From positions 1 through 34,072 of the forward strand of contig JBAWVU010000002.1 in the NCBI GenBank assembly GCA_037147135.1: a stretch of 34,072 nucleotides of DNA. The letters run 5' to 3'. The notes below the pieces were generated by a model. It was not told where the DNA came from. It was given only the letters and a program-made list of their open reading frames with translations, and searched no databases. Numbering within the stretch: position 1 is the stretch's first letter; each line of letters begins with the position of its first letter. Positions 1-34,072 of this stretch are shown here, in pieces. A program made the translations under genes and the position numbers. Source of the DNA: Chloroflexota bacterium (lineage in GTDB: Bacteria; Chloroflexota; Limnocylindria; Limnocylindrales; CSP1-4).

Positions 1-567
1 GAGGCGGGGCGGATCGTCGCCGAGACGGGCGCGGGGGTCGGGAGGCTGGACATCATCGTCAACGCAGTGGGCGGCGGAGCGGGGCGCGTGATCTTCCCGG
101 CCGAGGAGTATCCGCTCAAGGACTGGGACTGGATCTTCGATCTCAATCTCCGCAGCACGCTCGTGGCGACCCAGGCCGCGGTGAAGGCGATGATCGCCGG
201 CGGTCGCGGCGGGCGGGTCGTGAACATCTCGTCCGTGCGCGCGAACCTCGGCATCAACTCGGGCTACTCGGCGTATGTCGCCGCGAAGGGCGCGATCAGC
301 TCCCTCACGCGCCAGTGGGCGACCGAGTGGGCGAAGTACGGGATCACGTGCAACGCGATCGCCCCGACCTTCGTCGACACGCCGCAGGTCGCCATGCTCC
401 TCGGCGACCCGGCATTCAAGGCGGGCGTCGTCGGCAGGATCCCGCTCGGCCGCGTCGGCGAGACCGCCGACCTGGTGGGCCCGGTCCTGTTCTTCTGCTC
501 GGACGCCTCGTCGTTCGTCACCGGCCAGATCCTCGGTGTCGACGGCGGCCTCACCGCGACCCAGTAG
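1..567 (+). CDS. SDR family oxidoreductase (5' end outside window)
   Basis: Frame 1 is open from nt 1. The translation ...LDIIVNAVGGG...ISSVRANLG...YSAYVAAKGAISSLTRQWA...NAIAPTFVDTP shows the NNAG-like, catalytic Ser and YxxxK motifs of classical short-chain dehydrogenases. Stop TAG at 565-567. Confidence 0.85.
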   Translation, partial: EAGRIVAETGAGVGRLDIIVNAVGGGAGRVIFPAEEYPLKDWDWIFDLNLRSTLVATQAAVKAMIAGGRGGRVVNISSVRANLGINSGYSAYVAAKGAISSLTRQWATEWAKYGITCNAIAPTFVDTPQVAMLLGDPAFKAGVVGRIPLGRVGETADLVGPVLFFCSDASSFVTGQILGVDGGLTATQ

Positions 568-590
568 CGCCCGGAAAGGGGTCCCCTCGC

Positions 591-1490
591 ATGCAGATGG
601 AGCAGGTCACCGCGAACGTCTTCACGAACACGAAGCTGCGCGGGTGCAACCCGAGCTTCGTGACGACCTCGGATGGCGTCGTGGTCGTGGACACACCGCA
701 GCTGCCGACGAAGGCCGTCGCGATGCGGAAGCTCGCCGAGGCGCACGGTCCGATCCGGTACATCATCAACACCGAGCACCACGTCGACCACATCTTCGGC
801 AACTACTACTTCAAGGGTGCCGGGACGGTCGTCAACCACCGGGGCCTGTACGAGCGCTTCATGGTCGTCTACCCGGAGCTCGACCCGTTCGCCTACGCGA
901 GGGAGTCGGTCCCCGGGCCGACCGCGCAGGGCACCGACCTCGACGACCCGGAAGGTGCGGAGCTCTGGCCGGACCGCGAGGAGTACTACCGCGACCCGAA
1001 CAAGGGGAGGATCGTCTTCACCGGCGACCTCATGCTCCGGGTCGGCGACCACACCTTCAACCTGCTCCACACGCCGGGGCACACGCCGGGCCAGCTCGCC
1101 GTCCACGTCCCCGAGGAGCGAGTCGTGTTCACCGGCGACACGATCTTCTCGGGGTGCCAGACGTGGCTCATGACGTCGAACGTCGCCGAGTGGCTCGACG
1201 CGCTCGAGCGGATCCGGACCCTGGACGTCGACTGGATCGTGCCGGGACACGGACCGGTCGTGTCGCAGCAGTACCTCGACGTCCAGCGATCGCACCTCAT
1301 GGAATGGAAGACCGCCGTCGCGACGGCGATCGCGAACGGCTGGACGCGCGAGGAGACGGTCGCCCGGGTGGACTTCCGGGACCGCTTCGGCCCGGTCGAC
1401 ATCGGGCAGGGCTACATGCTCGACTACATCCAGAACCTCAACGCCGGGTCGCTCTACGACAAGCTGACGGGCGCGATCCCGGGCAGCTGA
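591..1490 (+). CDS. MBL-fold metallo-hydrolase
   Basis: ATG at 591 is preceded by GAAAGGGG. 299 aa. INTEHHVDH is an HxHxDH-type metal motif in which the first His appears replaced by Glu. Later LLHTPGHTPG and FTGDT blocks match beta-lactamase-fold spacing. The ORF-track start at 315 was rejected because its Arg/Pro-rich leader has no ribosome-binding site. Confidence 0.75.
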   Translation: MQMEQVTANVFTNTKLRGCNPSFVTTSDGVVVVDTPQLPTKAVAMRKLAEAHGPIRYIINTEHHVDHIFGNYYFKGAGTVVNHRGLYERFMVVYPELDPFAYARESVPGPTAQGTDLDDPEGAELWPDREEYYRDPNKGRIVFTGDLMLRVGDHTFNLLHTPGHTPGQLAVHVPEERVVFTGDTIFSGCQTWLMTSNVAEWLDALERIRTLDVDWIVPGHGPVVSQQYLDVQRSHLMEWKTAVATAIANGWTREETVARVDFRDRFGPVDIGQGYMLDYIQNLNAGSLYDKLTGAIPGS

Positions 1491-1545
1491 CCTCGCAGCG
1501 CTACCTCCCCCGTCGGTCCCGTCCCACCCCGCGAGAGGTCCCGCG

Positions 1546-2601
1546 ATGTCCGCGACCATGCAGGCGCTCGTCGTCCTCGAGCCGAGCCGCGTCGAGATCC
1601 GGGAGGTCCCGGTCCCGGTGCCCGGAACGAACGAGGTCCTCGCGCGGGTCCGCGCCGTGTCGATCTGCGGCACCGACGCGCACCTCATCCGGGGTGACTA
1701 CCCGGGGTTCTGGCCGCCCGCGTTCCCGTTCATCCCCGGCCACGAGTGGGCCGGCGAGATCGCGGCGCTCGGGCCTGGCGCGGAGCGCTACGGGTGGAAG
1801 GTCGGCGACAGGGTGGCCGGCACCTCCCACGACGCATGCGGCGTGTGCCGCGAGTGTGTCGAGGGTCGCTACAACCTGTGCGAGAACTACGGCCGCGAGG
1901 GGCTCCACCGGCAGTACGGCCACAACGTCCAGGGCGCGGACGCGACGTACGTCGTGCACGGCGTGAAGTGCATCTTCCGCCTCCCCGACTCCCTGAGCTT
2001 CGAGGATGGCGCGCTCATCGACCCCGCCTCGATCGCGCTTCACGTCGCGAACCGCGGCGGGGTCACGCCCGGGGATGCCGTCGTGATCACCGGTGCGGGC
2101 GCGATCGGCCTGCTCGGCGGCGATGCCGCGCGCATCCGGGGCGCCGGTCGCGTCATGGTCGTGGGTCGGGGCCGGCGTCTCGCGAAGGCCGCAGCGCTCG
2201 GCTTCGAGACGGTCGACTACACCGCCGGCGACCCCGTGAGAGCCGTCCGCGACCTGACCGACGGCCTCGGCGCAGACGTCGCGCTCGAGTGCGCCGGCGT
2301 CCCCGAGGCGATCGTCTGGGCGCTCGGGATGCTCCGACGCGGCGGACGCTGTGCCGCGGTCGGCATCCCGACGGTCGGGGTCGAGATCCCGATGCAGAAG
2401 CTCGTCCTCGACGAGCTCGAGCTCGTCGGCTCGCGCGCCTCCGCGGGTGAGATGCGACGCGTCATGCCGCACGTGGAGCAGGGCCGGATGCGCGTGCGCG
2501 AGATGGTCACGCACCGCTTCGCGCTCGCGGACTACCCGGAGGCGCTCGCGACCTTCAGCGACCGATCGAGCGGGGCGATCAAGATCGTCGTCACGCCGTA
2601 G
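1546..2601 (+). CDS. Zn-dependent alcohol/polyol dehydrogenase (MDR family), paralog A
   Basis: 351 aa. Catalytic Zn motif GHEWAGEI, structural Zn motif CGVCRECVEGRYNLC and Rossmann motif ITGAGAIGLL are present. Overall architecture resembles sorbitol/threonine dehydrogenases. Confidence 0.9.
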   Translation: MSATMQALVVLEPSRVEIREVPVPVPGTNEVLARVRAVSICGTDAHLIRGDYPGFWPPAFPFIPGHEWAGEIAALGPGAERYGWKVGDRVAGTSHDACGVCRECVEGRYNLCENYGREGLHRQYGHNVQGADATYVVHGVKCIFRLPDSLSFEDGALIDPASIALHVANRGGVTPGDAVVITGAGAIGLLGGDAARIRGAGRVMVVGRGRRLAKAAALGFETVDYTAGDPVRAVRDLTDGLGADVALECAGVPEAIVWALGMLRRGGRCAAVGIPTVGVEIPMQKLVLDELELVGSRASAGEMRRVMPHVEQGRMRVREMVTHRFALADYPEALATFSDRSSGAIKIVVTP

Positions 2602-2607
2602 GGCCCG

Positions 2608-3381
2608 TCAGACGGGTGGATCCGCCACGCCGAGCGCGTAGCCACCGTCGACGTCGATGACCGCACCGGTCACCCACCGACCGCCTTCGCCGCACAGCCA
2701 CGCCACCGCCCCGGCGACGTCCATCGCGTCGCCAACCAGCGAGAGCGCCTGCTTCGGGAAGACGGAGCCGGTCGAGAAGCGGGCCCGCTCCTCCTCCTCG
2801 GTGGAGCCGCGCAGCTCCGACGGGACGATCCCGGGCCGGATGACGTTGACGCGGACGCCGTAGCGGCCGAGGTCGACGGCGAGCGCCCGGCTCATCGCCT
2901 CGACCGCGCCCTTGCTCGCCACGTAGCCGAAGCGCCCGCGGGGCGGTCGTGCGACGACGGTCGACCCCAGGTTCACGACGGCGCCGCGGCTCTTCCGCAA
3001 CTCGGGGAGCGCCGCGCGCGTGACGAGGAACACGCTCATGACGTTCGCGCGGAGCATCCACTCGAGGTCGCGCTCGTCGAGGGCGTCGATGGGCGCCTGC
3101 ACCTCGCTGCCGGCGTTGTTGACGAGCGCGTCGATCCCGCCGAACGCGGCAACGGCGGCATCGACGATCGCACAGGCATCGGCATCGACCGTGACGTCGG
3201 CCGGGATCGTGACGATGCGTCCGGGACCCGACGCGAGGTCCGCGGAGAGGCGCTCGAGGCGGTCGGCTCTACGAGCCGCCGCGACGACGTGCGCGCCGCC
3301 TCGGACGAGGTGCCGGACCGTGTGGGCTCCGAGCCCGCTCGACGCCCCTGTCACGATGATCCTCAGGCCTTCGACCGTCAC
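2608..3381 (-). CDS. SDR family oxidoreductase
   Basis: GTG start at 3381 with GGAGGA 6 nt upstream. IIVTGASSGLG (TGxxxGxG), LVNNAGSE (NNAG) and YVASKGAVEA (YxxxK) are present. The longer ORF-track start at 3684 was rejected. The stop lies 6 nt from the stop of the convergent ADH gene. Confidence 0.85.
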   Translation of the reverse strand: MTVEGLRIIVTGASSGLGAHTVRHLVRGGAHVVAAARRADRLERLSADLASGPGRIVTIPADVTVDADACAIVDAAVAAFGGIDALVNNAGSEVQAPIDALDERDLEWMLRANVMSVFLVTRAALPELRKSRGAVVNLGSTVVARPPRGRFGYVASKGAVEAMSRALAVDLGRYGVRVNVIRPGIVPSELRGSTEEEERARFSTGSVFPKQALSLVGDAMDVAGAVAWLCGEGGRWVTGAVIDVDGGYALGVADPPV

Positions 3382-3454
3382 CGCTGCTCCTCCATCGGGC
3401 GCCGCGTCTGCGGCGCGATCGGGCGCCGGGTCGCCGGCGCCGCCCGCTTCCCGG

Positions 3455-5608
3455 TCACGCGCGGCCGGCGGCCACCTCGCCTTCGCGGCTGCGGCCGGCG
3501 AGGACGATGAGGTCCTCGTGGAGCTCGAACCAGGCGCTGTGGAAGCTGTCCACGTCCGGACGCGGCGAGGCGACGTAGCGCCGATCCCCGCCCGCCACGA
3601 GGTCGGCGGCCCGCTGGAGCCGGGCACGGTATGTGGCGAGCCGCGGGAGTCGCCCGGTGAGCGGCGCCAGCCAGGCGTCCGCATCCACGTGCAGGGCGGC
3701 GAGCCCGGCGAGGATCTCGGCGTCGTACGCAGGGTCAGCGTGATCGTTGAGGACCTGCATGCCGTCGACCTCGCGCATCTGCCAGGCGGTGACCGTCTCC
3801 TTCATCCGGTGGTCGAGCACGAGGAACGAGTCGAGCGCGGCAAGGGCCTCGTCGACGCCCCATGCCTCCCGGTCGGCGGCGATGAGCTCGTGCGCCATCG
3901 CCTTGCCGTCCGCCGTCAGGCGGAACTGCCCGGCACCCATCTCCGCGAGGCCATCCGCGACGAGCCGGTCGAGCATGCCCGCCATCTCGTCGGGGGTCGA
4001 CAGGGTCGCCGCCGCGAGGCTCGTCGGGAGGACGAAGCCCTTGATGAACACGGCCCGGAGGACCAGGTCCCGCTCCGCCGGGCCGGCCTCGAGCTCCGCC
4101 CGGTCGGGCGCCTCGGCTGCCGCACCCGCCTCGGGCGCCGCCTTGCCGACCGCGATCCCGAGCTCGCGCGCCCACCCGAGCAGCGTCGCCGCCTCCGGGA
4201 CGACCGTCCGCTCGCCGCCGACGGCTCCCGCGAAGATCTCGCCCGTGCTGCCGTCGATCGTCATCGTCTCGCCGACCGCGATCCGCGTCCCGGCGACGAC
4301 GATCGCGTCGGCCCCGACCTCCACGGCGGCGGCACCCACGACCGCGGGGATCCCCCACCCCCGGGCCACGACGGCCGCATGGCTCGCGAGCCCACCCTTC
4401 GACGTGAGGATCCCGGCCGCCTTCGCCATGCCGTGGACATCGTCCGGAGAGGTCTCGGCCCGGACCAGGATGACCGGCCGACCGGCCTCTGCGACGGCGA
4501 CGGCGGCCTCGGGCGTCGTCGCGACCTCGCCGCAGGCGATGCCGGGCGACGCGGGCAGACCGGACGCGAGCGCCGCGACATCGGTCCGCCGCTCGGTCAC
4601 CACGGTCGGGGGGTCGGCGAGGACCTCCGCGACGCGGAACAGGGCCTCCTCGCGGGTGAGCGGGAACCCCGGCGACTCGGCCATGTCGATGGCGATCCGC
4701 AGTGCGGCGTGCGGGCTGCGCTTCCCGACCCGGCACTGGAGCATCCACAGCTTCCCGTGCTCGATGGTGAACTCGATGTCGCAGAGGTCCCGGTGGTGGC
4801 GCTCCAGGCGCGTCGCGTAGTGGCGGAGCTCGCGCCCCACCTCGGGCATCCGCTCATCCAGGACCGAGATCGGCTCGGTCTGGTGGGTGCCGGCGACGAC
4901 GTCCTCGCCCTGGGCGTTGAACATCACGTCGCCGTACAGGTCGGATTCGCCGGTGGCGGGGTTGCGGGTGAAGAGGACGCCGGTCCCGGAGTCGACGCTG
5001 CGGTTGCCGAAGACCATCGCCTGGACCGTCACCGCCGTCCCGAGGTCGTCGGGGATGCCCTCGCGCTCGCGATACGTGCGCGCCCGGTCGCTGTTCCAGG
5101 AGCGGAAGACCGCCTCGACCGCCGCCCGCAGCTGCGCCCAGGGATCCTCGGGCACGTCCTCGACGCCGACGATGTCGCGGAACATCACGACGAATCGGCG
5201 ACGGCAGTTGGCGGCGAACTTCTCGCTGCCGGAGGAGGCGGCGAGCCCCGCCGTCGTGGCATCCGTGAGCCCGAGGTTGAGGATGGTGTCCATCATCCCG
5301 GGCATCGAGACGGGTGCACCCGACCTGACGCTGACGAGGAGCGGGTCGGCCGGGTCGCCGAATCCCCGGCCAACGAGCCGCTCCATCCGGGCCATGTGCC
5401 CGCGCAGCTCGGCGTCGAGACCGTCCGGCCAGCCGTGAGCGAGGAACTCGTTGCACGCAGCCGTCGTGATCGTGAACGCCGGCGGCACGGGCAGGCCGAG
5501 GTCGACCGCCATGACGGTGAGGTTCGCGGCCTTCCCGCCGACGATCCGCTTGACCTCCGCGAGGGTCAGGCCGTCATGGCGGTCGTCGCAGTCGTAGACG
5601 TATCTCAC
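3455..5608 (-). CDS. PPDK-like protein: ATP-grasp nucleotide-binding domain plus phospho-His swivel domain, with the PEP/pyruvate TIM barrel replaced by an unrelated ~205-aa tail
   Basis: GTG at 5608 with GGAG 7 nt upstream. The N-terminus VRYVYD...VGGKAANLTVM matches the PPDK N-terminal signature, followed by VSVRSGAPVSMPGMMDTILNLGL, FTRNPATGE and CDIEFTIEHGKLWMLQCR. The swivel motif is GGLASHAAVVARGWGIPAVVG with the His at aa 410. After aa ~490 there is no PEP-utilizers_C-like sequence. Confidence 0.8.
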   Translation of the reverse strand: MRYVYDCDDRHDGLTLAEVKRIVGGKAANLTVMAVDLGLPVPPAFTITTAACNEFLAHGWPDGLDAELRGHMARMERLVGRGFGDPADPLLVSVRSGAPVSMPGMMDTILNLGLTDATTAGLAASSGSEKFAANCRRRFVVMFRDIVGVEDVPEDPWAQLRAAVEAVFRSWNSDRARTYREREGIPDDLGTAVTVQAMVFGNRSVDSGTGVLFTRNPATGESDLYGDVMFNAQGEDVVAGTHQTEPISVLDERMPEVGRELRHYATRLERHHRDLCDIEFTIEHGKLWMLQCRVGKRSPHAALRIAIDMAESPGFPLTREEALFRVAEVLADPPTVVTERRTDVAALASGLPASPGIACGEVATTPEAAVAVAEAGRPVILVRAETSPDDVHGMAKAAGILTSKGGLASHAAVVARGWGIPAVVGAAAVEVGADAIVVAGTRIAVGETMTIDGSTGEIFAGAVGGERTVVPEAATLLGWARELGIAVGKAAPEAGAAAEAPDRAELEAGPAERDLVLRAVFIKGFVLPTSLAAATLSTPDEMAGMLDRLVADGLAEMGAGQFRLTADGKAMAHELIAADREAWGVDEALAALDSFLVLDHRMKETVTAWQMREVDGMQVLNDHADPAYDAEILAGLAALHVDADAWLAPLTGRLPRLATYRARLQRAADLVAGGDRRYVASPRPDVDSFHSAWFELHEDLIVLAGRSREGEVAAGRA

Positions 5609-5664
5609 GGAGCGACTCCACTGGAACGCCGATCGGGTGGACCCGCGCCCCGGCGCGGCCGCCG

Positions 5665-6723
5665 TCAGGGCGTGATGATGATCTTGATCGCCCCGCTCGC
5701 GGGGTCGTTGAACGTCGCGAGCGCCTGCCCATACTCGGCGAGCGGGAAGCGATGCGTCATGACCTCGCGCACGCGCATCCGGCCCTGCTCGACGAGCGGC
5801 ATGACGCGCCGCATCTCGCCCGCCGAGGCGCGGCACCCGACCAGCTCCAGCTCGTCGAGGACGAGCTTCTGCATGGCGATCTCGCAGCCCTGGGTCGGGA
5901 TCCCCACCGCGGCACAGCGACCGCCGCGCCGGAGCATGCCGAGCGCCCACTGCACGGTGACCGGGACGCCGGCGCACTCGAGGACGACGTCCGCTCCGAG
6001 ACCGCCCGTCATCTGGCGCACCGTGGCGACCGGGTCACCGGCGCTCGAGTCGACCGTCTCGAAGCCCATCGCCCGCGCCTTCGCGAGACGGAGCTCGTTG
6101 CGCTCGATGAGGATCACGCGCGCCGCGCCACGGATCCGGGCCGCGTCGCCGCCGAGCAGGCCGATCGCGCCGGCGCCGGTGATCACGACCGTGTCGCCCG
6201 GGCTCACGTTGCCGCGGTTCGCCACGTGGAGCGCGATCGACGCGGGGTCGACGACGGCACCTTCGTCGAACGTGAGGCCATCCGGCAGCGCGAAGATCGT
6301 CTTGACGCCATGGACGACGAACGTCGCGTCGGCGCCCTGGACGCTGTGGCCGTACTGCTTGTGGAGCCCCGGCCGCCCATAGTTCTCGCAGAGGTTGTAG
6401 CGGCCCTCGACGCACTTCTGGCAGACGCCGCACGCGTCGTGGGAGGTGCCGGCCACCCGATCGCCCACGTTCCAGCCGTGCAGGTCGGCACCCGGCCCGA
6501 GCGCCGCGATCTCGCCGGCCCATTCGTGACCAGGGATGAACGGGAACGCGGGCGGCCAGAAGCCGGGATAGTCGCCGCGCACCAGGTGCGCGTCCGTCCC
6601 GCAGATCGAGACCGCGCGGACCCGCGCGAGGACCTCGTTCGAGCCGGGCACCGGGATCGGGACCTCCCGGATCTCGAAGCGGTTCGGCTCGAGGACGACG
6701 AGCGCCTCCATGGTCTCAGGCAC
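5665..6723 (-). CDS. Zn-dependent alcohol/polyol dehydrogenase (MDR family), paralog B
   Basis: GTG at 6723 with GGAG 8 nt upstream gives VPETMEALVV..., colinear with MSATMQALVV... of the 1546-2601 protein. The same Zn and Rossmann motifs are present. About four-fifths of residues are identical to paralog A by eye. Confidence 0.9.
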   Translation of the reverse strand: MPETMEALVVLEPNRFEIREVPIPVPGSNEVLARVRAVSICGTDAHLVRGDYPGFWPPAFPFIPGHEWAGEIAALGPGADLHGWNVGDRVAGTSHDACGVCQKCVEGRYNLCENYGRPGLHKQYGHSVQGADATFVVHGVKTIFALPDGLTFDEGAVVDPASIALHVANRGNVSPGDTVVITGAGAIGLLGGDAARIRGAARVILIERNELRLAKARAMGFETVDSSAGDPVATVRQMTGGLGADVVLECAGVPVTVQWALGMLRRGGRCAAVGIPTQGCEIAMQKLVLDELELVGCRASAGEMRRVMPLVEQGRMRVREVMTHRFPLAEYGQALATFNDPASGAIKIIITP

Positions 6724-6761
6724 GGCGTGATCTCCTTCGGGACAGCTGCGGGGGGACCGGC

Positions 6762-7652
6762 TCAGTAGACGGCCACGGGATCGACCATCGACCCGGTGGC
6801 GCCGCGGATCTTCACGGGGAGGGCGACGAAGAGGAACTCGTAGATGCGCGAGCGGGCGAGCTCCTCGAGGTCGAGGCTCTCCATGATGTAGACGCCGTTC
6901 TCGATGAGCAGCGCGGTGTGGACCGGCTGCGGGTTGCCGGTGGGGCCCGGGTCGGGGGCCGGCTGGACCTCGTACGTCTCCGTGTCCGTCCCGCTCGCGA
7001 CGACGCCGCGCTCGAGGAGCCAGCGCGCGGTCGAGACGTCCGGGCCGGGAGTCTTGTGCGCGGCCATCCGCTCGGCGTCCGGCCAGAGGCTCATGTAGCC
7101 GGTCCGGATGACGACGACGTCCCACGGCCCGACGGTCACGCCCTCGGCCGCGCAGATCGCCTCCATCTCGGTCGCGTCGATCGGCGATCCCTTCGGCAGG
7201 CAGTCGACGCCGCGGTGGCCCGCCGCGTCGATGAGGATCCCGCGCGTGAAGAACGGCGGCATCGTCGACGCGTCGAGGTGAGCGGGACCGAAGTCGGTGA
7301 GGTGCTCGTCGGCGTTGCCGCCGCCGTACCAGTGCATGTCGTCGGCGAGGGTCATGTGCGCGAGCGCGTCCATGTGGGCGCCGGAGTGCGACGTGGCCAT
7401 GACGTACTCCGCCATGTACCCGAGGCCCGCGTCGTTGATCGGGCCCCACGGCTGCGCGCCGGTGACGCGGATCCCGCGCGGGGTCCGGTAGTTGAGCACC
7501 TGGAACGGGGGGTGACCCGGGAACAGGGGCATACCCGGGTAGCGGACGGCGGCCATCGAGATCATCCGGCCCTGGCGGACGAGCCCGGCCGCGCGGAGCA
7601 CCTGCTCCGGCGGGAGGGCACCGATGGGACCGATGTCGATCGGCGTGGTCAT
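6762..7652 (-). CDS. Cyclase-family protein (kynurenine formamidase / isatin hydrolase-like metal hydrolase)
   Basis: ATG at 7652 with GGAGG 7 nt upstream. 296 aa. SHSGAHMDALAH fits the HxGTHxDxPxH motif of the putative-cyclase family. Confidence 0.7.
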   Translation of the reverse strand: MTTPIDIGPIGALPPEQVLRAAGLVRQGRMISMAAVRYPGMPLFPGHPPFQVLNYRTPRGIRVTGAQPWGPINDAGLGYMAEYVMATSHSGAHMDALAHMTLADDMHWYGGGNADEHLTDFGPAHLDASTMPPFFTRGILIDAAGHRGVDCLPKGSPIDATEMEAICAAEGVTVGPWDVVVIRTGYMSLWPDAERMAAHKTPGPDVSTARWLLERGVVASGTDTETYEVQPAPDPGPTGNPQPVHTALLIENGVYIMESLDLEELARSRIYEFLFVALPVKIRGATGSMVDPVAVY

Positions 7653-7671
7653 CGCTTCGCCTCCTGGTGGC

Positions 7672-9924
7672 TCATGGCGCCTCCCGATCGCGCTCCTGGA
7701 GCGCCCGCCAGACACGCTCCGGCGTCAGCGGCAGGTCGCGGATGACCGCGCCCGACGCGTCCCGGACCGCAGCGGCGACCGCAGGCGCGACGCAGAGGAG
7801 GGCCCCTTCGCTCATGCCCTTGGACCCGTAGGGGCCGGGCCCGTCCTCGTTCTCGACGATCTCGCTCACGAGCTCGAGAGGCAGGTCCATGCTCGTCGGG
7901 ATCCGGTAGTCGATGGCGCCGAGGTTCCGGATCCGGCCGGTCGCGTCGAAGATGTAGTGCTCCATGAGCGTGTGGCCGAGGCCCATGATCGCGGCACCCT
8001 CATCCTGCATCCGCACCTGGAGCGGGTTGAGCGCCTTCCCGACGTCGGAGACCGTCACGTGGCGCACGAGCGTGACGTCGCCGGTCGCCTCGTCGACCTC
8101 GGCCTCGATGGCAGTGCAGTTGAACTCGAAGAACGCCGGGCTTCCGCCGAGGGGATGGCCGGGCTCGTCCTCCTTGCGCATCTCGCCGTTCCCGATGAGC
8201 TCGCCGCCGAGCTTGCCAAGGCCCGGCTTGAGCACCTCGAGGACGGTGAGCTCGCGGTCCGGCAACCGGACGACGCCGCGATCGACGACGATCGCGTCCG
8301 CCTCGGCGCCGTGGAGCCGGGCCGCCATCGCCCGGAGCTGCGCCTGGATGTCACGGCACGCGCGGAGGACGGCATTGCCCATGAGGACGGTGGACCGACT
8401 GGCCGAGGTCTGCTGGTCGTACGGGACGCTGAAGGTGTCGCCCATGACCACGGTGATCCAGTCGAGCGGCGCCCCCAGCTCCTCGGCCGCGATCTGCGCG
8501 TAGACGGTGCGCGCGCCCTGACCCATGTCGGACGTCCCCGCGTACACGAGGACGCTGCCGTCGCCGAGGAGACGCACCGTGGAGTAGGAGAGTCCGGTCG
8601 TGGGGCCCGACTTGATGCCGAGGGCGATCCCCCGGCCGCGCCCGGGCGGGAGCGGGCTCCCCCACCCGATGAGCTCGGCAGCCCTGCGGATGGTCTGCTC
8701 CCATTCCCCGTCGGCCGGGGTGTCGCCCGGGATGAACGCCTCGCCGTGGCGGGCGAGGTTGCGCAGGCGGATCTCGAGACGGTCGATCCCGAGAGCGCGG
8801 GCGCCCTCGTCGAGATTCGACTCGACGGCCCAGTTCGCCTGCGGGTTCCCGAATCCGCGGAACGCGGTCGATGGCGTCGTGTGGGAGAGGATGGTGCGGG
8901 CGACGATCCGCGCCGCGGGCACGCGGTAGGGCCCGCAGGCGGGATAGCTGCCCTTGCTCACGGCCCGGTCGGCGATGTCCACGTATGCGCCGGCGAGGTA
9001 GTCCGCCGCGATGTCCTGGAAGGCGATCCGCCCATCCGCCTGGAACCCCGTCCGGACGCGCACCTCGGCCGAGGTGCGGCGCACCGCCTGGAACGTCTCC
9101 TCGAGCGAGAGGATGAGGCGTACCGGCCGGCCGGTCCGGAGGGCCATGAAGGTGACGAGCGGCTCGAGCTTGGGGTTCTGCTTTCCGCCGAAGCCGCCGC
9201 CCGGATCGGGCGCGAACACCCGGACCTTCGCGAGCGGGAGGCCGAAGACCGTGGCAAGTGTCCTCTGGAGGAGGTACGGGTGCTGGATCGAGCTCCAGCA
9301 GGCGATCCCGTCGCCATCGGGCGCGGCCATGAAGCCGTGGGGCTCGATCGCGAAGTGGGTGACCATCGGGAACGTGTACGTGTTCTCGACGACGAGATCG
9401 GCCCGGGCCACGTCCACGTCGGCCCAGCCGTACCGGTGCTCGCGGACGATGTTCGTCCCGGCGTTGGGGTCGCCCGGGCGGAGGGCCGGGTCCTGGACGA
9501 GCGGCGCGGCGGGGTCGAGCGCGGCGGCGACCGTGAAGACGGCCGGCAGCTCCTCGTACTCGACCTTCACGAGGCGCGCGGCCTCCTCTGCCGCGTCCTT
9601 CGTGTCGGCGGCGACCGCGGCCACGGGCTCGCCGTGGTATTTCGTCTCGCCGACCGCGAGGACGGGGCGATCCCGGAACTGCGGCCCGAACCGCGGGACG
9701 GGCTGCGGGAGGTCCGCGGCGGTCATGACAAGGCGGACGCCGGGCACCTGCTCGGCCGCGCGCGTGTCGATCGAGATGATCCGGGCGCGGGCACAGTCGA
9801 GCGTGACGAGCTTCGCCTCGAGCACGTTGGGCAGGCGGATATCGGCCACGTACTGCTGGCTGCCGGTGACCCGGCCGACGCCGCCGACGCGGTTGGGGGA
9901 GCCGCCGATCCGATCCGTACTCAT
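7672..9924 (-). CDS. Molybdopterin-binding large subunit of a xanthine dehydrogenase-family hydroxylase
   Basis: 750 aa. GGGFGGK, TAFRGFGNPQ and the C-terminal GPYGSKGMSEGAL (catalytic Glu region) are present. The ATG at 9924 overlaps the upstream stop codon as ATGA. Confidence 0.9.
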   Translation of the reverse strand: MSTDRIGGSPNRVGGVGRVTGSQQYVADIRLPNVLEAKLVTLDCARARIISIDTRAAEQVPGVRLVMTAADLPQPVPRFGPQFRDRPVLAVGETKYHGEPVAAVAADTKDAAEEAARLVKVEYEELPAVFTVAAALDPAAPLVQDPALRPGDPNAGTNIVREHRYGWADVDVARADLVVENTYTFPMVTHFAIEPHGFMAAPDGDGIACWSSIQHPYLLQRTLATVFGLPLAKVRVFAPDPGGGFGGKQNPKLEPLVTFMALRTGRPVRLILSLEETFQAVRRTSAEVRVRTGFQADGRIAFQDIAADYLAGAYVDIADRAVSKGSYPACGPYRVPAARIVARTILSHTTPSTAFRGFGNPQANWAVESNLDEGARALGIDRLEIRLRNLARHGEAFIPGDTPADGEWEQTIRRAAELIGWGSPLPPGRGRGIALGIKSGPTTGLSYSTVRLLGDGSVLVYAGTSDMGQGARTVYAQIAAEELGAPLDWITVVMGDTFSVPYDQQTSASRSTVLMGNAVLRACRDIQAQLRAMAARLHGAEADAIVVDRGVVRLPDRELTVLEVLKPGLGKLGGELIGNGEMRKEDEPGHPLGGSPAFFEFNCTAIEAEVDEATGDVTLVRHVTVSDVGKALNPLQVRMQDEGAAIMGLGHTLMEHYIFDATGRIRNLGAIDYRIPTSMDLPLELVSEIVENEDGPGPYGSKGMSEGALLCVAPAVAAAVRDASGAVIRDLPLTPERVWRALQERDREAP

Positions 9925-10406
9925 CGCCCCGCCCTCTCGGCGGTCGCGAGGACGGCGTCGGTGATCTGCTCGTAGCAGGCACAGCGGCAGAGGTTGCCGG
10001 CAAGGCCCTCGGCGATCTCGGCGACGGTCGGGTGCGGGTTGAGGGCGAGCAGCGCCTGCGCGGACATCACCTGGCCGGGGATGCAGAAGCCGCACTGGAC
10101 GGCGCCCTTGTCGAGGAAGGCCTCCTGCAGCGGGCTCAGGCGACCGTCGGCCGCGAGCCCCTCGATCGTCGCCACGTCGGCGCCGTCGGCTTCGACGGCG
10201 AGCATGAGGCAGGAGTCGACGGAGCGGCCGTCCACGATGACGGTGCATGCGCCGCACTCCCCCACGAGACAGCATTCCTTGGTGCCGGTGAGCTCGAGGT
10301 CTTCGCGCAGGACCTCGAGGAGCGTGCGGTTCGGGGCGACCTCGAACGCGCGCGGGCGCCCGTTCACGGTGACGCGGACAGGGACCGTCTCGATCATCCC
10401 GCTCAT
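9921..10406 (-). CDS. (2Fe-2S)-binding small subunit of the molybdenum hydroxylase
   Basis: CLVGECGACTV, CGFCIPG and CRCACY cysteine clusters are typical of CoxS/XdhC-type small subunits. The ATG at 10406 overlaps the upstream stop as ATGA. An alternative ATG at 10397 lies 9 nt after GGAAGG. Confidence 0.9.
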   Translation of the reverse strand: MSGMIETVPVRVTVNGRPRAFEVAPNRTLLEVLREDLELTGTKECCLVGECGACTVIVDGRSVDSCLMLAVEADGADVATIEGLAADGRLSPLQEAFLDKGAVQCGFCIPGQVMSAQALLALNPHPTVAEIAEGLAGNLCRCACYEQITDAVLATAERAGR

Positions 10407-11263
10407 CCTTCCGCCAGCCGGTCGATCGCCGTCCGCAGCGCGCGTGCGCCGAGGACGCGCAGCATCGCGAGGCGGTACTCGGGGCTCGCCCGCATCGACC
10501 GGGGCGACGGACTCGCGTCGGCGAACATCCGCTCGAAGATCGCCGCCCGGGCCCCGTCCGACGCGGTCGGGTCCGCGAGCACGCCGCTCTCGTCGACGGC
10601 GAGGACGGGCCGCGGCCCCACGCTGCCGTAGGCGATCCGGGTCACGCCGGCCTCGTCGACGGAGCACGCCAGCGTGACGGACGCGAGGTCGTGGCCGCGA
10701 CGGCGCGTCCGGCGGGTATGGACCGAGCCCGCCCGCCGGGTGGGCAGGGGCAGCTCGACCGCCGTGACGATCTCGTCCTGCGCGAGGGTCGTGACCCCGG
10801 AGCGCACGAAGAAGTCCGTCATCGAGATGCGCCGGGTGCCGCCCGGCCCGGCCGCGACGACCTCCGCCCCATACACGAGGAGCGACGGCGCGGTGTCCGC
10901 GGCGGGCGACGCGTTGCAGACGTTCCCCGCCAGCGTGGCCCGGTTCCGGATCTGCACCGAGCCGACGACCGCGGCCGCCTCCGCGAGCGCGGGGAAGTAG
11001 CGTCGCACCCGCTCGTCGGCTGCGATGTCCGTCATGACGGTCGTGGCCCCGACGGCAAGGCGCCCGCGCTCCTCGCGGATCGCCGGGCCGAGCTCTGCGA
11101 TCCGCTTCACGTCGATGACGACGGCCGGACGGACCGTCCCATCGCGCAACCGGATGACCAGGTCCGTTCCCCCGGCGAGGAGCCGGGCATCGAGTCCGTG
11201 CGTCGCGAGCAGTGCCACCGCCTCGGCCAGCGTCGCCGGCCGCGCGTAGGCGAAGGTGTGCAT
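10403..11263 (-). CDS. FAD-binding medium subunit of the molybdenum hydroxylase
   Basis: 286 aa. MHTFAYARPATLAEA...LLAGGTDLVIRL is typical of the CoxM/XdhB FAD-binding domain. GGGGGAAG lies upstream of the ATG at 11263. Confidence 0.85.
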   Translation of the reverse strand: MHTFAYARPATLAEAVALLATHGLDARLLAGGTDLVIRLRDGTVRPAVVIDVKRIAELGPAIREERGRLAVGATTVMTDIAADERVRRYFPALAEAAAVVGSVQIRNRATLAGNVCNASPAADTAPSLLVYGAEVVAAGPGGTRRISMTDFFVRSGVTTLAQDEIVTAVELPLPTRRAGSVHTRRTRRRGHDLASVTLACSVDEAGVTRIAYGSVGPRPVLAVDESGVLADPTASDGARAAIFERMFADASPSPRSMRASPEYRLAMLRVLGARALRTAIDRLAEG

Positions 11264-11284
11264 CGTTCGTTCTTCCCCCGAGCC

Positions 11285-12172
11285 TCAGACGACCTTGTCC
11301 ACCTCGTCCAGCAGCACCTGCGGGGTGGCCGCCCGGATGAAGAAGAACGGCCGCTCGCAGAACCGGTTCACGAAGTCCGCCCGCCTGGCTCGCAGCACGT
11401 CGTTGTCGACCATCGGCATCACGAAGCCCGGCGCCAGCAGCTCGTTCGTCAGCAGGTAGTTCTGCAGCGAGTGGAGGAACTGGAACTGGCGTTCGAACGG
11501 GATCAGCTCGTTCGCGGCCGGGTCGAAGTTGCCGTCGATCGCCGGGACGATGACGAGGTCGATGTTCGGCGTCCCCTCGTAGAACCCCCAGGACGGCATC
11601 GCGCCCCAGAACTTCTCGACGCCCTTGTTGGGGGCGGCTTTGTCGGAGCGCTCGGTGCCCTCGGTGCGCTTGCGCAGGAAGGTATCCACGGAGCCCATGA
11701 CGGCGCGCCCGTCATCGCTGATGACCGTAGTCTCGGACGCGACCTGGAGCCCGCCGCGGCGGCCGGCCTCGATGAGGCCCATGGACTTGCCGTGGTTCGA
11801 CTCGCCCCCGAGGAACAGCATCGTCTTGCCGCGGTAGTTCACGGCAGCGCTGTGGGACGGGTGCAGGCCGGCTTCCTCCATCCGGAGGGAGAGCATCGCC
11901 ACGACGACCTTCTGGATCGGGCCGGCCGGCCAGGGGCCGGTGAACGTCATGACACGACCGTCGTAGGAGATCGCCTTGTCGCCGCCCTGGCGCCACACGA
12001 TGTCCGGCTGGTCCAGCGTGACCTCCGGCGAGATCCGGACGTCGGCGAGCCTGTAGTTGAGGAAGTCCAAGTCCTCGAGCACATGCTCGCGGGGCTCGGT
12101 GCCGTAGACATCCACGCGCAGGCGCGCCATCCCCGCCGACATCTCCTCGGACAGTCGTAGCTGGTCGTTCAT
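11285..12172 (-). CDS. Hypothetical P-loop protein with an HPr kinase/phosphorylase C-terminal-like core
   Basis: 295 aa. LHPSHSAAVNYRGKTMLFLGGESNHGKSMGLIEAGRRGGLQVASETTVISDDG resembles the HprK-type block (Walker A G-x4-GKS, then L..L...G..LVaDD). The rest of the protein shows no motif I recognise. Confidence 0.5.
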   Translation of the reverse strand: MNDQLRLSEEMSAGMARLRVDVYGTEPREHVLEDLDFLNYRLADVRISPEVTLDQPDIVWRQGGDKAISYDGRVMTFTGPWPAGPIQKVVVAMLSLRMEEAGLHPSHSAAVNYRGKTMLFLGGESNHGKSMGLIEAGRRGGLQVASETTVISDDGRAVMGSVDTFLRKRTEGTERSDKAAPNKGVEKFWGAMPSWGFYEGTPNIDLVIVPAIDGNFDPAANELIPFERQFQFLHSLQNYLLTNELLAPGFVMPMVDNDVLRARRADFVNRFCERPFFFIRAATPQVLLDEVDKVV

Positions 12173-12217
12173 CGGTCCCTCTCGTTGCGATGCGGTTCGT
12201 GGTGATGCGGCGCCGGG

Positions 12218-12895
12218 TCAGGCGATCGGTTGAGCGTCGGCCGCCGTCCAGAGGATGTCGAGCATCTCCGCGGCGGTCGCGAAGTGGCGGCGCAGGGCGT
12301 CGGCCGCCAGCTCCGGGTCACGGCGCCGGAGCGCCTCGAGCACCGGGACGTGGAGGTCGGCGATCCTCAGCCGGTCCGCTCCCGGCACGGCAAGGCTGAT
12401 GTAGGTCCTCGAGAACGGCTCGAGGTGCCGCCACACCCGTTCGAGGGTGGCGTTGCCGGTCACCTCGACGATCCGGCTGTGGAAGCGCGCGTCGGCCGTG
12501 GCCTCCGTGTGGGCGTCTCCGACGCGGGCGGCCTGCCTCATGTCGCGGACGCAGCGGCCGAGCTCGTCGAGGTCGGCCTCGGTCAGCTGCGAGATCGCGA
12601 GCCGGGCACCCAGAGCCTCGAGCTCCGATCGGACGCCGAACGCCTCGAGGAGCTCGGCCGCCGACGGGCGGCGGACGCGGGCTCCCCGGAACGCGGTCGT
12701 CTCCACGACGCCGATGGCCTCGAGGTCACGGAGCGCCTCCCGCACCGGCGCCTGGCTCGTGCCGAACTCCCGGGCCACCCGGGTCTCGACGATCCTGGCG
12801 CCGGGCGGATAGCGGCCGTCAAGGATCGCCTGGAGGAGGCGATCCTTGACCTGGTCGCTCAGGACACTGCGCGAGATCGCTGTGCCGTCCGACAT
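12218..12895 (-). CDS. GntR family transcriptional regulator, FadR subfamily (FCD effector domain), copy 1
   Basis: 225 aa. The N-terminal winged helix-turn-helix is RIVETRVAREFGTSQAPVREALRDLEAIGVVE. The helical C-terminal domain contains DARFHSRIVEVTGNATL, an FCD-type His motif. Confidence 0.9.
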   Translation of the reverse strand: MSDGTAISRSVLSDQVKDRLLQAILDGRYPPGARIVETRVAREFGTSQAPVREALRDLEAIGVVETTAFRGARVRRPSAAELLEAFGVRSELEALGARLAISQLTEADLDELGRCVRDMRQAARVGDAHTEATADARFHSRIVEVTGNATLERVWRHLEPFSRTYISLAVPGADRLRIADLHVPVLEALRRRDPELAADALRRHFATAAEMLDILWTAADAQPIA

Positions 12896-12906
12896 CGTGG
12901 TGTGGC

Positions 12907-14679
12907 TCAGGACCCGATCCCGATGGTCGGGCGGACCGTCTCGGTGCTGAGGATCTCGACCACGCCGGCGTTGCCGTCGACGCGGATGCGCTGGCCGGTG
13001 TGAATCACGTAGGTGCCGATCGACGTGCCGACCACCGCGGGGATCCCGTACTCGCGGGCGAGGACGGCCGGGTGAGCGACGACGTCGCCGGCGTTCGTCA
13101 CGACCGCGGCGATCTTGCCGTAGAGGACCTGCCAGGCCGGGTTCGTCATCTCGCACACCAGGATCTCGCCCTGGCGCACGAGGTCGAACTCGTCCGTGGA
13201 GGTGACGACGCGCGCCACGCCCTCGACGACGCCGGGCGATCCGGCGATACCGGCGAGCTTCCCGTCCTTCAGCTCCCGCGGGCGGTCGAACTTGTCCGGG
13301 AAGCCCCAGAGGTTGAGGTAGGGGAACGCGAGCTGCGTCGCGGTGGCCGTGCCCACCCAGTCCTTGGGCCGGATGCCGTCCGCCGCGGCGCGCTTGGCGC
13401 GCGCGGCCGCGACGATCGCCCGCCCTGTTGTGGCGTCCGGTGCACCGATGAACTCGCGCAGGGCGTTGTAGCGGAAGTAGATGACGTCGTCCGGCTGGTC
13501 CAGAACGCCCATCGCGACGAGCTTCTCGCCGAGGGCGATGAGGACGAGGCGGACGTGGGCGTTGGCGCCCTGGTCGATGTAGAAGTGATGGTCCGGGGTG
13601 AGCGGCGCCATCTTGAGGTTGATCTCGTTGGCGGCCCGCATCTCCTCGAGCGCCTCGCCGGAGAGCCCCTCGAGGATCTCCACCGCGGCGGCATCGATGT
13701 CGGCCTTGAGGGCGGCGACCTTCGTCGGGTAGTCGTAGTCCGACGCGTACTGGTCGCGAACGAGCTGGACGACCGGGACCATGTCCTCGCGGAAGCTCGG
13801 GTAGATGAACTCGTGGCTCCAGACCGCGTGCCAGCCGAACTCCTTCTGGTACGGGACCACTCGCTCGTCGATGAACCGGCGGCCGCGTTCGGTGGCCTGG
13901 AGGGCCGGGACGATGTCCGTCGCGGCCGCGTGGTCGAAGGCCGCGGAGAGGACCGGGTCCGCCTTGACCTCTTCCTTCATCTCCCAGAGGGCCTCGATCT
14001 TGTCCCAGTTGCGGTCGCTGGCCGAGTTCTGCAGCCGGCCGAGGAGGACCTGGTTCACCTCCCCATGGGTCTTCTTCATGACCGCCTGGAGGTTGAGCGT
14101 CGCGCTGAGCTGCGCGAAGTTCAGCATCCAGTGGATCTTCCAGTGGCGGTCGTGCATGTCGATGGCGTCCTCGAGGAGGACCGCCACCTCGGCGAGGCTC
14201 AGCTGGTCCTTCTGGTCCAGCATCGACTCGATGTAGTCGAAGTTGCGCTGCATCTCCGGCACGAACCGGGTGCGCCACCAGTAGGTGAAGTTGGTCCCGT
14301 AGACGGGCAGCACCGCGCCGAGGTACGCACCGATCTTCGCGGCGTAGTCTGCGTCCTCGGGGACGATCGCCTGCGTCTCGTAGTTGTATTCCTGTGTCGC
14401 GACGTGGAGGCCGGCCTCGGCCGGGATCGCGGTCGTGTACAGGTAGCCGTTGATCTTCTTGTAGATCCAGTCCGTCGCGAAGGGCGTGCCGAAGCGGCGG
14501 AACATGTGGTCGCACGAGAGCCACCAGCCGCCGATGTCCTCGTACATCGGGCTGAGCGGCTTGGGGCAGTGCAGGTCGTCGAAGACCCAGAAGAGGAGCT
14601 TCTCGTTCTCCGAGGCCCACTCGATCGGGAACGATCCGTCCCCGAGGAATGCGCCGAGGACTTCTTCCTTGAGCGGCAC
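12907..14679 (-). CDS. Atypical PEP-utilising enzyme: ~470-aa N-terminal domain of unknown function plus C-terminal phospho-His swivel domain, with no ATP-grasp
   Basis: GTG at 14679 with GGAGG 6 nt upstream. 590 aa. The C-terminus is GIAGSPGVVEGVARVV...ILVCEMTNPAW...VVTNAGDVVAHPAVLAREYGIPAVVG, a PEP-utilizers mobile domain with the His at aa 536. The N-terminus (FWVFDDLHCPKPLSPM...) lacks any GGKxxNL/ATP-grasp signature. Confidence 0.75.
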   Translation of the reverse strand: MPLKEEVLGAFLGDGSFPIEWASENEKLLFWVFDDLHCPKPLSPMYEDIGGWWLSCDHMFRRFGTPFATDWIYKKINGYLYTTAIPAEAGLHVATQEYNYETQAIVPEDADYAAKIGAYLGAVLPVYGTNFTYWWRTRFVPEMQRNFDYIESMLDQKDQLSLAEVAVLLEDAIDMHDRHWKIHWMLNFAQLSATLNLQAVMKKTHGEVNQVLLGRLQNSASDRNWDKIEALWEMKEEVKADPVLSAAFDHAAATDIVPALQATERGRRFIDERVVPYQKEFGWHAVWSHEFIYPSFREDMVPVVQLVRDQYASDYDYPTKVAALKADIDAAAVEILEGLSGEALEEMRAANEINLKMAPLTPDHHFYIDQGANAHVRLVLIALGEKLVAMGVLDQPDDVIYFRYNALREFIGAPDATTGRAIVAAARAKRAAADGIRPKDWVGTATATQLAFPYLNLWGFPDKFDRPRELKDGKLAGIAGSPGVVEGVARVVTSTDEFDLVRQGEILVCEMTNPAWQVLYGKIAAVVTNAGDVVAHPAVLAREYGIPAVVGTSIGTYVIHTGQRIRVDGNAGVVEILSTETVRPTIGIGS

Positions 14680-14737
14680 GTGGATCCTCCTGTGCGGTGT
14701 GCGACCCGGGGCGGACTCGCCGGCCCGGGACTGGTCG

Positions 14738-14956
14738 TCAGCCCGCGGCTGCTTGGTGGCGGGTGATCCGCCTGAAGCGCCGCATGTTCTCGGTGGGCGC
14801 GATCTCCGTCGGGAGACCCTCCATGCTCGACGCCCCGAAGAAGCCGGCCACACCCGTCGTGTGGTAGCTGACGTACCGGGCGTCCTCCGGCTCCGCGATC
14901 GGGCCGCCGTCGGCAACCGTCCCGCGCAGGCGCTCCAGCGCCTCGCCTCGGTTCAT
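14738..14956 (-). pseudogene. Remnant of a PEP-hydrolase-like TIM-barrel gene (partner of UPF0261/Tm-1) with a large in-frame internal deletion
   Basis: 72 codons. MNRGEALERLRGTVADG looks like the family N-terminus. It is fused directly to GPIAEPEDARYVSYHTTGVAGFFGASSMEGLPTE...FRRI, which looks like the family C-terminus (HGGPIA.PEDA..V...T.GV.GFyGASSMERLP). Family members are about 275-285 aa from memory. The ATG at 14956 overlaps the UPF0261 stop as ATGA. Confidence 0.55.
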
Positions 14957-16203
14957 GTGGGTCCCCCCGGGCTCACCCCCTTCGCCGCGGCCCACCGGCG
15001 GTACAGGTCGTCGAGCCGCTCCGCCATCGCACGCGCGAACGCTGGATCGTTGATGTCGGTGGCCATCTCGACCACTTCGACCTCGGGCCGGAGGCCGGCC
15101 TTCAGCTCACGGATGAGGGCCGCGTCCGCGACCGGGTCGTGGAACGGGGCACCGGGGACGTCGATCATCGAGACGCCGCCGAGCGGGATGAACACGGCCA
15201 GGGGCCCCGTCGCCGCGTTGAGCTTGCGGGCGATGATCCGCCCCAGCTCCGCGCACTCCGCCTCGGTCGTCCGAACGAGCGTGATCGTCGCGTTGTGGAC
15301 GTAGAGATCGCGGTCCCTGAACTGCGGCGGGACGGTCTCGAGGGGCCCGAAGTCCACCATGTCGAGCGCGCCGAGCGAGACGACCTGCGGGATCCCGAGT
15401 GAGCCGGCCATCTCGAGCCGGTCCGGCCCGGCCGAGTGGATCCCGCCCACGAGCGCGTCCGCGAGCTCGGTCGTCGTGACGTCCAGCGACCCGGTGATGA
15501 AGCCCGCCGCCATGAGCGCTTCCATCGCTCTCCCGCCGGAGCCGGTGGCATGGAAGACGAGGACCTCGTATCCCCTCTCCTCGAGGATGTCCCGGGCCGC
15601 CGTGACGCAGGGGGTCGTGACCCCGAACATCGTGGCCCCGATGAGGGGCTTCGGCGAGAGCTGCGACACGAACGACGCAGCGGCCTTCGCCATCCCGGCG
15701 ATCCCCGCCGCAGCGTTCGTGAGGATCCTCTCCGAGAGGCCGTTGATCCCGGCGATGTCGACGACCGAGTACATCATCGCGATGTCCGTGGTGCCGACGT
15801 ACGGCCGCGTTTCACCGGAGGCCATCGTCGAGACGAGGAGCTTCGGCACGCCCACGGGCAGCGCCTGCATCGCCGCCGAGACGATCGACGAGCCGCCGGA
15901 TCCGCCGAGGCCGAGGATCCCGTCGAGCCGGCCCTCGTCGTGGAGGCGCCTGACGATCACTGTCGCGCCGCGTGCCATCGCCAGGACCGCCGGCCCGCGG
16001 TCGCCGGCCGCCGCGAGGGCCGCCCTGCTTTCCCCCGCGGCCGCGGCGACTTCGTCGGCGCCTATGTCGCCGGGCGAGGGATCGCTGAGCACCCCAGCGT
16101 CGACGAGGATCACGTCGCAGCCGAGCCCACGAACGCGGTCGCGCAGGAACTCGTACTCTGCACCCTTCGTGTCGAGGGTACCGAGCAGCACCACGCTGGC
16201 CAC
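14953..16203 (-). CDS. UPF0261 family (Tm-1 N-terminal-like, putative nucleotide-binding) protein
   Basis: GTG at 16203 with GAGGGG 6 nt upstream. 416 aa. The N-terminus VASVVLLGTLDTKGAEYEFLRDRV...VILVD is characteristic of UPF0261. Confidence 0.75.
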   Translation of the reverse strand: MASVVLLGTLDTKGAEYEFLRDRVRGLGCDVILVDAGVLSDPSPGDIGADEVAAAAGESRAALAAAGDRGPAVLAMARGATVIVRRLHDEGRLDGILGLGGSGGSSIVSAAMQALPVGVPKLLVSTMASGETRPYVGTTDIAMMYSVVDIAGINGLSERILTNAAAGIAGMAKAAASFVSQLSPKPLIGATMFGVTTPCVTAARDILEERGYEVLVFHATGSGGRAMEALMAAGFITGSLDVTTTELADALVGGIHSAGPDRLEMAGSLGIPQVVSLGALDMVDFGPLETVPPQFRDRDLYVHNATITLVRTTEAECAELGRIIARKLNAATGPLAVFIPLGGVSMIDVPGAPFHDPVADAALIRELKAGLRPEVEVVEMATDINDPAFARAMAERLDDLYRRWAAAKGVSPGGPT

Positions 16204-16356
16204 GCGCGACCCCTCAGCCAGCCGTGGTCGGGACGACCGGGAACCCGCCCAGCCGGACCGGGAGGGAGTCCGTCACGATCTTCGTCATTGGCCACCTCTC
16301 GTCGACGAGTGCCCGGCGGTAGCGGAAGGGGCACGGAACTGGCGGAACTGGGACGT

Positions 16357-16377
16357 TCGATAATCGATTGTCGATAA
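16357..16377. promoter_or_regulatory. Operator-like motif copy 1 (TCGATAATCGATTGTCGATAA)
   Basis: AT-rich element in a GC-rich intergenic region. It shares TCGATAATCGATTGT exactly with copy 3. It contains the 8-bp palindrome AATCGATT and reads as three tandem heptamers, TCGATAA TCGATTG TCGATAA. Confidence 0.6.
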
Positions 16378-16405
16378 GACTAGGAACCCGTGCCCGTCGA
16401 GTCAA
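16377..16405 (-). promoter_or_regulatory. Candidate sigma-A-type promoter for the 12-gene minus-strand array
   Basis: On the minus strand: TTGACT (16405-16400), an exact 17-nt spacer, then TAGTCT (16382-16377; TANNNT). The -10 hexamer abuts operator copy 1, the same geometry as at copy 3. Confidence 0.45.
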
Positions 16406-16545
16406 GTGCCGTTGCGTGGCTCGTGACCCCGCCGGCCACCGGCGCCGCGACCCGTGCAGCCCCTCCTCGACCAGTCCGGCCGGAGCTCGCGGCCGGGACG
16501 ACGATCGCGCCCGCGCAGAACGACGGATACCGCTGCAAGTACCGC

Positions 16546-16574
16546 TTGCCTCCAGCGCATCGATAATCGATGAT
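16546..16574 (+). promoter_or_regulatory. Candidate promoter for the transaldolase-mmsA unit
   Basis: TTGCCT (16546-16551), a 17-nt spacer, then GATGAT (16569-16574). The -10 lies inside operator copy 2. The hexamers are weaker than at copies 1 and 3. Confidence 0.3.
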
Positions 16575-16575
16575 A
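16560..16575. promoter_or_regulatory. Operator-like motif copy 2 (TCGATAATCGATGATA)
   Basis: The 16 nt are identical to copy 4. It lies about 140 nt upstream of the transaldolase start. Confidence 0.6.
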
Positions 16576-16716
16576 CGAGGTGCACGGCAGGTGCGCCGTG
16601 CGGTCGACGGCCCGAGCCGTCACGGTCGATCCGGACAAGTGCCAGGAGCGCCGCGACCATCCGGGCACCGACGAGGTCCCCTATCCCATCTCCGGCGAAG
16701 CCGAGAGGATCACCAG

Positions 16717-17811
16717 ATGACCATGAAGCCGACCGAGAGCCCGCTCCTGCGGATGACGCGGGAGACGCCCACCCGCTACTGGAACGACTCCTGCGCCGTC
16801 GACGAGCTCGAGTACGCGGTCGAGCGCGGCGCGACGGGGGCCACGTCCAACCCGAGCATCGTGCTCGATGTCATGAAGAAGGAGAAGGCCTACTACGGAC
16901 CGCGCGTCCGGGAGCTCGCGGCAGAGCACCCCGCATGGACCGAGGTGGAGCTCACCTGGACGATCATCGAGGAGATGGCCGTCCGGGGGGCGGCGGTCCT
17001 CGGGCCGGTGTTCGACCGCGAGCGCGGCCAGATGGGGCGCCTCTCGCTCCAGACCAACCCGGCCAACCACCGCGACCCGGTCCGGATGGTGGAGCAGGGC
17101 GTGCGCTTCGCCGGGCTCGCCCCCAACATCCAGGTGAAGTTCCCGGTCACCGCGTCGGGGCTCGTCGCTATCGAGGAGGCGACCGCGCGCGGCGTCAACA
17201 TCAACGGCACGGTGAGCTTCACGGTGCCGCAGGCTCTCGCCGTCGCCGAGGCGGTCGAGCGCGGCCTCGACCGGTACGCGGCGGCCGGCGGGGACGCCGC
17301 GGCCATGACGCCGATCTGCACGATCATGGTCGGGCGGCTCGACGACTGGATGAAGGTCGTGGTCGATCGCGACAATCTCGCGGTCCACCCGGACGCGCCC
17401 AACTGGGCTGGCATCGCGGCCTTCAAGCGCGCGTACGGCATCTTCCGCGACCGCGGATACCGGTCCCGGCTCCTCGCGGCCGCCTACCGGCACCGCCTGC
17501 ACTGGACGGAGTTCGTCGGGGGGGAAGTGAGCCTCACGATGCCCTACCCGTGGCAGGTGCGGTTCAACGCGAGCGGGATCGTGCCGGAGCCGCGGATGCA
17601 CGTGCCGGTCGACCCCGCGATGATCGACGACCTCCTCGAGCGCATCCCCGATTTCCGGCGAGCGTACGAGCCCGACGGCATGACCCCGGACGAGTTCGAG
17701 TCCTTCGGGGCATCCGCGCGGACGCTCCGCGCGTTCGTCAAGTCGTATCACGATCTCCAGGGCGCGATCCGGGACCTCGTCCTGCCCGACCCCGACGTCC
17801 GGGTCGGTTGA
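16717..17811 (+). CDS. Transaldolase family protein (long ~365-aa type)
   Basis: ATG at 16717 lies 7 nt after GAGAGGA. GATGATSNPSIV (the T(T/S)NPS motif) and NIQVKFPVT (Schiff-base Lys block) are present. 364 aa. Confidence 0.8.
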   Translation: MTMKPTESPLLRMTRETPTRYWNDSCAVDELEYAVERGATGATSNPSIVLDVMKKEKAYYGPRVRELAAEHPAWTEVELTWTIIEEMAVRGAAVLGPVFDRERGQMGRLSLQTNPANHRDPVRMVEQGVRFAGLAPNIQVKFPVTASGLVAIEEATARGVNINGTVSFTVPQALAVAEAVERGLDRYAAAGGDAAAMTPICTIMVGRLDDWMKVVVDRDNLAVHPDAPNWAGIAAFKRAYGIFRDRGYRSRLLAAAYRHRLHWTEFVGGEVSLTMPYPWQVRFNASGIVPEPRMHVPVDPAMIDDLLERIPDFRRAYEPDGMTPDEFESFGASARTLRAFVKSYHDLQGAIRDLVLPDPDVRVG

Positions 17812-17857
17812 GACGGGGCGCGGTACGCTCCCCCCACACGCAAGGAGGCACACGCAC

Positions 17858-19384
17858 GTGACAACCGAGGTCGTGCAGCCCGCGACGCTGCCCATCCTGT
17901 CCCACTGGATCAACGGCCGCCCGGTCGAGGTCCTCCCCGACCAGACGGGGCCCGTCTACAACCCCGCGACGGGCGCGGTCATCGGCCGGGTACCGCGAGG
18001 CGGCTCCGCTGAGGTCGACACGGCTGTCGCAGCGGCGAGCGCGGCGTTCCCGACCTGGCGCGACATGCCGCTCATCGCGCGCAGCCAGGTCTTCTTCGCC
18101 TTCCGCGAGCAGATGTGGCAGCACCGCGAGGAGCTCGCCGCGCTGATCACCCGCGACCACGGGAAGACCTTCCCCGACGCGTTCGCGGAGGTGACCCGCG
18201 GAATCGAGACCATCGAGTTCGCGTGCGGCCTGCCGGTCCATCTCGCCGGCCTGAACACGCCGAACGTCTCCACCGGCGTCGACGCCTTCACGCTCCGCGG
18301 GCCGCTCGGCGTCACTGCCGCCATCACGCCGTTCAACTTCCCGGCGATGGTCCCCCTGTGGATCTACCCCATCGCCATGGCCTGCGGCAACACGATGATC
18401 CTCAAGCCGTCCTCGCACACGCCGGGCGCCACCCAGCTCCAGGCCGAGCTCTGGAAGGCGGCGGGCCTCCCCGACGGCGTCTTCAACGTCGTGTACGGCG
18501 GCCGCGAGGCCGTGCAGGCGATCGTCGAGCACCCGGACATCAAGGCGATCCAGTTCGTCGGGTCCACGGCCGTCGGGCGCTACGTGTACGAGACCGGCAC
18601 GAAGCTCGGCAAGCGGGTCGGGGCCTACACCTCGGCGAAGAACGCGATGATCGTCCTGCCCGACGCGGACATGGAGCTGACGGCCGACGCGGCGGTCGCC
18701 TCGGGGTATGGGTCGGCGGGCGAGCGCTGCATGGCGCAGACGCTCCTCATCGCCGTCGGCGACACCGCCGACAAGCTGCGGCCGCTCATGCTCGAGCGGA
18801 TCGCCAACCTCAAGGTCGGGCCCGGCATGGAGCCCGGCATGGACATGGGGCCGCTCTACTCGGCCGAGCACCGCGATTCGGTCATCCGCTGGATCGACAC
18901 GGGTGTGGCCGAAGGCGCGGAGCTCGTGGTCGACGGTCGGTCCTTCCACCACCCCGACAATCCCGACGGCTACTTCCTCGGCGTCACCCTCTTCGACCAT
19001 GTCACGCCGGAGATGGAGATCTACCGGGAGGAGATCTTCGGGCCGGTCCTCGGCATCGTCCGCGCGAAGACGTACGACGAGGCGCTCGGCCTCATCAACA
19101 GCCACAAGTACGCCAACGGGACCGCGATCTTCACGACCGACGGTGGTGCGGCACGGCGCTTCAAGCTCGAGGTGGAGGTGCCGATGATCGGAGTGAACGT
19201 CCCGATCCCAGTGCCGGCCGGCTACATGTCGTTCGGCGGCGCGAAGGAATCCGCTCTCGGAGACCTCGCGATGCGCGGCGAGGACGGCGTCCGATTCTTC
19301 ACCCAGCAGAAGATGGTCACCGAGCGCTGGCCGGAGCCTGGCCGCCGCGGTGCCCTGAGTCTCGTCTTCCCCGGCAACAGCTGA
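17858..19384 (+). CDS. mmsA: CoA-acylating methylmalonate-semialdehyde dehydrogenase-like aldehyde dehydrogenase
   Basis: GTG at 17858 lies 9 nt after AAGGAGG. 508 aa. ITPFNFPAMVPLW, GSAGERCMA (catalytic Cys) and GVNVPIPVPAGYMSFGG are blocks typical of MmsA/IolA. Confidence 0.8.
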   Translation: MTTEVVQPATLPILSHWINGRPVEVLPDQTGPVYNPATGAVIGRVPRGGSAEVDTAVAAASAAFPTWRDMPLIARSQVFFAFREQMWQHREELAALITRDHGKTFPDAFAEVTRGIETIEFACGLPVHLAGLNTPNVSTGVDAFTLRGPLGVTAAITPFNFPAMVPLWIYPIAMACGNTMILKPSSHTPGATQLQAELWKAAGLPDGVFNVVYGGREAVQAIVEHPDIKAIQFVGSTAVGRYVYETGTKLGKRVGAYTSAKNAMIVLPDADMELTADAAVASGYGSAGERCMAQTLLIAVGDTADKLRPLMLERIANLKVGPGMEPGMDMGPLYSAEHRDSVIRWIDTGVAEGAELVVDGRSFHHPDNPDGYFLGVTLFDHVTPEMEIYREEIFGPVLGIVRAKTYDEALGLINSHKYANGTAIFTTDGGAARRFKLEVEVPMIGVNVPIPVPAGYMSFGGAKESALGDLAMRGEDGVRFFTQQKMVTERWPEPGRRGALSLVFPGNS

Positions 19385-19410
19385 GCCGGGCTCGTTCACC
19401 CGGGCATCGA

Positions 19411-19459
19411 GAGCCCACCGCGACACCGGTCCCCGGCGCCGCGGTGGGCTCTTCTTCAT
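19411..19459 (+). terminator. Rho-independent-like terminator after mmsA
   Basis: A perfect 12-bp stem, GAGCCCACCGCG (19411-19422) pairing with CGCGGTGGGCTC (19440-19451), is followed by TTCTTCATC. Confidence 0.55.
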
Positions 19460-19486
19460 CAGGGGCGCACCGACGGGAGAAGAAGG

Positions 19487-20395
19487 ATGACCACGCCCCT
19501 CGACCTCCGCGTCGCACTCGGCCCGGTCGGCGTGTGGGAGAGCTTCGATGGGATCCCGACCGCGGATGTCCTCCGCTACGCCGGCGACGTCGAGCGGCTC
19601 GGATACGGCGCTCTCTGGGTCAACGAATCGGCCGCGCGCGAGCCGTTCGCGCTCCTCGGCGCGCTGGCCGGCGCGACCTCCCGGCTCACGCTCGGGGTCG
19701 GCATCGCCTCGATCTACGCGCGGGATGCGATGGCGGCGCGCGCGGGGGCCCGCACCGTCGCGGACCTGTCCGACGGGCGGTTCATCATGGGCCTCGGCGT
19801 CTCGCACCGCTCGTCGGTCGAAGTGCGCGGTCACGAGTACACACCACCCCTGGCGGCGATGCGGGCCTACCTCGACGCCTATGACACCGCGCCGTGGGCC
19901 GGGCCGGTCGGCCCCGAGCCGCCGCTCGTCCTGGCGGCGCTCGGGCCGGGGATGCTCCGACTCGCGGCGACCCGCACCGCCGGCGCGTTCCCGTTCCTCG
20001 TCGGCGTCGCCCACGTCGGCGCGGCGCGGCGGACACTCGACGAGGCCGCCGCCGCGGCGGGCCGCGAGGACCGGCCGATCCTCGTCGTCTCCCAGGCGGC
20101 GATCCTCGGGTCGGGCCCCGAGGCGCGCGCGACCGCTCGCGCGATCGTGGGGCGGTACCTCAAGCATCCCAACTACCGCGACAGCCTCGCTCGGGTCGGC
20201 TTCACCGTGGAACAGATCGACGCCCTCGACGACCCGCTCGTGGATTCCCTGGTGGCGATCGGGGACGAAGACGCCCTTCGCGCGCGAGTGGACGCGATGC
20301 TCCACGCCGGCGCCGACCACGTCGCGGTCATCCCCCTCGCGCCCGACGGCAGGCATGCGGACCCTTCGACTACCCGCGCGCTTGCCCCGCGATGA
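19487..20395 (+). CDS. Luciferase-like (LLM class) oxidoreductase, probably F420-dependent
   Basis: 302 aa. ATG follows GGGAGAAGAAGG. GYGALWVNES...LTLGVGIASIY...FIMGLGVSH blocks are typical of LLM-class flavin/F420 oxidoreductases. The cofactor cannot be decided by eye. Confidence 0.7.
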   Translation: MTTPLDLRVALGPVGVWESFDGIPTADVLRYAGDVERLGYGALWVNESAAREPFALLGALAGATSRLTLGVGIASIYARDAMAARAGARTVADLSDGRFIMGLGVSHRSSVEVRGHEYTPPLAAMRAYLDAYDTAPWAGPVGPEPPLVLAALGPGMLRLAATRTAGAFPFLVGVAHVGAARRTLDEAAAAAGREDRPILVVSQAAILGSGPEARATARAIVGRYLKHPNYRDSLARVGFTVEQIDALDDPLVDSLVAIGDEDALRARVDAMLHAGADHVAVIPLAPDGRHADPSTTRALAPR

Positions 20396-20484
20396 GCGGG
20401 CCGACCGGCCGCCGTGCTGCCCGTGGCACATGACGACGGAGGGACGACGGGCAGCCGGATGGCGACGCGGCGCCCGACGACGGG

Positions 20485-20513
20485 TTGACCATCTCGCTTC
20501 GGCGGCGTATCGT
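20485..20513 (+). promoter_or_regulatory. Candidate sigma-A-type promoter for the cupin-transketolase unit
   Basis: TTGACC (20485-20490), an exact 17-nt spacer, then TATCGT (20508-20513; TANNNT). Operator copy 3 begins at the last base of the -10 hexamer. Confidence 0.5.
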
Positions 20514-20529
20514 CGATAATCGATTGTTC
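20513..20529. promoter_or_regulatory. Operator-like motif copy 3 (TCGATAATCGATTGTTC)
   Basis: It shares TCGATAATCGATTGT with copy 1 and lies 54 nt upstream of the cupin start codon. Confidence 0.6.
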
Positions 20530-20582
20530 TGGACGAGAACGGCCCGCCGCACCCGACGGCAGCCGGCCCGGGAGGTACGTGG

Positions 20583-20951
20583 ATGATCAAGCGTGTCGCG
20601 CGCGCCGAGGCGGAGGTCGTGCCGCTGCCCGGCCGGACCTGGTATTCGTACTTCGGGCCGCACAACAGCGGCGCGAAGAACGTCTCGCTCGGCGTGTCGA
20701 TCTTCCCCGCGGGCTCGAGGCCGTCGGGGCACGTGCACCCCGCCGAGGAGGAGACCATCTACTGCGCCGCCGGGCGGGGCCGCATCGTCACGCCCGACGA
20801 GATCGCCGAGGTCGAGCCGGGCGTCGTCGTCCACGTCTCCCCCGGGACCTTCCACGCCACCGAGGCCGACGGGCCCGAGCCGCTCGAGCTCATCTGCGTG
20901 TTCTCGCCTCCGGTGGTCTCCGGGTCGTACGAGAAGAAGGGCGGGTCATGA
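20583..20951 (+). CDS. Cupin domain protein (possible sugar or sugar-phosphate isomerase)
   Basis: 122 aa. GGGAGG lies 7 nt upstream. GHVHPAEEETIYCAAGRG...VHVSPGTFHA fits the two-motif cupin_2 pattern (G(x)5HxH...E, then PxGxxHxxxN-like). Confidence 0.75.
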   Translation: MIKRVARAEAEVVPLPGRTWYSYFGPHNSGAKNVSLGVSIFPAGSRPSGHVHPAEEETIYCAAGRGRIVTPDEIAEVEPGVVVHVSPGTFHATEADGPEPLELICVFSPPVVSGSYEKKGGS

Positions 20952-21847
20952 GCGAGCCTTCCGCGACCGCCGGCATCGATGCCGTCGAGATCGCCCGCCT
21001 CGAAGAGGTCGCGCGGCGGATCCGCGTCGAGGTCATCCGAGCCGTGAACCACGCGAGGGCCGGCCACCTCGGCGGCCCACTGTCCGCGGCAGACATCCTC
21101 GCCGTCCTCTACTTCCACGTCATGCGCATCCGCCCGGACGAGCCGCGATGGCCCGACCGCGACCGGTTCGTCCTCAGCAAGGGCCATTCATCGATCGGCC
21201 TCTACGCAGCGATGGCGCTCCGCGGGTACTTCCCCGTCGAGGAGCTCTCGACGTTCGACGCCGCGCACTCCCGGCTCCAGGGCCACCCCGACATGACGCG
21301 GCTGCCGGGCCTCGACATGTCGAGCGGGTCGCTCGGGATGGGGATCTCGGCGGCGATGGGGATGGCCCTCGGCGCGCGCCTCACCGGGCGTGACAGCCGT
21401 GCGTACGTGATGCTCGGCGACGGCGAGTGCCAGGAGGGCGAGGTCTGGGAGGCGGCCATGTCGGCCGAGCGGTACGGCCTGGACAACCTCATCGCGATTG
21501 TCGACCACAACAGGCTCCAGCAATACGGCTGGCCCGGAGAGGGCCCGGACGGTCGCACGCCGCCCCAGATCCCCGGCGAGCTGGTCGCCAAGTGGACCGC
21601 CTTCGGATGGCGCGTGCTCGAGGTGGACGGCCACGACATCGCCGCGGTGGTCTCCACGCTGCAGGAGGCCGCGCGCGGCGACGGCCGCCCGGTCGTCGTC
21701 ATCGCCCACACCGTCAAGGGCAAGGGCGTCTCGTACATGGAGGGCCACTACTTCTGGCACACGCGCGCGCTCAAGCCGGACGAGTTCGCGATCGCGATGG
21801 CGGACCTTGGCGAGCCGGTCCCAGCGACCGAAGGAGACGGGCGATGA
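20948..21847 (+). CDS. Transketolase N-terminal (thiamine diphosphate-binding) subunit
   Basis: 299 aa. AGHLGGPLSAADIL, SKGHSSIGLYA and MLGDGECQEGEVWEA (the GDG-x-E ThDP motif) are present. The ATG overlaps the cupin stop as ATGA. Confidence 0.9.
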   Translation: MSEPSATAGIDAVEIARLEEVARRIRVEVIRAVNHARAGHLGGPLSAADILAVLYFHVMRIRPDEPRWPDRDRFVLSKGHSSIGLYAAMALRGYFPVEELSTFDAAHSRLQGHPDMTRLPGLDMSSGSLGMGISAAMGMALGARLTGRDSRAYVMLGDGECQEGEVWEAAMSAERYGLDNLIAIVDHNRLQQYGWPGEGPDGRTPPQIPGELVAKWTAFGWRVLEVDGHDIAAVVSTLQEAARGDGRPVVVIAHTVKGKGVSYMEGHYFWHTRALKPDEFAIAMADLGEPVPATEGDGR

Positions 21848-22791
21848 CGCTGCCGATGGGCCGCCCCATGAGGGAGATCTTCGGCGAGACGGTGGCGACG
21901 CTCGCGGGCGAGGACCCGCGGATCGTCATGCTCGATGGCGACGTCGGGAGCTCGACGCGGGCGGACATCTTCGAGAAGGCGCACCCGGATCGATACCTCC
22001 AGATGGGGATCGCCGAGCAGAACATGCTCGGCGTCGCCGCCGGGCTCGCGACGATGGGCCTGATCCCGTTCATCAGCACGTTCGTGTCGTTCGCCGTCGT
22101 CCGGCCGCTCGACCAGATCCGGGTCCTCATCGCGCAGACGGGACTCCCGGTGAAGATCACCGCCGGCTATGCGGGGCTCTTCACCGGACAGACGGGGATG
22201 AGCCACATCATCGTGGACGACCTCTCGATCATGCGGGCGATGCCCGGCATGGTGACCGTCGCCCCGGCCGATGACGTCGAGGCCGCACAGGTGCTGCGCT
22301 GGGCAGCGGGCTACGACGGCCCGGTCTACGTCCGACTCGTCCGCGACGCGACGCAGCGCCTCTTCGACGACTCGTACCGGTTCGAGCTCGGGAAGGCCGT
22401 CGTCGTTCGTGAAGGCGCCGATGTGACGCTCGTGAGCACGGGGACCCAGACACCGCGCGTGGTGGACGCCGCCGAGATGCTCGCGACGGACGGGATCGAC
22501 GCGCACGTCCTCCACGTCCCGACCATCAAGCCGCTCGATACGGAGGCGATCGTCGCCGCCGCGGAGCGGACCGGCCGGGTCATCACGGTCGAGGAGCACA
22601 CCATCATCGGCGGGCTCGGGGGCGCCGTCGCGGAGACGCTCGGGGAGCACCGTCCGACCCGCGTCTCGCGGATCGGCCTGCAGGACCTCTACCCGGAGTC
22701 GGGACCGAACGAGGCCCTCCTCGACATCTACGGGCTGTCGGCCGCGAGGGTTGCGGAGCAGGTTCGCGGCATCCTGCGCGCCGACGGCTGA
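21844..22791 (+). CDS. Transketolase C-terminal (pyrimidine-binding) subunit
   Basis: 315 aa. RYLQMGIAEQNMLGVAAGLA, FISTFVSF and VTVEEHTIIGGLG are present. The ATG overlaps the preceding stop as ATGA. Confidence 0.9.
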   Translation: MTLPMGRPMREIFGETVATLAGEDPRIVMLDGDVGSSTRADIFEKAHPDRYLQMGIAEQNMLGVAAGLATMGLIPFISTFVSFAVVRPLDQIRVLIAQTGLPVKITAGYAGLFTGQTGMSHIIVDDLSIMRAMPGMVTVAPADDVEAAQVLRWAAGYDGPVYVRLVRDATQRLFDDSYRFELGKAVVVREGADVTLVSTGTQTPRVVDAAEMLATDGIDAHVLHVPTIKPLDTEAIVAAAERTGRVITVEEHTIIGGLGGAVAETLGEHRPTRVSRIGLQDLYPESGPNEALLDIYGLSAARVAEQVRGILRADG

Positions 22792-22804
22792 CGGGCGCCG
22801 ATCG
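22743..22804 (+). repeat. Direct repeat copy 1 (last 49 nt of the transketolase C-subunit gene including its stop, plus 13 nt downstream)
   Basis: The 62 nt align without gaps to 29174-29235, with 3 mismatches at 22747, 22752 and 22781. Confidence 0.85.
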
Positions 22805-22835
22805 TCACGGAGCCACGCCTCCACCGTCACCGCGG

Positions 22836-22865
22836 GGCGGGAGAGCCCGGCCGGGCTCTCCCGCC
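22836..22865. terminator. Bidirectional hairpin between convergent genes
   Basis: A perfect 13-bp stem, GGCGGGAGAGCCC / GGGCTCTCCCGCC, with a 4-nt GGCC loop. It sits between the transketolase stop (22791) and the DMT stop (22940). There is no U-tract. Confidence 0.5.
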
Positions 22866-22939
22866 TGGGCCGGATGCGCCGCAAGCCGCGGGCCAAGGCC
22901 GGCCGGGCCCACCACGTCCGCCCCCGCTGAGAACGGGCG

Positions 22940-23890
22940 TCAGCCCACTTCCACCACGACGCGTTCGGGCGAGACCCGGGGTGGCAGCTGCACGACCACC
23001 ACGGCGACGAGGATCGCCGCCCCGCCGACAAGCTCGAGCACGGTGAGCTGCTGGCCGAGGGCCAGCGCCGCGACGACGACCGCGACGACCGGCTCCGTCA
23101 GCAAGGCCACGGCCGCCCGGGTGGCGCCGATGAGGCGCACGCCACCGATGATCCAGACCTTGGGCAGCGCGCCGATGGTCCCGGCGCACAGGATCGCGGC
23201 CCAGGCGACAGGCGACGCGAGCCACTCGCCCGCCGCGCCCGCTCCACCGATCACGAGCGCGGCCGTGCCCGAGATCGCCAGCCCGCCGACGAGGACGACC
23301 GCGGTGGCCTGGACGCCGGGCACATCGTCGAACCCACCGCGGACCGCCACCAGGTAGACCGCGTGGCAGGTCGCGGCGATGCCGGCCAGCGCCATGCCGA
23401 CAGCGGTCGCATGGGCCTCGGGACCGAGCTGGCTGCCGAGCACGAGCGCGAGCCCCGCACAGGCGACGGCGAGCGCGAGGATCCGGACGGGCGTGAGCCG
23501 CTCCCGGCCGAGGGCGGCGGATATCAGCGCCACGATCACCGGGTAGCTGTAGAAGATGACCATGACGAGCCCGACGGCCATCGCCCCGAAGGCGAAGAAC
23601 AGGACGAGGTTCATCAGGCCGTTGACGGCCACGGCCAGCGCGAGCATCGCCCGCTGCCGGGACGGCAGCCGGGCGAGGCTGACGGACGGCTGGCGGCGGG
23701 AGAGGACGAGCGCACCCAGGATCGTGGCGCCGATCCCCGCCCGGAGGGCACTGAACGTCGCGGGTTCGACGCCCTGTCCGTACGCAAGGGCCGCGACCGG
23801 CCCGAGGGTTCCCATCGCTGCTGCCGCCGCGAGCACCTTGAGGAGACCGCCGACCGGCCGGTCTGCCGTCGCGCCCACGTCTATCGCCAT
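22940..23890 (-). CDS. EamA/DMT-family transporter
   Basis: 316 aa and very hydrophobic, with about ten predicted transmembrane segments in two halves, as in EamA duplications. ATG at 23890 lies 4 nt after GGAGGA. An upstream GTG at 23914 is possible. Confidence 0.75.
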   Translation of the reverse strand: MAIDVGATADRPVGGLLKVLAAAAAMGTLGPVAALAYGQGVEPATFSALRAGIGATILGALVLSRRQPSVSLARLPSRQRAMLALAVAVNGLMNLVLFFAFGAMAVGLVMVIFYSYPVIVALISAALGRERLTPVRILALAVACAGLALVLGSQLGPEAHATAVGMALAGIAATCHAVYLVAVRGGFDDVPGVQATAVVLVGGLAISGTAALVIGGAGAAGEWLASPVAWAAILCAGTIGALPKVWIIGGVRLIGATRAAVALLTEPVVAVVVAALALGQQLTVLELVGGAAILVAVVVVQLPPRVSPERVVVEVG

Positions 23891-23937
23891 GGTGTCCTCC
23901 GGCCCTGTCCCCACCCGTCGGGGCCATCGATCATCGC

Positions 23938-23967
23938 TTGCATTGCCCGGTGCGCGTCATGTACCAT
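23938..23967 (+). promoter_or_regulatory. Candidate promoter for the ABC transporter operon
   Basis: TTGCAT (23938-23943), an 18-nt spacer, then TACCAT (23962-23967). Operator copy 4 starts 3 nt downstream. Confidence 0.35.
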
Positions 23968-23969
23968 CC

Positions 23970-23985
23970 TCGATAATCGATGATA
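23970..23985. promoter_or_regulatory. Operator-like motif copy 4 (TCGATAATCGATGATA)
   Basis: Identical to copy 2 over 16 nt. It lies in the divergent region between the DMT transporter and the ABC operon. Confidence 0.6.
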
Positions 23986-24232
23986 GGCGCGCATGCGCGG
24001 GGACGCTGCGTGACTCGGAGATCCTCCTGGTCGACGGGCTGGCGAGTCGCCCTCTGCTCTTGATCTTCGATCGCGTTCAGGAGACCATCAGTCAAGATCG
24101 GTGGTGCGCACCGACTCCGTCACGAGGGCGAGTGATGACCAGAGGCGCGCGGTCGGGGGGCAACGGATCCCGGCGGGACTGCACCGTCGCGCGCCGTGAT
24201 CCCGTCCCGCCCCGAGACGGGGACGACGCCTG

Positions 24233-25111
24233 ATGGACCTGGACTTCATCACCCAGTCCCTCGTCATCGGTCTCACCGAGAACGCGCCCCTCGTCCTCGC
24301 CGCGCTCGGCTTCGCCCTGCTGTACAAGCTCACCGGCCTCATCAACGTGGCCTACTCGGAGACCATCACGCTCGGGGCCTACTTCGGGATGTGGCTCAAC
24401 ACGACGTACGGCCTCGACTTCTACACCGTCCTGATCCCCACCGGGCTGCTGGCGGGCGTCCTCAGCGTCGCCACGTATCTCCTCATCTTCCGGCCGGCGA
24501 AGCGACGCGGCGTCGGCGGGCTGGAGATGATCATCATCTCCTTCGGGCTGTCGATCTTCCTGCGGCACGGCCTGCAGTTCGTCTTCGGCTACCCGGTGCG
24601 GTTCTTCGACGTCCCACCACCCGACACGATCATGGTGCTCGGCGTCGGCGTGACGTCGTTCCGCCTGCTCGCCGTCGTGAGCGTCGCGGTGCTCTCCCTG
24701 CTGATCTGGGCCTTCATCCAGCGATCCAGGTACGGCCTCCAGATCCGGGCGCTTGCCAACGACGAGAACCTGGCGAAGGTGAGCGGGATCCGGCCGCTCG
24801 CCGTCACGACGCTGATCTGGTTCATCGCCGGCGTCGCCGGCGGGCTGGCCGGCGCGTTCTACGGCGTCGGGTCGAACGTCTCGCCGCTGCTCGGCTGGCG
24901 ACAGTTCCTCCTCATCCTGATGGTGGCCCTCGTGGGAGGCAGCTGGGGGCTCAGCGGCGTCATCGTCGTCGGGGTGGTCACGAGCGTGGCGCTGGCCGCC
25001 ATGGCGCTCCAGTTCGACCAGGTCATGTACGCGCAGCTGGTGCTGATCGTCGCCTTCGTCGTCGTCCTGAAGGTGCGCGGCAGGCGGCTCACCGAGACGG
25101 CGAAGGTGTAG
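24233..25111 (+). CDS. Branched-chain-amino-acid-type ABC transporter permease (LivH-like)
   Basis: 292 aa, polytopic. The N-terminus MDLDFITQSLVIGLTENAPLVLAALGFALLYKLTGLINVAYSE is typical of the LivH family. Confidence 0.85.
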   Translation: MDLDFITQSLVIGLTENAPLVLAALGFALLYKLTGLINVAYSETITLGAYFGMWLNTTYGLDFYTVLIPTGLLAGVLSVATYLLIFRPAKRRGVGGLEMIIISFGLSIFLRHGLQFVFGYPVRFFDVPPPDTIMVLGVGVTSFRLLAVVSVAVLSLLIWAFIQRSRYGLQIRALANDENLAKVSGIRPLAVTTLIWFIAGVAGGLAGAFYGVGSNVSPLLGWRQFLLILMVALVGGSWGLSGVIVVGVVTSVALAAMALQFDQVMYAQLVLIVAFVVVLKVRGRRLTETAKV

Positions 25112-25115
25112 GGAC

Positions 25116-26054
25116 ATGCTCGACGCGTTTCTGATCACGGGGCTGTTCCAGGTCGTGATGGTGATCGGCCTCGCGCTGCTGCTCCACCTCCAGCTGGGGC
25201 TCGCCCGGATCGCGAACTTCGGCGTCGTCGGGTTCTGGGGCATCGGGATGTACACCTTCGGAGTGCTGTACGTCCAGGTCGACTGGCCGTTCGGGGAGCC
25301 ATTCCAGTTCCTCGTCTGCGCCGCCGCCGCGAGCCTCGTCGCCGGCGCGGCCGGGCTCCTCGTCGGATGGCTCATCGCCGCCCCCGACACCGACGGCGTG
25401 CTCGTAGGCACGCTCGGGTTCGCCGCTGCCGTCCAGATCCTGGCGACCACCCAGGACGACCTCACCGGTGGCGCGCGCGGCATGGGAGGGCTCAGCTTCC
25501 CCTTCGACATCGGCCACGTCAAGGACAACGAGTCCCTGTGGCTGGTGATCATGACCGCCGTCGTCGTCGCGATATTCTTCTACGCCTGGCGGGTCCACCG
25601 TTCGCCCTACGGGCGCCTCCTGATCGCGATGGGCGGCAACGAGCCGCTGGCCCGCAGCCTGGGGAAGTCGACGTTTCGGGCCAAACTCTGGCTGTTCGCC
25701 GTCGGCTCGGCAGGTATGGGATTGATCGGTGCGATGAACGGGGTCATGGCGCGCTACCTCGATGTCGGCAGCCTCGGGGTCGGCATCACCCTCGCCGCGA
25801 TGGTGGGGTTGATCCTGGGCGGCACGGCACGCGTGTGGGGAGCGGTGGTGGGCGTCATCCTCACGGTGGGGCTCTTCGACATCGTGGTCCAGTCCTACCT
25901 GCCGCTCCCCAAGGAGTGGTACAGCCAGGCGCTCCCCGTGCTGAGAGAGGCCGCGTTCGGCCTGACGCTGATGATCGTCCTGCTGTTCCGGCCGATGGGC
26001 CTGCTCGGCGACATGCGGCGCGACAAGCTGATGAGCAAGATGCATGGTCGCTGA
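25116..26054 (+). CDS. Branched-chain-amino-acid-type ABC transporter permease (LivM-like)
   Basis: 312 aa, polytopic. LGLARIANFGVVGFWGIGMY resembles the LivM block (G..slg.aaF.giGAY). Confidence 0.85.
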   Translation: MLDAFLITGLFQVVMVIGLALLLHLQLGLARIANFGVVGFWGIGMYTFGVLYVQVDWPFGEPFQFLVCAAAASLVAGAAGLLVGWLIAAPDTDGVLVGTLGFAAAVQILATTQDDLTGGARGMGGLSFPFDIGHVKDNESLWLVIMTAVVVAIFFYAWRVHRSPYGRLLIAMGGNEPLARSLGKSTFRAKLWLFAVGSAGMGLIGAMNGVMARYLDVGSLGVGITLAAMVGLILGGTARVWGAVVGVILTVGLFDIVVQSYLPLPKEWYSQALPVLREAAFGLTLMIVLLFRPMGLLGDMRRDKLMSKMHGR

Positions 26055-26838
26055 CGTCGTCGACGCCGTCGCCCTGACCCGTCCCCGGATCCGTGTCCAG
26101 GGGGCCGTCAAGAGCTTCTCCGGCCGCGTCGTCGTGGACATCGACGACGCCATCCTGGGCGACCGGCCGATCCAGGGCCTCATCGGACCCAACGGCGCCG
26201 GCAAGACGACGTTGATGCGCATGATCATGCACTCGACCCCGCTCGACCGCGGCAGGATCTCCTTCCTGCCCGAGGGTGGAGGCGAAGTGGTGCTCTCGAG
26301 CCTGCCCGCCCACCGGATGGCGAGCCACGGCGTGGTGAAGTCCAACCAGGTGATCATGGACTTCGACAAGCTCACCATCTGGGATTCGGTCCTGCTCGCC
26401 GTGGCCGAGGCCCGGTACGAGCAGCCCCAGCGGATCTTCAGCGAGCGGACGGTCTTCAAGCAGCACGAGGACGAGATCCGGCACTACCTGGACTACTTCG
26501 GATTCGCCGACCCAACTGCCTTCGCGATGTCGGCCGGCGAGAAGAAACTCCTCGACATCGTGCGCTGCCTGCTCCTGCGGCCGACGTTCCTCCTGCTGGA
26601 CGAGCCGACGGCCGGCCTTCCCGATGAGCTGACCGAGAAGGTCATGAAGGTGGTCAGGGACCTGGCCGGCGCCGGGACCTCGGTGGTGATCGTGGAGCAC
26701 GACCTCAACGTCATCTGGAACCTCTGCGAGGAGGTCCTGTTCATGGCCGAGGGCAAGGTCATCCTGAGAGGCGACCCACAGTCGATCCGCGCGAACAGGA
26801 CCGTCGTCGAGAAGTACCTCGGAGAGGGCCATGTCTGA
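26044..26838 (+). CDS. ABC transporter ATP-binding protein (LivG-like)
   Basis: Walker A GPNGAGKTT, Walker B LLLDEPTAG and H-loop VEHDL are present. The signature motif reads MSAGEKKLL. The gene overlaps the preceding permease by 11 nt. Confidence 0.85.
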   Translation: MVADVVDAVALTRPRIRVQGAVKSFSGRVVVDIDDAILGDRPIQGLIGPNGAGKTTLMRMIMHSTPLDRGRISFLPEGGGEVVLSSLPAHRMASHGVVKSNQVIMDFDKLTIWDSVLLAVAEARYEQPQRIFSERTVFKQHEDEIRHYLDYFGFADPTAFAMSAGEKKLLDIVRCLLLRPTFLLLDEPTAGLPDELTEKVMKVVRDLAGAGTSVVIVEHDLNVIWNLCEEVLFMAEGKVILRGDPQSIRANRTVVEKYLGEGHV

Positions 26839-27547
26839 GACGGCCGGATCCGTCAGCCTCGAGGTCGAAGGCCTGCGCAGCGGCTACCACGGGGTCACCG
26901 TCCTCAAAGGCCTCGACTTCACCGTCGGCGACGAGATCTTCGCCGTGCTGGGAGCCAACGGTGCGGGGAAGACCACGCTGCTGGCGACCCTGGCGCGCCT
27001 GATCCCGCTCATGGCCGGGACGATCAGGTTCCAGGGCGAGGACGTGTCCAGGTTGCCTCCGTACGAGACGGCCGGCCGGGGGATCGGCTACGTGCCCCAG
27101 GAGAAGGGCGTCTTCGCCGACCTCACCGTCCTCGAGAACCTGGCCGTGGGGGGGATGATCGGCACGCGTTCGCGAGGCGAGCGGATGGCCGAGGTGCTCG
27201 AGCTGTTCCCCGATCTGCGGGCCCTCCAGGCACAGAAGGCGGGGACCCTCAGCGGCGGCGAGTCACGCATGGTGGCCTGCGGACGGGCCCTCATGCAGGA
27301 CCCCAGGGTGCTGCTCCTCGACGAGCCCACGGCCGGCCTCTCCCCGCTGTACGTCGACATGTTCTTCGACAAGATCACGGAGATCCACGAGACCAGGGGC
27401 GTAGCCATCGTCCTCGCCGAGCAGAACGCCACCAAGGCGCTCCAGGTCGCCGACCGGGTGATGGTGCTGAGTCTCGGCGAGTCGTTCGCCGTGATGGACG
27501 CCGCCCATCTGACCACCCAGCAGCTCAAGGAGGGATACAGGATCTGA
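26831..27547 (+). CDS. ABC transporter ATP-binding protein (LivF-like)
   Basis: Walker A GANGAGKTT, signature LSGGESRMVA and Walker B LLLDEPTAG are present. GGAGAGGG lies upstream. The gene overlaps the preceding stop by 8 nt. Confidence 0.9.
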   Translation: MSETAGSVSLEVEGLRSGYHGVTVLKGLDFTVGDEIFAVLGANGAGKTTLLATLARLIPLMAGTIRFQGEDVSRLPPYETAGRGIGYVPQEKGVFADLTVLENLAVGGMIGTRSRGERMAEVLELFPDLRALQAQKAGTLSGGESRMVACGRALMQDPRVLLLDEPTAGLSPLYVDMFFDKITEIHETRGVAIVLAEQNATKALQVADRVMVLSLGESFAVMDAAHLTTQQLKEGYRI

Positions 27548-27590
27548 CGGCCCACGCTTCTGGGCACGACACCGAAGGAGGAGACACGCA

Positions 27591-29030
27591 ATGAGAATCC
27601 GTGGCATCAGGTCGGGCCGCATCACGGTCGCGATCGCGGTGCTTGCCCTGCTCGCTGCTGCGTGCAGCAGCAGCGCCACGCCTGCTCCGTCCGGGAGCTC
27701 GGCCGCTCCCTCGACCGCAGCGAGCGCCGCTCCCTCGACCGCAGCGAGCGCCGCTCCCTCGACCGCAGCGAGCCCGGCGCCGTCGATGGCGGGCACGCCG
27801 GTGGTCGTCTGCGAGCTCGCCTACTACACCGGGTCGTTCGCGGACTACGGGAAGTCGCTCACCAACGACGTGCGCTTCCCGATCGAGGAGGTCATCAACC
27901 TCGACCCGCCGCTCGGCCGCCCCTGGCAGCTGCGCTCCGAGGACATCGGGGATGACAAGGAAGGCCAGGCGGCGAAGACCTGCCTCGAGCAGTACGGCGC
28001 CGAGATCCTGGTGAGCATCGCTCACCAGTACAGGACCTACCGCGACTACATGATGGAGTACTGGCAGGAGAACGATTCACCGCTCGGGCCGTCGGTCCAC
28101 GGCGGCGCCATCCCGGGCAACCTCGGAGGCAAGGTCGCGGAGCCGATCTTCCGGGCCCAGGGCCTGGACCAGGCCCTGGGGACATACGGGAGCCTGTACG
28201 CGTCCACGATCGGCGCCAAGAACATCGTGATCTTCGCCACCCAGGTCGAAGGCTTCCAGCTGGCCGCCGACGCGGCCGAGAAGGCTGCCGGCATCCTGGG
28301 CCTCAACGTGCTGGGCCGCCTCGACGTCCCGGCCCAGCAGCCCTCCTACCGGGCCGAGGCACAGAAGCTCGCCGACCTGAAGCCCGATGCCGTCATCGTC
28401 CAGGCGGGATCGACGGAATCCGCCACGCTCATCAAGGCGGCGGCCGAGGCAGGCCTGTCGCTCACCTGGATCGGTGAGACCGGGTGGAGCGAGGCGCAGT
28501 TCATCGGAACGCTGGGCACCGCTCCGATCGCCTCGCAGAAGGCGATCGGCTTCCCTTCGTTCGCGCCCAACAAGACGAGCCCGGCGTGGGCCTTCTTCCA
28601 GCCACTGTGGGACGCACAGCTGCCCGACGTGGCCTATGACGCGACGGGCCAGTATGCCTTCTCGACCTATGACCTCCTGGTCCAGACGGCCCTGGCCGTC
28701 GAGGCCGGGGGTTCGTACAAGGCGAGCTCCTGGGTGCCGGCCATGTTCGACGTCGGCGACCCGCCCGGAGAGATCTGCTACACATACGCCGACTGCCTCG
28801 CCCTGATCCGCGCGGGCAAGGACATCGACTACGAGGGTGTCACCGGCCCCGGCACGTACACCGATGGCGGCGTCAACGCCGTCACCCCGGCGTACGTTCC
28901 GTTCCTCCCGGACGGAACGCCCGGCGAGCCCGTGCTCCTCGATGCCCAGAAGGGGCTGCAGCTTCTCGAGCAGATCGTGACCTATGCGAAGTGCGACCCC
29001 CAGAGCCCGCCCAACAAGTGCGTGTGGTAA
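27591..29030 (+). CDS. ABC transporter substrate-binding lipoprotein (type I periplasmic binding fold, Leu/Ile/Val-binding-like)
   Basis: GAAGGAGGAG lies upstream of the ATG. The signal peptide carries the lipobox LAAAC (Cys25), followed by an Ala/Pro/Ser/Thr linker with three AAPSTAAS repeats. At 479 aa the protein is longer than typical members. Confidence 0.8.
   Translation: MRIRGIRSGRITVAIAVLALLAAACSSSATPAPSGSSAAPSTAASAAPSTAASAAPSTAASPAPSMAGTPVVVCELAYYTGSFADYGKSLTNDVRFPIEEVINLDPPLGRPWQLRSEDIGDDKEGQAAKTCLEQYGAEILVSIAHQYRTYRDYMMEYWQENDSPLGPSVHGGAIPGNLGGKVAEPIFRAQGLDQALGTYGSLYASTIGAKNIVIFATQVEGFQLAADAAEKAAGILGLNVLGRLDVPAQQPSYRAEAQKLADLKPDAVIVQAGSTESATLIKAAAEAGLSLTWIGETGWSEAQFIGTLGTAPIASQKAIGFPSFAPNKTSPAWAFFQPLWDAQLPDVAYDATGQYAFSTYDLLVQTALAVEAGGSYKASSWVPAMFDVGDPPGEICYTYADCLALIRAGKDIDYEGVTGPGTYTDGGVNAVTPAYVPFLPDGTPGEPVLLDAQKGLQLLEQIVTYAKCDPQSPPNKCVW
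27702..27773 (+). repeat. Perfect 24-bp tandem repeat x3 inside the substrate-binding-protein linker
   Basis: GCCGCTCCCTCGACCGCAGCGAGC occurs at 27702, 27726 and 27750. It is in frame and encodes (AAPSTAAS)x3. Confidence 0.95.
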
Positions 29031-29080
29031 CGGGCTGGAACCCGTCTGACGGTCGAGATCCCGTCTGATACCGGTCGAAA

Positions 29081-29115
29081 GGGGCCCTCTGCCATCCGGC
29101 GGAGGGCCCCTTCTC
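29081..29115 (+). terminator. Rho-independent-like terminator after the ABC operon
   Basis: A 9-bp stem, GGGGCCCTC (29081-29089) pairing with GAGGGCCCC (29102-29110), with a 12-nt loop. It is flanked by AAA upstream and TTCTC downstream. Confidence 0.55.
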
Positions 29116-29173
29116 ACGCGAGGCGGCGCCCCCGCCGAGTCGCGGCGACGTCAGACCTCTTGTGTGAGAGCAG

Positions 29174-29235
29174 CGCGCGGGTGGCGGAGCAGGTTCGCGG
29201 CATCCTGCGCGTCGACGGCTGACGGGCGCCGATCG
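29174..29235 (+). repeat. Direct repeat copy 2: orphan copy of the 3' end of the transketolase C-subunit gene
   Basis: ...GTGGCGGAGCAGGTTCGCGGCATCCTGCGCGTCGACGGCTGACGGGCGCCGATCG matches 22743-22804, including the stop codon and 13 nt beyond it. No upstream coding similarity remains. Confidence 0.85.
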
Positions 29236-29252
29236 CCCCGCCCGCCGTATCG

Positions 29253-29960
29253 TCAGGTCCGCCGCGGCGGGGGCGCCGTGATCCGCGCGGCCGACCCGTC
29301 CGCGCCGTCCGTCCAGCTCTGCCCGAGCTTGGCGCTGGCCTCGTCGAAGTGGTGGCGAAGCGCCGCCACGACGAGCTCCGGGTCGCGCCTGCGCAGCGCC
29401 TCGAGGATCCCGCGGTGGAGATCCGCGGTCCACTGCGCGTCGGCACCCGGCGCGAGGAGGGTGATGTAGGTCCGCGAGAACGGCTCGAGGGACCGCCAGA
29501 CTCGCTCGAGGGTGGCGTTGTGAGTGATGGCGATGATCCGCGCGTGGAAGTCGGCGTCCGCCATCGCCACCGCATGCTGGTCTCCGACCGCGGCCGCACG
29601 TTGCATCTCCCGGCCGTACGCCTCGAGCTCCTCGAGGTCAGCGTCCGTCATGCGTGGCACGGCGAGACGCGCGCCGAGTGACTCGAGCTCGGAGCGGACC
29701 GCGTACGCCTCGAGCAGCTCACGGGCGGTCGGACGCCGGACCCGGGCTCCACGGAACGGCGCGATCTCGACGACCCCGAGCGCCTCGAGCCCGCGCAGCG
29801 CCTCTCGCACCGGAGCCTGGCTCGTCCCCAGCTCCCGGGCCACGGCGGTCTCCACGATCCGCGAGTGCGGCGGGTAGCGTCCGGACATGATGTCCTGCAG
29901 GAGCCGGTCCTTGACCATGTCCGCGAGGACGCTGCGTGAGATCGAAGCGCTGTCGGGCAT
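29253..29960 (-). CDS. GntR family transcriptional regulator, FadR subfamily (FCD domain), copy 2
   Basis: ATG at 29960 lies 5 nt after GAGGGA. 235 aa. It is colinear with the 12218-12895 protein, with roughly two-thirds of residues identical by eye. The helix-turn-helix segment GTSQAPVREALR.LEA.GVVE is almost unchanged. Confidence 0.9.
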   Translation of the reverse strand: MPDSASISRSVLADMVKDRLLQDIMSGRYPPHSRIVETAVARELGTSQAPVREALRGLEALGVVEIAPFRGARVRRPTARELLEAYAVRSELESLGARLAVPRMTDADLEELEAYGREMQRAAAVGDQHAVAMADADFHARIIAITHNATLERVWRSLEPFSRTYITLLAPGADAQWTADLHRGILEALRRRDPELVVAALRHHFDEASAKLGQSWTDGADGSAARITAPPPRRT

Positions 29961-30129
29961 CAGGATCCCTCTCGACGGAGGGGGCCGACACGACGTCCGG
30001 ATGCTCCGTCGACCGAAGCGCTCCCGGGCCCCCTCGCGTCGCGGCACGAACTCGCCGGAAGGGCAGGTCCAGTGGCGACCGCGGCGCTGTCTCCGTCAGT
30101 CTAGCGCGCGGCTCGGCCCGCGCCGGGCA

Positions 30130-31317
30130 CTATCCGACAGGAGGCCCAGCCATCCTCGTGTAGTAGCGCCGGAACGACACGAGCGGTACCTCGCGCGTGC
30201 GGCACGCGGCGTCGAGGCCGAGCTTGCGCGTGACGACGTCGGCCGTCTTCTCGGCCATCACGCGCGCGGTGGACATCTTGCCCCCGGCGATCGTCACGAA
30301 GCCCTCCACGCCGTCCCGCTCAGCGTGGTCGAACACCTGGAACGTCCGGCTGAGCTCGCGCTCGCTCGCGCCCGGCTGAGCGATCAGCGGCCGTGCAGCG
30401 GCGTTGATGGAGTAGATGGGGTAGCGGGCGATCGCCGGGACGATCGTCGCCCCGGCCTGCATGAGGAAGTCGATGTGGTCCGGCGGAGGGCGCAACTGCT
30501 CGCAGTCTGCCACCGTCCACGAGGTGGTGCCGAGGATCGTCTGGTTGCGCAGGGGCACGACGAAATCGCCGCTGGACGGCCGGTGCATGAGGTTGATGAT
30601 GCGCTGGGTGAACCGCTTGGCGATGATCACGTGGGCGCCCGGGCTCAGGCTGAGCGGGACGCGGATCCCGGCCATGGTCGACACCTTGTCGGCCCACGGG
30701 CCGGCGGCATTGACGACCAGGTCGGCTTTGACGTCGAACCGCTCGCCGCTGACGCGGTCCCAGGCCGCGACCCCGGTCACCCGGTTCCCCTGCATGAGGA
30801 ACCCCTCCACCTCCGTGTAGGGCCGGAAGCGCGCCCCGTTGACCCGCGCGGTGGCCGCGAACGCCAGTGTGAAGCGCAGCGGCTCGGCCACGCCGTCCGG
30901 GATGATCGCGGCACGGGTGATCTCGCGGGTGACGTTGGGCTCCAGGCTCCAGACCTGCTCCGGCGTGATCTCCTCGACCGGGACGCCGCAGGTATCGCAG
31001 CCGTCGAAGAAGCGGTCGGCGTAGGAGGGATCATCGGACTCCAGCAGGATGAAGAGCCCGCCGTTGGTCTCGATGGTGTGCGGCGGCATGATCCGCTTGA
31101 GGATCTCGTTCTCCACGATGGCCTCGACAGCGGACTCGGTGTCGGTGACCACGTAGCGAGCCCCGCTGTGCAGGAAGCAGCTGCAGCGCCCGGTGGTGGC
31201 TGACGCCAGGTCGCCACGCTCGACCAGCACGACCTCGAAGTCGCGGAGCGACAGGTCATGTGCCAGGGCGCAGCCGGTCGAACCACCCCCGATGACCAGC
31301 ACTCGCTTCTGTGCCAC
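30130..31317 (-). CDS. FAD-dependent oxidoreductase (GlpA / glycerol-3-phosphate dehydrogenase-like DAO fold)
   Basis: GTG at 31317 lies 8 nt after GAGGAG. VLVIGGGSTGCALAHDLSLRDFEVVLVE is a GxGxxG dinucleotide fold. LHSGARY, NAAGPWAD and GGKMSTARVMAE are GlpA/GlpD-like blocks. Confidence 0.75.
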   Translation of the reverse strand: MAQKRVLVIGGGSTGCALAHDLSLRDFEVVLVERGDLASATTGRCSCFLHSGARYVVTDTESAVEAIVENEILKRIMPPHTIETNGGLFILLESDDPSYADRFFDGCDTCGVPVEEITPEQVWSLEPNVTREITRAAIIPDGVAEPLRFTLAFAATARVNGARFRPYTEVEGFLMQGNRVTGVAAWDRVSGERFDVKADLVVNAAGPWADKVSTMAGIRVPLSLSPGAHVIIAKRFTQRIINLMHRPSSGDFVVPLRNQTILGTTSWTVADCEQLRPPPDHIDFLMQAGATIVPAIARYPIYSINAAARPLIAQPGASERELSRTFQVFDHAERDGVEGFVTIAGGKMSTARVMAEKTADVVTRKLGLDAACRTREVPLVSFRRYYTRMAGPPVG

Positions 31318-31338
31318 GGTCCCATCTCCTCGCGCCGC

Positions 31339-32136
31339 TCAGGCCGGAAAGAAGTGCTCCAGTGCCTTGGCCACGCCGTCTTCGTCGTTGCTTGCCGTGT
31401 GATGGGTCGCCGCGTCCCGGATGGCCGCGACGCCGTTCGCCATGGCCACGCGGTAGCCTGCCACGGCGAACAGCGGCAGGTCAGAGTCGTAGTCTCCGAT
31501 GGCCATCGTCTCGTCCGGGCGTACCCCGGCGTGGGCCTGGAGCCACGCCAGCGCCTGGCCTTTGCCTGCCCCCGGTGCCAGCACATCCAGCCAATCGGGC
31601 GAAGCCAGGCTGACGCGTGCCCGATCGCCGAATGCCGCGCTCGCCTCGCGTGCGGCCCGCTCCAGCACCGGGCGCGGCGCTGCGAGGCTGACCCGCATGA
31701 TCGGCACGGGCACGTCCTCCACGTGGGCGAAGAGCCGGGTCCGCAGGTCATAGCGCTGCTCGATCATGGCCACGCGATCACCGTCACGGTCCACCCAGTA
31801 GTCGGAGTCGTCGTTGAGGAACACCGGCTCGTCGAAGCGCTGCAGGAATGCGACGGCTTCGCCTGCGAGCGCCGGCAGCAGAGTCTCGGCCCAGATGATC
31901 GACTGCGGGGCTACCTCGTACACCATCGCTCCACCGCTGGCGATGTAGTACAGCCCATCCATCGCGAGCGGTAGCCTGCCCGCGATGCTGGCCCGGTCGC
32001 GCGCCGTTGCGAGCGCGACGATCACCCGGGCATCGAGCAGCCGCTCCAGCGCGGCGAGGTTGCGCGCGGAGACTCGCTGCCTGCTGTCCAGCAGCGTCCC
32101 ATCCAGGTCGATCGTCACCAGGCGGATCGCCGTCAT
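31339..32136 (-). CDS. Cof-type HAD-IIB family phosphatase
   Basis: 265 aa. VTIDLDGTLLD (DxDGT motif I), ATAR and the C-terminal IGDYDSDLPLF (motif IV) are present. Confidence 0.8.
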   Translation of the reverse strand: MTAIRLVTIDLDGTLLDSRQRVSARNLAALERLLDARVIVALATARDRASIAGRLPLAMDGLYYIASGGAMVYEVAPQSIIWAETLLPALAGEAVAFLQRFDEPVFLNDDSDYWVDRDGDRVAMIEQRYDLRTRLFAHVEDVPVPIMRVSLAAPRPVLERAAREASAAFGDRARVSLASPDWLDVLAPGAGKGQALAWLQAHAGVRPDETMAIGDYDSDLPLFAVAGYRVAMANGVAAIRDAATHHTASNDEDGVAKALEHFFPA

Positions 32137-32223
32137 GTGCAGCCGCCGACCACTTCCCGCATCGGCCGGGCACCGTCGGCCGCGCGGCAGGTCCGGAGGC
32201 TCACGCCTTCGACGTCCACGTGC

Positions 32224-32964
32224 CTACGACCAGGGCCGGAGAAGGCGCCGCAGGCCGTCACCCGCGATCCGGCGGCGCAGGTCCACGATGCTTCGCGCAG
32301 GGTCGACACCACCCGGGCAGACTTCGGAACACCCGAAGGCGGTGTGACAGCGCCAGCAACCGTGCTCGCTCCCGGCCAGCTGCCACAGTGCGTCGACATC
32401 CACGCCATCGCGTGGCTCCTCGATCATGCGAGCGATCGCCGCCAGGGCCGCCGGCCCCACGTACGCCCCATCCATCCCGGATACCGGACAGGCCGAGAAG
32501 CACAGGCCGCATTCGAGGCAGTCCTCGAAGCGCAGCGCGGGGACGGGTTGTGGGGCGGGCCTGCCGCTGGTCTCGTCGAGGATGGGCTCGGCGACGCGGA
32601 CCGGCGCGAACTGCGCCCGCTCCATGCGCTCGTAGAAGGGGGCCATGTCCACGAGGAGATCGCTGATCACCGGCAGGTTGCGGAGCGGTTCCAGCGTCAG
32701 CGTGCCCCCATCCTTCGTGAGCGACCGGATCGCGGTGCTGCAGGGCAGTCTCTCGCGTCGGTCGATGCGCATGCCGCAGGACCCACACGCCCCGTGGTGA
32801 CAGGCGTGGCGGAACACCAGGCTGCGGTCCTGCTCCGCCCAGATGCGCTCGATCGCGTCGATCACGTACTCGTCGGGGCTGCATTCGACGACGAACGTGT
32901 CGAAGCGCGGCGGCACGCCGCCCTGCTTGTACCGGAAGACCCGAAAGGTCACGTGCCAGGCCAT
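32224..32964 (-). CDS. Succinate dehydrogenase/fumarate reductase-type iron-sulfur subunit-like protein
   Basis: 246 aa. CHHGACGSCGMRIDRRERLPC (2Fe-2S), CLECGLCFSACP (4Fe-4S) and CHTAFGCSEVCP (3Fe-4S type) occur in the SdhB/FrdB order. Confidence 0.8.
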   Translation of the reverse strand: MAWHVTFRVFRYKQGGVPPRFDTFVVECSPDEYVIDAIERIWAEQDRSLVFRHACHHGACGSCGMRIDRRERLPCSTAIRSLTKDGGTLTLEPLRNLPVISDLLVDMAPFYERMERAQFAPVRVAEPILDETSGRPAPQPVPALRFEDCLECGLCFSACPVSGMDGAYVGPAALAAIARMIEEPRDGVDVDALWQLAGSEHGCWRCHTAFGCSEVCPGGVDPARSIVDLRRRIAGDGLRRLLRPWS

Positions 32965-33178
32965 TGCGCGCGGATCCTGCCACCTGCTGCGATGCTCGAA
33001 TCGATCAGGCGCTCCCCTCCTGGACCGAATGAGCTGTCGCCGGCTCTGCAGGCCCAGTTCGGATGAGCGCCTGGTCTGTCGTTTCCGCGCCTGTCAAGCG
33101 CGGTTCATGGGTGGCACCGGGCTGATCCATCGGGCGCAATCACCAAGATGAGATCAGCCCGGCGCCGGAATGCCAGGT

Positions 33179-34072
33179 TCAGCCGGCCAGCACCTCGGCG
33201 ATGTCCATGACCTTGATGCCTGCCGCCTTCGCGACGGGCCCCAGGTTGCGCTTCGAGCCAGGAGCGGCGGTGACCACGATGGGCGCGGCAAGCGCGAGCT
33301 CCTCGGCGCGACGGGCAGCCACCATGTCCGCCCAGTCCTGGTTGAAGTACGCGAGCAATGGACCGGTCGGGTTGGACTTCTCACCCGTGAAGTAGCACTC
33401 GACCAGCTCGAGCCCGGCGACCTTCTTCAGGACATTGCGCGGCGCTTCATACACGCCCAGGAAACGACCGAGGTACGCCGGATCGTGATAGGTCACCTTG
33501 CCCTTGAGCTTGCCGGTGACTCCCAGCTTCTCCAGGTACTCGGTGTGGTGAAGGACCTCGGCGTCGAGCTTCAGCCCCAGCGTGGGATACCACTCGCGCA
33601 GCGCGTAGACAACGGCCGGGCAGTTCGCCACGACGGTCTTCGCGCCACTCTCCTTGATGAAGCCGGCGAACTCCTTGGCCTTCTCCTCAGCCAGCGTCCA
33701 CAGGCCCAGGTCGTACAGCCCCCAGCCATCCGTGCCCTTAGCCAGGACGGCGAAATCGACACCCTGCGCCTTGAGGATCTTCTTCATCGCCTCGGCGATC
33801 TCGGGCGTCTTCGCACGGGTCGTGTCATCGACGATGTACAGCACATCGGCCTTGCCCACGGCGCCCTTCGCATCCTTCGTCCCGTACACGTTGCCGGACT
33901 TCAGGACGTTCGCCTCGATCTCCTTCACGAAGGCAGGAGCAGCACCGGCGTCCACCACATCGGCGCGCGCCGGACGATCCCAATCGCCCTCGTCGATATC
34001 GAAGATCTCGCTTGAGTTGTCGCGGTTCCAGGTCTGGTCGATCTTGGTGTTGAAGCTCCAGTACATCGCCTG
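33179..34072 (-). CDS. CCG (HdrB/GlpC-like) domain protein, C-terminal part, with most cysteine ligands substituted (N-terminus outside window)
   Basis: The frame is open to the window edge. VTYHDPAYLGRFLGVYEAPRNVL closely resembles the VTYHDPCYLGR block of actinobacterial (Fe-S)-binding CCG proteins. ANCPAVVYAL sits where CPHC is expected and NPTGPL where CCGAGG is expected. Only 2 Cys occur in about 295 aa. Confidence 0.55.
   Translation of the reverse strand, partial: QAMYWSFNTKIDQTWNRDNSSEIFDIDEGDWDRPARADVVDAGAAPAFVKEIEANVLKSGNVYGTKDAKGAVGKADVLYIVDDTTRAKTPEIAEAMKKILKAQGVDFAVLAKGTDGWGLYDLGLWTLAEEKAKEFAGFIKESGAKTVVANCPAVVYALREWYPTLGLKLDAEVLHHTEYLEKLGVTGKLKGKVTYHDPAYLGRFLGVYEAPRNVLKKVAGLELVECYFTGEKSNPTGPLLAYFNQDWADMVAARRAEELALAAPIVVTAAPGSKRNLGPVAKAAGIKVMDIAEVLAG

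Follow-up and report, generated by a model that had tools for sequence, protein, structure and literature searches.

The gene read on the reverse strand at 3455..5608 of the window, the 34,072-nucleotide stretch of Chloroflexota DNA analyzed here, encodes 717 amino acids plus a stop and is probably a natural fusion of a VadK-type histidine kinase with a partner module of the Rv1126c family, in which the phosphohistidine swivel works on or with the module fused behind it. We arrive at this reading because the kinase half passes the NF004531 model and because the family to which the tail belongs is that of the Rv1126c-type partner. The truncated pyruvate phosphate dikinase (PPDK) kinases are an already named family (NF004531/PRK05878, VadK), and the tail, far from being peculiar to one gene, is a widespread partner protein in fused form.

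A PPDK-derived kinase half in an intact reading frame

The earlier note on this DNA proposed that the protein keeps the ATP-grasp and phosphohistidine swivel of PPDK and lacks its TIM barrel, and the Pfam search that it called for bears out each part. PPDK_N (PF01326, E 4e-47) identifies an ATP-grasp or nucleotide-binding region at 4589..5608 on the reverse strand (about residues 1-340, with an approximate boundary), within which the segment VSVRSGA at residues 92-98 contains the conserved ATP-binding Arg95. The swivel, or PEP-utilizers mobile domain (PF00391, E 9e-22), occupies 4241..4477 on the same strand (residues 378-456) and carries the catalytic His410 (codon 4379-4381) inside the motif GGLASHAAVVARGWG (residues 405-419). 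The regulatory Thr of PPDK is Ala in this motif, and the translation reads A-S-H rather than T-S-H, as had been noticed. PEP-utilizers_C finds no match in the 717-aa protein even at E<=1, and where the barrel would lie the protein is predicted to have a winged helix and a helical bundle.

What is retained of PPDK beyond the swivel is the linker helix TLLGWARELGIAVG at 4145..4186 on the reverse strand (residues 475-488), the segment that connects to the TIM barrel in PPDK. The helix is conserved among the fused relatives (alignment columns 121-140). In comparison with canonical PPDK (TIGR01828; the enzymes of Clostridium symbiosum and maize), approximately the first 483 residues align with model positions 1-526 of 865, and since the match ends there it covers the pre-barrel linker and nothing further, in agreement with the claim that a vestige of the linker is followed by a complete loss of similarity. 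The canonical enzyme has both the PEP/pyruvate TIM barrel and the regulatory Thr, whereas the window protein has neither. Between the helix and the tail lies an Ala/Pro/Glu-rich low-complexity linker of variable length (4073..4144, reverse strand; about residues 489-512) that is gap-rich and unconserved among the fused relatives. The scores of the family models follow the same division. TIGR01828 gives 535.8 bits, short of its equivalog cut-off of 843.45, and the models for Rph, PigC, RedH and PEP synthase give 56-131 bits where cut-offs are 598-1350, while NF004531, with a cut-off of 456, gives 508.9 bits over residues 20-464. Positions 461-534 of that model are unmatched, and the linker and the 205-aa module stand in their place. 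The encoded protein cannot interconvert pyruvate and PEP.

A truncated PPDK followed by unrelated sequence could in principle be produced by a frameshift, by a chimeric assembly or by decay of a PPDK gene into a pseudogene, or the tail could conceal a divergent TIM barrel; ORFs are indeed broken at several related loci in long-read metagenome-assembled genomes (L001 and L002), and the stand-alone "proteins" of about 200 aa called on these two contigs were rejected as broken gene calls. The reading frame of the window gene begins with GTG at 5608, with GGAG ahead of it, and third-position GC stays at 0.85-1.00 in a single frame throughout 5608->3455, continuous over the junction of kinase and tail. 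The fused ORF is uninterrupted in 70 of the 95 tail-containing loci that were collected, including one in the complete genome of Nocardia sp. CA-084685. Because the frame is continuous and the same ORF recurs in these 70 loci, the fused architecture is not an artefact. The hidden barrel is likewise contradicted by the Pfam result and by an AlphaFold2 model of the tail that is all-alpha apart from the wing, with pLDDT 96 and no barrel. We regard artefact and hidden barrel alike as refuted.

The C-terminal module

The tail spans residues 511-717 (nt 3458-4078, about 205 aa) and is predicted by AlphaFold2 with high confidence (pLDDT 96.2, pTM 0.91) to consist of a winged helix followed by a helical bundle. 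It has no Pfam or NCBIfam match, and the whole fold, winged helix plus bundle, matches no PDB entry. Prediction and Foldseek search, both proposed by the earlier note, uphold its suggestion that the tail opens with a winged helix like that of MarR proteins. This subdomain lies at 3860..4072 on the reverse strand (residues 513-583, tail residues 3-73), with LRAVFIKGF beginning at residue 517, and is modeled as helix-helix-helix followed by a beta wing. In Foldseek it superposes on winged helices of the MarR family over 63-72 residues (rmsd 1.3-2.1 A, probability 1.0, E about 0.02-0.1), and a profile search against PDB sequences returns the MarR protein 3cdh at E 1.3e-3. Sequence models are less permissive; the window tail has no match to Pfam MarR or MarR_2, relatives reach 17 bits against a gathering threshold of 27, and all Pfam wHTH matches in the tail family fall below the gathering threshold. 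The likeness to MarR regulators is one of topology, extending over about 65 residues. In those regulators N- and C-terminal dimerization helices flank the winged helix, an arrangement that is not apparent in the predicted tail structure, and in the window protein the recognition helix is acidic and an unrelated conserved bundle comes after the winged helix.

The bundle itself, which includes a beta hairpin, covers 3458..3859 on the reverse strand (residues 584-717; AlphaFold2 pLDDT 96.9) and runs to the C-terminal AAGRA. It is by far the more conserved part of the tail, since family alignments place more than 25 conserved positions in the bundle versus about 5 in the winged helix. Invariant or near-invariant residues are W609, Q610, N621, D622, H623, D625, Y628, D629 and R656, together with Y660, R663, D687, S688, H690, W693, F694, E695 and H697. 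Judged from this pattern of conservation, the His/Asp/Arg-rich surface of the bundle is likely to be its working site. The earlier note could not place the helical region after the winged helix, and comparison with known folds leaves it in that position. Foldseek with the bundle alone against the PDB gives nothing more specific than helical bundles of a generic kind (OspC/Vsp; rmsd 6-7 A, E>=0.19), the whole-tail search recovers MarR wings with the bundle unmatched, and the profile search against PDB sequences returns nothing over the bundle region. HD-domain, HPt and DinB-like identities were considered, and none of them occurs in the fold and profile match lists.

VadK, Rv1126c and the tail family

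Several lines of evidence connect both halves of the protein to a kinase-partner pair of Mycobacterium tuberculosis. Work from 2025-26 presents VadK (Rv1127c, formerly "PpdK"; NF004531/PRK05878) as a histidine kinase derived from PPDK, essential for virulence and a candidate drug target (PMC13400623). It likewise has an ATP-grasp and a swivel His without a TIM barrel. The enzyme autophosphorylates on His422 with ATP and Mg, and its ATP-binding Arg is Arg106 (PMC13400623). This behavior agrees with the earlier suggestion that the window protein could act as an ATP-driven phosphohistidine donor. The N-terminal part of the window protein is 44% identical to the VadK orthologue of M. basiliense (E 1e-93), in which GGASSHAAVVSRELG aligns with the swivel motif and the catalytic His and ATP-binding Arg align with His410 and Arg95; the A-S-H motif is also common to the window protein and to the M. 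tuberculosis primer sequence GAASHAAVVSRELG. The proteins differ in extent, as VadK has 490 aa, ends about 70 residues past the swivel and has its partner encoded by a separate gene, whereas in the 717-aa window protein the partner is fused in cis.

That partner, Rv1126c, has been called the "operonic partner" of VadK, improves the solubility of the kinase, and co-purifies with it, 2 M NaCl being required to part the two (PMC13400623). In the published model VadK binds PrpC/PrpD and Rv1126c is not needed (PMC13400623). In M. basiliense a 201-aa protein, P0479, is encoded by a gene that overlaps the stop codon of the VadK orthologue by 4 nt and has the counterparts of Rv1125 and ephC next in line, and on account of this arrangement we take P0479 to be Rv1126c's positional orthologue. 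Over 204 aa, P0479 and the window tail share 38% identity (E 3e-32). The core of the published rv1127c qPCR primer has no exact match in the contig collection scanned, and M. tuberculosis is not among the best 120 matches in either of two homologue searches; it is through the positional orthologue in M. basiliense, a related species, that the tail is linked to Rv1126c. More generally, residues 511-717 align end to end with Rv1126c-type actinobacterial homologues of about 200 aa, annotated as hypothetical or "MarR family" proteins, which are encoded separately whereas the window module is covalently joined to the kinase.

The survey of this architecture that the earlier note recommended reveals the tail as a widespread partner. 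A profile search collects at least 1,832 cluster representatives, and the lengths of the best 150 of these fall into two groups, stand-alone proteins of about 200-210 aa and fused proteins of about 700-800 aa. The tail and the stand-alone proteins have the motifs WQ, NDHxD, DSYH and WFELHE in common. A VadK-like gene lies within about 6-10 kb in 93 of the 95 tail loci, and in 70 of these the two are fused. Fusion is dominant in Chloroflexota and Acidimicrobiia and occurs also in Nocardia. Genuine stand-alone tail genes are found in cultured actinomycetes, and the split partner is still adjacent to the kinase in M. basiliense, Streptomyces and Mycolicibacterium; its gene abuts or overlaps a truncated-PPDK gene in Streptomyces (L086) and Mycolicibacterium (L093), and tail and truncated-PPDK genes belong to one four-gene unit at eight loci retrieved from four Mycobacterium/Mycolicibacterium proteins. 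The recurrence of the pair, separate or joined, suggests that the Rv1126c-family partner is an integral third module of VadK-type kinases.

Operon context, rival functions and proposed mechanism

Pfam scans place the gene in a same-strand string that is probably an operon (2608..12172, reverse strand). In order it encodes a 295-aa protein of unknown type, the FAD, 2Fe-2S and MoCo subunits of a xanthine-dehydrogenase-family hydroxylase, a cyclase (PF04199), a Zn-ADH, the fused kinase and an SDR, and the L001 locus has the same gene order. Of the 95 loci collected, 60 have a MoCo-subunit homologue as a neighbor of the tail gene. The VadK gene lies beside prpR-prpDC, whereas the window gene lies in this molybdenum-hydroxylase/dehydrogenase operon; the scanned ORFs of the window contain no citrate-synthase or PrpD-family match, and no prp genes were recognized among them. 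The 295-aa protein (11285-12172) has no Pfam, NCBIfam or PDB match. A DUF7065 protein accompanies the tail-kinase system at L093, and comparison of the two proteins found them unrelated.

Beyond the string, at 12907..14916 on the reverse strand, lies a gene for a PRK08296/Rph-like protein of 669 aa with a C-terminal swivel (Pfam PEP-utilizers at 581-651) and no ATP-grasp, which the PRK08296, RedH and Rph models match below their cut-offs. P0243 (L096), a triple fusion of 1256 aa that joins Rph_4th plus swivel, PPDK_N plus swivel, and tail, has an N-terminal half homologous to this protein (E 1e-20), which suggests a possible association with the fused kinase as a third component. P0203 is another triple fusion with an Rph_4th-plus-swivel half, and both adjoin genes for a ring-hydroxylating oxygenase, a P450 and an amidohydrolase. 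Rph_4th-plus-swivel proteins occur as neighbors of VadK-tail systems or fused to them.

The nature of the tail and its surroundings bear on two other accounts of what the fusion does. One, offered as an option by the earlier note, is that the protein is a phosphorylation-controlled transcription factor, with a DNA-binding winged helix that the kinase half switches as ATP or metabolite status dictates. The MarR-type topology of the first 70 or so tail residues and the NCBI label "MarR family transcriptional regulator" on many stand-alone members speak for this account, yet we consider it very improbable and do not favor it. The acidity of the winged helix and its poor conservation relative to the bundle make DNA binding unlikely. 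By charge count, the winged helix has a net charge of -4 here, averaging -2.2 across 63 members of the family, and the equivalent of the recognition helix has -2 (family mean -1.8) and the wing -1 here. The Pfam wHTH matches are all sub-threshold, with none for the window protein, the tail loci already hold dedicated GntR/FCD or TetR regulators, and in M. tuberculosis loss of VadK leaves transcription of the methylcitrate genes unchanged (PMC13400623).

A second account deserves somewhat more credit, though it too seems unlikely: the protein would be a small-molecule dikinase, with a substrate-binding acceptor domain formed by the C-terminal module, perhaps jointly with the 669-aa protein, through which phosphorylated His410 phosphorylates a catabolic intermediate of the operon. 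The tail is placed exactly where PPDK has its second active site, and its exceptionally conserved polar set (NDHxD, DSYH, WFELHE and two Arg) suggests a site for a ligand, a metal or phosphate. The catabolic operon with its recurrent MoCo-subunit neighbor, and the triple fusions beside oxidative and hydrolytic genes, fit such a role. Rifampin phosphotransferase, PigC/RedH and phenylphosphate synthase follow the same chemical logic, in which an ATP-grasp charges a swivel His that then serves a lineage-specific second site. Those PEP-synthase-like enzymes, whose acceptor domain is not a TIM barrel, however carry their swivel at the C-terminus and their substrate domain in the middle, whereas in the window protein the swivel is central and the acceptor fold is another. 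Against the dikinase account, Foldseek recognizes no known substrate-binding fold in the PDB, a winged helix is unusual as part of a catalytic domain, and VadK, the only characterized relative, seems to have proteins, not a metabolite, as its targets (PMC13400623).

The favored reading, a kinase working on or with its fused partner, leads to a mechanism that for its phosphorylation steps borrows from the M. tuberculosis homologue. The ATP-grasp would bind Mg-ATP and phosphorylate His410 on the swivel, which would remain tethered through the retained PPDK linker helix and the flexible Ala/Pro-rich linker and would dock on the fused C-terminal module in place of the lost TIM barrel. The module would be an obligate partner that provides a docking, regulatory or acceptor site rather than a DNA-binding domain, and it would decide the onward route of the phosphoryl group or of a phospho-dependent interaction. 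Here the system would serve the molybdenum-hydroxylase catabolic operon and not the methylcitrate cycle. The role assigned to the tail draws on conservation, position and co-purification, and the tail could alternatively be a mere solubility or dimerization scaffold. A bolder extension, to which we give low odds, is that the module is the missing second active site within a multi-component phosphotransfer system made up of a VadK-type kinase, an Rph_4th-type swivel protein and an Rv1126c-type module, components that are split, fused pairwise or triple-fused in different bacteria. Under this extension the phosphoryl group on His410 would pass to an invariant His or metal site of the bundle (H623, H690, H697), or through it to the second swivel protein, and from there to a catabolic intermediate or an enzyme.

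An important consequence of the fusion is that it provides Rosetta-stone evidence that kinase and partner form one functional unit, at a time when Rv1126c figures in work on VadK just as an aid to co-expression. The conserved, structurally unassigned helical domain is the place to look for the output or input of the kinase. VadK-type kinases extend beyond pathogenic mycobacteria and the methylcitrate cycle and constitute a broad family tied to diverse catabolic operons, in which the kinase is widely mis-annotated as "pyruvate, phosphate dikinase" and the partner as a "MarR family regulator". If the module does prove to be the second active site, M. tuberculosis VadK would not be understandable without Rv1126c.

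Domain make-up of the fused kinase

The fused kinase gene lies on the minus strand at 3455-5608, where a GTG start preceded by GGAG opens a frame of 717 aa. A start further upstream, in the stop-to-stop frame reaching 5977, was ruled out because that extension is non-coding by third-position GC; at ~5610-5660 third-position GC shifts into the frame used by a Zn-dependent alcohol dehydrogenase (Zn-ADH) gene lying upstream, and the M-x-Y-V-Y start is kept at the equivalent place in related proteins (homologue P0126). In Pfam the window protein matches PPDK_N (E 4e-47) and the PEP-utilizers swivel (residues 378-456, E 9e-22), with His410 inside the catalytic motif GGLASHAAVVARGWG (405-419), and gives no PEP-utilizers_C match even at E<=1. 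Since the alignment to the canonical PPDK model TIGR01828 extends only to residue 483 (model position 526 of 865), TLLGWARELGIAVG (475-488) is read as the stretch leading into the TIM barrel, a linker that has been retained. Ala stands in for Thr in the PPDK T-S-H motif, and GC3 stays at 0.85-1.00 in a single frame over the junction and the whole tail. An earlier note, made from sequence alone, had described an ATP-grasp and catalytic-His swivel, a missing barrel with a vestige of its linker, the Thr-to-Ala change and a MarR-type winged helix opening the tail; the Pfam, TIGR01828, GC3 and motif results bear this out, as does a Foldseek search with an AlphaFold2 model for the winged helix.

The kinase part scores 508.9 bits (cut-off 456; residues 20-464) against NF004531 (PRK05878), the NCBIfam curated equivalog for a truncated actinobacterial "pyruvate, phosphate dikinase", and 535.8 bits against TIGR01828, far short of the cut-off of 843. 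M. tuberculosis Rv1127c, renamed VadK (2025 preprint; 2026 EMBO Reports, PMC13400623), belongs to PRK05878, so that "ATP-grasp plus swivel without a barrel" is an already known kind of protein. VadK lacks the PEP/pyruvate domain and PPDK flux, autophosphorylates on His422 with ATP and Mg, and co-immunoprecipitates with PrpC and PrpD; M. tuberculosis needs it to grow on propionate or cholesterol and to be virulent (PMC13400623 and the 2025 preprint). The VadK orthologue of M. basiliense (LR130759.1, locus L094) is 44% identical to window protein residues 1-470 (E 1e-93), and both keep the catalytic His and the arginine of VSVRSGA. By curated score and catalytic residues the window protein qualifies as a VadK/PRK05878 member, although VadK as described differs in length, carries no partner in cis and sits in another genomic context. 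The missing barrel and a score under the cut-off exclude the window protein from the PPDKs, and its domain order excludes it from the RPH/PigC-type enzymes; from MarR regulators it departs by every sequence criterion.

Residues 511-717 have no match in Pfam or NCBIfam and are predicted with high confidence (pLDDT 96.2, pTM 0.91; AlphaFold2, 32-sequence alignment) as three helices and a beta wing (tail residues 3-54) followed by long helices with one beta hairpin. Against the PDB, only the first 63-85 tail residues find Foldseek matches, to MarR-family winged helices, with rmsd 1.3-2.1 A and probability 1.0 although E is just 0.02-0.1; a PDB-sequence profile search has the same MarR-like outcome (3cdh, E 1.3e-3; MntR/DtxR, E ~0.01-0.02). 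The helical bundle modelled alone retains a pLDDT of 96.9 and has no structural neighbour under E 0.19, the matches listed being generic bundles at rmsd 6-7 A. Conservation in the family alignments is uneven, with ~5 conserved positions in the winged helix and most in the bundle: W609, Q610, N621-D622-H623-x-D625, Y628-D629, R656, Y660 and R663, then D687-S688-x-H690, W693-F694-E695-x-H697 and the AAGRA end.

The tail family and its probable link to Rv1126c

The tail as query found 731 proteins, and a profile search of 1.84 billion cluster representatives returned 1,832 at E<=1e-3 and 409 at E<=1e-30. The best 150 of the 1,832 fall into two length groups, ~200-210 aa and ~700-800 aa, the longer with the tail match at its C-terminus. 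We collected 95 loci with a tail homologue, a set biased towards the fused clade because 80 were picked as the closest relatives of the window tail; in 93 of the 95 a homologue of the kinase part lies within the flanks. The fusion is uninterrupted, in the order of the window, at 70 loci, including the complete genome of Nocardia sp. CA-084685, and at nine loci of long-read MAG assemblies (L001, L002, L015, L049, L059, L070, L073, L076 and L077) apparent fusions are broken by frameshifts. That the fused architecture is itself an artefact is very improbable. At the frameshifted loci, public gene calls contain PPDK_N fragments and tails that falsely stand alone. Tail-only fragments carry the JGI name 'pyruvate, orthophosphate dikinase', and true stand-alone tails go under 'MarR family transcriptional regulator' at NCBI.

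Genuine splits account for 13 of the 93 loci. The two genes are on opposite strands in Nocardioides albidus (L080). In Streptomyces sp. JNUCC 63 a truncated PPDK gene (505 aa) is preceded, at a distance of 22 nt, by a tail gene of 203 aa; in Mycolicibacterium sp. XJ1819 the truncated PPDK gene (488 aa) has its start overlapped by a tail gene of 201 aa. At eight loci, from four Mycobacterium/Mycolicibacterium proteins, the order is truncated PPDK, GntR/FCD, acyl-CoA dehydrogenase, tail. This fusion and fission pattern is strong evidence that kinase and tail form one functional unit.

The M. basiliense VadK orthologue contains AVFASWHSP and GGASSHAAVVSRELG, in agreement with peptides encoded by published M. 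tuberculosis primers, and a 201-aa gene (P0479) shares 4 nt with its end, across the stop codon; P0479 is followed by a 411-aa gene in convergent orientation and one for an alpha/beta-hydrolase. Because this order matches that of M. tuberculosis, Rv1124 (ephC, epoxide hydrolase), Rv1125, Rv1126c, Rv1127c (RNA-seq table, PMC13400623), P0479 is by position the orthologue of Rv1126c. In an end-to-end alignment the window tail is 38% identical to P0479 across 204 aa (E 3e-32) and would accordingly belong to the Rv1126c family, Rv1126c itself being reached via M. basiliense synteny. Rv1126c is termed the 'operonic partner' of VadK and improves its solubility (PMC13400623). Separating VadK from Rv1126c took 2 M NaCl washes (PMC13400623), which indicates a physical complex; that paper has no further discussion of Rv1126c and no mention of fused forms.

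Gene context and a candidate third component

The fused kinase stands in a same-strand string comprising, in order, a 295-aa ORF, FAD, 2Fe-2S and MoCo subunits of a xanthine-dehydrogenase-family hydroxylase (Pfam), a PF04199 cyclase, a Zn-ADH, the fused kinase and an SDR. Past the string lie genes for a metallo-beta-lactamase-fold protein and a further Zn-ADH, and no prp genes turned up among the window ORFs scanned. Gene order is identical in L001, a MoCo-subunit homologue adjoins the tail gene in 60 of the 95 loci, and the closest loci are soil "Chloroflexia"/Limnocylindrales MAGs whose neighbouring proteins are 80-90% identical, so that a Chloroflexota bacterium is the probable source of the window. 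The 295-aa ORF (11285-12172, minus), first gene of the Mo-hydroxylase operon, has a clear coding signal, a P-loop-like GGESNHGKS motif and no match in Pfam, NCBIfam or the PDB (best, PEP carboxykinase at E 0.76); in 26 of the 95 loci a homologue of it adjoins the tail gene. The Zn-ADH paralogues (1528-2597, plus; 5669-6741, minus) form an inverted duplication of ~1.07 kb, 83-85% identical in nucleotides and 81% in protein, flanking the kinase-SDR pair on both sides.

The window carries two GntR/FCD regulators (12218-12910 and 29253-30047, both minus), and in the mycobacterial four-gene units (among loci L083-L092) one lies between the truncated PPDK and tail genes, which together suggests a recurrent regulator of VadK-tail systems. 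Phosphatase genes (Y_phosphatase3; His_Phos_1 in Streptomyces) directly adjoin such systems in Nocardia, a MAG and Streptomyces (L082, 6569-7366; L002, 5591-6451; L086, 316-1086 and 9183-9839) and could be their dephosphorylating counterpart; the only such candidate in the window is a Cof-type HAD hydrolase (31339-32136). Elsewhere, several ORFs with coding-like GC3 and no Pfam match (20579-20951, plus; 20759-21187, 21188-21760 and 21748-23031, minus) lie in 20500-23050, with a luciferase-like monooxygenase gene on one side and an EamA transporter gene on the other. The plus strand at 24233-29030 carries a complete ABC uptake operon of the branched-chain-amino-acid type, which encodes two BPD_transp_2 permeases, two ATPases and a Peripla_BP_6 binding protein, and a similar one lies upstream of the VadK-tail gene in L002.

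About 7 kb upstream of the fused kinase, a 669-aa protein (12907-14916, minus; PRK08296/RedH/Rph-like), adjoined by a UPF0261 (PRK02399) gene (14953-16203, minus), has a C-terminal PEP-utilizers swivel as its sole domain and no ATP-grasp. Its homologue sits directly beside the tail-VadK pair in L093 and is fused ahead of VadK and tail in P0203 (1049 aa) and P0243 (1256 aa). P0243 (L096) comprises Rph_4th plus swivel, PPDK_N plus swivel, and tail, and its N-terminal half matches the window 669-aa protein at E 1e-20. These arrangements hint that VadK-type kinase, tail and 669-aa-type swivel protein may form a three-component phosphotransfer system.

Proposed role of the tail

Domain composition, intact catalytic residues, a confidently folded independent tail and the fusion/fission pattern come directly from sequence and structure prediction; swivel-His autophosphorylation and tight VadK-Rv1126c association come from experiments on the M. 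tuberculosis homologue only (PMC13400623). We propose that the window protein would autophosphorylate on His410, and that the swivel, tethered through the linker helix kept from PPDK and a flexible Ala/Pro-rich segment, would act on or with the fused module located in the former place of the TIM barrel. The conserved His/Asp/Arg surface of the bundle would be the functional site, serving as acceptor, as ligand sensor or for docking, and the winged helix would probably serve protein contacts and not DNA binding.

Overall, the tail is probably a partner or docking-regulatory module, the reading we rank first. Ranked second is a small-molecule kinase, which we consider rather unlikely. A transcription factor, ranked third, is less likely still; the winged helix superposes on MarR-family folds but is acidic, with net charge -4 in the window protein and a mean of -2.2 among 63 family members, in which the recognition-helix equivalent averages -1.8.

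For the tail family there is neither a curated model nor a solved structure; the searchable literature yielded nothing on its function or on fused forms, and Rv1126c is mentioned in four papers there and is the subject of none. The kinase type itself is already known. Undescribed so far are the covalent union of this kinase with its partner, the size and breadth of the tail/partner family, and the link of a VadK-type kinase to catabolic operons other than methylcitrate.

Follow-up and report, generated by a model that had tools for sequence, protein, structure and literature searches.

Two-component, ATP-driven dikinases have been characterised in PpsAB, CreHI, HpeHI and AcvAB, each composed of an ATP-grasp subunit and a second subunit that carries the substrate-binding region and a His-bearing swivel domain (PMC12167813, PMC9618137). 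Such a dikinase pair is required by HpdA, the XDH-family hydroxylase of 3-hydroxypyridine degradation (bioRxiv 10.1101/2020.01.08.898148), and in the known phospho-aromatic pathways phosphorylation is followed by carboxylation (PMC9618137). The ATP-grasp-only subunit of the usual dikinase systems is about 320 residues long, whereas most of the Limnocylindrales loci described here encode a truncated PPDK, of 717 residues in the window. In the phenylphosphate pathway, too, carboxylation comes after phosphorylation. An earlier sequence-only reading of a 34,072-nucleotide stretch of Chloroflexota DNA (the window) proposed that three of its genes form a split phosphotransfer system and knew of no described system of that composition, a claim of novelty that is contradicted by the four kinases above and by the dikinase pair and hydroxylase of the 3-hydroxypyridine route.

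Results

The three genes, which encode the truncated PPDK, a 295-aa P-loop protein and a 590-aa swivel protein, lie within an array of 12 minus-strand genes separated by short gaps or overlapping, and GC3 frame analysis bears out the coordinates and minus-strand frames originally assigned to them. The array had rightly been described as co-directional, but the account of its composition missed a molybdenum (Mo) enzyme, a GntR regulator and the C-terminal tail of the 717-aa protein. Its upstream part encodes a 416-aa UPF0261 (Tm-1-like ATP-binding) protein (14953..16203; Pfam UPF0261 E 2e-63, UPF0261_C E 1e-92), a family to which the aromatic kinase MarK also belongs (PMC12624787). The UPF0261 gene is normally followed by a PEP-hydrolase-like TIM-barrel gene, of which the window retains a 72-aa remnant (14738..14956) matching only profile positions 217-267 of 267 in Pfam PEP_hydrolase. 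In the related locus L008 this gene is full-length (279 aa), and a blastn comparison with L008 puts the stretch missing from the window's copy at about 610 nt; the remnant thus arose by the in-frame loss of about 205 internal codons. After the 590-aa gene (12907..14679) come those for a 225-aa GntR/FCD transcriptional regulator (12218..12895; Pfam GntR E 9e-15, FCD E 2e-26) and the P-loop protein (11285..12172, ATG start). Between these and the 717-aa gene (3455..5608, GTG start) lie the genes for the FAD-binding (286 aa, 10403..11263; Pfam FAD_binding_5 E 3e-48, CO_deh_flav_C), [2Fe-2S] (161 aa, 9921..10406; Fer2, Fer2_2) and molybdopterin-binding (about 750 aa, 7672..9924; Ald_Xan_dh_C, MoCoBD_1, MoCoBD_2) subunits of an XDH-family Mo enzyme, followed by two optional members of the module, a cyclase-family (PF04199) metal-dependent hydrolase-like protein (6762..7715, assigned by Pfam) and a Zn-dependent alcohol dehydrogenase (ADH; 5665..6723; ADH_N, ADH_zinc_N). 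A short-chain dehydrogenase/reductase (SDR) gene ends the array (2608..3381; adh_short E 3e-47), its start being uncertain between 3381 and 3354.

The lower GC content noted earlier for the P-loop and 590-aa genes is real, but its size was overstated: against the approximately 60% and 70% noted for the pair and its neighbours, we compute 67.1% and 67.3% for the two genes and 71-75% for those around them. As GC3 is alike in the pair and its neighbours (0.95-0.96), the difference resides in codon positions 1 and 2 and reflects amino-acid composition rather than foreign origin.

Linkage was assessed in 80 species-level Limnocylindrales loci and in a distant set of 46 metagenome loci, archaea included, whose P-loop homologues are 38-48% identical. 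Among the 80 near relatives the order 590-GntR-P-loop-FAD-FeS-Mo-(cyclase-ADH)-717 is kept, the genes being present in 76, 78, 80, 80, 79 and 78 loci from 590 to Mo and in 62 for 717, with most absences attributable to contig ends; the cyclase and ADH genes each occur in 59, UPF0261 in 35 and the SDR in 32. Dikinase genes accompany the P-loop gene in 39 of the 46 distant loci, where a Mo/W enzyme (33), an SDR (31), GntR (22) and UPF0261 (21) are also frequent and the cyclase-family gene recurs. Whereas the sequence-only reading had named a lack of conserved linkage as the observation that would count against it, the three families are linked far more often than chance would give and in more than one lineage, and the conserved core extends to the Mo enzyme and GntR. 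We tentatively favour, by analogy with known routes, a reading in which the three genes belong to one conserved catabolic operon that would phosphorylate its substrate and then oxidise it, with the P-loop protein as a partner resembling a miniature PEP carboxykinase (mini-PEPCK).

The 590-aa gene starts with GTG, preceded by AGGAGGA. Pfam recognises in its product the C-terminal swivel alone (residues 502-572, E 2e-19), while residues ~25-480 resemble, in NCBIfam and PDB searches, the region of RPH/RedH/PigC/PRK08296 proteins that binds substrate. The match to RPH structure 5fbs has E 9e-23 over residues 377-577, and orthologues carry precomputed Rph_4th and PEP-utilizers domains. In agreement with the original description (substrate domain and swivel, no ATP-grasp), these matches identify the protein as a predicted rifampin-phosphotransferase-like substrate domain joined to a His swivel, a candidate HpeH/PpsA/CreH-like subunit of a split dikinase. 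Its catalytic His536 (TNAGDVVAH) is invariant across all orthologues.

The 717-aa protein contains PPDK_N (E 4e-47) and a PEP-utilizers swivel (residues 378-456, E 9e-22), and a domain search finds no PEP/pyruvate-binding barrel. It scores 509 bits against NCBIfam NF004531 (cut-off 456), aligns to residues 12-528 of PPDK structures with E 4e-121 and retains the PPDK ATP-site motifs. Its swivel His410 (TSKGGLASH) is invariant across the family, so that both swivel proteins have an invariant His within T-x-x-G-[GD]-x-x-x-H. The domain complementarity proposed for the two PEP-utilisers is confirmed. Its description as ATP-grasp plus swivel with no substrate domain was accurate in its domains but overlooked a tail of about 235 residues, which gave no match in direct searches and contains a winged helix resembling those of MarR/DtxR, along with a conserved motif at the terminus. 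Truncated PPDKs are present in other catabolic clusters too. A Rhodococcus opacus cluster encodes both a 570-aa truncated PPDK (49% identical) and a second swivel protein that carries the tail motif, indicating that this module has moved between the two partners.

Neither the invariant His nor the winged helix would be needed in a mere ATP-grasp donor, and the 717-aa protein could accordingly be an independent enzyme or regulator: a His-phosphoprotein charged from ATP, whose winged helix would bind DNA and which would act as a PTS-like sensor/regulator or as a separate dikinase, while the 590-aa subunit would use an ATP-grasp protein encoded elsewhere. Consistent with this are the occurrence of truncated PPDKs outside this operon, a median identity (68% across the 80 loci) below that of the rest of the operon, the position of the gene at the far operon end beyond the optional genes, and its absence within several kb downstream in at least two related loci (L033 and L052). 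We nevertheless consider it rather unlikely, because its distribution is complementary to that of ATP-grasp-only genes: none of the latter lies in the window, nor within 10 kb in any of the 80 Limnocylindrales loci, whereas the other module-bearing lineages all have a PEP-synthase-type ATP-grasp-only gene and, except for L175, lack a 717-type protein. The constant co-orientation in the array and the tail motif shared with the second Rhodococcus swivel protein also argue for partnership.

The 295-aa protein has no match in Pfam or NCBIfam, Hpr_kinase, DUF299 and HprK-related families included. The Walker block reported earlier is indeed present (residues 118-155, with Walker A GESNHGKS at 123-130), but it is not the only recognisable feature. 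With an AF2 model of pLDDT 92, the top 35 Foldseek matches are all ATP-PEPCK (best E 5e-8, TM 0.42-0.48), while HprK/P is reached at E 4e-4 (TM 0.24-0.28); the moderate TM-scores count against the mini-PEPCK reading. The family profile matches PDB PEPCK with E 5e-4, an hhalign comparison with E. coli PckA yields E 7e-5, and PF01293 is precomputed for four homologues. K88, H107, K129 and E147 align with PckA K213, H232, K254 and D269, and among 49 sequences the last three are invariant and K88 is Lys in 44 and Arg in 5. Relative to the 540-aa PEPCK, the metal-binding and Walker residues are thus kept while the N-terminal substrate-binding domain is largely missing; this loss and the lack of a conserved equivalent of PEPCK Tyr207 also weigh against the mini-PEPCK reading. 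These comparisons and the model indicate a fold like that of ATP-PEPCK, itself a small-molecule kinase, not of DUF299 and only remotely like HprK, in what looks like an unannotated mini-PEPCK family. Its median identity of 82.7% over the 80 loci is among the highest in the operon.

The sequence-only reading had likened this protein to DUF299 and HprK regulators, and a regulatory kinase/(pyro)phosphorylase of either manner, switching the swivel domain(s) or GntR, would suit several features. The PEPCK-like fold superfamily includes HprK/P, a branch that acts on protein and both consumes and produces pyrophosphate, and the present protein has a partner of PPDK type; the gene often adjoins the ATP-grasp gene, lying directly downstream of it in 23 of the 46 distant loci and overlapping it by 4 nt in L092, or the GntR gene; and very high conservation would fit several protein partners. 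We regard such a role as unlikely, given that fold and sequence are closer to ATP-PEPCK, that the PEPCK metal triad is kept, that no regulator family is matched, and that the Thr targeted by DUF299 (His-2) is Ala or Val across the 717-aa proteins and varies among the 590-aa ones. HpeH-type enzymes are likewise reported to lack this site (PMC12167813).

The Mo enzyme genes separate the 717-aa gene from the P-loop and 590-aa genes, and in anaerobe-like loci an AFOR or DMSOR-type enzyme stands in their place. All NCBIfam equivalog scores of the molybdopterin subunit fall far below their cut-offs and assign it no substrate; a non-aromatic one is possible in view of transaldolase, transketolase, GAPDH-like and PGK genes nearby. 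In E. coli PEPCK, Tyr207 contacts CO2/substrate. A true carboxykinase analogue, (de)carboxylating the dikinase-made aryl or enol phosphate with phosphate exchange with ADP/ATP and so taking the place that UbiD-type or biotin-dependent carboxylases have in phenol and acetovanillone degradation, would agree with the fold and its retained residues, with carboxylation as the step after phosphorylation in known pathways, and with the finding of no UbiD-type or biotin carboxylase in any locus examined. It is very unlikely, however, as the Tyr207 equivalent is not conserved, the domain bearing PEPCK Arg65 is largely gone, and the conserved neighbours are oxidoreductases, suggesting oxidation next rather than carboxylation. 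Service to the pterin-cofactor oxidoreductase, such as cofactor insertion or activation, is highly improbable: although in the window and many loci the P-loop gene directly precedes that for the XDH FAD subunit, and in others it is upstream of a DMSOR-type gene, and Mo/W enzymes are common in the distant set, the enzyme family varies between XDH, AFOR and DMSOR with differing maturation systems, the P-loop gene more often directly adjoins the ATP-grasp gene, the known XDH/CODH maturation factors (XdhC, CoxD/E/F) have other folds, and Thermomicrobium roseum has the whole module, XDH-type enzyme included, with no P-loop homologue, so that the P-loop protein is not obligatory for dikinase or Mo enzyme.

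Discussion

In the phosphorylate-then-oxidise operon that we favour, the 590-aa protein would be the subunit that binds substrate and bears the catalytic His in a split dikinase of RPH/PEP-synthase type, a role consistent with its anatomy, and phospho-His536 would phosphorylate a hydroxyl or enol of a small substrate, probably hydroxy-aromatic or heteroaromatic. From the complementary distribution, the ATP-binding role would fall to the truncated PPDK, which may load its own His410 from ATP, probably with release of AMP and PPi as in PPDK, the 590-aa subunit then receiving the phosphoryl group straight from the ATP-grasp site or through a His410-to-His536 relay; the tail with its winged helix may serve to dock the partner or to couple phosphorylation state to transcription. 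By the 3hpd and Cre precedents, the Mo enzyme, ADH and SDR would oxidise the phosphorylated intermediate, for which relatives would use a tungsten AFOR or DMSO-reductase-type enzyme. Most tentatively, the mini-PEPCK might be a phosphotransferase that depends on metal and nucleotide and has the phosphorylated small molecule as its substrate, most likely returning the aryl or enol phosphate to ADP, as PEPCK does with PEP, rather than a DUF299/HprK-style swivel regulator.

The operon logic resembles that of the Cre, Hpe/Acv and 3-hydroxypyridine routes for hydroxy-aromatics, which phosphorylate and then oxidise. A two-protein, ATP-driven small-molecule kinase is therefore already known, and its pairing with an XDH-family Mo hydroxylase has its precedent in 3-hydroxypyridine degradation. 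Three features are new, with functions predicted from sequence: the mini-PEPCK family, a partner derived from PPDK that retains an invariant His of its own, and the winged-helix tail of this partner.

Organization of the Array

Twelve co-directional genes, separated by short gaps or overlapping, occupy the minus strand from 16203 down to 2608 in a window of ~70% GC, where genuine genes were picked out by frame-specific GC3. Domain searches identified, in order, a UPF0261 protein (14953-16203), a 72-aa remnant of a PEP-hydrolase-like gene (14738-14956), a 590-aa PEP-utiliser (12907-14679) and a GntR/FCD regulator (12218-12895), followed by a 295-aa P-loop protein (11285-12172). [quoted passage not shown] All NCBIfam equivalogs for its possible substrate classes (xanthine, CO, 4-hydroxybenzoyl-CoA, glyceraldehyde and others) score far below cut-off, for example at 441 against 995 bits. 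Beyond it, domain searches assign a cyclase-family protein (6762-7715), a Zn-dependent alcohol dehydrogenase (Zn-ADH, 5665-6723), a 717-aa truncated pyruvate phosphate dikinase (PPDK, 3455-5608) and a short-chain dehydrogenase (SDR, 2608-3381). A scan of positions 2000-17000 for promoters and terminators returned none above shuffled expectation.

The coordinates of the 717-aa, 590-aa and P-loop genes in the sequence-only reading, as well as the P-loop peptide it quoted, agree with the sequence. The lower GC content that it noticed in the P-loop and 590-aa genes is real but small (67.1% and 67.3% versus 71-75% in the neighbours). As GC3 of the two genes equals that of the neighbours (0.95-0.96), the dip reflects amino-acid composition rather than foreign DNA, which rules out reading horizontal transfer from it.

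Several features of the array and its surroundings deserve mention. The remnant at 14738-14956 joins ~16 N-terminal and ~56 C-terminal residues in frame at a Gly-Gly microhomology; a PEP-hydrolase-like TIM-barrel gene usually lies downstream of UPF0261, and the window copy, ~610 nt shorter than that of homologous locus L008, represents either a genuine genomic deletion or an artefact of the assembly. As annotated, the cyclase gene begins at 7715 and shares 44 nt (7672-7715) with the end of the molybdopterin-subunit gene, although it may in truth begin further downstream. Divergent from the operon, 16570-22791 on the plus strand carries transaldolase/FSA-family, aldehyde dehydrogenase, luciferase-like monooxygenase, cupin and transketolase genes, the last with pyrimidine-binding and C-terminal domains detected and possibly split; transaldolase and transketolase genes recur at distant loci L002, L087, L090, L096 and L139. 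A branched-chain-amino-acid-type ABC transporter follows at 24233-30047, with a BPD_transp_2 permease and a Peripla_BP_6 binding protein confirmed and a second GntR/FCD regulator after it (29253-30047, minus strand), and a comparable transporter flanks the module in Thermomicrobium roseum and L087. Two Zn-dependent ADH genes with an identical Pfam domain set (1546-2601, plus strand, and 5665-6723, minus strand) flank the truncated PPDK and SDR genes, and 315-1490 holds a gene of the metallo-beta-lactamase fold; near the module, Lactamase_B genes are also found in L001 and L090.

Conserved Linkage of the P-Loop and Dikinase Genes

The order 590-GntR-P-loop-FAD-FeS-Mo-(cyclase-ADH)-717 is conserved in 80 species-level Limnocylindrales loci, where the 590-aa gene is present in 76, GntR in 78, the P-loop gene in all 80, the FAD, FeS and Mo subunits in 80, 79 and 78, the cyclase and ADH genes in 59 each and the 717-aa gene in 62. 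Most absences coincide with contig ends, and in two loci (L033 and L052) several kb of sequence contain no 717-aa gene. Few products of the operon are better conserved than the P-loop protein, whose median identity is 82.7% versus 68% for the 717-aa protein. Because these loci represent a single order, we also examined distant P-loop homologues and found dikinase genes in all but one of nine contig look-ups, as well as in 39 of 46 metagenome loci of at least 6 kb each. An ATP-grasp-only gene lies directly upstream of the P-loop gene in half of the latter (23/46), with a 4-nt overlap in L092, and SDR, UPF0261, cyclase and GntR genes are recurrent. Of the seven distant loci without dikinase genes, five have the P-loop gene near a contig end, and two (L129 and L130) extend for several kb on both sides. 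The sequence-only reading had made conserved genomic linkage of the three families a test of its proposal of a split phosphotransfer system, and that linkage is borne out by the 80 Limnocylindrales loci and, for the P-loop and dikinase genes, by the 39 of 46 distant ones: the split-phosphotransfer finding is real and the three genes are functionally linked.

A pterin-cofactor oxidoreductase is likewise encoded at 33 of the 46 distant loci (XDH-type at 17, tungsten AFOR at 17 and DMSO-reductase-type at 9), and it is conceivable, though improbable, that the P-loop protein serves maturation of this enzyme. The cultured T. roseum (L089, megaplasmid NC_011961.1, 47-73 kb) carries the full module, composed of ABC transporter, UPF0261, PEP hydrolase, GntR, cyclase, ATP-grasp-only, HpeH-like and XDH-type genes, with no P-loop homologue. 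The 205-aa protein encoded there in the slot after the ATP-grasp gene was considered as a hidden homologue and rejected (hhalign probability 0.1%); it has a DUF4202 match that is sub-threshold, so no functional replacement can be deduced from it.

Two kinds of distant context stand apart. At anaerobe-like loci (L085/L086, L091, L092, L095 and many of L099-L178) a tungsten-type AFOR and/or a DMSO-reductase-family enzyme takes the place of the XDH-type one, and GAPDH-like, PGK, LarA-like and 2-oxoacid dehydrogenase E1/E2 genes recur beside the module. In L094 (Ga0063012_10000542), the only long context with neither dikinase nor Mo/W enzyme within 10 kb of the P-loop homologue, an N-terminally shorter version of 261 aa is encoded between SDR/Zn-ADH and ALDH genes.

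The P-Loop Protein Adopts a PEPCK-Like Fold

The P-loop family comprises 2,936 matches among 90%-identity clusters and ~180, mostly fragments, among 1.84 billion 50%-identity representatives; where names are supplied among the matches listed, all read 'hypothetical protein'. Close members come from Chloroflexota MAGs labelled Limnocylindrales, and among those at 38-48% identity are archaea of the Nitrososphaerales and Bathyarchaeia. A tblastn search of 72,556 PLSDB plasmids, among which the 3hpd plasmid discussed below is not known to be included, gave no match. The long family members with a Pfam match, five in number, were discarded as fusions because they read through into an adjacent FCD or FAD_binding_5 gene; the remaining five long members have extensions with no Pfam match.

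No Pfam or NCBIfam model matches the P-loop protein. An initial AF2 model from a shallow alignment of >80%-identical sequences (pLDDT 59.8, below 50 in the P-loop region) was replaced by an AlphaFold model from a diverse alignment, with pLDDT 92 and pTM 0.89. In a Foldseek search of the PDB with this model the best 35 matches are all ATP-dependent PEP carboxykinases (ATP-PEPCK; E 5e-8 to 3e-6, probability 1.00, TM 0.41-0.48), and HprK/P follows at E 4e-4 and TM 0.24-0.28. The same relationship emerges from a sequence profile against Thermus PEPCK (E 5e-4), from hhalign against E. coli PckA (E 7e-5) and from precomputed PF01293 assignments for four homologues; the window protein itself does not reach the PF01293 gathering score, the best E value among nine family members being 0.038. 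Residues K88, H107, K129/S130 and E147 align with the Mn ligands and Walker residues K213, H232, K254/T255 and D269 of PckA, within a shared block G-x-W-x-x-G-E-x-Q-K ... H-S-A ... G-x-x-x-x-G-K-[ST] ... E. In an alignment of 49 sequences H107, K129 and E147 are invariant, and K88 is Lys in 44 and Arg in 5. Matches to viral Rep/SF3-type 'replication-associated protein' structures (E 9e-4 and 0.026) were set aside as generic Walker-A similarity, absent from the structural search.

These features bear on what the protein may do. Regulation of a swivel domain or of GntR in the manner of HprK may be its role: HprK/P and HprK-related peptide kinases share its fold superfamily, a similar catalytic-domain size and a His ~22 residues before the Walker Lys. 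The structural match to them is however weaker, Hpr_kinase_C/N domains are missing from the P-loop protein, and no HPr gene was found among the window ORFs scanned, nor were PqqD or precursor-peptide genes seen nearby. DUF299 regulators (PDRP/PSRP), to which the sequence-only reading likened the protein on account of its being encoded with a swivel-domain enzyme, differ in having PF03618, with no sequence or fold match here, and in a target Thr at His-2 that is absent or unconserved in the present swivels. The protein is thus neither DUF299 nor a typical HprK, its nearest fold being that of ATP-PEPCK. We also rejected an HprK-related peptide-maturation kinase (lasso peptide/HPr-rel-A), given no NCBIfam match, no PqqD, protease or precursor genes, and neighbours that are oxidoreductases and dikinase genes.

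A true carboxykinase reaction may also be envisaged for a protein with this fold and these metal ligands. A full two-domain PEPCK (~530 aa) with the oxaloacetate/CO2 site R65, Y207 and R333 is nonetheless not what is encoded: compared with the ~540 aa of ATP-PEPCK the P-loop protein has 295, and the position equivalent to PckA Tyr207 is variable across the 49 sequences. It differs further in having Glu in place of D269 and a gene context that is catabolic rather than gluconeogenic. Because Tyr207 is unconserved and the length about half, we regard it as a PEPCK-superfamily phosphotransferase that is not itself a PEPCK, hereafter mini-PEPCK.

A Proposed Split Dikinase of a Truncated PPDK and an RPH-Like Subunit

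The 717-aa protein aligns to residues 12-528 of Clostridium symbiosum PPDK (E 4e-121) with conserved ATP-site motifs and passes NF004531, the NCBIfam model for truncated PPDK. The PEP/pyruvate-binding TIM barrel has no Pfam match in it and TIGR01828 reaches 536 bits versus a cut-off of 843, in agreement with the sequence-only description of an ATP-grasp and swivel protein without a substrate domain. Its swivel motif reads TSKGGLASH, with the catalytic His (His410) invariant in every orthologue examined and the regulatory-Thr position (His-2) occupied by Ala or Val in all of them; the best PDB match, 1GGO, which we take to be the T453A mutant, likewise reads GGMASH at this site. The 590-aa protein carries a C-terminal PEP-utilizers swivel (TNAGDVVAH), and the region that precedes it is related to the part of rifampin phosphotransferase (RPH), RedH/PigC and PRK08296 proteins that binds the substrate. 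It aligns to RPH residues 681-866 (E 9e-23), its orthologues have precomputed Rph_4th and PEP-utilizers Pfam domains, and it scores 163 bits against the PRK08296 equivalog, for which the cut-off is 578. Its catalytic His (His536) is also invariant in every orthologue examined, the second Gly of the motif is Asp in the subclade of the window, and His-2 is not conserved, being Val in the window protein.

In every other lineage with the module we find a PEP-synthase-type ATP-grasp-only gene, and a 717-type protein is absent with the exception of L175, whereas a separate ~35-40 kDa subunit of that type is absent from the window and from the 10-kb flanks of the 80 related loci. On this complementary distribution rests our main case for ATP binding by the truncated PPDK in Limnocylindrales, where this protein appears to have replaced the usual ATP-binding subunit. 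Its own swivel is unlikely to be vestigial since His410 is invariant, and the sequence alone is compatible either with a relay from His410 to His536 or with His536 being loaded directly.

Single-sequence Pfam and PDB searches yield no match for the last ~235 residues of the 717-aa protein (3455-4170). With a profile of homologues, the first half of this tail is revealed as a MarR/DtxR-like winged helix (PDB 4o5v, E 1.6e-4; 3cdh, E 6e-4), and Pfam MarR_2 is found in 4 of 23 members; the terminus of the tail bears a conserved motif, SFH..WFELHEDL, which starts with SYH in the majority of homologues. The tail is called as a separate ORF of ~200-270 aa in several MAGs from long reads, which could reflect split genes or frameshift errors. 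Given its winged helix, the 717-aa protein may be a separate phospho-sensor instead of a partner of the 590-aa protein. Together with the complementary distribution, a cluster on plasmid pROB02 of Rhodococcus opacus B4 (122-137 kb, L097/L098) favours the partnership. This cluster encodes a truncated PPDK of 570 aa that shares 49% identity with residues 4-463 of the 717-aa protein and has Val in place of the regulatory Thr, together with a 793-aa protein in which an N-terminal swivel is combined with a TrmB-type winged helix and with the C-terminal motif of the 717-aa tail (E 3e-11). As this motif sits on the second swivel protein of pROB02, the tail module has moved between both partners, which links a truncated PPDK with a second swivel protein.

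Proposed Mechanism and Significance

From the anatomy, conservation and linkage of the module, and drawing the chemistry from characterised relatives, we propose a 'phosphorylate, then oxidise' scheme in which the split dikinase would phosphorylate a small, probably hydroxy-aromatic or heteroaromatic substrate on a hydroxyl or enol oxygen. The ADH/SDR and Mo (or W) enzymes would then oxidise the phosphorylated intermediate, by analogy with the 3-hydroxypyridine system 3hpd and with the Cre pathway (CreHI), where a phosphorylated intermediate is reportedly oxidised after phosphorylation. Mini-PEPCK would handle the phosphate, most plausibly by passing it to ADP, as PEPCK does with the enol phosphate PEP; aryl phosphates have a high group-transfer potential, which makes such a transfer thermodynamically reasonable. 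A non-aromatic substrate, though less probable, would be compatible with the transaldolase, split transketolase and ALDH genes in the window and with the GAPDH-like and PGK genes at anaerobe-like loci.

A more specific version of the proposed scheme, which we put forward as doubtful, would make mini-PEPCK a new class of enzyme, either an aryl/enol-phosphate:ADP phosphotransferase or a carboxykinase acting on such phosphates, with the PPDK-derived partner relaying phosphate from its own His to that of the second swivel. We know of no precedent for a swivel-to-swivel phosphate relay outside the PTS. If true, mini-PEPCK would either regain ATP from the phosphorylated intermediate of a 'phospho-tagged' catabolism or carboxylate that intermediate.

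In the catabolism of aromatic and lignin-derived compounds, a general strategy is emerging in which the phenolic or enolic oxygen is phosphorylated ahead of oxidation or carboxylation, and the locus gives leads on two of its questions, namely why a Mo hydroxylase needs a dikinase and what becomes of the invested phosphate. The module of dikinase and Mo/W oxidoreductase occurs widely, both in archaea and in uncultured Chloroflexota from soil and freshwater; the PEPCK-fold protein, which is constant in it, highly conserved and as yet without a name, is a candidate for the missing phosphate-handling step; and one lineage is revealed in which a truncated PPDK with its own catalytic His and a DNA-binding-type domain appears to take the place of the ATP-binding subunit. 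In practice, following these leads would allow several thousand 'hypothetical proteins' to be annotated and might provide biocatalysis with a cheaper phosphorylation module that recovers ATP.

Comparison with Known Systems

The sequence-only reading knew of no described system with this composition, a statement that holds neither for the dikinase pair nor for the link between such a pair and a Mo hydroxylase. In two-component dikinases, a ~70-kDa subunit with an RPH-like substrate domain and a His swivel is paired with an ATP-grasp-only subunit of ~40 kDa; those characterised include HpeHI (Rhodococcus), AcvAB (Sphingobium), CreHI (Corynebacterium glutamicum) and phenylphosphate synthase PpsAB(C) (Thauera/Aromatoleum) (PMC12167813, PMC9618137). 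The window shares with them the combination of an RPH-type substrate domain and C-terminal His swivel (T/S-x-x-G-G-x-x-x-H) in one protein, a separate ATP-binding protein, the lack of a regulatory Thr and the setting in a catabolic operon, and its distant relatives match the HpeHI class further in having a canonical ~320-aa PEP-synthase-type ATP-grasp subunit. RPH and the PigC/RedH group follow the same dikinase logic of ATP-grasp, substrate domain and swivel; RPH is however a single chain with an ATP-grasp of the RPH/PEP-synthase type, whereas the window has split parts and a PPDK-type one. A Mo hydroxylase with a dikinase is known from the 3hpd cluster of Ensifer adhaerens HP1, where the XDH-family 3-hydroxypyridine dehydrogenase HpdA1-4 genetically needs the adjacent dikinase pair orf9/orf10, a 'pyruvate phosphate dikinase' and a 'PEP-utilizing mobile subunit' (bioRxiv 10.1101/2020.01.08.898148), and where a GntR regulator gene is likewise close by. 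HpdA differs in its separate SRPBCC fourth subunit and its cluster in containing maleamate-pathway genes, neither of which was found among the window ORFs scanned with Pfam. The UPF0261 family, represented by the first gene of the array, has a member, MarK, that was recently identified as an aromatic kinase (PMC12624787).

The pROB02 cluster is alike in its PPDK ATP-grasp and swivel protein, second swivel protein, ADH, ALDH and FCD regulator. In its second protein, however, the swivel is N-terminal and the middle domain different, and P450, Tyr-phosphatase-family and two APH/EcKL kinase genes, in a cluster that also encodes ferredoxin and its reductase and in which the ADH is Zn-dependent, stand in place of the Mo enzyme and mini-PEPCK; it has the look of a further 'phospho-tag' system for catabolism built on two swivel proteins.

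On present evidence the split phosphotransfer system is therefore of a known type, belonging to a class already described, and a categorically new system is not supported. Within that class, the window departs in its follow-up enzyme, which is a Mo/W oxidoreductase instead of a carboxylase or P450, in its constant third gene, which encodes mini-PEPCK where phenylphosphate synthase has the CBS-domain PpsC, and in its ATP-binding protein, which is a true PPDK N-terminus that retains an invariant swivel His and carries a winged-helix tail. Novelty lies in the mini-PEPCK family and in the partner derived from PPDK, which bears a winged helix and a conserved His of its own.

Follow-up and report, generated by a model that had tools for sequence, protein, structure and literature searches.

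The gene at positions 12907 to 14679 of the 34,072-nucleotide stretch of Chloroflexota DNA analysed here (the window) probably encodes the acceptor-binding and phosphohistidine-carrying subunit of a split small-molecule dikinase of the RPH/PpsAB/CreHI/HpeHI type, a reading that builds on direct observations of the fold, the domain content, a conserved histidine and gene linkage. Judged by sequence and predicted structure, the product is a remote member of the HpeH/PpsA/CreH-type subunits described for two-component small-molecule dikinases; we make this assignment because the protein carries an Rph_4th domain, gives a full-length structural match to rifampicin phosphotransferase (RPH) and to nothing else, and is 26% identical to a CreH ortholog. 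Two-component dikinases of this kind, which use ATP to phosphorylate a small-molecule hydroxyl and yield AMP, comprise HpeHI, CreHI, phenylphosphate synthase PpsAB and AcvAB, and to our knowledge their established roles lie in the degradation of phenol, cresol and acetovanillone. The dikinase type is already known; what is unusual here is the apparent pairing of an HpeH-type subunit with a VadK-type truncated PPDK, within a molybdenum hydroxylase cluster.

The target gene lies on the minus strand, with a GTG start at 14679 and a stop codon at 12907-12909, and specifies 590 aa with a third-position GC of 0.93. The frame stays open as far as 14916; because the extra stretch is Arg-rich, off-frame junk and homologs measure 571-609 aa, we placed the start at 14679. 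An earlier note, made from the sequence alone, had recognized a C-terminal PEP-utilizers mobile domain and quoted two strings, AHPAVLAREYGIPAVVG and FWVFDDLHCPKPLSPMYED, both of which are present in the protein; the domain spans residues 502-572 (12964-13176, minus strand; Pfam PF00391, E 2.2e-19, and E 2.7e-20 in a genome-wide profile search). The same note had described residues 1-470 (13270-14679, minus strand) as an unknown domain rich in Trp, Tyr, Phe and Lys. The composition holds (W 3.2%, Y 4.3%, F 4.7% and K 4.5%, each above its share in the C-terminal domain), but the domain is already catalogued, as PF27448 Rph_4th, and is not an ordinary ATP-grasp or PEP/pyruvate-binding domain. The Rph_4th call comes from precomputed Pfam annotation; our profile search returned the swivel domain alone because PF27448 was absent from the Pfam set searched. 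In the AlphaFold model (pLDDT 88.7, pTM 0.88), the secondary structure of residues 1-470 resolves into a small beta subdomain and a long helical bundle, and the swivel domain completes the chain. Residues 1-470 are homologous to the rifampin-binding domain of RPH and presumably provide the site for the phosphoryl acceptor. As the note had supposed, there is no ATP-grasp or TIM barrel: Pfam and NCBIfam profiles found neither PPDK_N nor PEP-utilizers_C in the target, and the model contains neither an ATP-grasp nor a PEP/pyruvate TIM barrel.

Likeness to the drug-binding and swivel part of RPH, and to the phenylphosphate synthase subunit, had also been suggested from the sequence, and both comparisons are borne out. 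Foldseek aligned about 600 columns of the target model to RPH only (5fbu, E 4.5e-18, TMq 0.61), and every other match was confined to the swivel domain; a sequence search of the PDB matched RPH from residue 377 onward only, the full-length relation being seen by structure search. RPH (5fbu/5fbt/5hv1) is the sole solved structure that covers both target domains and has the same swivel-His mechanism, but there one chain also includes an ATP-grasp, at its N-terminus, and identity to the target is 18-20%. PEP synthase and PPDK matched at residues 475-575 only, with Foldseek TMq <0.2. The CreH ortholog of R. oxybenzonivorans pRB98, which sits in a canonical cre-type cluster, is co-linear with residues 22-579 at 26% identity (E 3e-36), as against about 45% pairwise among the characterised HpeH, CreH and PpsA, and in our tree the target clade is separate and distant from these characterised members. 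NCBIfam PRK08296 gave a full-length but sub-threshold match of 163 bits, with PRK08296 models scoring 116-163 bits against cut-offs of 578-730. CreH, PpsA and HpeH have been published as one family, and RPH was likewise the sole full-length structural match of HpeH (PMC12167813). No paper linking phenylphosphate synthase with rifampicin phosphotransferase came up in our literature search.

The candidate phosphohistidine, His536 (codon 13072-13074, minus strand), corresponds in alignment to the region around the catalytic His of RPH and is invariant among 30-32 diverse homologs in two alignments (A1 and A2). HpeH alone moves phosphate between phenolic compounds, and its H581Q substitution abolishes activity (PMC12167813). 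The swivel motif of the target, TNAGDVVAH, has GD where the family consensus, T/SxxGGxxxH, has GG, a departure that counts against the assignment, as does the low identity to characterised members. In a motif survey, the change of the second Gly to Asp was found in the window and in 13 of the loci surveyed, most orthologs reading TDAGGxxSH; it was considered as a co-variation signal and dropped, as it does not track with partner type.

The surroundings of the gene point to a conserved GntR-controlled molybdenum-hydroxylase breakdown cluster of soil Chloroflexota; every neighbour given here with coordinates is on the minus strand. Directly downstream of the target lies a GntR/FCD regulator (12218-12895; 71 of 80 related loci), then a 295-aa P-loop protein with a PEPCK/HprK-like fold and no Pfam family (11285-12172; 68 of 80), and a three-subunit molybdenum hydroxylase of the xanthine dehydrogenase family (7672-11263; 60-67 of 80) with FAD (10403-11263), 2Fe-2S (9921-10397) and Mo (7672-9924) subunits. 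The molybdenum hydroxylase genes are also present in every more distant ortholog cluster examined. A cyclase-family (PF04199) metal hydrolase (6762-7652) and a Zn-dependent alcohol dehydrogenase (5665-6723) follow, and the window also encodes an ABC importer, an SDR and dehydrogenases; no biosynthetic genes occur around the target within the window. On the upstream side are a 72-codon relic of a PEP-hydrolase-like TIM-barrel gene with an in-frame internal deletion (14738-14956) and a UPF0261 (Tm-1/MarK-like ATP-binding) protein (14953-16203), the latter an optional addition found at 25 of the 80 loci. The PEP-hydrolase gene occurs at 20 of the 80, and this genome holds no second copy.

The product of 3455-5608 (minus strand), named as a partner in the earlier note, is a 717-aa truncated PPDK of the VadK/PRK05878 type, which passes the NCBIfam PRK05878 cut-off (508 versus 456 bits) and combines an ATP-grasp, a swivel domain of its own with His410 and a tail of about 250 aa, with no PEP/pyruvate barrel. 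Its closest known relative, VadK (Rv1127c) of Mycobacterium tuberculosis, likewise has an ATP-grasp and a swivel His without the barrel and autophosphorylates on His (PMC13400623); the 717-aa protein differs in its tail and in being linked to an HpeH-type protein and a molybdenum hydroxylase rather than to methylcitrate-cycle genes. Its intact His410 counts against a partner role, as the ATP-grasp subunit of a two-component system needs no swivel His of its own.

Linkage and genome content make this protein the most likely ATP-binding partner of the target, from which it is separated by seven genes rather than directly adjacent. A PPDK-like gene lies within 10 kb at 53 of the 80 related loci, including 50 of the 51-57 with full flanks: among the 51 loci whose downstream flank is complete, 43 have it downstream, and among the 57 with a complete upstream flank, 7 have it upstream. 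Since the 80 loci all belong to a single class, common descent rather than selection could account for some of this synteny; the PPDK-like gene nevertheless keeps company with the target after rearrangement (loci L092, L093, L095 and L108). Within the genome, which is 86% complete, PPDK_N occurs in two places, the 717-aa gene and a longer PPDK-like frame on another contig (C157); the 717-aa protein is the sole non-housekeeping ATP-grasp, and no standalone HpeI/CreI/PpsB-type ATP-grasp subunit (about 320-380 aa) was found there.

Homologs are genomically linked to an ATP-grasp gene, so the earlier proposal stands on this point: in Limnocylindria the linked gene is of the 3455-5608 type, and in Thermomicrobium and other Chloroflexota families it encodes a CreI-type ATP-grasp that stands alone. 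Four Chloroflexota genomes, that of Thermomicrobium roseum among them, have orthologs at 48-57% identity within a matching GntR/cyclase/Mo-hydroxylase cluster; the ATP-grasp there is 39% identical to a CreI ortholog and in one genome (G007) directly adjoins the target ortholog. In T. roseum DSM 5159 the ATP-grasp measures 323 aa, and the cluster occupies about 56-72 kb of megaplasmid NC_011961.1. Because these orthologs keep the CreI-type protein in the same type of cluster, the ATP-grasp partner appears to have been swapped within one ortholog group; in the orthologous clusters of other lineages that we examined, the VadK-type gene is absent where the plain ATP-grasp is present. The combination of target-type swivel protein, Rv1126c-like tail and truncated PPDK is also seen in other phyla, on one plasmid of Diaphorobacter and one of Rhodococcus, and the counterpart of the tail of the 717-aa protein is a separate gene on the former. 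Two 39%-identical representatives were left out of this context comparison since their contigs were too short. A 205-aa hypothetical protein of T. roseum showed no relation to the 295-aa P-loop protein or to the partner tail, and a 304-aa hypothetical protein upstream of the Diaphorobacter swivel gene showed no homology to the 295-aa protein at an E threshold of 1e-4.

Drawing on characterised relatives for the identity of the partner, the route of phosphoryl transfer, the substrate class and the order of steps, we propose that ATP binds the ATP-grasp of a separate protein, most likely the 717-aa one, and that His536 of the target is then phosphorylated, either directly at the partner ATP-grasp or by relay from His410. 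The swivel domain would turn back to the target's own RPH-like helical domain, and the phosphoryl group would pass to a phenolic or enolic hydroxyl of a small molecule bound in that domain. The compound so formed is probably used by the co-encoded molybdenum hydroxylase, cyclase-type hydrolase and dehydrogenases; the phosphorylation would then stand, as the earlier note supposed, at the head of the pathway. HpeH, CreH, PpsA and AcvA share with the target the order of an RPH-like substrate domain and a C-terminal swivel His, the lack of an ATP-grasp, a conserved catalytic His and a catabolic setting with a separate ATP-grasp protein in the cluster. In contrast to HpeHI, CreHI and PpsAB, the ATP-grasp of the target cluster belongs to a PPDK-derived protein that itself has a swivel His and bears an additional tail, and the downstream enzyme is a molybdenum hydroxylase rather than a carboxylase or P450.

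By analogy, the nearest precedent for such a pathway is the 3-hydroxypyridine (3hpd) cluster of Ensifer, in which a kinase pair, orf9 and orf10, is required in vivo for conversion of 3-hydroxypyridine by the molybdenum enzyme HpdA, a role that the authors left unexplained (bioRxiv 10.1101/2020.01.08.898148). This preprint was all that our literature search for molybdenum hydroxylases with PEP-utilizing partners returned. Likened by gene content, both clusters place PEP-utilizing and PPDK-annotated proteins beside a multi-subunit hydroxylase of the xanthine dehydrogenase family, with a GntR regulator and an ABC transporter. The Ensifer cluster differs in its maleamate-pathway genes hpdBCDE and an SRPBCC subunit, neither of which is recognisable in the window, whereas the window adds the PEPCK-fold P-loop protein, the cyclase-family hydrolase, the Zn-dependent alcohol dehydrogenase and the SDR. 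Because the maleamate-pathway enzyme families (isochorismatase-type amidase, maleate isomerase, M29-like dioxygenase) are not seen in the Pfam annotation of the window, the target substrate is likely to differ from that of the Ensifer system.

A more far-reaching version of this scheme, which we put forward tentatively and regard as possible rather than probable, is that the HpeH-type carrier, the VadK-type truncated PPDK and the Rv1126c-like tail constitute a distinct, portable dikinase module, in which the PPDK-derived protein loads the carrier and the phosphorylated (hetero)aromatic compound is the true substrate of the molybdenum hydroxylase. The three-part set occurs in Chloroflexota, Actinomycetota and Betaproteobacteria. 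Loading could take the form of a relay from His to His; alternatively, as in PPDK, phosphate could be a co-substrate and pyrophosphate a product.

It is rather unlikely that the 717-aa protein is a regulatory histidine kinase only, and that the target is loaded by another ATP-grasp (a housekeeping PPDK or the product of a gene missing from the assembly) or acts as an ATP-free phosphotransferase between small-molecule phosphates. VadK has indeed been described as regulatory, interacting with methylcitrate-cycle enzymes (PMC13400623), and the exchange of phosphate between aryl phosphates by HpeH alone (PMC12167813) gives the ATP-free variant a basis; the retention of His410 and the incompleteness of the genome point the same way. 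Against this, the linkage of target and 717-aa-type genes survives rearrangement and recurs in three phyla, and a plain ATP-grasp in place of a VadK-type gene in other lineages is the pattern expected of functional replacement. We consider it very improbable that the target supplies the swivel domain to a PEP-synthase-like machine of three proteins, the others being UPF0261 and the PEP-hydrolase-like TIM barrel, with no part for the PPDK-like protein. Both genes are the immediate upstream neighbours of the target here and in T. roseum, at one locus (L006) GntR, UPF0261 and PEP hydrolase are its only companions, and the UPF0261 protein MarK is an aromatic kinase; MarK, however, works as a stand-alone homodimer producing ADP (PMC12624787), and in three genomes (G111, G075 and G007) the examined stretch around the ortholog has the ATP-grasp gene but lacks the UPF0261 pair. 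We rejected this machine on co-occurrence, the two genes being less frequent at the 80 loci than the PPDK-like gene, the molybdenum hydroxylase genes or the 295-aa protein, and on the deleted TIM-barrel gene, which is a relic here while the target is intact. Finally, although RPH is the best solved-structure relative and NCBIfam models match in part (RedH at residues 157-578, E 1e-40; PigC at 206-576, E 4e-35), a resistance or biosynthetic role, as a rifamycin-type phosphotransferase fragment or a PigC/RedH-like ATP-dependent condensing enzyme, is scarcely credible given scores far under the cut-offs (RedH 136 versus 1350, PigC 121 versus 1300, Rph 108 versus 999 for NF041857 and 92 versus 1700 for NF000283), the lack of a fused ATP-grasp and a catabolic neighbourhood of importer, GntR repressor, molybdenum hydroxylase and dehydrogenases.

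The target clade links dikinases with molybdenum hydroxylases, across hundreds of species of uncultured soil Chloroflexota as well as the cultured T. roseum, a coupling for which the Ensifer system is the sole experimental precedent. It offers a testable set of three proteins and a culturable organism in which to search for the substrate. The replacement of the plain ATP-grasp by a VadK-type protein in a single ortholog group amounts to a natural experiment on the function of truncated PPDKs, and bears on how VadK itself is interpreted. If the portable-module reading is true, it would explain the kinase requirement of 3-hydroxypyridine dehydrogenase, and would suggest that VadK-type kinases arose as loaders of phosphohistidine carriers, and may act as such to this day, instead of being regulatory kinases that work alone.

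The gene at 12907-14679 on the minus strand encodes a 590-aa protein, read from a GTG start at 14679 to a stop codon at 12907-12909. Upstream of the GTG the frame stays open as far as 14916, but this extension is Arg-rich and off-frame; homologs measure 571-609 aa. Third-position GC is 0.93, the level that a genuine gene should show here, and G+C across the window is ~70%. The source is a metagenome-assembled genome (MAG) of class Limnocylindria, phylum Chloroflexota: every one of the closest relatives is a MAG carrying the label Chloroflexota, Chloroflexia or Limnocylindrales. An earlier note had described a C-terminal PEP-utilizers mobile domain preceded by an "unknown" region lacking ATP-grasp and TIM-barrel signatures. 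The mobile (swivel) domain is the sole match in our Pfam search (residues 502-572, E 2.2e-19), the peptides that the note quoted are present, and an NCBIfam search likewise turned up neither an ATP-grasp nor a TIM barrel. Trp, Tyr, Phe and Lys are indeed more frequent in the N-terminal 470 aa than in the C-terminal domain, but this region is not unknown, as precomputed Pfam annotation assigns PF27448 'Rph_4th', together with PF00391, to this protein and all its close relatives. Among NCBIfam models, PRK08296 ('hypothetical protein') aligns over the full length far below threshold (163 bits against a cut-off of 578), and RedH, PigC and Rph match partially. The catalytic His536 is invariant throughout the alignments. 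It closes the swivel motif TNAGDVVAH (residues 528-536; 13072-13098, minus strand), whose TNAGD form is common to 13 surveyed loci, most orthologs having TDAGGxxSH; this subclade-specific Gly-to-Asp change beside the catalytic loop does not correlate with partner type.

Structure prediction bears out the resemblance to rifampicin phosphotransferase (RPH) that the note had pointed out. An AlphaFold2 model, built from an alignment of 30 homologs at 26-91% identity, has a mean pLDDT of 88.7 and a pTM of 0.88; besides the swivel domain it contains a small beta subdomain and a long bundle of helices (residues 112-434). Compared with the PDB by Foldseek, the model matched only rifampin phosphotransferase over the whole protein (5fbu, E 4.5e-18, ~600 columns, 18-20% identity, TMq 0.61). 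Similarity to PPDK, PEP synthase, Enzyme I and pyruvate kinase was confined to the swivel domain, and the N-terminal part proved RPH-like, with no ordinary ATP-grasp found. Dexter et al. obtained the same RPH-only full-length result for HpeH (PMC12167813).

Published two-component small-molecule dikinases (PpsAB, CreHI, HpeHI and AcvAB) each pair an ATP-grasp subunit with a subunit carrying an RPH-like substrate domain and the swivel His (PMC12167813). Consistent with the proposed likeness to a phenylphosphate synthase subunit, residues 22-579 are co-linear with a CreH ortholog (26% identity, E 3e-36) encoded on a Rhodococcus oxybenzonivorans plasmid in a cre-type cluster that is made up of P450, ATP-grasp protein, PEP-utilizing enzyme, SDR, ferredoxin, reductase, HD phosphohydrolase and aldehyde dehydrogenase genes. 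Since the characterised members share ~45% identity with one another, whereas our protein reaches only 26%, it falls into a distinct and distant clade. Of the clusters in a representative library (50% identity), 555 match it at E <= 1e-30; relatives at ~30% identity include, besides two-domain proteins of ~550 aa, RPH-like single chains of ~850 aa that align from about residue 300 onward. We assign the protein with high confidence as the substrate and His-carrier subunit of a known kind of enzyme, of which it is a new, distant member. On a Bacillus thuringiensis plasmid, a two-component dikinase pair (L098:5977-8581) comes directly after a non-ribosomal peptide synthetase gene; it consists of an ATP-grasp protein of 332 aa and a swivel protein of 538 aa with 23% identity to the 590-aa protein. 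This placement suggests biosynthetic use of the same kind of enzyme.

The gene lies in a co-directional minus-strand run that encodes UPF0261, a 72-codon PEP-hydrolase-like relic, the 590-aa protein, GntR, a 295-aa protein, the FAD, 2Fe-2S and Mo subunits of a xanthine-dehydrogenase-family hydroxylase, a cyclase-family hydrolase, Zn-ADH, a 717-aa PPDK-like protein and SDR. With the window's proteins we searched 80 related loci, all Chloroflexota and all taken from species-representative genomes (66-91% identity to the 590-aa protein), and counted matches within 10 kb of the gene for the 590-aa homolog. GntR was found in 71, the 295-aa protein in 68, the FAD, 2Fe-2S and Mo subunits in 67, 66 and 60, the cyclase in 50, UPF0261 in 25 and the PEP hydrolase in 20. 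Beside the run, on the plus strand (16717-22791), are genes for transaldolase, aldehyde dehydrogenase, a small cupin and a split transketolase; in related loci cupin adjoins the run in 51/80, the transketolase halves in 45/80 and 42/80, and transaldolase in 40/80.

Linkage to an ATP-grasp protein, which the note had proposed to check by co-occurrence, is apparent: the PPDK-like gene is present in 53 of the 80 loci, and other Chloroflexota have a standalone ATP-grasp gene. Among loci with full flanks (downstream in 51 of 80, upstream in 57), the PPDK-like gene is on the downstream side in 43 and on the upstream side in 7, and in four rearranged loci (L092, L093, L095 and L108) it directly adjoins its proposed partner, divergently. 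A PPDK_N search of the window's genome (86% complete) found the 717-aa protein (3455-5608, minus strand), one longer PPDK-like frame on another contig and no other; the genome has no CreI/HpeI-type subunit. The 717-aa protein passes the NCBIfam cut-off for PRK05878 (508 versus 456 bits), the VadK (Rv1127c) type, and likewise keeps a swivel His, at position 410; VadK autophosphorylates on its swivel His in vitro (PMC13400623).

More distant orthologs supply the strongest computational case for the 717-aa protein taking the role of the ATP-grasp subunit. On the Thermomicrobium roseum DSM 5159 megaplasmid, an ortholog with 46% identity lies in a cluster of ABC importer, UPF0261, PEP hydrolase, GntR, cyclase, a 323-aa protein and the FAD subunit, followed by FAH-family and ABM proteins, the ortholog itself, and Mo and 2Fe-2S subunits. 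The 323-aa protein, annotated 'PEP/pyruvate-binding domain', shares 39% identity with the CreI ortholog but only 30% with the N-terminus of the 717-aa protein. Searching 251 Chloroflexota genomes yielded further orthologs (51-57% identity) in clusters that run in the order ortholog, GntR, cyclase, standalone ATP-grasp, Mo hydroxylase subunits, FAH, ABM; in one genome (G007) the ortholog is followed directly by the ATP-grasp gene. In a maximum-likelihood tree, the Limnocylindria clade, with its VadK-type partner (support 100/100), is nested in a Chloroflexota group whose other branches have standalone ATP-grasp; its sister (100/100) is the family designated f22. This nesting indicates that a single ortholog group replaced its ATP-side partner and retained the Mo hydroxylase, cyclase and regulator. 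We regard the 717-aa protein as the specific ATP-side partner with moderate confidence. FAH-family and ABM proteins are present in T. roseum-type clusters; the transaldolase, aldehyde dehydrogenase, cupin and transketolase genes were not found there.

The same pairing occurs in other phyla. Adjacent genes on a Diaphorobacter plasmid encode a 572-aa PEP-utilizing enzyme (29% identity to residues 277-578 of the 590-aa protein), a 206-aa hypothetical protein and a 506-aa 'pyruvate, phosphate dikinase', the latter two matching residues 516-707 (39%) and 23-461 (46%) of the 717-aa protein. The ~200-aa C-terminal tail of the 717-aa protein (3455-4060, minus strand), which has plasmid counterparts at L109:10890-11510 and L101:10817-11434, is a separate gene in Diaphorobacter, between the swivel and truncated PPDK genes. 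A Rhodococcus plasmid encodes a 412-aa PEP-utilizing enzyme and a 463-aa truncated PPDK (43% identity), with a tail homolog inside the 3' end of a gene annotated AMP-binding protein. With these clusters, the combination of HpeH-type protein, truncated PPDK and tail recurs in three phyla.

The 295-aa protein (11285-12172, minus strand) has no Pfam or NCBIfam family. Its GGESNHGKS P-loop is invariant, and a weak profile match to ATP-dependent PEP carboxykinase (PEPCK; E 0.048) falls near YAGE-IKK, H-x-SA and P-loop motifs. PEPCK supplies the top 35 Foldseek matches to its AlphaFold model (pLDDT 82.8; E ~3e-7, TMq 0.36-0.48), followed by HPr kinase. We speculate that it acts on a phosphorylated intermediate; it is absent from T. 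roseum-type clusters. The PEP-hydrolase gene normally follows UPF0261 and encodes 279 aa in a related locus (L005). In the window it is reduced by an in-frame internal deletion to a TIM-barrel relic of 72 codons (14738-14956, minus strand), retaining 18 N-terminal and ~50 C-terminal residues, and the 86% complete genome yielded no second copy; the pair is therefore unlikely to be an obligatory partner, and is an optional add-on to the cluster. UPF0261 (MarK) is an aromatic kinase with ADP as product (PMC12624787). The T. roseum pair (L097:6490-8593, compared with window 14953-16203 and L005:9132-9971) is 69% (UPF0261) and 75% (PEP hydrolase) identical to the Limnocylindria proteins, against 24-50% for other cluster proteins, which suggests very strong constraint or recent transfer.

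The note's observation was thus right, and its interpretation of the protein as a substrate-selecting component is supported. The variant, with a VadK-type partner bearing a fused tail, Mo hydroxylase coupling and a PEPCK-fold companion, is not described in the literature that we found. By analogy with RPH, PpsAB and HpeHI, the ATP-grasp domain would bind ATP, His536 would be phosphorylated, either directly or via His410 of the partner, and the swivel domain would then turn to the helical domain and phosphorylate a bound hydroxyl compound; a PPDK-type ATP-grasp might consume phosphate and release pyrophosphate. That the cluster so regularly includes a Mo hydroxylase has one experimental parallel, the 3-hydroxypyridine dehydrogenase of Ensifer adhaerens HP1, a four-component Mo enzyme for which conversion occurred only with orf9 ('pyruvate-phosphate dikinase') and orf10 ('PEP-utilizing protein mobile subunit'); knock-out of either abolished growth, and the authors did not explain what the two genes do (bioRxiv 10.1101/2020.01.08.898148). 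Since no maleamate-pathway genes are recognisable in the window, the substrate in these bacteria is probably a hydroxylated aromatic or N-heteroaromatic compound different from that of Ensifer.

Follow-up and report, generated by a model that had tools for sequence, protein, structure and literature searches.

Gene content of the window

The window, which is the whole 34,072-nt stretch of DNA analysed here, holds five predicted regulated units and two paralogous GntR-type regulators (Table 1). It is a MAG contig, and its relatives are labelled Limnocylindrales or Chloroflexia. The units encode enzyme sets that look unrelated, together with two transport systems, and NCBIfam gives no equivalog-level name to any family in the predicted regulon, the GntR proteins included. 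The 295-aa protein of the UPF0261 operon was considered as a regulator and rejected; it has no Pfam or NCBIfam match and no evident counterpart among the called genes of the box-bearing Solirubrobacterales loci described below.

Table 1. Genes, predicted promoters and putative operators in the window.
Feature	Position (nt)	Strand	Content
Regulated unit 1, 12-gene operon	2608-16203	minus	UPF0261, PEP_hydrolase remnant, Rph-like PEP-utilizer, GntR1, 295-aa protein, Mo-hydroxylase M/S/L, cyclase, Zn-ADH, PPDK-like, SDR
Regulated unit 2	16717-20395	plus	transaldolase-family protein, aldehyde dehydrogenase, F420-type LLM oxidoreductase
Regulated unit 3	20583-22791	plus	cupin and split transketolase (N and C subunits)
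Regulated unit 4	22940-23890	minus	EamA/DMT transporter
Regulated unit 5	24233-29030	plus	Liv-type ABC importer: two permeases, two ATPases, binding protein
GntR1, candidate binder 1	12218-12895	minus	fourth gene of UPF0261 operon; GntR wHTH and FCD
GntR2, candidate binder 2	29253-29960	minus	paralogue, 68% identical to GntR1
Predicted promoter of UPF0261 operon (12 genes)	16377-16405	minus	-35 TTGACT 16400-16405, 17-nt spacer, -10 TAGTCT 16377-16382
Composite operator O1, TCGATAATCGATTGTCGA	16357-16374		18-bp near-palindrome, three TCGA cores 7 bp apart
Boxes inside O1	16357-16368; 16364-16375		copy 1; overlapping second box ATCGACAATCGA, read on the minus strand
Predicted transaldolase promoter and operator O2	16546-16574	plus	-35 TTGCCT 16546-16551, 17-nt spacer, -10 GATGAT 16569-16574
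Predicted cupin-transketolase promoter and operator O3	20485-20524	plus	-35 TTGACC 20485-20490, 17-nt spacer, -10 TATCGT 20508-20513, box 20513-20524
Degenerate box O5, GCGATGATCGAT	about 23926-23938	minus	about 36 nt upstream of EamA start; abuts -35 of ABC-importer promoter
Predicted Liv-type ABC-importer promoter and operator O4	23938-23981	plus	-35 TTGCAT 23938-23943, 18-nt spacer, -10 TACCAT 23962-23967, CC, box 23970-23981

A repeated box in the intergenic regions

Four exact copies of TCGATAATCGAT were found in the window, at 16357, 16560, 20513 and 23970, and on the gene map of the window all four are in non-coding DNA. Two of them lie within the 513-bp gap (16204-16716) between the divergent UPF0261 (minus) and transaldolase (plus) genes. 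The third is 59 nt upstream of the cupin ATG, and the fourth is between EamA, which starts at 23890 on the minus strand, and the first ABC permease, which starts at 24233. Base composition predicts 0.0002 exact copies per window as against the four observed. When up to two mismatches are allowed, 15 matches occur, compared with a mean of 1.43 in 100 shuffles, none of which reached 15. A preliminary description of this DNA had placed the motif at these four intergenic sites, had judged a chance origin very unlikely and had distinguished two subtypes, with TGT after copies 1 and 3 and GATA after copies 2 and 4; all of this is borne out. Its count of four holds for the exact copies but not for the total, which is six when two weaker boxes, at 16364-16375 and 23926-23938, are included.

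Promoters and operator architecture

O1 starts 2 nt downstream of the -10 of the UPF0261 operon (TAGTCT-TA-TCGACAATCGA) and covers the expected start site. More than 20 orthologous loci preserve it in the form TCGryAATCGATTATCGA (in the direction of UPF0261), and the promoter elements cTTGACt/g-N17/18-TAnnnT are conserved across orthologues, with spacer and flanks variable. At the transaldolase promoter, the O2 box TCGATAATCGAT (16560-16571) occupies the spacer and runs into the -10; upstream of the transaldolase gene in 18 loci, cTTGCs-N17-GAT[G/T]AT is conserved with TCGATnATCGAT. In the promoter scan of the cupin-transketolase unit, the final T of the -10 TATCGT is the first base of the O3 box, and only TTGACc, TAT..T and TCGATAATCGATT.T are conserved in 11 aligned orthologous cupin promoters. 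Similarly, TAnnATCC-TCGATAATCGAT[G/C]AT is conserved at the ABC-importer promoter in five loci. The degenerate O5 has a counterpart in locus L008, GCGATAATCGAT, located 55 nt from EamA.

The position of the box is not fixed relative to the -35; it lies 0-2 nt after the -10 at three promoters and in the spacer at the transaldolase promoter. Its overlap with the -10, the spacer or the start site is the placement expected of a repressor site. The repressor geometry proposed earlier is sustained, with the -35 and -10 conserved beside the box at four promoters. The finer claim, that at copies 1 and 3 the box begins at the last base of a -10 with a 17-nt spacer, is exact for copy 3; for copy 1 the promoter is correct, but the box begins 2 nt after the -10.

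The boxes are best read as an operator of ATCGAT hexamers 7 bp apart, with the putative symmetrised consensus ATnATCGAT-W-ATCGATnAT. The core is TCGAT-A-ATCGA(T), and two to three hexamers occur per operator: O1 has three TCGA cores, and O2-O4 have two full hexamers with half-hexamer flanks.

Conservation across orthologous loci

Orthologous loci were inspected within 10 kb on either side of each cluster. In 26 further Chloroflexota loci the same 12-mer stands at the orthologous promoters, namely those of the UPF0261 operon, the transaldolase, the cupin-transketolase unit, the Liv-type ABC importer and EamA. With the window's own contig included, the 27 Chloroflexota loci (490 kb) contain 43 exact 12-mers, none of them inside a gene after seven over-extended ORFs had been checked. 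In phylogenetic footprints of four promoters (cupin, UPF0261, ABC importer and transaldolase), conservation is confined to the -35, the -10 (TAnnnT) and the box, and the spacers and flanks differ freely. The boxes track operons, not positions; operon order differs between genomes and the boxes stay. On one metagenome contig (L202), orthologues of the leftmost genes of the window, an SDR and a metallo-beta-lactamase, also have a box. The preliminary description had named orthologous loci among the places to check the motif, and had predicted a single regulon joining unlike enzyme sets. The check at orthologous loci came out in its favour, since the 12-mer stands at the same promoters in the 26 loci and never within genes, and so did the prediction, since the same gene sets carry the box despite rearranged gene order. 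A string search of the literature for the 11-mer and its reverse complement matched primers and CpG oligonucleotides only.

The core of the box is also present outside Chloroflexota. A GntR orthologue from Solirubrobacterales (Actinomycetota), 58% identical and with the same helix SQAPVREALR, belongs to a related operon of Rph, Mo-hydroxylase, SDR, cyclase and PPDK_N genes, and this operon is preceded by GATCATCGATTATCTATGATC, in which the core is that of the box of the window. GntR/FCD is the only regulator common to the Chloroflexota and Solirubrobacterales clusters; the LysR gene of L084 is without a counterpart in Chloroflexota. Furthermore, two unrelated FCD-GntR genes on metagenome contigs (L133 and L101) lie 33-90 nt behind arrays of three to four ATCGAT hexamers. 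Among the matches listed in a metagenome scan with the pattern TCGATAATCGATNAT, most are low-GC chance matches, and about half of the high-GC matches listed adjoin unrelated genes, on contigs that show no GntR gene. HutC-type GntR genes beside matches were discarded as evidence: L150 has its own SdhR-like palindrome, and in L121 the HTH is degenerate.

Candidate regulators

GntR1 and GntR2 each combine an N-terminal GntR winged-helix domain (PF00392) with a C-terminal all-helical FCD domain (PF07729), and their recognition helices, GTSQAPVREALR, are identical. The PDB matches of GntR1 are all GntR/FCD proteins, 7xp0 being the closest solved structure (E = 3e-28). GntR1 is found in all complete orthologous clusters, and no regulator other than these two proteins is conserved in the cluster. 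The box co-occurs with this GntR clade. In the window, gntR1 lies inside the operon assigned to O1, which places a regulator gene behind a box. Orthologues of GntR2 stand behind boxes in L004/9/10/11, L090 and L181. In the window no box occurs in the 169 nt directly upstream of GntR2, which belongs to a CCG-FeS-HAD-DAO-GntR2 operon whose promoter is beyond the end of the window. No homologues of this operon were found in the fetched loci, and a look-up of the CCG protein found no record. The best 120 homologues each for GntR1 and for its orthologue in L034 are all near-orthologues, with at least 70% identity.

The residues of GntR1 and GntR2 aligned with R35 and R45 of E. coli FadR are Thr and Gln. 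These arginines are the two that contact bases in the FadR-DNA structures, and their replacement fits an altered specificity. The Gln of the recognition helix as a determinant of the motif is weakened as a candidate, since L133 has Gln and the L101 regulator has Leu there. The FadR-type GntR paralogues are the best-supported putative binders of the box.

A model for regulation and its alternatives

We propose, with a probability of about 75%, that a local repressor system acts through the boxes as its operators, which GntR1 and/or GntR2 putatively read. A dimer of either FCD-type protein would occupy an operator with one winged-helix domain per hexamer. At each of the five predicted sigma-70-type promoters a box covers the -10, the spacer or the start site, so that the bound repressor would block RNA polymerase at the UPF0261 operon (including gntR1), the transaldolase, the cupin-transketolase unit, the ABC importer and EamA. 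Binding of a pathway substrate or intermediate to the FCD domain may then release the repressor, and uptake and catabolism would be switched on together.

A bolder version is doubtful as a whole. According to it, ATCGAT every 7 bp would be the code of an unrecognised FCD-GntR sub-clade without the canonical Arg-G contacts. The half-site is its own complement, and dimers might on this account bind in registers that overlap, or form polymers along two to four hexamers in an array. Two repressors with identical heads and different sensors could bring two signals to one operator set, and the regulator, the operators and a phosphotransfer-dependent pathway (UPF0261, Rph-like, PPDK-like, Mo-hydroxylase, cyclases) may have moved together between Chloroflexota and Actinomycetota.

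Alternatively, the boxes can be real operators of another transcription factor encoded elsewhere in the genome, such as a broader catabolic or global regulator, with the GntR paralogues reading other sites. The motif is without the GT/AC signature of GntR operators (PMC4494728), several of the high-GC metagenome matches are at promoters of genes that are unrelated, on contigs with no FCD-GntR, for instance L192 (DAO/MADH), L168, L194 and L205, and the frame of inspection, 10 kb to either side of each cluster, leaves room for a wider, global regulon. Nevertheless, we consider this alternative unlikely, because the clusters of Chloroflexota and Solirubrobacterales have no regulator in common other than GntR/FCD, the helix and the box are conserved together across phyla, independent FCD-GntR genes stand directly behind ATCGAT arrays, and no further conserved palindrome was seen in the aligned promoters.

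It is much less probable that the 12-mer is itself a promoter element, in which GATAAT would be the -10 or which an alternative sigma factor would recognise. In GATAAT the second base is A and the sixth is T, its variant in L004 is TATAAT, and in the transaldolase promoter, and probably in that of EamA, the box shares bases with the best -10. However, the distance of the box from the conserved -35 varies (after the -10 at three promoters, in the spacer at one), and a separate TAnnnT is conserved 17-18 nt from TTGAC at three promoters. At the cupin promoter, GATAAT would be 24 nt from the -35. The box is, moreover, palindromic and occurs in both orientations and also in arrays.

The GntR proteins may act on the boxes as activators or dual regulators in place of repressors, to which we assign an equally slight chance. 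Dual action occurs in part of the FadR family, with fabA activated by E. coli FadR, and O5 is placed at the -35 of the importer promoter or ahead of it. Yet the box coincides at four promoters with the -10, spacer or start site, a placement incompatible with classical activation.

An origin as a chance cluster or as a short dispersed repeat (REP/MITE-like, or a recombination site) without any part in regulation, to which an AT-rich palindrome in a 70% GC genome might point, is effectively refuted by the phylogenetic footprints, and the unit of at most 12-18 nt has unconserved flanks, no terminal structure and no Rfam match, is always in 5′ promoter regions with conserved -35/-10 and never at 3′ ends or in genes, and is conserved across two phyla. 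A role at the RNA level was also rejected: Rfam gave no match, a stem of 5 bp closed by a loop of 1 nt is unable to fold, and the transaldolase box is upstream of the -10 and hence not transcribed.

Read as operators of the GntR paralogues, the boxes outline a candidate regulon for abundant, uncultured soil Chloroflexota, comprising five promoters, about 30 genes, two candidate repressors and one operator. This grouping would place UPF0261, the Rph-like and PPDK-like phosphotransferases, the Mo-hydroxylase, the cyclases, the split transketolase and the transaldolase-family protein in one inducible pathway with its own importer, and provides a handle for finding the substrate. It would be ordinary gene regulation through an unusual site sequence, and no new regulatory principle is revealed.

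Comparison with known operators

Judged by its sequence features, the box system is well supported as a putative new member of the known FadR-type GntR kind of repressor and operator. The preliminary description regarded the motif as unlike the textbook GntR half-sites. This is correct in that GT/AC is replaced by GA/TC, but the geometry of the FadR type is shared. The FadR subfamily (FadR, PdhR, LldR, GlcC, DgoR) has the operator consensus TKGT-N3-ACMA (PMC4494728). The box, TcGAtaaTCgA, aligns with this consensus; it too is palindromic, AT-rich and odd-centred, and has G/C at ±3 and T/A at ±5. The box differs from it in lacking GT/AC, with A/T instead of T/A at ±2 and C/G instead of K/M at ±4. 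Additional half-sites lie about 7 nt away here, as is reported for many family members (PMC4494728). Subfamily operators occur in promoters of the operon that encodes the regulator and of catabolic or transport operons beside it, and such a location is found here for gntR1 in the O1 operon, for GntR2 orthologues and in Solirubrobacterales. The palindrome TKGT-N(2-3)-ACMA is absent from the box; it is also absent from the operators of BioR and NanR, and is thus typical but not strictly defining.

BioR of alphaproteobacteria, another FadR-subfamily member, reads TTATMKATAA, which likewise lacks GT/AC and has AT-rich arms around a C/G centre (PMC4494728). Strings resembling TTATCGATAA are present within O1, a similarity seen by eye only. 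The BioR operator, in contrast, is a single 10-bp even-centred palindrome with no array of hexamers at 7 bp, and serves a biotin regulon in other taxa. NanR (FadR subfamily; PDB 6on4/6wfq/6wg7), a weak sequence match of GntR1 (E = 5e-6), reads tandem hexamers (GGTATA repeats) and not one palindrome; arrays of three to four hexamers are seen in O1, L133 and L101, and two full hexamers in O2-O4. The hexamer here differs in being self-complementary, so that the arrays are both direct repeats and palindromes. The PmiR/PrpR-type GntR of Pseudomonas aeruginosa (PDB 7xp0/7xp1; PMC9728974), also of the FCD type, represses a catabolic operon and requires for binding a pair of protected sites next to each other; its effector is 2-methylisocitrate, its regulon is a different one, and Arg is kept in its recognition helix (ISRGPLRE). 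Alongside these systems, the boxes offer a clear added example of a predicted FadR-type operator without the GT/AC signature, and the replacement of FadR R35 and R45 by Thr and Gln is suggested to accompany its loss.

Box copies and promoter architecture

The AT-rich 12-mer TCGATAATCGAT (the box) is a transcription-factor operator that defines a regulon of several operons, and it is most likely read by FCD-type GntR repressors through a half-site that is non-canonical for the FadR family. From base composition (70% GC), 0.0002 exact copies would be expected in 34 kb, and the window holds four. With up to 2 mismatches allowed, there are 15 matches; 100 dinucleotide-preserving shuffles averaged 1.43, and 0/100 reached 15. 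The gene map of the window, which draws on GC3 frame analysis, Pfam and the gene calls of the depositor, places all four exact copies in non-coding DNA. This confirms the four intergenic copies of the preliminary description, which overlooked two more boxes, one within O1 and one on the EamA side (O5). Its overall interpretation, a single regulon under one operator, is supported with the refinements presented here.

Operators, comparison arrays and regulon genes (window positions unless a comparison contig, L, is named)
Feature	Position (strand)	Description
O1, UPF0261	16357–16374	box copy (16357) inside 18-bp near-palindrome TCGATAATCGATTGTCGA, overlapping second box included
O2, transaldolase	16560	box copy; O1 and O2 share the 513-bp divergent gap between UPF0261 (14953–16203, −) and the transaldolase-family gene (16717–17811, +)
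O3, cupin	20513	box copy, 59 nt upstream of cupin ATG (20583)
O4, ABC importer	23970	box copy between EamA (start 23890, −) and first Liv-type ABC importer permease (24233)
O5, EamA side	23926–23937	degenerate box GCGATGATCGAT
L133 array	1565–1590	three ATCGAT hexamers, 7-bp period
L101 array	11884–11912	four ATCGAT hexamers, 7-bp period
Zn-ADHs (ADH1, ADH2)	1546–2601 (+), 5665–6723 (−)	
PEP-utilizer proteins	3455–5608 and 12907–14679 (−)	one PPDK-like, one Rph-like
72-aa ORF	14738–14956 (−)	between UPF0261 and Rph-like gene
Regulon, transport		Liv-type importer, EamA transporter
Regulon, enzymes		three-subunit Mo-hydroxylase, cyclase-family hydrolases, Zn-ADHs, SDRs
Regulon, phosphotransfer		two PEP-utilizer/PPDK-type proteins
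Regulon, other		UPF0261; transaldolase-family protein, aldehyde dehydrogenase, F420-type LLM oxidoreductase; cupin, split transketolase

Orthologous upstream regions were aligned with the box as anchor. At the cupin promoter (11 loci), conservation is limited to TTGACc, a variable 17–18-nt spacer, TAT..T and TCGATAATCGATT.T, where the first base of the box is the final T of the −10. The UPF0261 promoter (>20 loci) reads cTTGACt/g-N17/18-TAnnnT-(t)a-TCGryAATCGATTATCGA, and that of the ABC importer follows TTGCAT-N18-TAnnAT-CC-box. Within the transaldolase promoter (18 loci), cTTGCs-N17-GAT[G/T]AT, the box occupies the spacer and extends into the −10. These footprints, together with window coordinates rechecked for all promoter elements, show that each promoter has the box over its −10, its start site or its spacer. 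Such placement is that which would be expected of a repressor, and it supports the repressor geometry proposed earlier. Alternatively, the box could be a core promoter element; its varying distance to the −35 argues against this reading. The repeat unit is at most 12–18 nt long, and an Rfam search of the window gave no match.

Transcription is predicted to start near 16370 on the minus strand and near 16581, 20520 and 23975 on the plus strand. The predicted leaders are long, about 165 nt for UPF0261 (16204–16370) and about 135 nt for transaldolase (16581–16716), and neither has an Rfam match. No conserved leader element is evident, since in orthologues the box lies anywhere between about 35 and several hundred nt from the start codon. 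Between GntR1 and a 295-aa gene, which belong to a single operon in the window, the comparison locus L083 carries an exact box (TCGATAATCGATGATAG) at 14710, which points to a regulated promoter inside the operon in that genome. About half of the related genomes (L007, L013, L015, L017, L020, L032, L063, L070; about 4800–10000) have a second Liv-type ABC transporter, 26–40% identical to that of the window, as an insertion separating the O1-type operator from UPF0261, and the UPF0261 operon there begins with an importer.

Conservation across loci

The window was identified as contig CAYXNA010000184.1 of MAG GCA_964466225.1. A UPF0261 protein scan with one genome per species yielded 80 loci. The closest (69–86% identity) all come from Chloroflexota MAGs, which carry the label 'uncultured Chloroflexia' or 'Candidatus Limnocylindrales', and about 27 of these Chloroflexota loci keep the gene sets of the window in varying order. 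Of the first 83 loci, 28 carry the exact 11-mer core; it is missing from the UPF0261 loci of Streptomyces, haloarchaea and proteobacteria in which there is no such cluster. Across 490 kb from 27 Chloroflexota loci, the window's own contig included, there are 43 exact 12-mers. By a crude ORF mask, 7 of the 43 would count as coding, but each of these falls in a 5′ over-extension ahead of where the homologous gene begins, leaving 0/43 within genes. Within genes, one-mismatch matches take the GC-richer form TCGATGATCGAC and fall in the UPF0261 coding sequence.

Candidate binders

Two GntR/FCD proteins, GntR1 (12218–12895, −) and GntR2 (29253–29960, −), are the cluster's only conserved regulators. 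They share 68% identity and the same recognition helix (GTSQAPVREALR), which is invariant among all orthologues of both. GntR1 is gene 4 of the O1-controlled operon. GntR2 has no box within the 169 nt directly upstream in the window, and the promoter of its possible operon lies past the window's end. Among its orthologues, those in L004/9/10/11 follow a C_GCAxxG_C_C gene with the variant TCTATAATCGAT upstream, that in L090 comes directly after TTGACC-N17-TAGAGT-cat-CATCGATTATCGA, and that in L181 is preceded by TTGATTATCGATTATAGA. GntR1 appears frameshift-split in three MAGs (L005 13912–14548, L024 13930–14584, L070 13918–14572), which probably reflects assembly errors, not pseudogenes.

Solirubrobacterales (Actinomycetota) have a GntR orthologue of 58% identity, with helix SQAPVREALR, inside a related operon of Rph-like enzyme, Mo-hydroxylase, FAA hydrolase, SDR, GntR, cyclases, PPDK_N and ADH. 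The core set of Rph-like enzyme, Mo-hydroxylase, SDR, GntR, cyclase, PPDK_N and ADH is common to this operon and the window's regulon, and GATCATCGATTATCTATGATC or a near variant occurs at the operon promoter in 5/5 loci examined. A metagenome scan with TCGATAATCGATNAT gave at least 120 matches. Among the matches listed, 22 have a GC content ≥0.6, of which 9 adjoin orthologues of window cluster genes; for instance, the match in L202 precedes orthologues of the SDR and MBL genes at the window's left end. Two further high-GC matches lie 33–90 nt upstream of unrelated FCD-GntR genes, on L133 and L101, as arrays of ATCGAT hexamers. Those regulators weakly resemble the window's and occur in other gene contexts (L133: SBP_bac_3 / L-PSP). 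Similar arrays occur in L205, L180, L127, L168 and L192, where the contigs show no regulator. On L150 (about 960–990), a HutC-type GntR gene lies beside a chance-looking box, and the same intergenic region holds an SdhR-like palindrome, CATGTCTTATGTCTTATATAAGATACATG, matching the SdhR motif quoted in PMC4494728.

Cluster conservation, the Solirubrobacterales orthologues and the metagenome arrays support FCD-type GntR proteins as the family that reads this motif class, with GntR1 and/or GntR2 as candidate binders of the window boxes. The earlier proposal of these paralogues gains from the co-conservation of helix and box. Each hexamer would be read by one winged-helix domain and a dimer would span two hexamers. 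Occupancy of O1–O5 would block RNA polymerase at five promoters, and a ligand binding to the FCD domain would free the protein. Because the paralogues share a DNA-reading head and differ in their sensor domains, they may feed two signals into the same operators, or GntR1/GntR2 heterodimers may form.

Regulon content

No regulon member has an equivalog-level name. As judged from gene content, the regulon suggests an inducible island for uptake and catabolism. The box is chiefly of value as a way into an uncharacterised pathway of uncultured soil bacteria. Some enzyme types occur twice in the island, namely the Zn-ADHs and the PEP-utilizer phosphotransfer proteins. The two Zn-ADHs have near-identical termini, and several orthologous ADH genes are closer to ADH1 than to ADH2. 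The 72-aa ORF matches only the last 50 positions (217–267 of 267) of Pfam PEP_hydrolase, of which L034 has a full-length 277-aa counterpart (11191–12024). Since the short form is conserved at 70–80% identity among Chloroflexota loci, it is read as a retained remnant or micro-protein. The promoter of the window's leftmost genes (1–2601, +; SDR, metallo-beta-lactamase, Zn-ADH) lies beyond the window, and these genes probably belong to the same regulon. Their SDR and MBL orthologues (81% and 80% identity) follow TATTCT and TCGATAATCGATGAT in L202 (2735), and in L060 they stand in line after the cupin-transketolase genes, downstream of that promoter's boxes.

Comparison with the FadR family

A symmetrised count matrix from 145 distinct non-coding sites gives the consensus ATnATCGAT-W-ATCGATnAT. 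The core to ±5 (TCGAT-W-ATCGA) is 94–97% conserved, position ±6 is A/T at 72%, and ±8 and ±9 are T/A and A/T at 56–59%. The site can also be described as ATCGAT hexamers recurring every 7 bp, with two complete hexamers between half-hexamers; O1 has three and other sites up to four. The consensus operator of the FadR subfamily is TKGT-N3-ACMA (PMC4494728). It shares with the box an odd centre, G/C at ±3 and T/A at ±5; where it has GT/AC, the box has GA/TC. The preliminary description saw no likeness to textbook GT-N-AC half-sites and did not mention the FadR-type features that are kept.

In FadR-DNA structures, R35 and R45 of E. coli FadR make base contacts with G. In an alignment with the E. 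coli FadR sequence, Thr and Gln replace them in GntR1, GntR2 and the Solirubrobacterales orthologue, and the loss of both arginines is consistent with an altered DNA specificity. The L101 regulator has Leu where these proteins have Gln, so the correlation of residue and motif is not general. Accepted exceptions in the subfamily include BioR, with TTATMKATAA, and NanR, with tandem repeats, and many GntR palindromes have extra half-sites 7–12 nt away (PMC4494728). The box can further serve as an example of changed specificity within the FadR family.
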